Source of the DNA: Sphaeroforma arctica JP610
Lineage: Eukaryota
Direction of reading: 5' to 3'
DNA: 46,084 nt
Assembly (NCBI RefSeq): GCF_001186125.1
Contig: NW_014040141.1
Coordinates: 1-46,084, forward strand
Shown here: piece after piece, positions 1-46,084 of the stretch
How the letters are laid out: every line of letters begins with the position of its first letter
Position numbering within the stretch: position 1 is the first letter of the stretch
The notes under the pieces: generated by a model
The model's input: the letters and a program-made list of their open reading frames with translations, nothing else
Databases searched by the model: none
What the model was told of the DNA's origin: nothing
Position numbers and translations under genes: made by a program

Positions 1-698
1 TTTTCACGGGTCATCTGGAGCGCGGAAAGTGGCCTCGACGAAACCAAGCCCCACAGATCCCATACACCATTGCATGCCTCCGAACGTATTCATAATACCA
101 CAAATGTCAAACTATTTACAAAACAAATTTCGAGCACGAATACGGGCCAACTCTAGTTCATGGTTACGACTCATCCAGAACGCAGACCAGGGCAAAATCA
201 AACCAGTATATGATACGATAATTAACAAGCTATGGAAAGTGGCCTCGACGAAACCAACCCCCACAGATCCCATACACCATTGCATGCCTCCGAACGTATT
301 CATAATACCACAAATGTCAAACTATTTACAAAACAAAATAAATCATTATCCAAACAACCATCCATACCCAACACGACAGAACCAACAGCACATATCATTA
401 GCTCATTTCGGCAAAAACTATTGAACCAGAAAACACCCTACAAAATACCAGAAGCAACCCATACTGAATTCATACCCCTCGACCAAGATATCTTCACTAC
501 CGCACACATCATGCAAGCTATACTAACATATGATAGCCGAAAGGGCTCCGGCCCCGACGGGATACATATTGATATCTTTAAAGCAGCTATTGAAATCTAT
601 CCCATAGGACACGACCAGGAGGGCAAACCAAACCCCAAGTCTCCAATCCTCATAGCACTCAATTATTTATTTAACAAAATATTACATACCGGTGACGT
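1..698 (+). mobile_element. Non-LTR (LINE) retrotransposon, 5' part of RT ORF (degenerate, interrupted by gypsy insertion)
   Basis: Translation ...YDSRKGSGPDGIHIDIFK...LNYLFNKILHTGDV is the pre-RT 'domain 0' signature of non-LTR elements. It joins in frame to 5696 onward (GDV|PSAW) once 699-5695 is removed. Has a frameshift near 420. Confidence 0.9.
24..337 (+). repeat. Direct duplication of about 104 bp inside the LINE (24-127 and 234-337)
   Basis: ggaaagtggcctcgacgaaacc...tttacaaaacaaa occurs twice, 210 bp apart, with one visible mismatch. Confidence 0.9.
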
Positions 699-870
699 TG
701 TAAGATTCGGTCTAATAAAGGCGATACTAATGTCTTAGAATAAATAAACGCGTAGGTAGATTCTAAGTATCGTGTAAATATCGATATAAATAAACAAAAT
801 GAGACGTTTATGCCTCGTGAAAACAGCAATACTCTGAGGGATTGTGAGGCTGAGACATTGCCTATATATA
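699..870 (-). repeat. Truncated 3' LTR of family A copy 1 (only the last ~172 bp)
   Basis: Reverse complement matches the 3' end of the full LTR at about 35755-35936. Similarity stops abruptly at 870. Confidence 0.85.
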
Positions 871-899
871 GGGTTTTTAAGCATTAAGGCTCGGGATAA

Positions 900-2264
900 A
901 TGCTGTAGGCGGGTAAGTTTTAACTTCCGTTCTTTCAGACGATGGAAACATGCTATCTTTTTCAGCTTGTGACTTATGCAGGCGTTTACGCCATTTTCGA
1001 TTAAAGGCTTTAAATAGTCTTGGTTATAGAAAGCATCTGAAGTCAACTCAGCTATTGTACCGTCTATAAGGCGTGTACGATAGTATGTATAGCCTCCCTT
1101 ATCCGTTCTCCATATAATGTCTTTAAATTCAGAACGATCAAGAGGGGCATTAGAGTCATGTCTTCTTGCGAGTATAATCTCTGTAGTCGGAATACGACTT
1201 GTGCCTATATTAAGCACACTAGAACCGTCGGGATTATTTACCTCGTACGTTCCACTTTTAGTGTCTGCTACAGAGATTATATATGGACCTATCCATTTAG
1301 ATGTTAATACAGTAGCATCGGAATTCCGTTGACGGATGTTAACTCTGTCACCAGCCTGATACTCTGCTATCTTCTTGGTAGTGTTCCAACGCTTTTGTCT
1401 TTTTAATAAGGCTATATTGCGTATTTCTCGCAAGCAAGAATATACAACGTTATAAATACGTTGGACCTTCTCTAACCATGGTAACTCATGGTGATCGGGT
1501 TCGTCCTTGTTAAAAGAGATTTGTAACTCACTATTTCTGCCACGAAAATAGTGAGCGGGTGCAGTTCCTGTAACCGGACCAGCACACTCTTTAATCTGTG
1601 TTTGTACCCACTTAAGGTGGTACGGCCAATCATCTGCATCATCCGTTACTGCAGTACGCAAGAAGAACTTAAGTCTTCTATGGTGCGTTTCATTCGCGCC
1701 TTGCGTTTGCGGCTTATATGGCACACATCTCTTATGGCATATGCCTGATACGAGTACTAGCGATTCCATAACGTCATCGCAGAACTCACTACCGTTATCA
1801 ATGCACATAATACCCGGCCACCCGTGGTCAGCAAAGACTTGGCAACATAATTATGCCACGGTCTGCGTATTCTTATCCTTTAATGGATAGAGCAAGTTAA
1901 ACTGTGACGCCACATCAAAGAAGTGGCATACGTAACGGTCGCCTTTGTGCTCGGACGTGGGCAGGTCAACAAGATTAATGATGACCCTGCGCCATGGAAC
2001 ATCTTCAGTCACACTCTTAAGTGGTGCGAAACCATAGCGCTTGATCTGATTGAGATCACAGTCTGTGCATGACTGATATACTCTGTCCACTAAAGTTGCC
2101 AGCTTAGGGTGGGCGATCCCATGTCGCTTAGCATCTTTAAGTACTTCTACTACGTTCTGGTGCTTCAGCTTATGATTTTGCTTCAGCCAAGCAAGAATGT
2201 TCTCATCATTCTGCTCTTCCAGAATAAAGATAGGGTAATGAGAATCCACTTGCGTGGTTTCCAA
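900..2264 (-). pseudogene. Retroviral-type DDE integrase with GPY/F motif and divergent chromodomain-like tail
   Basis: HKLKH...CTDC zinc finger, INLVDL (first D mutated), IDNGSEF, ANETHHR, KWIGPY, then EFKDIIWRTDKGGYTYYRTRL... An internal stop lies at 1851-1853. Confidence 0.9.
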
Positions 2265-2639
2265 GTCTGTATGTTTCCAGACTCCTGTCCTGCTTTTGCA
2301 TGAGCGTCATAAACGCGCTCATGTGCGTTAGATACACCTGACTTATTAAATAGTCGCATTATATGTGTATACGCTTCAGGATTGTCTTACATTAATCCCT
2401 TCAAAAATAAGGTTTGAAAGACCTCGGGCTTGGACTTTAAGTTATTAAACAGAGTCCTAGCTAGAGACTGACGCTTCTTAACAGTGTCATTAGTAGATTG
2501 TATTTCTTGTGCACAGACGTTAAATGCAGTGTTGCCTTTGAGCTGCTTAACGTTCAATCGGGCAGAGAGTGGAATCTCTGATTCTTTGACCTTGTTAAAG
2601 AAGGTCTCAGAAGGGGTCCATTTGGTTGTTCCAATGGGA

Positions 2640-3039
2640 TCTATACGACATATAATAGTATGTCTCCAGGGCGTCTTCTGGACGGCTCGGGTACCCTGAT
2701 ATAGAAAAGTATCTACTTCCCTATCTAAATATATTGGCTCGCATTGTATCATGCCGATCAATTTATTGAGCCATGGATCTTTACTCCGTAATGGGCAACA
2801 CAACATGATGGTAGCTTTATGTATACGAACATAATTTAATAGCTGGGCAATTAACTGCCATGGTGGATTAGCCCACGCATTATGTTGGGAGAGGTCTATT
2901 TGAAAGGCGTCCCCATAGGATGATTTAAATTCCTGTAATTCGATAGTTGTGCATTATGATGTGCAGCAAACATATCTATGGTATGTGGCCCATATATCTT
3001 TTGAGCCAGTTAAAACCTCCTGGGATTACATTTCCAGTC
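2640..3039 (-). pseudogene. Dam/DIRS-like N6-adenine DNA methyltransferase domain within gypsy Pol
   Basis: Manual translation: DWKCNPRRF*LAQKIYGPHTIDMFAAHHNAQL..(frameshift)..DAFQIDLSQHNAWANPPWQLIAQLLNYVRIHKATIMLCCPLRSKDPWL. This contains a motif I-like IDMFA and the motif IV NPPW (2858-2869). Confidence 0.85.
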
Positions 3040-5045
3040 AGTGGCTAGTAACTCACGTACGGATTTATTAAAGTCCAGTACGAAGCGTAATAACATATCC
3101 GGTAAATGGTTATGTATTCCTGGTAGATGTTTTATATCAAAATAAAACTTTGATATTGTATCATGCCAGCGACTCAGTAATTGCGAGTCGGGTTTCATCT
3201 CTTTCATATATTGAAGAGATTTCTGATCACACATCAGCGCAAATGCTGTTCCGTATAGGTAATCTCGGAAGTGTGTTAGATCTGCCACTATGGCTAATAG
3301 CTCTTGTTTAACAGTTTGATAATTCAACTGTGAAGCATTCATTGCTCGACTAAAGAATTGTATATATCAAGGTTTGTTATATATAACCTGATATAATACT
3401 CTTCATAAGGCTAAATCTGATGCGTCCGTTGCTATTTCAAACGGCACGCCATCGACTGGCCCTTATATAACTGGGGCTTGTTGGACTGCGTGTTTGAGCG
3501 CTTTAAATGTGTCATCATACTCTTTAGTCCACAAGTCTCCTAGTTTGCCTTTATGACATCTTAAGTGTCCAAAAGGTTTAAGGTAGTCAGCTAAGTGTGA
3601 TACTCCATCTGAAAAGAAGTTTACAAACCCACACATGCTGTTAACATCTCTTCCTGTAGTTGGTGTTCGCCAATCTAACAGGTATTCTACCTTACCGGGG
3701 TCGATTTTAATACCTTCCCCAGATATATGGTAGCCTAAGAGCTGTATTTCGCACATTGCGAAGTGGCATTTCTTCTCGTTATTCTTGAATTTTTGCTCAT
3801 TGAGTCTCTTAAGGACTCGTCTGACTAATGCGGCATGTTCGCCTGTAGTCTTAGGGTTTTAGGGTTTTAGGCCATCTATATAGACTTGCACGTTAGGCAT
3901 GTCTGCAAACATTTCTTCCATTACTTGTTGGAAGAAGGCTGGTAAAGAGTGTAACCCGAAAGGTGCACCTCTGAACCGGTACTGTTTGCCTTTCCACGTA
4001 AAGCTGAAGTATTTACGGTGGGGTTCATATACCTGCATTTGATGGCAACCTTGTGTAAGGTCTATAGTTGTAAACACTGTAGCACCTTCCATCCTTTGCA
4101 GTAGCTCGTTAATACGAGGTAAGTGAAAGCTATGAGTCGGCAATAAATAATTTATTGTACTCATATCTAAACATACCTAGAGTGAGTAAATCACTCATTC
4201 CGACTATAATGTCGTACTTCTGTGACATCTTAATTATCACAGCTTGAGTAGTGATACTCCTATCATCGGCCAGGGATATTTTAACATCTGGGGCCATGGT
4301 ATCACACTTAGCAGTTTTATCATCAGCTAAAATGAGATGAGTTGTTTGTTTTCTCCTTTCGATATCTTTTATTAATGCAAAGCGATCGGATATACATGAT
4401 ATTTCGGAACCAGGATCAATCAACGCAAGGATTTTATTTCCATTGCAATATACAGGGATTATTACACGTTCATCTAAAGAGTCGTTGTATTGTCTGTACC
4501 TGGTAGTACCGTCACTCTAAATTAATGTTGGGCTTTCGGTCACAAGACTTAATGTGATAACCATTGGTTGTCTCACACTTGTCACACTTAGTAAGAAAGT
4601 GTGTACAGGTGGATGCATGTCTACCATTCCAATAGCCGTTAGGGGTTAACTGGTACATGTCATATCCACACTGGGCGTCGGCACATTTCTTAATCTCCTT
4701 AAATGGAGGTTCCATGTCCTTCGCTCCTGCACGTGCCCGTTTATTGGGTCGCGTGGATAAAGTGGAGTGACAAGCACGTGTATGTTGGGGTCTCTCGTTT
4801 GAGGTCTGCCTGGATACGTACCCGTGATCGGTGAACTCCCGCGGCTTCTTAACAGCCGCTTTTCCCATCGATGTTACTCGATGTGCGGGAAAAAGAGTGG
4901 ATACAGTATCATAAAACTGTTCCCATGTAAGTCGGGATAGATGAAACTTTGTTTCATGTCCCTTGTCTCGAGCCTCAGTCGCGTGTTTACGTCGCAACTC
5001 GGTGTACAGACTCTCACGGTCGTTANNNNNNNNNNNNNNNNNNNN

Positions 5046-5691
5046 ACATTGCCTATATATAATCCTCCCAATACTGTTTCCGCCGAAGGGATTTTATTTA
5101 ATGTTTCGTTGTCGCTCTATTCTGGGGCGAATCCGAGAGACTCATAAAATCATATCTTTAGAAAAAAAGAAGAAAAAAAAGAAAAATAACTCTTGACGTC
5201 TTTAGTTATTGTCTTAACCAATAACTTGCCACTATCAAGAATTATCGACTTAGCTTTCATCAGACTGGCACATCTGGTTGGCTTATCGGAGGATCAACTA
5301 GGTAACGTTAATAGTCCCTAGAAACCTATATTCGGTTGAGCCATCTCGCTACCGGAGTACTCAGATATAAATAAAATTGGAAAGTAAATAAAGTTCTATT
5401 CAACTCTTTATGTTTGGTATTTTACTGAGGCATTTTATTGGCCTCATCCAAATATCTGATAGCAAATCGGAAAAGGTATTAATTAATAAAACTATTAGAA
5501 ACCATTTTAGGAAACTTAAGTTCCTCGTGCTATTAAGAGCACATTTAGGAAACTTGAGTTCCTCGTACTATTAAGAGTACGTTTAGGAAACTTGAGTTCC
5601 TCGTACTATTAGGAGTACGTTTAGGAATTTGCGTACTGCTTAAGAGTACGTTTATAACATAGAGTCTAATGCGGAGGCCCGGCTTATTACA
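5046..5691 (-). repeat. 5' LTR of family A copy 1 (its 3' end is lost in the gap)
   Basis: Reverse complement aligns along its length with 35175-35770 and starts TGTAATAAGCC. Confidence 0.9.
5506..5653. repeat. 38-bp tandem repeat (about 3.5 units) in the LTR
   Basis: tttaggaaacttgagttcctcgtactattaagagtacg units start at 5506, 5544, 5582 and 5620 (last one degenerate). Confidence 0.85.
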
Positions 5692-7556
5692 ACGTGCCGT
5701 CAGCCTGGCTATGTACACTTATTGTACCCATACCCAAATCTGAGGCACCATCAGGTCCAGAATTCTTCCGACCTATTACCCTCACACAGAGACTGCGCCG
5801 TATTTTCCAAATAGTAATGCTGAGTTACATGAACCAACTTTCTGCATTCAAAACACATAGCAGGCAAGGTGGTTTTAAATCAGGCTACTCATGCTTCACA
5901 CACGCTCTTACCCTACACGAATACATCAATCAATCAAGCCCCACAGCGCAACACACCCACCAGGTATTTCTGGATATTGAAAAAGCATATGACTCGGTTA
6001 AGCTCGACCGTCTATGGCGACTTTTACAAAACAGACGGGTACCCACCCCATTAATCACTTTATTCCAAAATATGTACCACAATGTAATCTCTCGTATTAC
6101 ATACCAACAAGTTCTCGGACCTACTTTCACACGTTTAGCCCAGGGTGACCCAATAGCCCCTACACTCTTCAACATATACATTGACCCGCTACTCGATAGT
6201 CTTGCCAAAGTCGACCCCCGAGGCTTTCTCGGCTGGGTAGACGACTTAGCACTATACAACCGCGACCATCGCAAATTGCAATTAAGCCTCAACCATGCTT
6301 ATGTATGGGGCAAACGCTCCGGCGTAAAATTCCACCCAAAGAAATCGATACACGTAGCACCACCAAATCCCAAACTAGAACACAAGTTCATGCTTGGACA
6401 AAATAGTATCGATGCCCACCCTACTGCTAGGTACCTGGGATTCCCTATGGGACCCAAAGGACTAGACATTGTACAAATGCTAGAAACACGTATAAACAAA
6501 CTAAATGATTCAATAACCCAAAGTGGCCCTCTTGGCTTTCGAGCCGGTGCGCACCTACACCCACACAACAAGCTTATGATCTTTCGAGTATTTATACTCT
6601 CGAAAATCACCTACGGCCTTGCCTTTATACCATTATCACACTCTTCACTCAAAACACGCATTAATGCACAACTCGACAAACTCGATGTGGTAATCCATAG
6701 AACCTCTGGATATATCACACCCACTGCAGCCCACAAAAAGACCGCAACAAAAGTCACACCAACTATGCTGAAAAAAATTCAGTTCTGTGGATTACTCAAC
6801 GCACAAGCGCTATGCACGTGGCAATGCGTGAGTCTGATAATTCATATAACTCGTATGTCAGACAAAAATCCTTTACAGGAATATCTGGGCAAACAGGCAA
6901 CCATATTTACCCCTATGAGACTCATTATGCTCGCTCGCGAGAACATACTCCACTACCCCCCGTACATAACATACAGGAAACTGAAACAGGCATATACCAA
7001 TAGAAAATCAAACAAAAAGGAAGGCACGCTACATCGACAAGCGGGTCGAGAACTCCGATTTGGACTCATCTACCCAGGCGAGGAAGAGCGGTACCGACTC
7101 GACACGCCGCTCGAACATCACAGCTTCAGCAGTCTCTTATTCAGAGTTCCAACGATAGTCGCACTGTACGTCACGAACAGGTATATGTTCACGCTAGAAA
7201 AGACCCCGGCAGGTCTCACATGCATTGGCTGCAGCAAAACACATTTCACAACATCACACTTCAAATGTCCCCTCGTGTTACCCGACATGTCAAAGCTCAT
7301 CTCACCACAGAAAGAGATAGTAGTTGATAGCAACCTACTCGACGCACTGAGTACTCGTAAGCGCTACACTGACATGCTCACATTACACGACCAATTGGTG
7401 TACTTGCACAAAGGACCCATACCACCCCAAATACTGATGAACTGTGTGTTCCCAGTGCCACGGTTTATGACCACAATAGTACACACTCTCCTCGTAGACT
7501 CTCAACACCCGCAAAATGATTATACTTGGCCGTCGTTAGAACGCAGACGTCGTTAG
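5692..7556 (+). mobile_element. Non-LTR (LINE) retrotransposon, RT core and C-terminal CCHC knuckle
   Basis: The 620-aa ORF has IVPIPK, FRPITL, QGGF, FLDIEKAYDSV, AQGDPIAPTLFN, WVDD, YLG and CIGC-x8-H-x2-C. Confidence 0.93.
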
Positions 7557-9299
7557 AACAAGCCCACAGAACATTGTGGCTAGATAATCCGCATATGGAT
7601 TTCAGCACACTACATCCAGAGGCTAACGCCTATATAGCGGCGCCCTAGCACTGGACACGCAAACTCCCAAACCACCACATACACCCCCTGTTCGATATAG
7701 ATCAGGACTTAGACAATGACATCCCAATAGACATTACACTATCTTACATATGTAGTAGCGTGACTCCGCCTTACTTGATCAGACGCTGGCGAATATGCCT
7801 GCGACAAATATGCATTGACTTGAAGTTGAATAGCACATATATCAACGAACACCCCGCAATGAAACCCCCTCCGCCCCGAACACATCCCCCTTGAATGCCT
7901 ACCGGCAGACACAGTCGCACATCGCGACCCGATGATGCGGTAGTGAGTATAATACACTGGTGAGCCACTGTATCATACCTCATATTCAGTGAAACGATAT
8001 GTATATCTGTCACAGCCTACTCACAGACTCTGTGTCAACCCATTTACGGTGGTCAAACGCCAACACCACTCACAACTAAACAACTACAGCCAAAGAAAAC
8101 AACCCAACAAGAACAACAACCACAGACAGCAAAAGACTCAGCCCTTAGACAGTCCNNNNNNNNNNNNNNNNNNNNNNNNNNNNNNNNNNNNNNNNNNNNN
8201 NNNNNNNNNNNNNNNNNNNNNNNNNNNNNNNNNNNNNNNNNNNNNNNNNNNNNNNNNNNNNNNNNNNNNNNNNNNNNNNNNNNNNNNNNNNNNNNNNNNN
8301 NNNNNNNNNNNNNNNNNNNNNNNNNNNNNNNNNNNNNNNNNNNNNNNNNNNNNNNNNNNNNNNNNNNNNNNNNNNNNNNNNNNNNNNNNNNNNNNNNNNN
8401 NNNNNNNNNNNNNNNNNNNNNNNNNNNNNNNNNNNNNNNNNNNNNNNNNNNNNNNNNNNNNNNNNNNNNNNNNNNNNNNNNNNNNNNNNNNNNNNNNNNN
8501 NNNNNNNNNNNNNNNNNNNNNNNNNNNNNNNNNNNNNNNNNNNNNNNNNNNNNNNNNNNNNNNNNNNNNNNNNNNNNNNNNNNNNNNNNNNNNNNNNNNN
8601 NNNNNNNNNNNNNNNNNNNNNNNNNNNNNNNNNNNNNNNNNNNNNNNNNNNNNNNNNNNNNNNNNNNNNNNNNNNNNNNNNNNNNNNNNNNNNNNNNNNN
8701 NNNNNNNNNNNNNNNNNNNNNNNNNNNNNNNNNNNNNNNNNNNNNNNNNNNNNNNNNNNNNNNNNNNNNNNNNNNNNNNNNNNNNNNNNNNNNNNNNNNN
8801 NNNNNCTAACCCCACCCCCCTAAAACCTAAAACGGTCAGACAATCGGCGCTTAGTTTTCGTTGCCTGCGCTGCCGTCCGATCAAGGGTCGCAGCGTTCGG
8901 CGGTGTAGGGAGTGGCGCTGTCGCCCGTGAATTAGGTCGCAACGCCTACACGGAGGCTCCGCCTGCTGCACCACGTGTAACGAACGCCTCACACTGACGA
9001 CATAAATCCTTGTTCACCTTTTGCTTTGGACCTGTTGCCAAAAGCCTACACAACAACGTAGGGCCTCACCGAGGGGGTGGCAACTCCTCATGCCCGTAGC
9101 GGAAGAAAACTCCTTTCTCCGGGGAATAATGTTAGGTTCCCTTGTTAGTGAGGGACGCTAACATAGGCTGGAACCACGGCTCATCAGGTAAGTAAGGACA
9201 CATGAGTGTAATGGCTGCCTCATCCGCAATATCTTCAGCGAGAACGCACGGAAATCGCAATCCCAAGGGGGGTTGACGCAGAAGTTCAAGAATGTCCAT

Positions 9300-10700
9300 A
9301 GCTCAGTGAACTCAGAGGCACCACCTCCAGAAAGGGAGAGAAGTATTTCGGCAGTAGGTTGTCACCAGAAAGGACGAAAGTATCATGAGTATGCGGGTTC
9401 TTAGCCTTTCCGCTTTAGTAAAGTGCGTATGGTTGGCCATGTACGCGTTGCTGTACGGAGGGCCGAATAATCGGTTTGCCGAAAGGGCACCAACAGGGTC
9501 CATTCAGGGGTCAGCCTTCGTTGCGAGTCGGCTCAGTAGATCCACTGTGCCATTGTCCTTGCTGTGCACGTGCAAGAAATACACATCTCGATCACGGCAC
9601 ACCTCCTGCCATCTGGCTTGACGCCGACCCGCGGGTCACCTGGAAAGAACTCTCTGTATCAAAGGGTTAGCATGGCCTGGTGATCGATGAAAATCGTAAT
9701 CGGGTAGTGCGAGTCGACAAACACCGCCCAGTGCTTGTGGAACCCATAAACTTGTGCTAGCCACTCTTTATCCGTCACATGGCAGTTAAGCAGAGCGGCG
9801 GAAAACTTCGACGAGAAATAAGCTACTGATCAGAGCTCTCCATTTCGGAGAACGTGTATAGCCCTCGGAAAGATCAATATGCTCACATACATCCGTGAAT
9901 TGGTACAATCGAGCACCGCACATATCTCTAGCCGTGTATTAATAGTGTTGAATACTTTCTGTTGGGCCGCGTCCAACTTGACACGGGCACGATACCATTC
10001 TTTGAAAGAGCTGAGATAAGCTTAAGGATGAGAAAGAAAGCATCGATTTGCCGCTGCCAGAACGCCAGAGTGTGATACCATGACCGGACGATCCAGGACG
10101 ATCCCTTCCAAGGAGAGCAGTCAACCTGTCCGCAGAGATAGTGACGCCCAACTTTTAGGGCGCTTGTATTACCCAACGCGTACCTTCGACAGGCCGAATT
10201 GGATGTCGTACTTGCCACAGCGCTCGAAGAACGCTATGAGCTGATTTTCATGCTGCGACGCATCTACCGATGTGAGGACAATGTCGGCAATATACGACTT
10301 GATGATGCCTTTGAGTCCTTCAAAAATGGTGATCCAGTGTTTCCTGGAACCTCCACGAAACTTCGGTGATTCCAAACGGAAGGGCAAGGTGCCTCACGAG
10401 GTCTAGAAAGTCGAAATATCTTGACCTTGCCGTTCTAACGGGATTTGATTTAACCCATTCCCGCAGTCCACAACTGAGACCGACGGCTTGCCAGCTACAT
10501 GCCCAAACATCTCACCCTCCGTGAAAATGTTGAACAGTTTCTGCTTCTGCTTAAGCTTCGCCTTTCACTTAGCAAAGTTCGTGCAGAAACGCCAACCGTC
10601 CTTGGTCTGAAGGGTAACCCTGGGGGTTTTAATTACCATCAGGGACTTGACGGACCATAGGACCTCTTCATCCTCTTGCATTGCAATCATCGAGCGGAAG
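9300..10700 (-). mobile_element. Degenerate Ty3/gypsy pol remnant, family B (RT-RNase H)
   Basis: WRFCTNF (about 10580), VVDCGNG, MPFRL, SYIADI, and RNase H VAYFSSKF...TDKEWLA...IFIDHQ (about 9670-9830). Boundaries are approximate. Confidence 0.8.
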
Positions 10701-13223
10701 GTTCTCATGGCTACCATTCCTGTGGTGATTACTGCGTATGAGAGGTAGTTGCTGCTTGTTGGGATAAGGTTGGTGGTTCTGCTGTTCACCACCACCTTTG
10801 GCGCCCTTTCGCTGGTGGTCATTGCCATTTCGATTGCCATTACCACCCTTAGGGCACCCAGCTGCTGGTTAGCCCCTTGGGCATTCACCTTCGTGCTGCG
10901 GCCACCCTTAATTTTGATGTAATCAACCATACAATGCCCAGGACTGCTGAAGCCAAATAAATTTAAAACGCCATGTGCCTCATTCAGCAAACCCCGCCGC
11001 TGACAACACATGCTGCGTGTGTCTAGATATTAGTGAGAATCTACAACCTTGATCTGGTCATTGACTTCCTCAACGACCTTCTCCAATAACGCCGGGTCGG
11101 CAATCGCCTGAGTTGGCAAGATGCCAAGGTTCTACGGCCTGAAGGGTTGAAATTTGCAATTTTATAGGTGCTAAGAACCAAATGTGAAATTTCCGCTGCT
11201 TACTCTGTATAAATTGTGTGCAAGTGAACAGTTTTATGCAACAAACTGAGATTGTGTAATCCATACTAAATTCATTTCAACGCTGTTACAAATAATCTAT
11301 TCATATAAATCAGGTCTCCCGTCGTAGTACTGGCTAAGCTCGCAGCATTTTGACTTTCGGGGCCAGACGGAACCGAGCATATGTTTTGCTGAATACGGCC
11401 GTAGGAAAGAGTCAATGTTAGCATTCTGTGTATATATGCCCATTTACGTTTGGAACTAATGGTATTTACTTTGTACTGCAAACATACACATATACGAATA
11501 TAGTTATCTTATGCACGTAGCATATTCTATTTTCAGTGATTTTCCTAATCTACTGAATTTCTTTAAAACCTAGTCAGACACACGTGTTGGAATTCTCAAA
11601 GTTCGTAAGTATCGGAATTTTTAATGTCCATGTGTCAAAATTCTAAATGTCATAGTTTGTAGTTCTTAGTATCTTTTAAGATTTATCGCTGAGCAATTCC
11701 AATATAGAAACTTATGCACCGTTTTTCAGCATCATGCAGAAGTTTAGGGTATCAAAATATGAAAACTTTTGTCCCCTTTTCAGCAATTTATGTCAAGACT
11801 TGTAGACCTATAAAAGCATGCCACGTGTTGTCACTGAATGAATGCGATACGGAGACGTACGTCCCATTTTCACCAGTATGAAAAACACTTAAAATGTGAT
11901 AGTTTGTCGCTGCTTGATTGCAACAAGGACACTTTTGCCCTGTATGATAACAAATGAATTATAAGCCATCTATACAACAGACTATAAATTCAGATAGTAA
12001 AAAATATAAAACCTCTTGTCTCATGAGGAATACCGTTGAGAAACACATATAAAGGTGTAAAAAAAAATACATTTATTTAATATGTTTAGAACTCTTATCC
12101 ATTCACTTCAATGCTGTTATCTCAATTCACATATAATATCTCTTGAGTTCATAACCCAAAACACAATTTTATTGAAAATTCATTTAAAAAAGAAGGATTG
12201 ATTATTATAATTATTAATAATAATAATAATAAAATGTTAGATGATATAACATGTAAATAGAATATTCTAGGCGGGCATTGAAATATTCGTATTGTTGCTA
12301 ATGAAAATGAGGGTCAATGGTGAGAAAGAAGATATGTCAATATACGTGATACGTTAAAGCATTTATACAAGGTATAAAGCATTTTGTGTCAATACACATA
12401 TACCACCTATCAACGATAGTGATATATAATTCACAAGGGAGTGAACCACCACATACTATGCGTGTACAAGCTGATATACAACAGAACAGAAACACGCTTG
12501 TAATAAGCCCGTGCTACGGAGGAAATACAAATATATACGATAACATATATGTTCGCCTTTTGACAATTTGCAGGGGTCCGAGCAGACCTTTGACTTATGA
12601 CCATATTGTTGATAACACAAATCAGCGCGGGGTAAGGTTTAGGACACAGGGGTTGCGGAGCAGCGTCTATATCGGACCGGAAATTCCAATCAAGATACTA
12701 ACAAGGCATACACTAAATATAAAGACATGTATGAATTATACTTGATACACAAGGGACGACAAGCCTTAAACATGTAAATTTCTTTATGTATTGGTTAAAA
12801 TCTGCATGTAGCATTAGACCCACATAGTTTGACGCTTAGCCACGTATGCATCAAATATATTGATAAAGTGTAAACGCATCGCTCAATTCAAACTATAATT
12901 TAATGCAACAAAATCAACGGGACTCTTTTGATGTTGAATATGTGTATACGGTCTACAAGTAAACAGCAAAAGTGTCTAGACATCTATTCACATGGTAAAA
13001 ATGTGTCTAGATATCTAATCACATGGCTACATAAATTGGCAGACATACAGCATGCTTCGGATGAGCACATGCATATAGGCTGTACACACACGTACATTTC
13101 AAGTACACGGGTATTTTTGAGTAATATATGAGTCGACATACTTTCAATACTTACCGCGCGGATAAAAGATCAATTTTTTTGTAAAAAAGCCTTCATACTA
13201 AATTCTTTATCTGATGTTACTAC

Positions 13224-16200
13224 CTACCTATATACATATCCATCAAACTCTATCTCGGGAAAATCCTCCTCGTCACTTAAACCCTCAGAGGGATCAATTC
13301 TACCTTCCGTCGAATTGTCAGCTGACATCGGACTGCTCTCTGCCAGTGCAACCAGTGTCGCTTCACGTTTTATATTCTTTTCCTTTTTGCTTCTCTTTTG
13401 CTTTTTGCTTTTCTTTCCCCCCCTTTTTTTAGTAGCTCTATCCATGGCCCCATCGACACACTCACTGCTGCTTTCCTTACTTCCAGAATGCTCGCTAGTG
13501 GATGGTGTGTGGCCATTCTTCGCAGCAGTCACTTCATCGCCGACCGTGCCGTTTCCGTCGCTCGTAGTATCAATCTTTCGCTTCCGGCTAGAGATTGATT
13601 TGTTTTCGGTGGTGCTTCCGCTAGTAGCTATTTCGGGTATAATGGTTTTGCTTTTTGTGCGTTTTTCCTGGAAAGAAGCATGCGCACTATCCATATCAAC
13701 GGTTTGCTTGCAAGCGTCTAAATTGGCCGATGCATCGGTAGCTTTATCTTGTGCGTAATCCCTTGCTTTACCCTTGACAACGACAGATGCCCCATTGTAT
13801 TTACTGGTGGCTGCCGTCTGCTTCTGACGCAGCACGTGTATAACACAACTGCCTGCCCCCGTGCGCTGATACTTTGGGGCTAGTTCGGTGGTTGGCACTT
13901 CCGAGCGTGTGAAGTGCTTGGCCGTTGATTCTGTGTAAAACTTTGTTTCCGCCAGGGGATGGTGCACCGGATATCTGAGAGGGTGAACGGCAAGTCACAT
14001 GATAATGTTACTATGGCATCTGACTATGCACACTCGCGCCGTTTACCAGTGGTGACAGATATTGCGCAGGCGCTGCGCAGCATCTGCACTCGAGTACGTT
14101 CCTAGACAGAGGATCGGTACGCTATGACTGACAAAGTGGTTCGCAATATTTATGCATGGTCGACATTGTATGTGCAATGACACATCGGGTGACATGGGCA
14201 AATGTGCGATGGTGTTATATAGAAATGAGCGGATCAATCACCACTCATCGAAGTGAAGCTAAAACCCTAAAATTGTAGCTCGGCATACCAAGCCATGGTA
14301 ATGTGGAAATAGATTGTTGAAAAGGGCCGCAAGCGTTGTTGATGAATCTTAGGGGCAATCCACTGTGATCAAGCACCTTATGACTTCGCACACATACATA
14401 CACTGCGAGTAATACTGAGCATGAGTCAAAGACATCATGTGCGTGCATACCCCTCAGACGACTACGAAGGCTATCAAATGTAAATACAAACTATAAATGT
14501 AGTTCAAATGTGTGCCAACGTACACCTCTGCACTTCAAAGGCATCATGTGTGTGCATACCCCTCCGACGACTACAAAGGCTATCGAATGTAAATGCAAAC
14601 TATAAAGGTGATTCGAATGCGCGGCAACACACACCTCTGCACATTCGCCAGCAGCACGAGCGTATTGGGTCCACTGAGTGCCACCAGTGTCCGCACCAGC
14701 TTGCGCCACTGTTTGGGATCGTTGCCATAGACCACATCACTGGCCAGGATGAGGTCGGGATGGCGGCCAGTGCCATCTGACACGGTGTGCAGAGCTTCTT
14801 TATCACCCCACACCAGTTTCTCCACTCGCGCATCAGTGCAGCCGTTAGATGACATGTTGTCGCGCAACAGTCGCAACACATCGTCGTCTCCTGATGCGTG
14901 GAGAGGTTGGTAGGTTTAAGATAAGAGGAGTGGACGCCAAATACGGATAGCACTGAAGCCGGAGACATATTTGTATAGTTTATGCTTGCTCTTAGGTGTA
15001 ACACAGGCCAAGATGTTACTCCTAAAACCTGAACCCTGAAACAAGAATAGTCCTGAGAATGATACGGTACAATAAATTATGTTTGCTTGTTCGAATTGCA
15101 GCATACCCCCAAAACAAAGTATAAACATACAACTGATACCCACAATGTCTCTGATGTCGTGTTATATATCACAGGAACAAAGAATAAATATACAACTGAT
15201 ACCCACAAGGTCTCTGATGTTGTGAAAGTATATCACAGTGACATATTCTGTACCACCTACCGTCAGTTGCCACCATTCGGATCCCTAGGTTAGACGCGAC
15301 TATAGATGGCAGCCCAAGACCTGCGCCAATCTCTACACCTGTCCTGCCCTGCCACACCACCGCACCGCCACTGGAATTGGAGTGCTCCGCGTCTGCGTTC
15401 CCCTCCACACCCTGACACGTCTTGCCATCCACGCGCATCTCACGCGCACTCCCATCCCACGCACCCTGCAGAGCGCACCGCAGTGCCGGTGAGGCCAGCG
15501 GATGGGCCACACGAGACAGCCACTCGGCCAACACGTGGCTGCCCTCCCACAGCGTCACGCCTGTGTTGCCTCTGCCATGGCCTCCGCAGTTGTTGTCCAC
15601 GCGAGTGCGCACAGACCCTTCGTGGTCCTTGGGCGTCTCACTGGTCAGTGTGATGGTGTTGCCCAGAGCCGGGAATTCGTACTCAATTGTGCGCTTGGAA
15701 GTCACGGCCGTTGTTAATTCAGAGTCTGCACCTCCCATGCGCTCATAAGCGCCTACATACAATCCATAAGGCCATGTGGTGAGTAAACGAACACGTGACC
15801 ATAAGCAGCGCAAGCAGCCAAGACGACATACATAACAGAGTTCCATAGCTTCCTTGCTGATTAAGTGTCCTTGAAAACAAGTCAATAGAGATTAAACGCT
15901 CACAAGCACGGGTGAAACGCCGTACATTCTACACACACTGATGTTCTGGATTTGGTTCATGTGTGCATGAAGGGGATAAAACGGTTCCGCGATAAGGTAC
16001 CTCTGTATTATATATATATAAAAATACAATAGTACGCACATCTACAGAGCAAGCTGATACATAAGCCTACTGCATAACTATGGCAGCCGACCTTACAACG
16101 CCAACACACCACAAGCAAAATATACATCAACACACCACAAGCAAGATATACACCCCATAATCCTCTCAAAGAGTCAACACGAGTTATTCTTCCAAAAAAT

Positions 16201-19200
16201 CAGCAATATATACATCAACACACCACAAGCAAGATACACACCCCTATATTTTCTCAAAGAGTCAACACGAGTTATTCTTCCAAACAACAACAAAAAACAA
16301 CAACAATGAGTTGCATAGAATACACGGAACCATTTGACACACATTAGACTTCTAGCACTCACCGAGGAATTTCAGAAGCTCCTGTGAATTGAATGCACTG
16401 AGGCGGTCCCGGGCGGCTTTGCTGATGCGTGCCACCAGTTGCGGGTGGCCGTCAGCCGTCAGCCCCAGCTCACACAGCGCCCACGTGGTGTTGGTTAAGT
16501 CGCGCGGGTTGTAGTCCTGCAGCAGACACGCGGTCACGCGCACTGCTTCGGCGATGAAGGTTTGGTCTCTGATGTTCAGCACCGCAAAGGCGAACAGCAA
16601 CATGGTCAGGTGCTGTGGCGTGTACTCGCTCGCGTTGTCCCTTTTCCCTTTTTTGAACTTTGGCTCATAATCCGCATCTACGGTCACGCGCTTCAACTGC
16701 CTCACACCCACACTCGACAGCACTTTAAACAGGTGCGGCGCGCGCACATCCAGCTTTGCGTACGCCCATGCCAGAAAGGCCACGTCTCGCGGTTCCTTAT
16801 CAAAGTCACTGGTGCATGTCACTGCCCGTTCCGCAAAGACTGTCATCATGCGGTCGTTCTTCAGACCAACCTTTGCCATCGCATGCGTCGCCGTCGCCAT
16901 CTGCTGGGCCGTGGCTGTGTCAGCTTTCTGGGCTGCGCAAGTGGCCAGCGTATTGAACACACTGTGATTGGCACAGGTGAGCGTCATGAACGCCCAAAGC
17001 ACCATTGACAGTTCCTGCGAATTCATGCGCGCGCTGACGGCCTCGCACGCGCTTTCCAGCGTAGCCATCAGCGGCGCATTGGCGCTTAAGCCCAGCTTAG
17101 CAGCAGCCCACGTGACATTGGTGATCTGCTGGGCCGTGAAGGCATTGGCCGCCACCCACTGCGTGTCGTGGATGAGGCGTGTGGTAAGGTGGCTGATGCC
17201 TTCGCTGCACTGTGTTGTTGCGTCAGTGTGCTCCTGCAGCTTTGCAAATCCATAGAGCGTGTTGGCACACTCCTGTGCATTGAACAGCTGCGCGCGTTCT
17301 GCCACGGCAGAGGACAGCGCCGGCAGCACATCAGTCACCGCTGCCGTAGTGCGCACGCCCCATTCGCCAAACGACGCCAAACTCCACACCACATTACTCA
17401 CTCCCTGCGGCGTCCACCCACTGCGGAAGTCTGTGCCTTTGTCCCTTCGCAAAGACGTGGCAATGTGCTTCGCTAAGCCTTGCACCAGGCCCGTTCGTTG
17501 CGCAGTGGTCTTGGCCATGCCCCACAGCATGTTGCTGAGCTCCTGCGGTTTGAACTCCTCAAAGTGCTGCAGAGCCGCGTGTTGCACACTCTCCTCGAGC
17601 GGTTCATTTCTGATTCCTAATTTGCCGCATGCCCAGAGCAGCCCCGACAACTGCAAAAGAAGGGCAAAAAACTGTGTTAAGGTTTTGAGATGGACGATAA
17701 TGCTGACTGACTACGTGGCGTTTCCATGGCAATATCAATTCTACTAAAATCCGCTGGTCAAATTCCGCCTCAACACGGCGCTGCCTTGGGCGCGTGCTAT
17801 GTTACGTTCAGCACATGCAGCATCCACTCCTTTGTAGCCTCAAGTACGCGATGTCAATGCTGGCTGTGAAACTTAGTCATAGAGCGAGGTGGCAATAGCA
17901 GCAACCACTGACATGATCACAGACTAATTAGGTTTGCATACAGAGGAAAAAACCCTCAAGATCTTAGATTTGAAATTTTTGCGTATTACTTCCGCTGATA
18001 CAATATAAATACGTAATACATGCATATGAGTACGAAATGCATGCATATGGGTACATAATACATGCATATGAGTACATAATATATGCATATGAGTACGTAA
18101 TGCATGATTATGAGTACATAATACATGCATAAGGGTACATAATACATGCATACGAGTATAAACACTTGTACATGACCACATAATATACGCATATGAGTAT
18201 ACAATACATGAATATGACTACATAATACATGCATATGAGTACATAATACATGCATATTAGTACACAATACATGCATATGGGTGCGTAATGCATGCATATG
18301 AGTACGTAATGCATGCATATAAGTACATAATACATGTATATGAGTACATGATACATGTATATTAGTATATCATATATACATATGAGTACATAATACACGC
18401 ACGTGACTACATATTACATGCACATGAGTACATACATAATACATGCGTATGAGTACATAACACATGCATATGACCACATAATACACGCATATGAGTATAT
18501 AATACAAGCATATGTGTATATAATACAAGCATATGTGTATATAATACATGCACATGACTACATAATACATGCATATGAGTACATAATGCATGCAAATGAG
18601 TACATAATGCATGCATATGAGCATAATACATGCACATGAGTACATAATACATATATATGAGTACATAGTACATGTATATGAGTAAGTAATGCATGTATAC
18701 GAGTACATATTATATACACATGAGTACATAATACATACATATGAGTACATAATACATGGATATGAGTACGTAATACATGCATATTAGTACATAATACATG
18801 GTTATGAGTACGTAATGCATGCATATGAGTACAGAATACATGGATATGAGTACGTAATCCATGTACACGAGTATATATTACATACACATGAGTACATAAT
18901 ACATACATACGAGTACATAATACATGCATATGAGTACAAAATAAATGCATGAGCACATAATACATGCAAATGACTACATAATACATGCATATGAGTACAT
19001 AATACATGCATATGAGTACGTAATGCATGCATATGAGTACATAACACATGCAAATGTCTACATAATATATGCATATGAGTACATAATGCATGCAAATGAG
19101 TACGTAATGCATGCATATGACTACGTAATGCATGATTATGAGTTCATAATACATGCATATGAATACATAATACATGCATATTAGTACGTAATACATGCAT

Positions 19201-19912
19201 ATGGGTACGTAATGCATGAATATGAGTACGAAATGCATGCATATGAGTACATAATACATGTATATGAGTACATGATACATGTATAGTAGTACATAATATA
19301 TGCATATGAGTACATAATACATGCACACGACTACATAATACATGCACATGAGTACATAATGCATGCATATGAGTACATAATACATGCACATGACTACATA
19401 ATACATGCATATGAGTACATAATACATGCATATGGGTACGTAATGCATGCATATGGGTACATAATACATGCATATGAGTACGTAATGCATGCATATGGGT
19501 AGATAATACATGCATATGAGTACGTAATGCAGGCATATGAGTACATAATACATGCATATGAGTACGGCATGCATGCATATGAGTACATAATACATGTATT
19601 TGAGTACATAATACATGCATATGAGTTCAGAATACATAGAAATTATTAGCTGATCCAATGCATGTATGTATCAGATATAAGAATACGATGTTGCAAAGCA
19701 GCAAGCTAGTACTAAGCTTAAACTATATGAGAACAGTTGTACCATACAGGCAGATAGATCACATATACTAATGTGAAGCGAATGAAAGCATGGAATACAA
19801 TTTCATCGTATATACACTACACACACACCCATGAGATTATACTATATCAATGATACCAGTTTACTTTTACGCATCCCCATTCGTGCATCATATTAAAACA
19901 TAGTACACACAC

Positions 19913-19982
<70 letters not shown>

Positions 19983-20515
19983 GTACTGCAGTGGCTAGCT
20001 CTACACACCTGCCTAGCCTCGCAGTCCTGCGGGTTGGTTTGGATGTGATGCGCTGCTTTGAGAAGTAGCGGCTGCACATCATATGAACTGTTGGCGTTGA
20101 AGTCGCGCGCTTTAGCCAGTCTCTGCAACGCAGTGGCACAGTTGATGAGGTTGAAGTCATCTAATGAGCTGTTGATTACACCGAATATGCTGCGAGCGTC
20201 GTTCAATGTGGCGAGGCTTTTGTTGTAGCCCATCTGTGACTTCGACACCGATCCTCCGGATTTACGCGGAGCAACGTTGCCATGACGACCCGTTCTCGCG
20301 TTCCCATGGTGTACCCCATTGTGATTCGCTCCGCCCTGTGCACCCCGATGCGACCCAATATGTTGCGAGTTCATGTGATGTGCACTGTTGTGTTGTGTAC
20401 CTTGCAATGTAGCTTTGCTTTCTGTATTTGTCTGAGGCGGTTTATTGTGTGTGTTATTCGCTCGACCTTTGTTAGGACCACCACGCGTTCGTGGCACGAT
20501 GCTTTTGCGACCCAT
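13224..20515 (-). CDS. Five-exon gene, about 1097 aa: FASTK/RAP-family-like helical repeats fused to a family-16 (METTL21-like) SAM-dependent methyltransferase with a Lys/acidic tail
   Basis: Exons 20515-20009, 17650-16363, 15752-15261, 14890-14635, 13974-13224. All introns are GT-AG with matching phases 0,1,1,2 and give seamless joins (CEARQ|LSGLLWA, KFLG|AYE, ATDG|DDDVL, VQR|YPV). Repeats of F-x-P-Q-E-L-S-N-x-L-W-A. MTase motifs GVTLWEGS, VEIGAGLG, ATDG, LVWG, DLILASDVVY. A further exon from a donor near 13227 cannot be excluded. Confidence 0.8.
14433..14646. repeat. About 110-bp tandem duplication in intron 4, including a copy of the exon-4 donor region
   Basis: catcatgtg.gtgcatacccctc.gacgactac..aggctatc.aatgtaaat.caaactataaa occurs at about 14433 and 14543; acacctctgcac occurs at about 14522 and 14631. 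Confidence 0.7.
16103..16285. repeat. About 90-bp tandem duplication in intron 2
   Basis: tatacatcaacacaccacaagcaagata..caccc....ctcaaagagtcaacacgagttattcttccaaa occurs twice. Confidence 0.75.
18010..19640. repeat. 21-bp minisatellite of about 1.6 kb in intron 1
   Basis: Consensus gagtacataatacatgcatat, roughly 75-80 degenerate units. Confidence 0.95.
19905..19979. repeat. (CA)n(TA)n microsatellite
   Basis: Read directly from the sequence. Confidence 0.95.
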
Positions 20516-21035
20516 CGCCAAAGTGATGATAAAAAATGGCGAGTTCTCGCTGGCAAACTGCTGCTATTACCAAAACGTTCGCATGCTAATACACATGTCT
20601 CACGCATATACACCTAACACCACTGCTACACTGCAACGCACTCTCGTGTGACACTCTGTAGCTTTATATTAGTTATAGTATTTAAATATGTCAGCCTATT
20701 CAACGCGAGGTGCACGTGCAATCTCTGTCATCGAGTGCGCCAAAATAATCACTTGCCTAATCTGGACATTCTCGACATCATCGCCTATTTTCAAGTATGT
20801 TTCCCCAAAAGGCCCAGAGTCCCAGACTCCCAGAGAGAGGAAGATCCGTAAATACACTTGTCATAATATTTTAAAATACATCTGTAGTCACCAAGCACTT
20901 GCGCAGAAGATAGAATATAAAGGTAAACGTACAGGTAAATGCACGCAAGTGATCCTACAAACACACACAAGTGTCACAAGTCATCATACAAATACACACA
21001 AGTGATCGTGGCTTATTCGCAATCACCCGTTCACA

Positions 21036-21692
21036 ATGGCACGAACTCTTGTGACACAGGCCTTTAGGCTTAGTATAGGTTTACCCTCTACCCCATGGAA
21101 TCACACTCGGTACAGTGTATTTACAAGGCTCAGTGCGGCACAGGCACATTCTGGCCGCACACTCACCTCCTGTGCACACACCCCGTCAAACAATGAAACA
21201 GACGAGTTCACACGACACAGCAAACACTACACAGTACGAGCCATTGGGCGCAAGAGTGCGTGTGAGATCACCTGCAACACAGGCCACACACTGGCCACCG
21301 ACGTCCCAAAGACAATGGGCGGGTCCGATGCCGCACCCCAACCGGTCGAGCACTTACTGGCAGCACTGTGTGGGTGCGCACAGGCCACGGCGACTTTCGT
21401 GTCACGCATGATGACGCCCAGAGTGGCCATTGACCGCATTGAGTTCAATGTGCGTGCCACGAGAGACAGCAGGGGGGCCCTTCAGCTGCCCATTGACGCT
21501 GTGCCCGATGTGCCGTCGCGTTTGCACACAGTGGAAGGGACGGCAACGGTGGTCATGGCTCAGGGGAAGGCAATGACAGCGCGGCAGTTGCAAATTTTTG
21601 GTACTCAGGTGGAGGCTAGATGTCCTGTGGCCAATATGCTGCAGGCCAGTGGCTGTCGCTTACGATTCGAGTGGGTGGCAGAGAGTGCCTGA
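21036..21692 (+). CDS. OsmC/Ohr-family protein with a probable N-terminal mitochondrial presequence
   Basis: Intronless 218-aa ORF with D-x-P-x-x-x-GG...P-x-E-x-LLAAL-x-GC and a second Cys in ARCPVANML. The first ~50 aa are R/S/T-rich and lack acidic residues. Confidence 0.88.
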   Translation: MARTLVTQAFRLSIGLPSTPWNHTRYSVFTRLSAAQAHSGRTLTSCAHTPSNNETDEFTRHSKHYTVRAIGRKSACEITCNTGHTLATDVPKTMGGSDAAPQPVEHLLAALCGCAQATATFVSRMMTPRVAIDRIEFNVRATRDSRGALQLPIDAVPDVPSRLHTVEGTATVVMAQGKAMTARQLQIFGTQVEARCPVANMLQASGCRLRFEWVAESA

Positions 21693-21999
21693 ATGGTCGC
21701 ACCTTTGAATGCACTGAATGGGGTGGCGTGACGTTATAATGACATGTGGCTGTTTGTTCTCATTCGATTGCAAGGGCGTGCGAAATATAGCGTTAGAGTC
21801 TTGAGTCTCATTTATATTTGGCATCACTCGTGCCCGGGCCCTATTGGCCGAGTGCCTGACCTCACTACGAGAACCATAGCACTAGAGATATTCAACCGCA
21901 GCTACTGTGTGTTGCCTTTCCGGGGCAAAATGCACAATGGCGTGCACGTGCAACTCTTGTACTTTCGGCAGTTGTTGCTTGCGTAGTGGTAGTTGTTAG

Positions 22000-22093
22000 T
22001 GTAACATCTGATGATCTGCCTGTGTAACATCTAATGGTCTGCCTGTGTAACATCTAATTAATCTGCCTGTGTAAAATCGAATGATCTGCCTGT
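22000..22093. repeat. 23-bp tandem repeat, 4 units
   Basis: tgtaacatctgatgatctgcctg units. Confidence 0.85.
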
Positions 22094-22872
22094 GGTGATG
22101 TGCAGACAGGTGCCACTGCGGTTCTGAGTGTTGCAGGAACGAAAGCACCTGCACCAGATGTCATTCCTATCGAACCAATGCGCTGTGTTTGGATTAACTT
22201 TGTCAGTAACTTCTATCGACATCCATGGGCTGGAGCTGCTCTATCGAGGTGCCCATAAAGGTAAATCAAATATATGTTAGAAGGCAGGCACAGCACCCCA
22301 GGTGTATCTGTCCATACGCCTAGTTAGACGGTTTAGCGTTGGAGCTGTACAATTGCACAGAGAGGACAATCTAAGAATCAATCGAACGACATGTCACCTC
22401 AGTGCGATGTGTTCAATAAAGTGCCCACAAGTCAGTACCCTCATCTTCCACTGCGTGTTTATTTTTTATACGTGCATATAACTACCCTCCTGACTTGTTC
22501 GCATGTGATTTTCACGTCTAGATATTCATATATATATGTACGACGGATGTATGTCTACAAGTATATGAACATAACGCATAAGCAACGATGTGCTCGTGTT
22601 TATCTTAATATGTGAGCACAAGGTTTTGATTCTTCAGAGTCTTCAGTGTGTAAGGCCACAACTGATCACGAACAAAACAAGGACTTGACCAAACTATTGT
22701 GTATAGGTGTATAGATATATATATATACTACAGGTGTGGTACGACAACATGTATGTAGCTGAATGACGATACGAATTTTGATATTGACTCATACTGTGGA
22801 GTGATTGATTGAAAAGGTTGTTGTTGCTGCCCATGACAAGATTCAATAAAGTACAGTTTTATGCAATAGATG

Positions 22873-22972
22873 TATAGATAACCAATAAATACATAGATAA
22901 TCAATACATACATAGATAACCAATACTTATATAGATAACCAATACATACATAGATAACCAATACATACATAG
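22873..22972. repeat. 19-bp tandem repeat, about 5 units
   Basis: atagataaccaatacatac units. Confidence 0.85.
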
Positions 22973-23071
22973 CTAAAAAACCTATATATGCCAGAGGTGG
23001 CATATCCCCTGAATGCGAGAACGGTGGATATCTGTAGCAACGATGTACTAGTGCGAGACTACAATCTATGT

Positions 23072-23357
23072 AGCACAGTATGCATACGCACTATATGACA
23101 TAGTATGCATACCTACTATCTAACACATAGTATGCATACCTACTATATAACACATAGTATGCATACCTACTATATAGCACAGTATGTACACCTACTATAT
23201 AACACATAGTATGCATACGCACTATATAGCATATAGTATGCATACCTACTATATAACATATAGTATGTATACCTACTATATGACACATAGTATGCATACC
23301 TACTATATAACACATAGTATGTATACCTACTATATAGCACAAGGTATGCATACGCAC
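23072..23357. repeat. 27-bp minisatellite, about 10 units
   Basis: ctatataacacatagtatgcataccta units. Confidence 0.9.
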
Positions 23358-24027
23358 ATAGCTAGGTGTACCAACGATGTAACATCGCTACATTGGGATA
23401 TCCTCTGCCCCTCGAGTGGAGTGACCGATAACGGCAGTAGAATTGGTCGTCACGCGCACTATTTGATTGCAGGATGAGAGTCAGCTATTATGCTGCAAAG
23501 GACATCGCGCCACCGTCGTAACGCGCTTTCGAGATCACCGATTGGTATTTGCATCACCGTATCCGAATGAATCAGTTTTTAGGCACATGGAAACATGGTA
23601 TGACTTCACAAACGTGTAAAACGCTAACTATCATCTTCAATATCAACTAAGAACGATCAAATCACCTAAGCTACACGTGCTTGTGCTTGTAACATACATT
23701 CGTTGGCTCAGGTCCATCTATCTGATTGCTTGTCCTCCGTTTATTATCTTACTTTAAACACCGGCTAATATACATACGATTGACGAATGAATTTCAGTAT
23801 GCTATATTGGTCATACAAAGTCAATTTAACAGGGATCGAAAACGTCGTATCGACAAAATCCGGAGCTGAACGCAAACAAGTGAGAACCAATCGAGCAGAT
23901 ATCAGCAATGCGAGTAAGCGGTACCACTTGACCTCGGCCTCTCTGTCAGACACTCACATTAATACTTTTGATAACATTTCAACCACATCTGACATAGAGC
24001 GTACATGCATCATGGCCAACTACCCAA

Positions 24028-24565
24028 TCAAGTCAAGTACTATTATAAACAAGTCAAGTCAAGCACAAATATAAACCCAAATTATATAAACCCATGATAT
24101 ATAAACCCATGATTACAACCACTCGTACTAACATTCTATCTCAAGAACCCCATGCACTATGATGACCAAATACTCAAGCACTAATAAAAACAAGTCTCGT
24201 CAAACACAAATATATCCCAAATTATATAAACCCTTGGTATTTAAACCCGTGATATACAACCACTCGTAATGAATTCTATCGCAAGCACCCCATGCACTCT
24301 ATCATGACCAACTACTCAATCAAGTCAATTGCTAAAATAAACAAGTCGAGTCAAGCACTAATATACACCCAAGTTATATAAACCCATGATATACAACCAC
24401 TCGTAATGAATTCTATCTCAAGAACTTCATGCACTCTATCATGTTCAACTACTCAATCAAGTCAAGTGCTAATTTAAACAAGTCAAGTCAAGAACTAATA
24501 TAAACCCAAATTATATAAACCCATGATATAAAAACCCATGATATACAACCACTCGTACTAACATT
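24028..24565. repeat. About 140-bp tandem repeat, 4 units
   Basis: The anchor aaccactcgta recurs at about 24117, 24258, 24395 and 24547, with caagtcaagtcaag and tataaaccc subrepeats. Confidence 0.85.
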
Positions 24566-25458
24566 CAATTTCGCAATTGCAATTGCAGTCCCCCCTGCGC
24601 ATGACAGGCACACCTCAGAACGAACGATACAATATAATGCAATGCTTATGAATCTGTACTGAAATAGACATCGATGGTGTACAACATCTACCCCATCCAT
24701 CAATACAACTACTCACTAGCACATGATTGCTGGTTGGAATTTGTCTTGTGCTCGGTATCCGTGTGAGCGTCGCAGAACAATTCCGTACGTATATGTATAT
24801 CACTTCATTACGTATAGGTACATCACCTTCGTCCTCATGCCAATGATTCGAGAAGTACAATTGGAAACACAGCTCATTTGGAAGTTAAGAACTCTCTGAC
24901 CTGTCGTTGTATGAGATTGGCCAGATCACACGTGGTGGTTAAATACTATGTGTTCAAATATGAAAACACCCAGATGTGTCGAGATCAGAGTGATATAAAT
25001 CGGGGGTTAAATGGATATAGTATTGAGCGGGCGACAGGTTAATAAGCTTTGTAGACTTGTGAGTTCGGTTGGCTGTTGGCTCTGTTGATGACTAAAGTGT
25101 GTCTGCGAGAGGTGGTACATCATCATACGACACATCGACGCAACAGAAACGACTTCCATGGCATTGCAGAGGCATTGCAAAGGATCCAGAATCAACGGAC
25201 CAACATGAAAACGAAAAACCGATCCCAGCTAATGGTTTATTGCGTTTTTAAGACTACAAAAGCTTAGTAATGTAGGCTGGCGCACTAGAGGCTGTGCATG
25301 AGCATTGAGTATTATATCAGTGTAAAATGAAAGCCTTCTGCACTCGCCACAAGCAGCCCTCACACAGGACGCAGACACAGTAGGCACTATCTCATGACAC
25401 GCTGCACCTGTGTCTCCCTGTCTATAGCACACCCCAACATATGCACCCCCCCCCCCAG

Positions 25459-25852
25459 CCTATGAATGATGTCTGATTCTTTGGTCAACCCTAGGAACGA
25501 AGTCTGATTGTTTGGTTAACCCTATGAATGATATCTGATTGTTTGGTTAACCCTGGGAAAGATATGTGATTCCTTGGTTAACTCTAATAACTGATTGTTT
25601 GGTTGACCCTATGTATGATATCTGATTGTTTGGTTCACCCTATGGATGTTTGACCTCATGGATGATATCTGATTCTTTGGTCAACACTATGGATGATATC
25701 TGATATTTTGGTTAACGTTATCAATGATATTCTTGGATAACGCTATGAATGATATCTGATTCCTTTTATAACCGTATGAATGATATCCTTGAAGAACGCT
25801 ATGAATGATGTCTGATCCCTCGGTTAACCCTAAGAATGATATGTGATTCTTT
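25459..25852. repeat. About 31-bp minisatellite, about 12 units
   Basis: cctatgaatgatatctgattgtttggttaac units. Confidence 0.9.
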
Positions 25853-26297
25853 GGCTACACATGCCCCGCATGTCTTGTTCGCTGCATGATCATGTATGTA
25901 TGGTACAACAGAACGAGCGTTGCGCCACCTAATTTGTCCATCGTGCTCAAAAGGATCCACGCCTCCAAGCCAGTGAAGTAAGCGATAGTGTAGCTTCAAC
26001 GGCTGCTGTGCACTTTGCCTGTGTATGCTTACAGTAATAAGAGCACCCAAACGATCGCAACACCATGCGGGAGTCATCTGTGGCATAGCTTGAAGGCTTG
26101 CTAAGACTACACTTGACTGGTACGCAGTTGGATGGCTGAGCAACTGACACCATGAGTCACAAACCCGACAATCCTGAACACACACTGTGACATCGATGTG
26201 CACTTATGCACAACAAGTGGGCGCATCTTGTACGAGTACATGGGCGTACACAGTCTCCGGACTCAGCAAACGACGTTTCTCTTGCGAAACAACGGAA

Positions 26298-26472
26298 TTA
26301 TTTAACTTAACCACACGGACGTCTCTCTGGTGTCTTCCACCTCCATTTGACTTAACCACACGTGCGTCTTCCTTCTGTCGTTCACCTCCATTTAATTTAA
26401 CCACACGTACGTCTGCCTTTTGTCTTTCCCCTCCATTTAACTTAACCACACGTAGGTCTCCCTGGTGTCTTT
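26298..26472. repeat. 45-bp tandem repeat, 4 units
   Basis: ttaaccacacg recurs every 45 bp between about 26307 and 26442. Confidence 0.85.
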
Positions 26473-27002
26473 TACCTACGAGCGTCTTACTACCTTTGTT
26501 ACGTACCACGATGCATCCGCGTGATCCCCAGCTACCATTAACTCCATCTCTATCTCTTCTACATGTACATATACATGTAATGTAGTACGTACGTGTGAGT
26601 GCACACGAATGCCCTTCCAAGCACCTAGCATAGGTTAGTGCCTTCTAAACACTATGCTACGAATGCATATGATTGGTCAAACAGTTAGCGTTTAATCCAA
26701 GCACAACCCTTCAGCCTGTCCACGCCTATATCTACTATATTATGTCTTGACTATGCAAGCACTAATACACTTCGGAATCGCATCAATACGCGTGCCTTTC
26801 CCCGCTCCCCTTTCCCGTGAAGAGTTCTTCAGCCCACAAGTGTATCCTCTGTCAAGACGGTTCACGTCTCCAATCCAATGCCACATCGCACTACGCTAAT
26901 ACCAATTCCTTGCACCCACCTGAAGCAAATTGACAGAGACGCCCACACTTTCATCCACCAAAAGCCCAGTGAGCGTCTAGCCGAGCCAGCGCTCACTCGT
27001 AG

Positions 27003-27167
27003 ATCATCTGCACTCATTCTTAAATCATATCCATTCGCCTATAAATCGTCTTCACTCATTCTTATCATCTGCACTCACCCCTAAACCATCTCCACACGCG
27101 TTTGAATCATCTTCACTCATTCTTGAATCATCTCCACTCGCGCTTAAATCATCTCCGATCATTCTTA
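27003..27167. repeat. 21-bp degenerate tandem repeat
   Basis: tcatct(g/t/c)cactcattcttaaa units. Confidence 0.7.
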
Positions 27168-27277
27168 TGTTCATACCCCAACATCGGACGCAGCAGGTCG
27201 AGCATAGGCACCGCTCACTCGTCACCATAAAGCAGCACTGCAGTGTCATGCCCATCCATGACACTGCAGAGAGAGAG

Positions 27278-27742
27278 CTAGTGAACAGGACTGCTGGTCT
27301 CGCTGGCGGAGGATGGCTTGGTCTTTTCTTTGCGGCGCATAGAGAGATTGCTGCCTGTGCTGCGCATGCTGGTCCCTCGCACGCAGAACGAGGTAGCGCG
27401 GTTGATAAACGTTGAACGCTTTCCGTCAGGGCTGTTGTTAGACAGTGTGTCCCCTTCCCCCTCCTTGACCTGTTCCATGCCTTTTAAGCTGTCGGCGTGA
27501 TCGCTGTTGCTGTTGTTGCCTGGGGTGTCTGAGAAGTTGTCATCGCTTGCGTTGTTGCTGACTGAGGCTGATCCTGCGCTGTAGGAGAAACTACCACAGC
27601 GCAAGCGGTGCATGCCCTGGCCTTTGGCGCTGTCCTTGGAGTTCGGTTTGCGCCGGAAAGAAAACCGGCTCTTCTGCTTCTCTTCATCACCAAAGTACAC
27701 ACCCTGAGCAGTCAAGAACTCGTGGATATCCTCCTCCTCTTC
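27278..27742 (-). CDS. Probable terminal exon of a hypothetical Ser-rich protein
   Basis: AG acceptor (caatag|gaagag) followed by an open GC-rich frame GREEEDIHEFLTAQGVYFG...SSPVH*. No recognisable domain. Confidence 0.5.
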   Translation of the reverse strand, partial: EEEEDIHEFLTAQGVYFGDEEKQKSRFSFRRKPNSKDSAKGQGMHRLRCGSFSYSAGSASVSNNASDDNFSDTPGNNSNSDHADSLKGMEQVKEGEGDTLSNNSPDGKRSTFINRATSFCVRGTSMRSTGSNLSMRRKEKTKPSSASETSSPVH

Positions 27743-28119
27743 CTATTGCGTTGTGCCAGTGAAACGAACAAACCGTATATTTGGTGAGCAGCTGAGGGTG
27801 CCAGCGGTGTCAATAACACACATCACAGCATGTAATAGACGGAGTATAGTGCTACCGCATCGCCACATGTGAATAGTTGCTGGACCAGCAAATGGTGTTC
27901 GCAACGGATGCATTGTTATGAACGGACAAATCAAATGTATAAAAACAACAAGAAACCTGAAGAAAAATATACACGCGATCAAAACACAGTCATCCCAGAG
28001 TAAATGAAAGCGTAATGTGCTAGTTAAAATTCATTAGCAGTCCAGAGTATCTTTTTATATAGTTGCCAAACTAATAAAATAACAAACATAAACACTATAC
28101 TATTAATAATGATAATATA

Positions 28120-29016
28120 TATGTTATATATATATACATATATATAAATATATACATGCATGGATGTATGTAAGTCGGTGAGGAAGTAAGAAAGTAAGGA
28201 AGCAAGCAAGAAAGTATATATAAATATAAATAAACATATAAATATATATACATACACACACACACATATATATATATATATATGTGTGTGTGTATAATAA
28301 TAAATAAACAGATATATATTTACATGCATATATATATATATATATATATACATATATAAATATACATATATATATGCATATACATGTAACAGATAAAAAC
28401 AAATATATATTCACATGAATTTGTATTTATATATATATATATATATACATATGTATATATATACATATACATACACATATATATATATACATATATGTGT
28501 CTAAATGTATGTATGTTTGTGTGTATGTTTTTATGTAAGTATATGCGTATGAATATACACACGGCGATATGTACGTACAAATATATATACACATTGTATA
28601 TATAAATATATATATGTATATATATATAGCGATATATATTCGTTAATATTATATATATATAGTAATATATATATATGTTAATATATATAAATATGGAACA
28701 TAGGTATATATGTAATACATGTATAAATAGATATATACATATACATATATATATATATATACATACATATACAATATGAATTAATATTTTAAAATTTTAT
28801 GTTCACACACTGAGGCATAGACATAGACACAGACACAGTCACATACATATCTACACACGCACACACACACACACAATATATATATATATATTTATATGTA
28901 TGCTTATATATATATACATTTGCAAATATGTATAGATATACATAAACACTTAAGTACACACATGGATACATTTTATTTCGTCATACACACACACACACAC
29001 ACACGTACACGTACAC

Positions 29017-29068
<52 letters not shown>

Positions 29069-29130
29069 ATGTATATATCTATGTATATATCTATGTATAT
29101 ATCTATGTATATATCTATGTATATATATCT
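28120..29130. repeat. TA/CA-rich low-complexity and microsatellite block
   Basis: (TA)n, (CA)n and (tatatctatgta)n runs. Confidence 0.9.
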
Positions 29131-29781
29131 AAAACCATTGCACTTGACATATAGAAAATTCTTAGTAATAATTCTTCTGCAACTATTGTATTCAATAGTA
29201 CTAGCTGAAGGACCTGTATAGTCCCTTGCTATGTCCTTGCACAAAGAGATTTAAATAGCGGAATAGGATCAGTTGTTAGGTATACCTCTGATACCAGCCA
29301 CACTTCCAGATACATAGGTCGGCTATCGAGTCCTCTAAAATATTCGTGCAGTTGGTTGTCAGGAATTTTGGGTTCAACCTTGATGATATGCGTATTCTCC
29401 ACATCTAACTTGGGTCTCCCTGCGGCTCTGTGACCTAACTGTGGCAGCGCAAGTATCAAATATTTCGGTTGATACCCCCCAGCTGTTTTCTGCAAGGTTA
29501 CAATTTTTTTATAGATCAGAATAGGAAAGGTGGCGAGTTTGTATATAAATTATGTGAACGGCACGCATGAACTGTATCGATATCAGTGTCTACGAGATTA
29601 AACTACAAAATAAAACTCTACATTTTGGTTGGCAGCACGGATACTCGGAAATCACATCAATACAAGCAAAATGACAACAGCAGCCAAAGGATGTAGCAGT
29701 GAATTCAAAAACAATCACCCACCACCACCTCACACCACAATCACACACTCTGCAGACAGCACAAAAACATACAACCACATA

Positions 29782-29913
29782 CTCTCACGATCTTTTCGAC
29801 GTTGTCCATCCACCCAAGCATCGGCTGTGCAAGTGGACGTGCTTTGGACGTATCGTACTGGCGCACCAACACCTTCTCATTAATGAACTTGAACAGTTCC
29901 TGTGTTTGTGCCA
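29782..29913 (-). CDS. Possible upstream exon of the hypothetical gene at 27278-27742
   Basis: ATG-initiated MAQTQELFKFINEKVLVRQYD...EKIVR followed by a gtatgt donor. Its phase does not join the 27742 exon directly, so an intermediate exon would be needed. Confidence 0.3.
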
Positions 29914-32041
29914 TATTCGGACAAAATTTTCACTCTACAGTGCGTGTATATTGTAATTGTGTGTGAGTATGAAGGCAGATGTAATCTGAGGTAAGATATA
30001 GCCTCGATTTTACCTAGATCACAGTGTAGAATATTCCCTTTCACCGATGATTCCAATGTAAGTTATTGCTTTTTGTTGATACTAGAGTCGATTCAGGAAA
30101 CGTATAAACGGCACAAAATCGTCAATTCACTTCAAGAGAGTAGAGAGAGGGTTAGGTGGCAAATGATATGTATAGTGCACGTGTGCGACGATTGTTCAGT
30201 TAATACTTATGAAGCTTTTCAATTCCGACTGGCTAGTAATAAATACATCTGCAATCACAAGTTCTTAACTATAAATAGTAAATCACTGCGAGTTAAATAC
30301 CTCACCACTCGTCAGTTCGCGCATGACGCCGATGGGGTAAAATCTATTTCCAACGGTGCTTGAATTTTTAGAAAACAAAACAAAAATGAAAACAAATAAA
30401 AACTGATATGTATTTATGATAAATATAGCCTATGGGCTATGGCTATGGGTCGAAAACTTGAAATTCGAAAACAAAACAAAATGACACAACACACTCCAGT
30501 AAATACTCGAGGAGTCCACACTCCACGATCCACAGTCTCACACAGTCACACAGACACACATCGCTGGGGGTTTTGTTTTGTTTTTGTTTTGGTGTTAAAA
30601 AACCCAAACGTCAAAAACAAAAACAAAAAAAATCAAAAATGTGTAAATATGTAGAAAAAAAAATCACACCCTTCTTCTAAATATACGTTGAAGATTCAGA
30701 AGGCTAAATATGTAAAGTCATGACCATCATAATTTTTTTTTAAATAATTTACACAGAGTGAAAATTGGGCGAAAGGACGACTAGTGGACGAGTCACGACT
30801 CACGAGAGTCTGTCAGACTCAGGAGTCAGGGCTCACAAGAAGAAGAGTTTAGGAAATTCAAATTAGGACACTCTCTAGTCGAGCCTCAACGAGTCCACAG
30901 ACCACTAAAACCCTAAAAACGCGCAAAAAAAAATGTAAACACAAGTCAAACACCCCCCATTACCTTAGGCCCATATTTACCTATTTCCAGTTTTCCACCT
31001 CCAGAATGGTGAATATTGGAGAAATCATGATTTCTCACCGCGCCACTGCCCTCTGTGCCATTGTGGCATGTGCCCTGTGGCGAGGTGACTGAGCCGTCCA
31101 GGTCTCTCTGATGACTGATTGACTGTCTGTCGTCTGACTCTGTGTATTTAAATACAGCATACTATGTGCTCGCTCATAGCTCTGTATTTATTTATCTACT
31201 CTCTAAATGGAGGAAAAATTGGGAAACGAGAATGTGGATTGTGGCGGCGCCGCCTTCTAAAGTTCTGGGACCCCAGACATTTTTAAAAAATACAAGGACT
31301 CAAAATGAAAAAATCTGTACGTATTCTTTTTTATATTTACTTTTTAAATCAAACAAATAGGTACATATGTATAAAATATGTACGTACATATTTATATTTT
31401 ATATTTTTCTGAGTTATATTTGTATATCTATCCAAACAAAACAAAAAGCTGAAAGCTACAAAAAATATGCAGGCCCCCTGGCGCCGGCCGGGGACTTTTT
31501 ATTAACGCCCGAGCCCGTGTCCCAAACCGTATCCGGTCCGTTCGCAAAGGTAGGGATGATATTTATGGGCCCACGGCCCCACGCCCCACGCCCCACGGAT
31601 GGAGACTTTGGCCCAAGTACCGAATTATTTTAAGCGTGTACAGTGTACTCTGTACACCGCAAAAAAAAAATCTTTACCGATACAACAGTCCAGTATAGTT
31701 TTCGGTATATAATCTAAACCTATCACCTGAAATAGAATACAACGCCTCAGAGTCTCTGACTCTACTAGAGAGTATAGAGAGCCAATGTTCTGTTAAACCT
31801 GTGAGCGTGAATTCGTGGATCCATACCTCTGAGGCCTAACCTCAATAAGTTTTACGTCAAAACTTTTATTTTATAAAAAGTTTTTAGGTTAAAGTTTAAC
31901 TTTTATAGCTGATTGACTATGGCAGGTGCCTTTTTCAGGTCAGCATAGTTAAGCGCAAATAAAAAAATTGGCCTATTTTTTGGCGGTCGCTCATGCGACA
32001 CTCACCATAAACATAAGTCCTTAGTTACCCGGTCAGTGACT

Positions 32042-35000
32042 ATGGGGCGTGCTGCGGATCTTGTTCGGAGTCATATTTTTCAGATCGGTTTGAGAAGGCC
32101 GTTCTAATATCACAATGCATCTTCTGCATGAGACTTCAAGAAGTCTAATATTCAGCAGTTAAAGTGGCATCTAGCGAATGATAAAAAATGTCCAACGCCT
32201 TTGCCCACTAGGGAAAATTTGATCGAAGATATCAATACAATCAACGCGACTAGGCCGTGAAGCGCAAACGATTTACGAACGAAGCGGAAGCTGAGAAGAA
32301 GCAAAAGACTCTCGATGGACATGGTCGTGGCTCCTTCACAATTTTTAATATGCAGGAAGCGGATGACGCCTTTGTCAACTTAGTCTATTCTGGCATAATA
32401 GACGCTAACGCTTTACGATCTAGTCATTTCAAGAGGACCATATCAGCAGCTATCACAGACGGATCGAGTTACCATCTTATCTCCCCTCAACGAGTAATGG
32501 ATGATAAACTTATACATACTGTACTGAAGCTGCGTACATACGTTAATGTGCAGTGTGGCGAGGCATTGAGGCAGTTTGGCGGATCATTGGCCATGGATTC
32601 TGCGACTGTCAACAAAGAAATTGTAACTGGTTTAGCCGCGCTATCGCCAAGTCTAACACATGCAGTATCGGCTGGTATATTTATTCAATCTATCGACACT
32701 TAAAGCAAGCAGTTTGAGTAAAGGTATCCAAGTCTAAGCCGATTCAATTGGTTATGTTCTCGATCAATTTTCTAGAAATGGAATCGATATCGTTGTGAAT
32801 AACACGGACACGGCTGTCGATTGTGTAGGAATTGCGGAAATACTAAAAAAGAGACGATCTCACCTAAACTTTTGCCCAGATTCGGCACATGTGGCAAATT
32901 CGGTATTGGAGAACGCATGTGAGAACATTCCGGTAGTAAAGAAATGACTTATCGGAGTTGATAGTATATGCAAATACTTTACCGGTTCTAGTTTTATGAT
33001 GACCCAATTGAAACAAGAGACAGCTAAGATTAACAATGGTAGGTTGTATATAGTAGCTAATTTCTTTATCTAATTTGATCATACAGAATACACGTTTTCA
33101 ACTGCACATATCTCTAAGGGATCGACGGATTTCACACCTAATCTCCTTATAGTGTACCAAAGTTTTGTGCATAGACTAATGTAATTATGTACTGATACTT
33201 ACTTGTTGCTACCGTACACCACAATGCTTACTGCTTGCAGGACGATCTTTGGATCTACCGGCCGGCGAGTGTGACTCGCGCTATGCTTAAAGAGTCATGC
33301 GAGGATTTAGAGTTTGGATGCTCATTAAATATCTACGTGCTATCATCGCTTCTACAGAGTATGATCAGAACTTGTCAGGAAATGTGAGTAATATCGCGGA
33401 CGGTGTCTCAACGCGTGTGGCCAAGAAAAACGACAAAGTAGAAGGCTTGATAAACGATGACAAGTGGAACCACGAGGGCCTAGCTATTAGTCGCTGCCTC
33501 TGGCCTCTTTTTACACCAGCCTCTTAGTAATGCAGACAGTGAGGCAAGTACTTCGACAAAGTATTAAGATGCATCTATGATGTTGACAAACAGCTAAAAA
33601 AAGTTAACTATGGTCGATGACGATGAGGTGTTGAGTAGTATAGAAAATAGTATTGCAAGAAGTTGGAATGATAACAACCGTGCTCATTGGGATTATATCC
33701 GCGATGTATATTTCCTAAAATTCTCTGCTATGTTGAATCCAAAAAAAAAAATTGTATGCCAGCCATGGGAGAAGCCGGGATACCGTCACAGTATGAAAGT
33801 AGTTTCAGGCGGAATGTGGTTGGTGGAAAGAGAGTATGAGGCTCGAGATAATTTTGGAATCAAATCAAGTGACCGAATCCCATTAGAAATACGTACCGAT
33901 ATTATAGCCGAGGAGCAAAAAAATCTAGCAGCGTTGGCGTATGAGGCGGATGCATTCTCTTCAAGAAAGAGGTATTTGCAGAGAGAGCCTTCTCCTATGC
34001 ACACAGCCCATTAGGACCGGCAGAGTGGTGAAATTCAAACGGTTCTGATGCTGCACCTACGATCTTTAAATACTGTAAGAAAATGTTCACAACTGCAAAC
34101 ATGACAGAGCAAGAGACGCACTGGAAAATGTACAAGGACTTGTTCAAGTAAGGCAAAGTACGATATGATAAAGAGTAGTGGATACACTGGGCCTTTGCAG
34201 ATCAAGACTTGTTTCCTCACTGAAATAAGGTCAAACTTACATCTTACCGATCAGGATTCATGGGGACTTGCGAGCGATGCGACTTGGGTAGATACAGATA
34301 GGTAAAAAAAATAGCGAAAAGTATTACGACGAGTTCACACGCTTTTGCGTGACCAAGTTTGAGAATGAATCAAACGATGAGATTGTGATCAATCCTGCAC
34401 TTGCCCAGTAACCCAGAGTAGTATAATGCTACATTGAGGACTTCGAAACATTCATATTGAAGAAAACCAAGGCTAACAAGGAAACATTAACACGCTAGTA
34501 TTACGGGCTATTCCTAGAGACCAAACCGGGTGCACAAAAGTATGTGATTGATTGCGTGTCTTGGATTAAGGGTGAGAAATACGTCACACGCATCAGTCCT
34601 TTGAATGAAGATGGGAGCAGTTTCGGTAGAGGGCATATGGAGACCTTGAAGAAAATGAGAATCAACTACGGTCTGTGGCGAAGTATATAACGTGTGACGG
34701 ATCATGGTAACAATAAGGCTACTAGGTTTAGAGCCAAACAACTAGAACCAGCGAACAAACCAAAGGGTCACACAGAAAGAAACAGTTGAAGACTCGGACG
34801 ATGATGAAGAAGATGACGAATTTGACACAGCAGAAGCAGCAGCCGAATCTGACCCAGAAGCAGTGAGAGAAGAATCAGACTCATGTGAGCTTGGAGTGAC
34901 AGATGAATTAGACCTGAATATGGACACAACAAACATACCAGTGCCAACGCCAGTAACAGCGGACTCTGAAGATGATTCTGCTGAGGACGATGAGGATATT

Positions 35001-35174
35001 TTGGACGATGTACAACCTGGCACCACCAAAGTACCAGCCAAGAAGTCTGTTGGAAAGAAGGTCACTGCTAAGAAGATGCCTGGGACAAAACTACCAGCCA
35101 AGAAAACACCCGTTACCAAGACAACGATGAAGATAGCTAGCAAAAAGGCGCCTACCAAGACTTCAACCGGTACA
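32042..35174 (+). pseudogene. Degenerate hAT-superfamily transposase (BED finger, DUF659-like core, dimerisation region, acidic/Lys-rich tail)
   Basis: CIFC...WHL...CP BED-like finger, LAMDS (first catalytic D), PDSAHVAN (CxxH-like), SAMLNP, and EQETHWKMYK resembling the hATC ER-x-W/F motif. Probable intron at about 33038-33240. Many stops. Truncated by the LTR at 35175. Confidence 0.7.
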
Positions 35175-35936
35175 TGTAATAGCCGGGCCTCCACATTAGA
35201 CTATGTTATAAATGTACTCTTAAGCAGTACGTAAACTATAAACGTACTCTTAATAGTACAAGGAACTTAAGTTTCCTAAATGGGTTTTAACGGTTTTATT
35301 AATTAATACCTATTCCATTTTACATATCAGATATTTGGACGAGGCCATTAAAAGGCCCCAGTAAAGGACCAAACATAAGATTTGGTCTAGTTCTATTAAT
35401 AGAACTATATTTACTTTCCAAATCTATTTTTATATATGAATACTTCGGTAGCGAGATGGCTCAACCGAATATAGGTTTCTCGGGACTATTAGCGTTTCCT
35501 AGTTTAACCTCCGATCAGCCAACCATATGTGCCAGCCTGATGAAGGCTAAGTCGGTCATTCTTGATAAGTGGCAAGTTATTGGTTAATGCAATAACTAAG
35601 GACATCAAGAGTATTTTTCTTTTTTCTTCTATTTTTTTCTAAAGATAGAACGAGTCTCTCGGATTCGCCGAAACGAAACATATAATAGTTTCTATTAGAG
35701 CGACAACGAAACACTAAATAAAATACCATCGGCGAAAACAGTACTGAGAGGATTATATACAGGCAATATCTCAGCCTCACAATCCCTCAGAGTATTGCTG
35801 TTTTCACGAGGCATACCTAACTTTACTAAAAAGACTCATTTTGCTTATTTACTTTGAATTTGACGATACTTAGACTTTACCTACGCGTTTAATTACTCTA
35901 AGGCGTTAATATCGCCTTGATAGACCGAATCTTACA
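35175..35936 (+). repeat. Complete 762-bp 5' LTR of gypsy family A copy 2
   Basis: TGTAATAGCC...GAATCTTACA with terminal inverted TGTAA/TTACA. Both ends are confirmed by the termini of copy 1. Confidence 0.92.
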
Positions 35937-38900
35937 CATTTTAAAGCTAGCAAAGGTATTAATTACTTAGACTACTTAAACGTAAAGGTAGATAACTACC
36001 ACAAAAAATTCGTGTCCAAGCTAGTCCTTAAGAGATCAGCTAGCAGTCATAACTTAAGATTATGACCAAGAAAGACAATACTCCATCTAAGAAGCGTAGA
36101 GCTGAAAAGAAGAGGATGGAGATAGACGCCGCTGCTGCTGCCGCATTTAACGCGACTGCAGAAGAGGAAACCCAATCCGTAACAGAAATCATTGCTACTG
36201 GTATTAATAACAAGGACAATACAACAGATAAGGGTGAGGACACTCCATTAAGAGAGACGTCCCCTGAAGAAAGAGCCTGCGGGCCAACTATTGCGTCCGC
36301 TTCGAAGCTTACGTTTACGAAGTCAAGAAGCGACGCAAAAGGATCGGTTAAGACGATTCTCACTAATCCTGATGAGAACACGCAGAAGGATCTAACTCCA
36401 ATTACGGAGAAAGGAGACAACCCGCTTAAGAGAGAGGATGAGAAGGAAAGCTCAAAGAGCCGACCCGAATCAGAATCAAACCAGCCATCGCACATAAGTA
36501 AGTTGATCAATGAGAACACTGAACTTAAGAATCAGTTAGCCGCTTTTAAGAAGCGACTGACCATTGAACAGGTAGAGAAGATGTATCAGTCAGGTGAGAA
36601 AGCAAAACGCTTACGCGAACATATTTCTCCCGGTACTACTTAAGCTCTTGAAAATTGGACTGCCCGTCAACTGGAAAAGCCAGTCACGGACGAGCCCGAA
36701 CTACCCGGTTTTCCGATATCCTACGCGAATTTAAACTCCGAAGAGCAGGCACTATTCACGCCAGGAGTATCCCCTGGACATGAGTCTCCAATTCTCGAGG
36801 ATATTATAAACCCCGAGACAAGAAAGAAGACTCAGCAGGAGTTTCCCCATTCGGAAAAGGCCCCACGCCATGTACCAAAGTCTACGGGATATAGTCTTCC
36901 TATGCATCAAGACCCACAGGTGATTATACCACCTGAGCTTCACATTAACGAGAAGCGTAAGTCTTCTTGTAATTATGGACTTTGTGGCACATTCTCGAAG
37001 CACTAAAGCTGCCCGTAGGCGCGCCAACGACATCGAGTTTAATCGAGTCGATCGGTACGCTATTCAGCAGCCGGCCGAAGATTTCCAATCTGAAGAGGTA
37101 ACCGCGCTAAATCAGGCCGTAGATGATTGTACTCTGCAGATGGAGATGGCGCCTGACTTACACGACGCTAGTGACGTCACCTACTACGCTAATCTAATCG
37201 CAGTCCAGGGCTCAGCTCAATTTCAGCCGAGCCAGCACCAAACACTACCATACAGAGCTACATATTGAAGCTCGATGCTGATTTTCAACGTCCCGATATT
37301 AAGAAGGACACGATACAGCGATGGTACAAGTTTCTGGCTATGCATTTGTTCTGTAAGAGCATAAGCAATAATGACCGAGAAAGTTTGTATACTAAACTTA
37401 GACGTAAGTACGCAAACGAACCTCGATATTTAGGTCACGAAGCAAAGTTTCATCTGACCCGCCTTGAATGGGACAAGTTCTATCAAACTGTGTCCACTTT
37501 ATATACTTCCAGTCGAGTAACCTCGCAGGCGAAGGCGGTTGTTAAGAAACCGTGGGAGCAGACCGATCAAGGGTACGTATCCAGGCAGACCTCCAACGAG
37601 AGACCCCAACATACACGTCCACGTGAATCTACTCAATTTACACGCCCTGTTATGAAGGTGCGTGCGGAGCACAAGGAACCTGCATACAAGCAAGTTAAGA
37701 AATATACTGATGAGAAATGTGGTTATGACATGTACCAGTTAACTCCTAACGGTTACTGGAACGGAAAGCATGCCCAATCTTGTAAACACTATCTTACAAA
37801 ATGCGATAAATTTGTGAAGACCAATGGCTACCACACTAAATTGTGTAACGTCAGACCCGACATTAAGTTGAACTGACGATACTACCGGGTACAATCGATA
37901 CACAGACAGTACAACAACTCTTTAGATGAGCGTGTAATAATCCCTGTAAAGTCCAATGGAAATAAATTCTTTGCGTTGATTGATCCTAATTCTGAAATTT
38001 CATGTATATCCGATCGCGTTGCATTAATGAAAGATATCGAAAGGAGAACACAAACAACTCACCTCATTTTAGCTGATGAGAAAACCTCCAAGTGTGAAAC
38101 TATGGCAAAAGATGTTGAGATCTCGTTGGCCGATGATAGGAGTATCACTACCCAAGCTGTGATAGTTAAGATGTCACAGAAGTACGACATTATAGTCGGA
38201 ATGAGCGACTTACTCACTTTAGGTATAACCGTAACTGGTTTACCAAATAACATAGATCCATTAAAGGATCAATCAGACGATAACTGTCTGAAACCATATA
38301 AGCCCCCGTCAGACACAGTCAAGGCATTAATACCTGACTTTGTGAACAAAATCATGGATCTGATTCTTGTTAATGTGAAAATAAAGATCACAGATTGGGC
38401 AAAATTCCGCTTTAACGACGGATATGTCAGCCTTGACTTAACCAAGGTAGACTTTACACAGTTAAAGTGTCCCTCAAGGAACTATCTATCCTGGAGACAC
38501 GAGGCTGTGGTAAAAGAACAAGTTCAGAAATGGCTAGCAGATGGTATGACAGAAATTAACTATCAACAGACGCCAGTTAACTTGGCATTGTTAGCCGTAG
38601 ACCAACATAACTCTGACCGATCATTTAAGAACGTCAGAATATATTTAGATATGAGTCCGATAAATAAATTTTTGCCGACGCATAGCTTTCACCTACCTTG
38701 TATTAACGAGCTACTGCGAAGGAAGGAAGGTGCTACATTATTTACAACTATAGACCTTACACAAGGATACCATCAAATGCAGATATATGAACCGCATCGT
38801 AAATACTTTAGTTTTACATGGAAAGGTAAACAATACAGATTCAGATGTGTATCTATTGGGCTGCNNNNNNNNNNNNNNNNNNNNATAGATGACATAGTTG

Positions 38901-39756
38901 TCTTTTTCAGAACAAAGGGCGAATATGCCGTAATAGTCCGGCGAGTCCTTCAGAAACTCAACGAACAAAACTTCAAGATTAATGAGAAGAAAGGTCACTT
39001 CGCCATGAGCGAAATATATCTGGGGAATGTATTAAATTCAACCCCGGTAAGGTGGAACACCTGCTATATTGGCGAACACCAACTACAGGAAGAGATGTGA
39101 ACAGCATGTGTGGGTTTGTAAACTTCTTTTCAGATGGAGTACAACACTTGGCTGATTACCTTAAACCTTTTGGACACTTAAGATGTCATAAAGGCAAACT
39201 GGGAGACTTGTGGACTAAAGAGTGTGATGACGCATTTAAATCACTCAAACACGCAGTCCAACAAGCCCTTGTTGTATAAGGACCAGTCGATGGCGTGCCG
39301 TTTGAAATAGCAACGGACGCCTCCGACTTAGCCCTAGGAGGAGTATTATAACAGGTTATAGATAACAAACCGAGATATATACAATTCTTTAGTCGAACAA
39401 TGAATGCTTCACAGTTGAATTATCCAACTGTTAAACAAGAGCTATTAGCCATAGTGGCAGCTCTAACACACTTCCGAGAATACTTATACGTAACAGCATT
39501 TACGCTGATATGTGATCAGAAATCTCTTCAATATATGAAAGGAATCAAACCCGACTCACAATTAATGAGTCGCTGGCATGATACAAAATTAAAGTTTCAT
39601 TTTGATATGAAACATCTGACAGGAATACATAATCATTTACCGGATACGTTATCACGCTTCGTACCGGACTTTAATAAATCCGTACGTGAGTTACTAGCCA
39701 ATGACTGGAAATGTAACCCCAGGTGGTTTGAACTGGATCAAAAGGTATTTGGGCCA
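35175..39756 (+). mobile_element. Ty3/gypsy family A copy 2 (LTR, gag, PR, RT, RH, start of MTase; 3' truncated)
   Basis: Broken gag at 36062-37876 with terminal Cys/His knuckles, then PR LIDPNS, RT (IDD after the gap) and RNase H. Collinear with copy 1. Confidence 0.93.
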
Positions 39757-40299
39757 AGTTCGGGTACCTTGATATAGGAAAGTATCTACTTCCCTATCTA
39801 AACATATTGGCTCGCATTGTATCATGCTTATTAATTTATTGAGTCATGGTTCTTTACTCTATAATAGGCAACACAACGTGATGGTAACTTTATGTATTGA
39901 ACATAATTTAATAGCTGAGCAATTAACTGCCATGGTGGATTAGCCCACGCATTATGTTTGGAGAGGTCTACTTGAAAGGCGTCTCTAATAGGATGTATTT
40001 TATAAATCTTCTAGGCTATCTATCTAGTTGTGCAGTATGTTGTAGTAATTCGCTAGTTGTGCATTATGATGTGCAGCAAATATATCTATGGTATGTGGCC
40101 CATATATCTTTTGAGCCAGTTCAAACCACCTGGGATTACATTTCCAGTCAGTGGCTAGTTGCTCACGTACGGATCTATTAAAGTCCGGTACGAAGCGTGA
40201 TAACATATCCGGTAAATGGTTATGTATCCCTGGTAGATGTTTAATATCAAAATGAAACTTTTATATTGTATCATGCCAACGACTCAGTAATTGAGAGTC
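39757..40299 (-). mobile_element. Inverted family A fragment (RNase H end and adenine MTase domain)
   Basis: Matches 2686-3190 in the same orientation. Encodes IDIFAAHHN...DAF...WANPPW (NPPW at 39930-39941). Confidence 0.9.
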
Positions 40300-40959
40300 T
40301 ACGTTTTTATGTCTACCTACAAATTAGACAAGTGATCATGGACACTTAGTACTTCTTGTGAAATATATTCAATACAGAACAGCTAGAGGTACGTCCTGTG
40401 TGATCGAGGGTATTAAGGCTCTTACCAAGAGGCAGTACTGAGCATTCCAAGCTACCACTGCTAAATCCTAACTGAATTAAATTGTATCTTGGTTTTTATA
40501 ACATAGTTTAAGACTTAGGAATATCCAGCGAAGTTTACACATGTGCATATAAATATATTCGATCGTGCACAATAATAAATGTATATTTAATATATAAAAA
40601 TTGTACAATACTAATAGGTATTCAGTAAAGTATGTACACATAAATCTAACTAATTTTACGTCGAAGAATAATCATGTATACAGCTATTTTTTATTCATTA
40701 ACAAATCTCATGCATGTAAAAGCACATGTACTTATATGTACAAATATTATTAGTATTCGGTAAAATTATGTACACATAAATTTAATTATTTATACATTGA
40801 AGAATAAACATGTATACAACTATGTATTTATTAACTAGGCTAGTACACATGCACATTGCACAATAGCCTGTACAAAAAATAAATTATACGAAGTATACGT
40901 TTGGTTATTACTTGATACATCGTGGATGTATGAAATCATTACGTGTCACATGAATCACC

Positions 40960-41352
40960 TCAGACTCTATGATCTATAAATGCAGGTGTTTCATTACCTG
41001 TTCGAGGTGAAAAATATACTACGCACATACATGCGTCGCAGTTGTTCATAAGCACTTGCGCATCGTGCGCGTCTGGGTGCACATCGCCAAATTCGTCGTT
41101 TTCGTCCGCAGTTTTCCTGCCGATATTGTAGCCTCCTTCACGAGTCCAGTGGAATGAATGGCACTGCTCTTCGGTTCGAGTATGAGTGTCAGACACGGCT
41201 AGCACCTGTATGAAAACGAGATCGTTGACCTCGCATGCGAGGATCCATCTTGATAATACTTGTTCTAGTAAAAAACGATTTATGCGTTGCCAATTGAAGA
41301 GTGCCTTCTCTGTAGGATCAGAATGAGTATCTATCAGATCAATCGTTACCAT
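40960..41352 (-). CDS. Hypothetical 130-aa protein, possibly a transposon accessory ORF
   Basis: Clean ATG-to-stop ORF of higher GC content within AT-rich flanks. No family recognised. Confidence 0.4.
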   Translation of the reverse strand: MVTIDLIDTHSDPTEKALFNWQRINRFLLEQVLSRWILACEVNDLVFIQVLAVSDTHTRTEEQCHSFHWTREGGYNIGRKTADENDEFGDVHPDAHDAQVLMNNCDACMCVVYFSPRTGNETPAFIDHRV

Positions 41353-43499
41353 TATTATTTAGAAGCGAGGGTTAATTAGGCTAACAGTCTATAAGTATAT
41401 GTGTAGGTGACTCTAGGTGTGTATAAATTTGATTTGTGTGAAATATTGTGTCGTTGTGTGATACTAGATAGTAACTGACTAACTGCCAACTGGCGACTTC
41501 CAAAGTTCCAACAACTGCCAACATTTCCAACTGTCAACAATAATCACTTGTAAATTCTTATTGGCTATTGCGCGTTTCGTGGCCCAAATTTCACAACGAT
41601 AAAACAACTTATCGAGTGCAGATTTTCAAATTTTGACAATTGATTTGGCCCTAATAAAAGTTTTAACTTATATTTTTCAAAAAGTTTAAGTTAAATTTCA
41701 GACTTTTAGCTCGTATCCTTGTAACTTATTGAGGTTAGTCTGAGGCTCTTAAGTTTTGAATATTATAAAAAAAATTGTTTCATAGCCTTCTTTTATTTTA
41801 TTTTATTGAATATTATACCTATATTTTAAATTCAAAAAGAAGAAAAGAAGGCTATGAAAATATGAACGTTTTGGTTTGCACAATTGCACTGTAGCGCAAC
41901 ATTGTTGAATTTGGGTTTGTCCCGTTCTGGTTTAAATTTAAGGTCCAAGGGATTTTGTTCTGATCTGTGATATTGATATGATTAACCGCAATTGTATTTT
42001 TAGAACATAAATTCGAAACAAATTCACTCGTTCATACTAGGGTTCATGCGTTAATAATTTAATAGTGACGAGTGTCGTATAGACAAAGTCCTTTGAGTCT
42101 TTTTGTTTGTCCTGTTCCTAAAAGGACAGCCAGGCCTGTACAGAATAAATGATCTACGTTTAGGGTTTAGGGTTTACGATTTGCCAAAACTGTGAAAAAT
42201 ATTTTTTGGGCCGATTTTTGGATTTGGAGAATAAGGACCGAACTTTGGGAAATTCGAGGGATCTTATAAGCGCAAAAAAAAAAGACACAAAAATATTTTT
42301 GCTTTTAAAAAAAATTCTCTCTCGCGGAGCGGTAAATGGCTGTTTTTATTTAAAAGGCTGGGCTAAGGTTATTAGTCAAAGGACGCTACGCCCGCGCGCC
42401 GCGCGGCCGCGAGTCCGCGACTAATTACTGAATATTCACTATGTATTTATTTCTTTTTGTTGTTTCTCCTATTTCTTGCAAAAATGAAAAAAAAAAAGCA
42501 CAGCGGCACAGGCAGGCCTGTACAGAATAAACATTCTCCGGCGCCAGGTTTTTACATTTTTGTCTGAAAAACAAAAATAGTATATATTTTGATAAAAAAT
42601 TCACTAGGGGGCTTTTTCGTAGCCTACTATAGAAGGCTATGGTTTTCTGAAACCAGTAGTATAATATTTTAGTGAAATATTGTTTTGAAACAAAAATGGG
42701 TCTTGAATGTTCAAACTAGATCGAAAATTTCTACCATCTATGCTAATAAAAATTTGAAAATTATTTCGGGGACCACATATTTTATATATAATTGCTAAAC
42801 TGCTAAAGTCATCTGACGATCGTGTGAGATATTATTGACGATCCCTCCAAAATTTATTTAAAAACAATTGGGGGCAGAAGTTTCGGAATAGATTCCTCTA
42901 CTAAATATTTACTCTTTTATAATATTTACATAAAAAAATCTGAATTTATAAAATTTGTTTTAGACATTTTTTGTGTTTTAGGGTTTTATTTAAACAAGAG
43001 AATGGTTTTTTTTAGGGGGCTAAATCATATTTAGCCTTCTAAAAAAATATGGCTATGTAAGTATGCCTGGCTAAATATGTAATTTTTGTTGTATGGTTTT
43101 TCATGAATGTGTTCTGTGAATTTCTTTCATAGGCCATACCGCCACAGCTCCTTCTAAAAGAATCAGAGTCTGGTTCTGTTGACTCGTTTTTAGTCTATAA
43201 AATTTTGTCCACGATATACAATATTTAAAATTAACCAGCGGACCCCATTATGGAATAAATTTATGCACACTGTCTAACGTTTAATAGAACGTAAAACGTC
43301 TGAGGTCAGGTCACTTACCAACTCCCTGTGGAGTGAGCCTGGGACTCTGGGCCCTTGCCCTCTGGAGGTTATGGAATCTGGGCCTGGGCCCTGGAGCCCT
43401 GGTCCATCTGCTGGGGTATGTTTCCTTATTATAAATTAAAAAAAGCGGGTAGGCCGAGTACACTGTCGACGACTCGAGGTCGAGATCTGGAGGAGTGGA

Positions 43500-46084
43500 G
43501 GAGTCTAAAAATATAAACATCTTCGTGTTTTTCCATTTCCCTCTGGCGTGTACGAATTTAAACAACTTGTTCCCCCTGTTCTTATTGAAGTGATGCTTCA
43601 TAGCCAACTCCAAAGTATCTTCTACCACGCCCTTACTCTCACCTCGCTTCGCCGCATCGACTATCGTATCAACATGTATAACAAAATCTGAATTCATGGC
43701 ATATAACCAAGTCCTCCCCATCTTTGTTGATCGCACTACTGCCACCCATCAAGTTCTGTAGTACTAGCTGCCCCTTCACCAGTATAATTGTAGAGCCAGA
43801 TCAAACAAGCTTCCCTCCTACTCATTCTAATACTGGCCTCATGCTTCGGATCCTCTAAACCTCACCTTAAGCTGATCCACATGTATTGACTTAACCTTCC
43901 CATTATTTCTGACCTTGTACATCCCTTGTAAGTGGTTTAAGGAGTTTAGTCTCTGCCCTATCATTGCCCTGATGCCTATTTACTGATACGCAATGGCATT
44001 CTGTATCTCTCTCTGCCCAGAAACTTTTCATATCTGCTGAAGCCAATGGACCACCCTCATCCATCACTACCTTCTTAGATGTACCCCAAGGCAACAATTT
44101 TTATTGAACAAACTCTAATACCCCTATAGTGTTCTTCTCTTCCAACGTGTATGTCCGACACCGCACCATCCTCGAAAAATTAAAACCCCTAAAACCCTAA
44201 TTACTATCAATCTTTCCTGAACCACTACAGCGACTATGAGAGCCATACCATATGTTCATACATTGTATCATACATACTTGCCATTTTTGAAATAAAGACT
44301 TGGCAAGGTCAAATGATCCATGCCTATACACACTGCAACCCTTTTCGGCCTCGCAGGCTGCATTAACAACCCTGTAGTCCCACGAAGCCCCTCAAGTTGT
44401 TGACACGCAACACAACCTTTTAAAACCTTCACAACCTGCGAACGCAACACTTCCGCTCCATATTCACTTCCTCTTTATATTTATCCTTCAGAAACTCCCA
44501 TATCCTATCTACCCCAGCATCCGCTAAAGTCTGATGCACCAGCGAAATAACATATAACGTACTCTTGGAAAGGATGAACAAGTTCGGACCATATACTTAG
44601 ACCAATACACTTAAGCTGTTTGCTAGCTATTACATCCGGATCCCACATCTTAGTAATACCTCTCTCCATCACTACAGTAACCTGCAGATGCAATAAACCC
44701 ACACAAACCTTGAAGTCGGCACTGACTTTGTCATCAAGACTCTCCTCTAACACTCGCAGCTTCTCTTTAACCACCGCCAGCCGGACCTTCTGTCTTCCAC
44801 ACCCTTGCAGACTTTATCAATTGACAAATCCACACCTTCATCAATCTCTGGCAGACCCATTTTTGCACATGCACCGAACTTAAGACCCTCTACCGACTCA
44901 AGCACCATAATAGGACTAAACCACCACGGCATACGACTAAGTTTATCCGCAACTTTGTTCTTTGTCCCTTCCAGGTACCGTAGATCTATATCAAACGATC
45001 GTACATACATATCATTCCTGTATCGTCTCTTACCCACTGGATCCGACGTGAACTCTACCTGCTGAACCACGCCAGTTAAAGGATGATGATCCATCTCTAC
45101 TATAAGCACCTCGTACGATCTCCTAATCAAACCCGCAAACTTCAAAAACCCATATGCTAGCGCTATAAACTCTCTATCTGTCGGAGACAAATTAGCATGG
45201 AAATCTATCTTGGAACTCACAAAGCCCACAGGAAGCCATTCTCCATCTCTTCTCACACATAAGCAAGCACCTATACCCGAATCCGACGCATCTGTCTGCA
45301 ACCTAAGTTGCTCCTCTTGTCTAGGTTCTACCAAGATTGTCTTCGCCTGCAAAATCTGGTTCTCCTGCTCAGGACCCCACTGGAACCGTAACCTCTTCTT
45401 AGTCAAATCACTAATCGGAGCCAACACATTTGAGAAATTCGAAACGTATTTCGCCCACCATCCAAAACACTGATACCACGACCTGACTTCGGTCTCAGTT
45501 TTGAGCTTGGGCATATCTAATAACGCCTGAAGCTTTACTTCACTTATCATCGAACCCTTATATGTAGCCTCTCGACCCATCACGACTATAGAATCTTCTC
45601 GATACGCAAAATTTCATTTTGACAGCCGCAACTGTATCCTTTTCGCCTCAAAATGCCTGATCATCTCCACAATACCATCCCAATTCTCAACCGGATCATC
45701 CAAACCTAACGCGGTATCATCAATGTACGTCTTAATTCCTTTACTTTCCTCCAATGTCTCATCCATTAGTTGTTGGATCACGAATGATGCTTCCTTCAAA
45801 CCAGACGGCATCCCAATAAATTGGGATCTCTCTCCCCAGGGCGTCAAAAATGCAGTAACCCCTCGACTACCAGGCTCTATCATTAACTGTCCAAACCCAT
45901 TTCCAGCGCCCACATTGGTTCTCCACTTGCGCCCCTTAACTGTTGCCAGAAACTCATCTTCTCTTGGTATCGGAAATGTACCCGAATCTAGCTGATAATT
46001 TGTACGCATGTAATTTATACACATCCTCCAATCAGGTAAACATGCACAGCGCTTACGCGAGCATGTTTCCCCGGGCATTACTGA
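43500..46084 (-). mobile_element. Degenerate Ty3/gypsy pol remnant (RT-RH-IN), similar in motif style to family B; runs off the window
   Basis: WRMCINY, GMPSGL, TYIDD, LQTDAS, TDREFIAL, MDHHPL, NKVADKLSR, CVAC, GMDHL, MDEGG, GNDRAE. Confidence 0.92.

What the first reader, a model, noticed from the sequence alone, without database searches (positions are those of the whole stretch)
2640..3039. Ty3/gypsy LTR retrotransposon carrying an N6-adenine DNA methyltransferase between RNase H and integrase
Seen: directly after RNase H (...NHLPDxLSRF) the frame continues DWKCNPRWFELAQKIYGPHTID(M/I)FAAHHNAQL...DAFQ(I/V)DLSxHNAWANPPWQLIAQLL...LCCP...PW, then about 120 aa of unknown sequence, then the HHCC-DDE integrase. 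The TAA at 3010-3012 is GAA in the other two copies, so the domain was in frame with Pol. NPPW is intact in both copies that cover it (2858-2869 and 39930-39941). The ORF track splits the domain, so it is easy to miss. Established: (N/D)PP(Y/F/W) is catalytic motif IV of amino-methyltransferases, and a Dam-like domain with this DxFA/DAF/NPP layout follows RNase H in DIRS1-group tyrosine-recombinase retroelements. Canonical gypsy Pol is PR-RT-RH-IN with no MTase. This element is a true LTR/DDE element (TG..CA ends, 4-bp TSD). Inference: a gypsy lineage that acquired the RH-MT module and may adenine-methylate its own cDNA or insertion site, for example to mimic an active-chromatin 6mA mark or protect the cDNA. 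I cannot check whether the arrangement has been reported before.
Basis: partly seen in the sequence, partly recalled or inferred. Interest (0 to 1): 0.88.

Follow-up and report, generated by a model that had tools for sequence, protein, structure and literature searches.

The report
Gypsy retrotransposon carrying adenine methyltransferase domain
This is a broken copy of a very common jumping gene whose enzyme chain carries a phage-type adenine-methylating domain that likely marks the element's new DNA copies so that they stay active; the design is real, but a 2026 preprint already described it in the group of protists that this host likely belongs to.

Summary
Window 699-5691 (minus strand) is a decayed Ty3/gypsy LTR element (TG..CA ends, ACGT target duplication) with a Dam-like methyltransferase (MT) domain at 2630-3039, between RNase H and integrase. 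This copy has a stop and a one-base frameshift in the domain. Intact relatives carry PR-RT-RH-MT-IN in one ORF, so it is not a misassembly. The RT is gypsy-type, and RT and MT trees give the same clade, which holds Abeoforma whisleri proteins; Sphaeroforma arctica proteins are close relatives. The MT model (pLDDT 96) matches small phage Dams and, among solved structures, PCIF1/CAPAM. It is not new: bioRxiv 10.64898/2026.05.21.726589 describes DAM-LTRs, names an ichthyosporean lineage and proposes the same 6mA-seeding model; its E. coli activity test was negative. This scan noted such elements before on other DNA (23 notes, at least 3 genomes). Still open: whether the domain is active, and on DNA, hybrid or RNA.

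The parts
695..698 (.). target-site duplication ACGT (left)
699..870 (-). 3' LTR, outer part only; ends in CA
   Evidence: matches the end of the full LTR at 35175-35936; most run contigs continue at 870 into the rest of the LTR
738..1850 (-). integrase core (DNGSE, GANE) and C-terminal part; the frame runs on into the LTR remnant
   Evidence: 56% identical over 281 aa to P0002, E 2e-103; motifs
1854..2306 (-). end of linker and integrase HHCC zinc finger (first H at 2174, CTDC at 2069)
2307..2629 (-). variable linker between MT and integrase
   Evidence: 33% identity between intact relatives against 57-77% for RT, RH, MT and IN core
2630..3039 (-). Dam-like (PF05869-type) N6-adenine methyltransferase domain, about 137 codons; broken in this copy by a stop at 3010-3012 and a one-base frameshift near 2911
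   Evidence: 72% identical to the intact domain of P0002, which hits Pfam Dam at E 4.6e-7
2962..2976 (-). DMFAA, aligned to the D-x-x-A site of phage Dams (inferred SAM-binding motif I)
2858..2869 (-). NPPW, catalytic motif IV
3040..3366 (-). RNase H (gypsy type), C-terminal part
   Evidence: Pfam RT_RNaseH E 5e-19
3466..4176 (-). reverse transcriptase, in two pieces
   Evidence: Pfam RVT_1 E 1.7e-10 and 0.0037; tree
4133..4516 (-). aspartic protease
   Evidence: Pfam Asp_protease_2 E 3.5e-5
4515..5024 (-). likely C-terminal part of gag, cut by the N gap at 5026-5045
   Evidence: DNA match to 37369-38226; no Pfam hit; gag is inferred from position
5047..5691 (-). 5' LTR, outer part; starts with TG
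5692..5695 (.). target-site duplication ACGT (right)
35175..39759 (+). second copy: full 762-bp LTR, likely gag, PR, RT, RH and the first codons of the MT domain
39760..40299 (-). third, inverted and decayed fragment: end of RH and most of the MT domain, NPPW at 39930-39941
   Evidence: 86.5% identical to 2687-3189; translation
5692..7556 (+). non-LTR (LINE-type) RT reading frame into which the element inserted; its front part lies at 226-698
   Evidence: Pfam RVT_1 E 1.4e-26; the join of the two parts is inferred from the target duplication

Best explanation
This is a decayed copy of a high-copy Ty3/gypsy LTR retrotransposon whose Pol polyprotein carries a phage-Dam-type adenine methyltransferase domain between RNase H and integrase, and in active copies that domain likely methylates adenines of the element's newly made cDNA so that new insertions would arrive with a 6mA mark of active chromatin. 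Shown here: the architecture, the gypsy-type RT, the breaks in this copy, intact relatives, and conservation of the domain and its motifs. Predicted: a complete small MTase fold. Inferred from gypsy biology: Pol is packaged in the particle with the RNA, so the domain meets reverse-transcription intermediates. Inferred and untested: SAM-dependent N6 methylation of cDNA or of the RNA:DNA hybrid, then upkeep of the mark by host AMT1. I put the identity of the element at about 0.95 and the cDNA-methylation mechanism at about 0.45.
For: Single-ORF PR-RT-RH-Dam-IN proteins from Logan, NCBI, JGI, ENA and EukProt records. 17 of the 19 non-redundant full MT+IN rows have MT between RT and IN. RT tree: window row inside gypsy, in a clade with 11 MT-bearing integrase elements (SH-aLRT 98); all 44 DIRS-like rows on the far side of a branch with 100. 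MT tree recovers the same clade (98), so the domain was inherited with the RT over long times. MT identity between intact families (66%) is like RT (62%) and above IN core (57%) and linker (33%). NPP-aromatic in 18 of 19 clade members. AF2 model pLDDT 96, pTM 0.90; best viral matches are phage N6-adenine MTases, TM 0.73-0.77, E 1.5e-8 to 1.4e-7; end-to-end alignment with 170- and 177-aa phage Dams. The preprint reports more 6mA and more expression on DAM-LTRs than on other LTRs in S. arctica and A. whisleri.
Against: No activity has been shown: the preprint's expression of eukaryotic DAMs in dam-minus E. coli gave no rise in 6mA. Its 6mA enrichment is a correlation that host AMT1 acting on transcribed copies could also give (my inference). 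One intact close family (P0001) has CPPW in place of NPPW yet keeps the domain at 66% identity. Iyer et al. judged DIRS1 MT domains likely inactive. dN/dS between the decayed window copies is uninformative (MT 0.58 on 104 codons and 16 changes; RH 1.02 and 0.25). The Pfam Dam scores of the two closest intact relatives as whole proteins (22.9 and 26.2 bits) are under the 28.1 cut-off.
Confidence: 0.8

Rival explanations
1. The domain is kept as a non-catalytic nucleic-acid or SAM-binding module of Pol (packaging, cDNA handling or linker structure); 6mA on these elements is laid only by host AMT1.
For: Negative E. coli assay; Iyer et al. call DIRS1 MT domains likely inactive; P0001 keeps the domain with CPPW; many DIRS-like rows have FPP or HPP in place of NPP; DIRS elements keep the domain in lineages without 6mA.
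Against: 18 of 19 members of this clade keep NPP-aromatic and nearly all keep D-x-x-A; motifs line up with annotated phage Dams end to end.
Confidence: 0.27
2. The domain is an RNA adenosine methyltransferase that would mark the element's own RNA (cap-adjacent or internal A, or the RNA strand of the hybrid), as its structural relative PCIF1/CAPAM does for mRNA caps.
For: Best solved-structure match is PCIF1/CAPAM: Foldseek E 1.8e-5, TM 0.67-0.69; VIA Z 9.9, rmsd 3.4 A over 133 residues, ahead of Dim1/KsgA/Erm (8.0-8.7) and T4 Dam (8.0). Iyer et al. place DIRS1 MT in the PCIF1 clade. An RNA substrate would explain the negative DNA assay.
Against: Predicted phage DNA MTases fit better (TM up to 0.77, E 1.5e-8) than viral PCIF1-like proteins (TM up to 0.68, E 9e-5); 50 of 61 aligned members hit Pfam Dam and 1 of 61 hits PCIF1_WW. 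A sequence search of the PDB with the family profile found no relative, so PCIF1 may lead only because no close phage Dam is solved. The model covers only about 160 residues of the roughly 480-residue PCIF1 chain.
Confidence: 0.15
3. The order RH-MT-IN is an assembly or nesting artefact that joins a DIRS RT-RH-MT to a gypsy integrase.
For: The window assembly is poor here: N gaps, partial LTRs, an inverted fragment; no laid contig spans the whole element.
Against: The RT is gypsy-type, not DIRS-type; single-ORF proteins with this order come from several independent sources and from a named other genus; run contigs cover all 30 bins of the element.
Confidence: 0.02

Closest known systems
Ichthyosporean DAM-LTR lineage (Fernandez-Moreno et al., bioRxiv 10.64898/2026.05.21.726589; whole main text read; supplements not seen)
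   Same: Ty3/gypsy-type RT, DAM domain in Pol, Asn-Pro-Pro motif, no recognisable chromodomain in the window copy; the clade here holds Abeoforma whisleri proteins, and Sphaeroforma arctica proteins are close relatives, two of the three species the preprint names; same proposed 6mA-seeding model.
   Different: Nothing in architecture. Two nuances: the preprint says eukaryotic DAMs lack CD-1 and TR-1, whereas against small phage Dams (170-177 aa) the domain aligns end to end; and it says the lineage lacks chromodomains, whereas several clade members have a weak chromodomain-like tail. Whether this exact family is in its tables could not be checked.
DIRS1-like tyrosine-recombinase retrotransposons, pol RT-RH-MT (Piednoel et al. 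2011, PMC3266345; passages read)
   Same: Homologous MT domain directly after RNase H, same motif layout; function unknown there too.
   Different: DIRS have a tyrosine recombinase and inverted terminal repeats; this element has protease, DDE integrase, direct LTRs with target duplication, and a gypsy-type RT.
Small phage DNA N6-adenine methyltransferases (Pfam Dam PF05869, phrog_111)
   Same: Fold, size and motifs.
   Different: Stand-alone phage proteins, 17-24% identical to P0126 in the alignment; here a domain of a retroelement polyprotein with NPPW in place of NPPY.
PCIF1/CAPAM cap-specific RNA m6A methyltransferase (PDB 6irw, 6irx; Iyer et al., PMC4738411, passages read)
   Same: Closest solved structure; Iyer et al. 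put DIRS1 MT in this clade.
   Different: 14% identity; only the catalytic core is shared; RNA substrate not shown here.
Retrotransposons with cytosine methyltransferases (de Mendoza et al. 2018, PMC5890265; search listing only)
   Same: Retroelement that has captured a DNA methyltransferase domain.
   Different: C5-cytosine enzymes (DNMT), other hosts.

Membership tests
Ty3/gypsy LTR retrotransposon | pol order PR-RT-RH-IN | tested here: met
   in the window; in intact relatives
Ty3/gypsy LTR retrotransposon | RT groups with gypsy, not DIRS | tested here: met
   (quick IQ-TREE, 126 rows; DIRS-like split 100; labels by domain content, tyrosine recombinase not checked)
Ty3/gypsy LTR retrotransposon | direct LTRs with TG..CA ends and a 4-6 bp target duplication | tested here: met
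   both LTRs of this copy are partial, full LTR seen at 35175-35936
Ty3/gypsy LTR retrotransposon | primer-binding site behind the 5' LTR | tested here: inconclusive
   no TGG start behind the LTR of the second copy and no self-priming match above shuffles; host tRNAs not searched
DAM-LTR (ichthyosporean lineage) | DAM (PF05869-type) domain inside the Pol of an integrase element | tested here: met
DAM-LTR (ichthyosporean lineage) | groups with Sphaeroforma, Abeoforma or Pirum elements in RT and DAM trees | tested here: met
   P0121 (A. whisleri) in the RT and MT clades, P0118 (A. whisleri) in the MT clade; S. arctica P0153 43% identical over 122 aa to the window ORF; S. arctica rows were not in the trees
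DAM-LTR (ichthyosporean lineage) | no chromodomain | tested here: inconclusive
   none found in the window copy, P0001 or P0002 by Pfam; weak Chromo hits in clade members P0004, P0006, P0122, P0125 (E 3e-4 to 0.08)
DAM-LTR (ichthyosporean lineage) | host is an ichthyosporean with AMT1; copies enriched in 6mA | not testable with these tools
   no genome held; run organisms are coded; no methylation data
N6-adenine amino-methyltransferase | SAM-dependent MTase fold | tested here: met
   predicted model of intact relative P0002
N6-adenine amino-methyltransferase | (N/D/S)PP(Y/F/W) motif IV and a SAM-binding motif | tested here: met
   motif names recalled, positions aligned to annotated phage Dams
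N6-adenine amino-methyltransferase | catalytic activity on DNA | not testable with these tools
   preprint assay negative
DIRS1-like element | tyrosine recombinase, inverted terminal repeats, DIRS-type RT | tested here: not met
   DDE integrase, direct LTRs, gypsy RT

The most novel reading that the evidence does not exclude
The retroelement 'Dam' domain is a complete minimal amino-methyltransferase, nearest among solved structures to the RNA cap methylase PCIF1/CAPAM, that acts on the element's RNA or on the RNA:DNA hybrid handed on by the neighbouring RNase H rather than on duplex DNA. That would be a retroelement-encoded RNA or hybrid methylase and would explain why the enzyme was silent on E. 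coli DNA.
Probability: 0.15. Interest if true: 0.7.

Novelty: already known. Interest (0 to 1): 0.2.

Why it matters
The class matters: it suggests that jumping genes can write a host mark of active chromatin onto themselves, and the role of the DIRS-type MT domain has long been open. This locus adds little to that, being a dead copy of a described lineage. What is useful is practical: intact relatives with the catalytic motif (P0002, P0121, P0124) and a natural motif variant (P0001) give a ready set for a substrate test on DNA, hybrid and RNA.

Tried and rejected
Whole-genome copy survey: no genome held. ESM Atlas: no answer, so the linker was not searched there and stays unassigned. Pfam and PHROGs on the window's own MT pieces: no useful hit. 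PDB sequence search with the MT profile: no relative. dN/dS between window copies: uninformative. My first reading of a 35-base deletion in copy 1 (note 1) was wrong: run contigs show a one-base frameshift and the extra bases belong to the third copy. Host naming through an OsmC-like host gene: best hits 43-64% identical and uninformative. Expression: no RNA holder listed; contigs cannot show it. Self-priming at the LTR end: longest match 6 bases, within shuffles. GATC or ApT skew in the element: none (GATC 13 seen, 15.2 expected). Chromodomain remnant in the window's integrase tail: no hit with a clade profile; P0001 scored 9.7 bits against a best of 7.2 in 900 shuffles, P0002 3.9. No RH or IN tree was built, no complex was predicted.

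Full report
Observation. The element starts TG, ends CA and is flanked by ACGT on both sides; it sits inside a LINE-type RT frame. Both its LTRs are partial and an N gap lies at 5026-5045; the whole 762-bp LTR is seen in a second copy at 35175-35936. The MT domain spans 2630-3039. In this copy it has a stop at 3010-3012 and a one-base frameshift near 2911. Run contigs show that most copies lack the stop (82 contigs, 99% of summed depth in X1; also in the other 3 of 4 runs) and that contigs in all 4 runs carry one more base at 2911 (19 contigs, 30% of depth in X1, with many others ending loose there); no variant of 5% or more was listed in the NPPW codons. The family is very abundant: 43,876 contigs of run X1 lay on the element, and all 30 bins were covered in 4 of 4 runs, though no contig spans it. 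The third copy (39760-40299, inverted) keeps NPPW but is decayed.

Intact relatives. A search for longer proteins gave 2 hits among 198 candidates, P0001 (1400 aa) and P0002 (1376 aa). Both read PR-RT-RH-MT-linker-IN or the like in one frame, with Pfam Dam (PF05869) at E 7.6e-5 and 7.4e-6, under the curated cut-off as whole proteins; the cut-out domain of P0002 passes it (30.1 bits). Further searches gave 1390 relatives of the domain at E up to 0.001, of which 150 were listed. Of 264 stored proteins, 171 carried the domain: 34 with RT and integrase (near-duplicates included; in 2 of them MT lies ahead of RT), 6 with integrase only, 56 with RT only (DIRS-like) and 75 alone. So the order RH-MT-IN is not an assembly artefact.

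Trees. RT tree of 126 rows (19 MT+IN, 44 DIRS-like, 62 integrase elements without MT, the window; left out were 17 near-duplicates, RT pieces under 150 aa and rows with neither MT nor IN; quick IQ-TREE with SH-aLRT, the careful search did not finish): the DIRS-like rows lie on one side of a branch with support 100; the window row groups with P0001 and P0002 (98) inside a clade of 11 MT+IN rows (98). The MT tree (69 rows) gives the matching clade of 16 rows (98); its deeper forks are weak. MT-bearing integrase elements fall in several places of the RT tree (6 changes, at least 2 forced by starred branches), in line with repeated capture. Named members: P0121 and P0118 are Abeoforma whisleri; P0153 and P0129 are Sphaeroforma arctica (4 named of 10 asked). 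P0153 is 43% identical over 122 aa to the window ORF. I infer an ichthyosporean host (about 0.85); no tool named it.

The domain. An AlphaFold2 model of the P0002 domain on a 61-row alignment has pLDDT 96 and pTM 0.90. Against predicted viral structures the best matches are phage N6-adenine MTases (TM 0.73-0.77, E from 1.5e-8), then viral PCIF1-like proteins. Against solved structures the best match is PCIF1/CAPAM (Foldseek E 1.8e-5; VIA Z 9.9, rmsd 3.4 A, 133 residues), then Dim1, Erm, KsgA and T4 Dam at Z 8.0-8.7. An S. arctica domain hit 483 of 50,697 phage records, and three annotated phage Dams align motif by motif: W, D-x-x-A, DA, NPP-aromatic, P, W. Two of them are only 170 and 177 aa long, so the retroelement domain looks like a whole enzyme of this small type. 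Between P0001 and P0002 the MT is 66% identical, RT 62%, RH 77%, IN core 57%, linker 33%; against three farther relatives MT is 38-47% and RT 42-47%. This argues for purifying selection on the domain. 18 of 19 clade members keep NPP-aromatic; P0001 has CPPW. dN/dS between the decayed window copies gave nothing usable.

Mechanism. Shown: architecture, conservation, motifs. Predicted: fold. Inferred from established gypsy biology (recalled): Pol is packaged with the RNA and cut by the protease, so an MT next to RNase H is present where cDNA is made. Inferred, untested: it methylates adenines of the cDNA or hybrid, and host AMT1 keeps the mark, so the new insertion stays transcribed (about 0.45). 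Rivals: a non-catalytic binding module (0.27), an RNA methylase like PCIF1 (0.15), artefact (0.02).

What is known. A search for gypsy, retrotransposon, adenine methyltransferase and DIRS returned 2 papers. One is Fernandez-Moreno et al., bioRxiv 10.64898/2026.05.21.726589 (whole main text read; supplements closed). [quoted passage not shown] Its main text does not contain PCIF1 or CAPAM. Iyer et al. (PMC4738411, passages) place DIRS1 MT in the PCIF1 clade and call it likely inactive. Piednoel et al. (PMC3266345, passages) describe RT-RH-MT in DIRS with unknown function. Searches listed no other paper on DAM-bearing LTR elements in the library held (listings only). This scan holds 23 earlier notes on such elements in at least 3 other genomes, 8 of them shown, and none for this genome; I had found the preprint before I looked.

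Verdict. Real and correctly read, but already known: a dead copy of a described lineage. Interest 0.2. The open point is the substrate; the closeness to PCIF1 and the failed DNA assay keep an RNA or hybrid substrate alive at about 0.15.

Noticed in passing
proteins P0145 (2144 aa) and P0166 (2382 aa): Gypsy-side elements with the order protease, Exo_endo_phos nuclease (E 9e-16, 3e-11), Dam-like MT with NPPW, RT, RH, integrase. A nuclease-plus-MT block ahead of RT is not described in the preprint's main text; hosts unnamed.
   Followed up: partly
integrase tails of P0004, P0006, P0122, P0125; window about 1000-1130: Clade members have a weak chromodomain-like tail (Pfam Chromo E 3e-4 to 0.08); the window copy, P0001 and P0002 align to it but have lost its typical residues. 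The preprint says the ichthyosporean lineage lacks chromodomains.
   Followed up: partly
protein P0001 residues 694-697: Intact family close to an S. arctica protein has CPPW in place of NPPW: a natural control for catalysis.
   Followed up: no
window 35937-35966: No canonical tRNA primer-binding start behind the LTR and no self-priming match; the priming mode is unexplained.
   Followed up: partly
window 870-880: Integrase tail is joined to the middle of the 3' LTR at a short shared stretch; run contigs continue otherwise on both sides: a deletion or an assembly collapse.
   Followed up: partly
window 39756-39760: The second copy ends at the start of the MT domain and abuts an inverted fragment of another copy, 90.7% identical where they overlap.
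   Followed up: no
window 44750-46084: RT and RNase H of another LTR element on the minus strand; not examined for an MT domain.
   Followed up: no
proteins P0072, P0078: Gypsy-type Pol proteins with a precomputed PF00145 (C5 cytosine methyltransferase; family name recalled) domain.
   Followed up: no
window 14580-15891, 16355-17710, 21009-21692: Host genes: a likely SAM-dependent protein methyltransferase (motifs recalled; no Pfam hit for the exon tested), a FAST-kinase-like protein (E 1.5e-6) and an OsmC-like protein (E 1.2e-10).
   Followed up: partly
window 18000-19670 and 24-337: Long low-complexity tandem array, and a 104-bp 99% identical duplication inside the LINE remnant.
   Followed up: no
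window 32254-34014: Two ORFs that may be remains of a DNA transposase (impression only, not searched).
   Followed up: no
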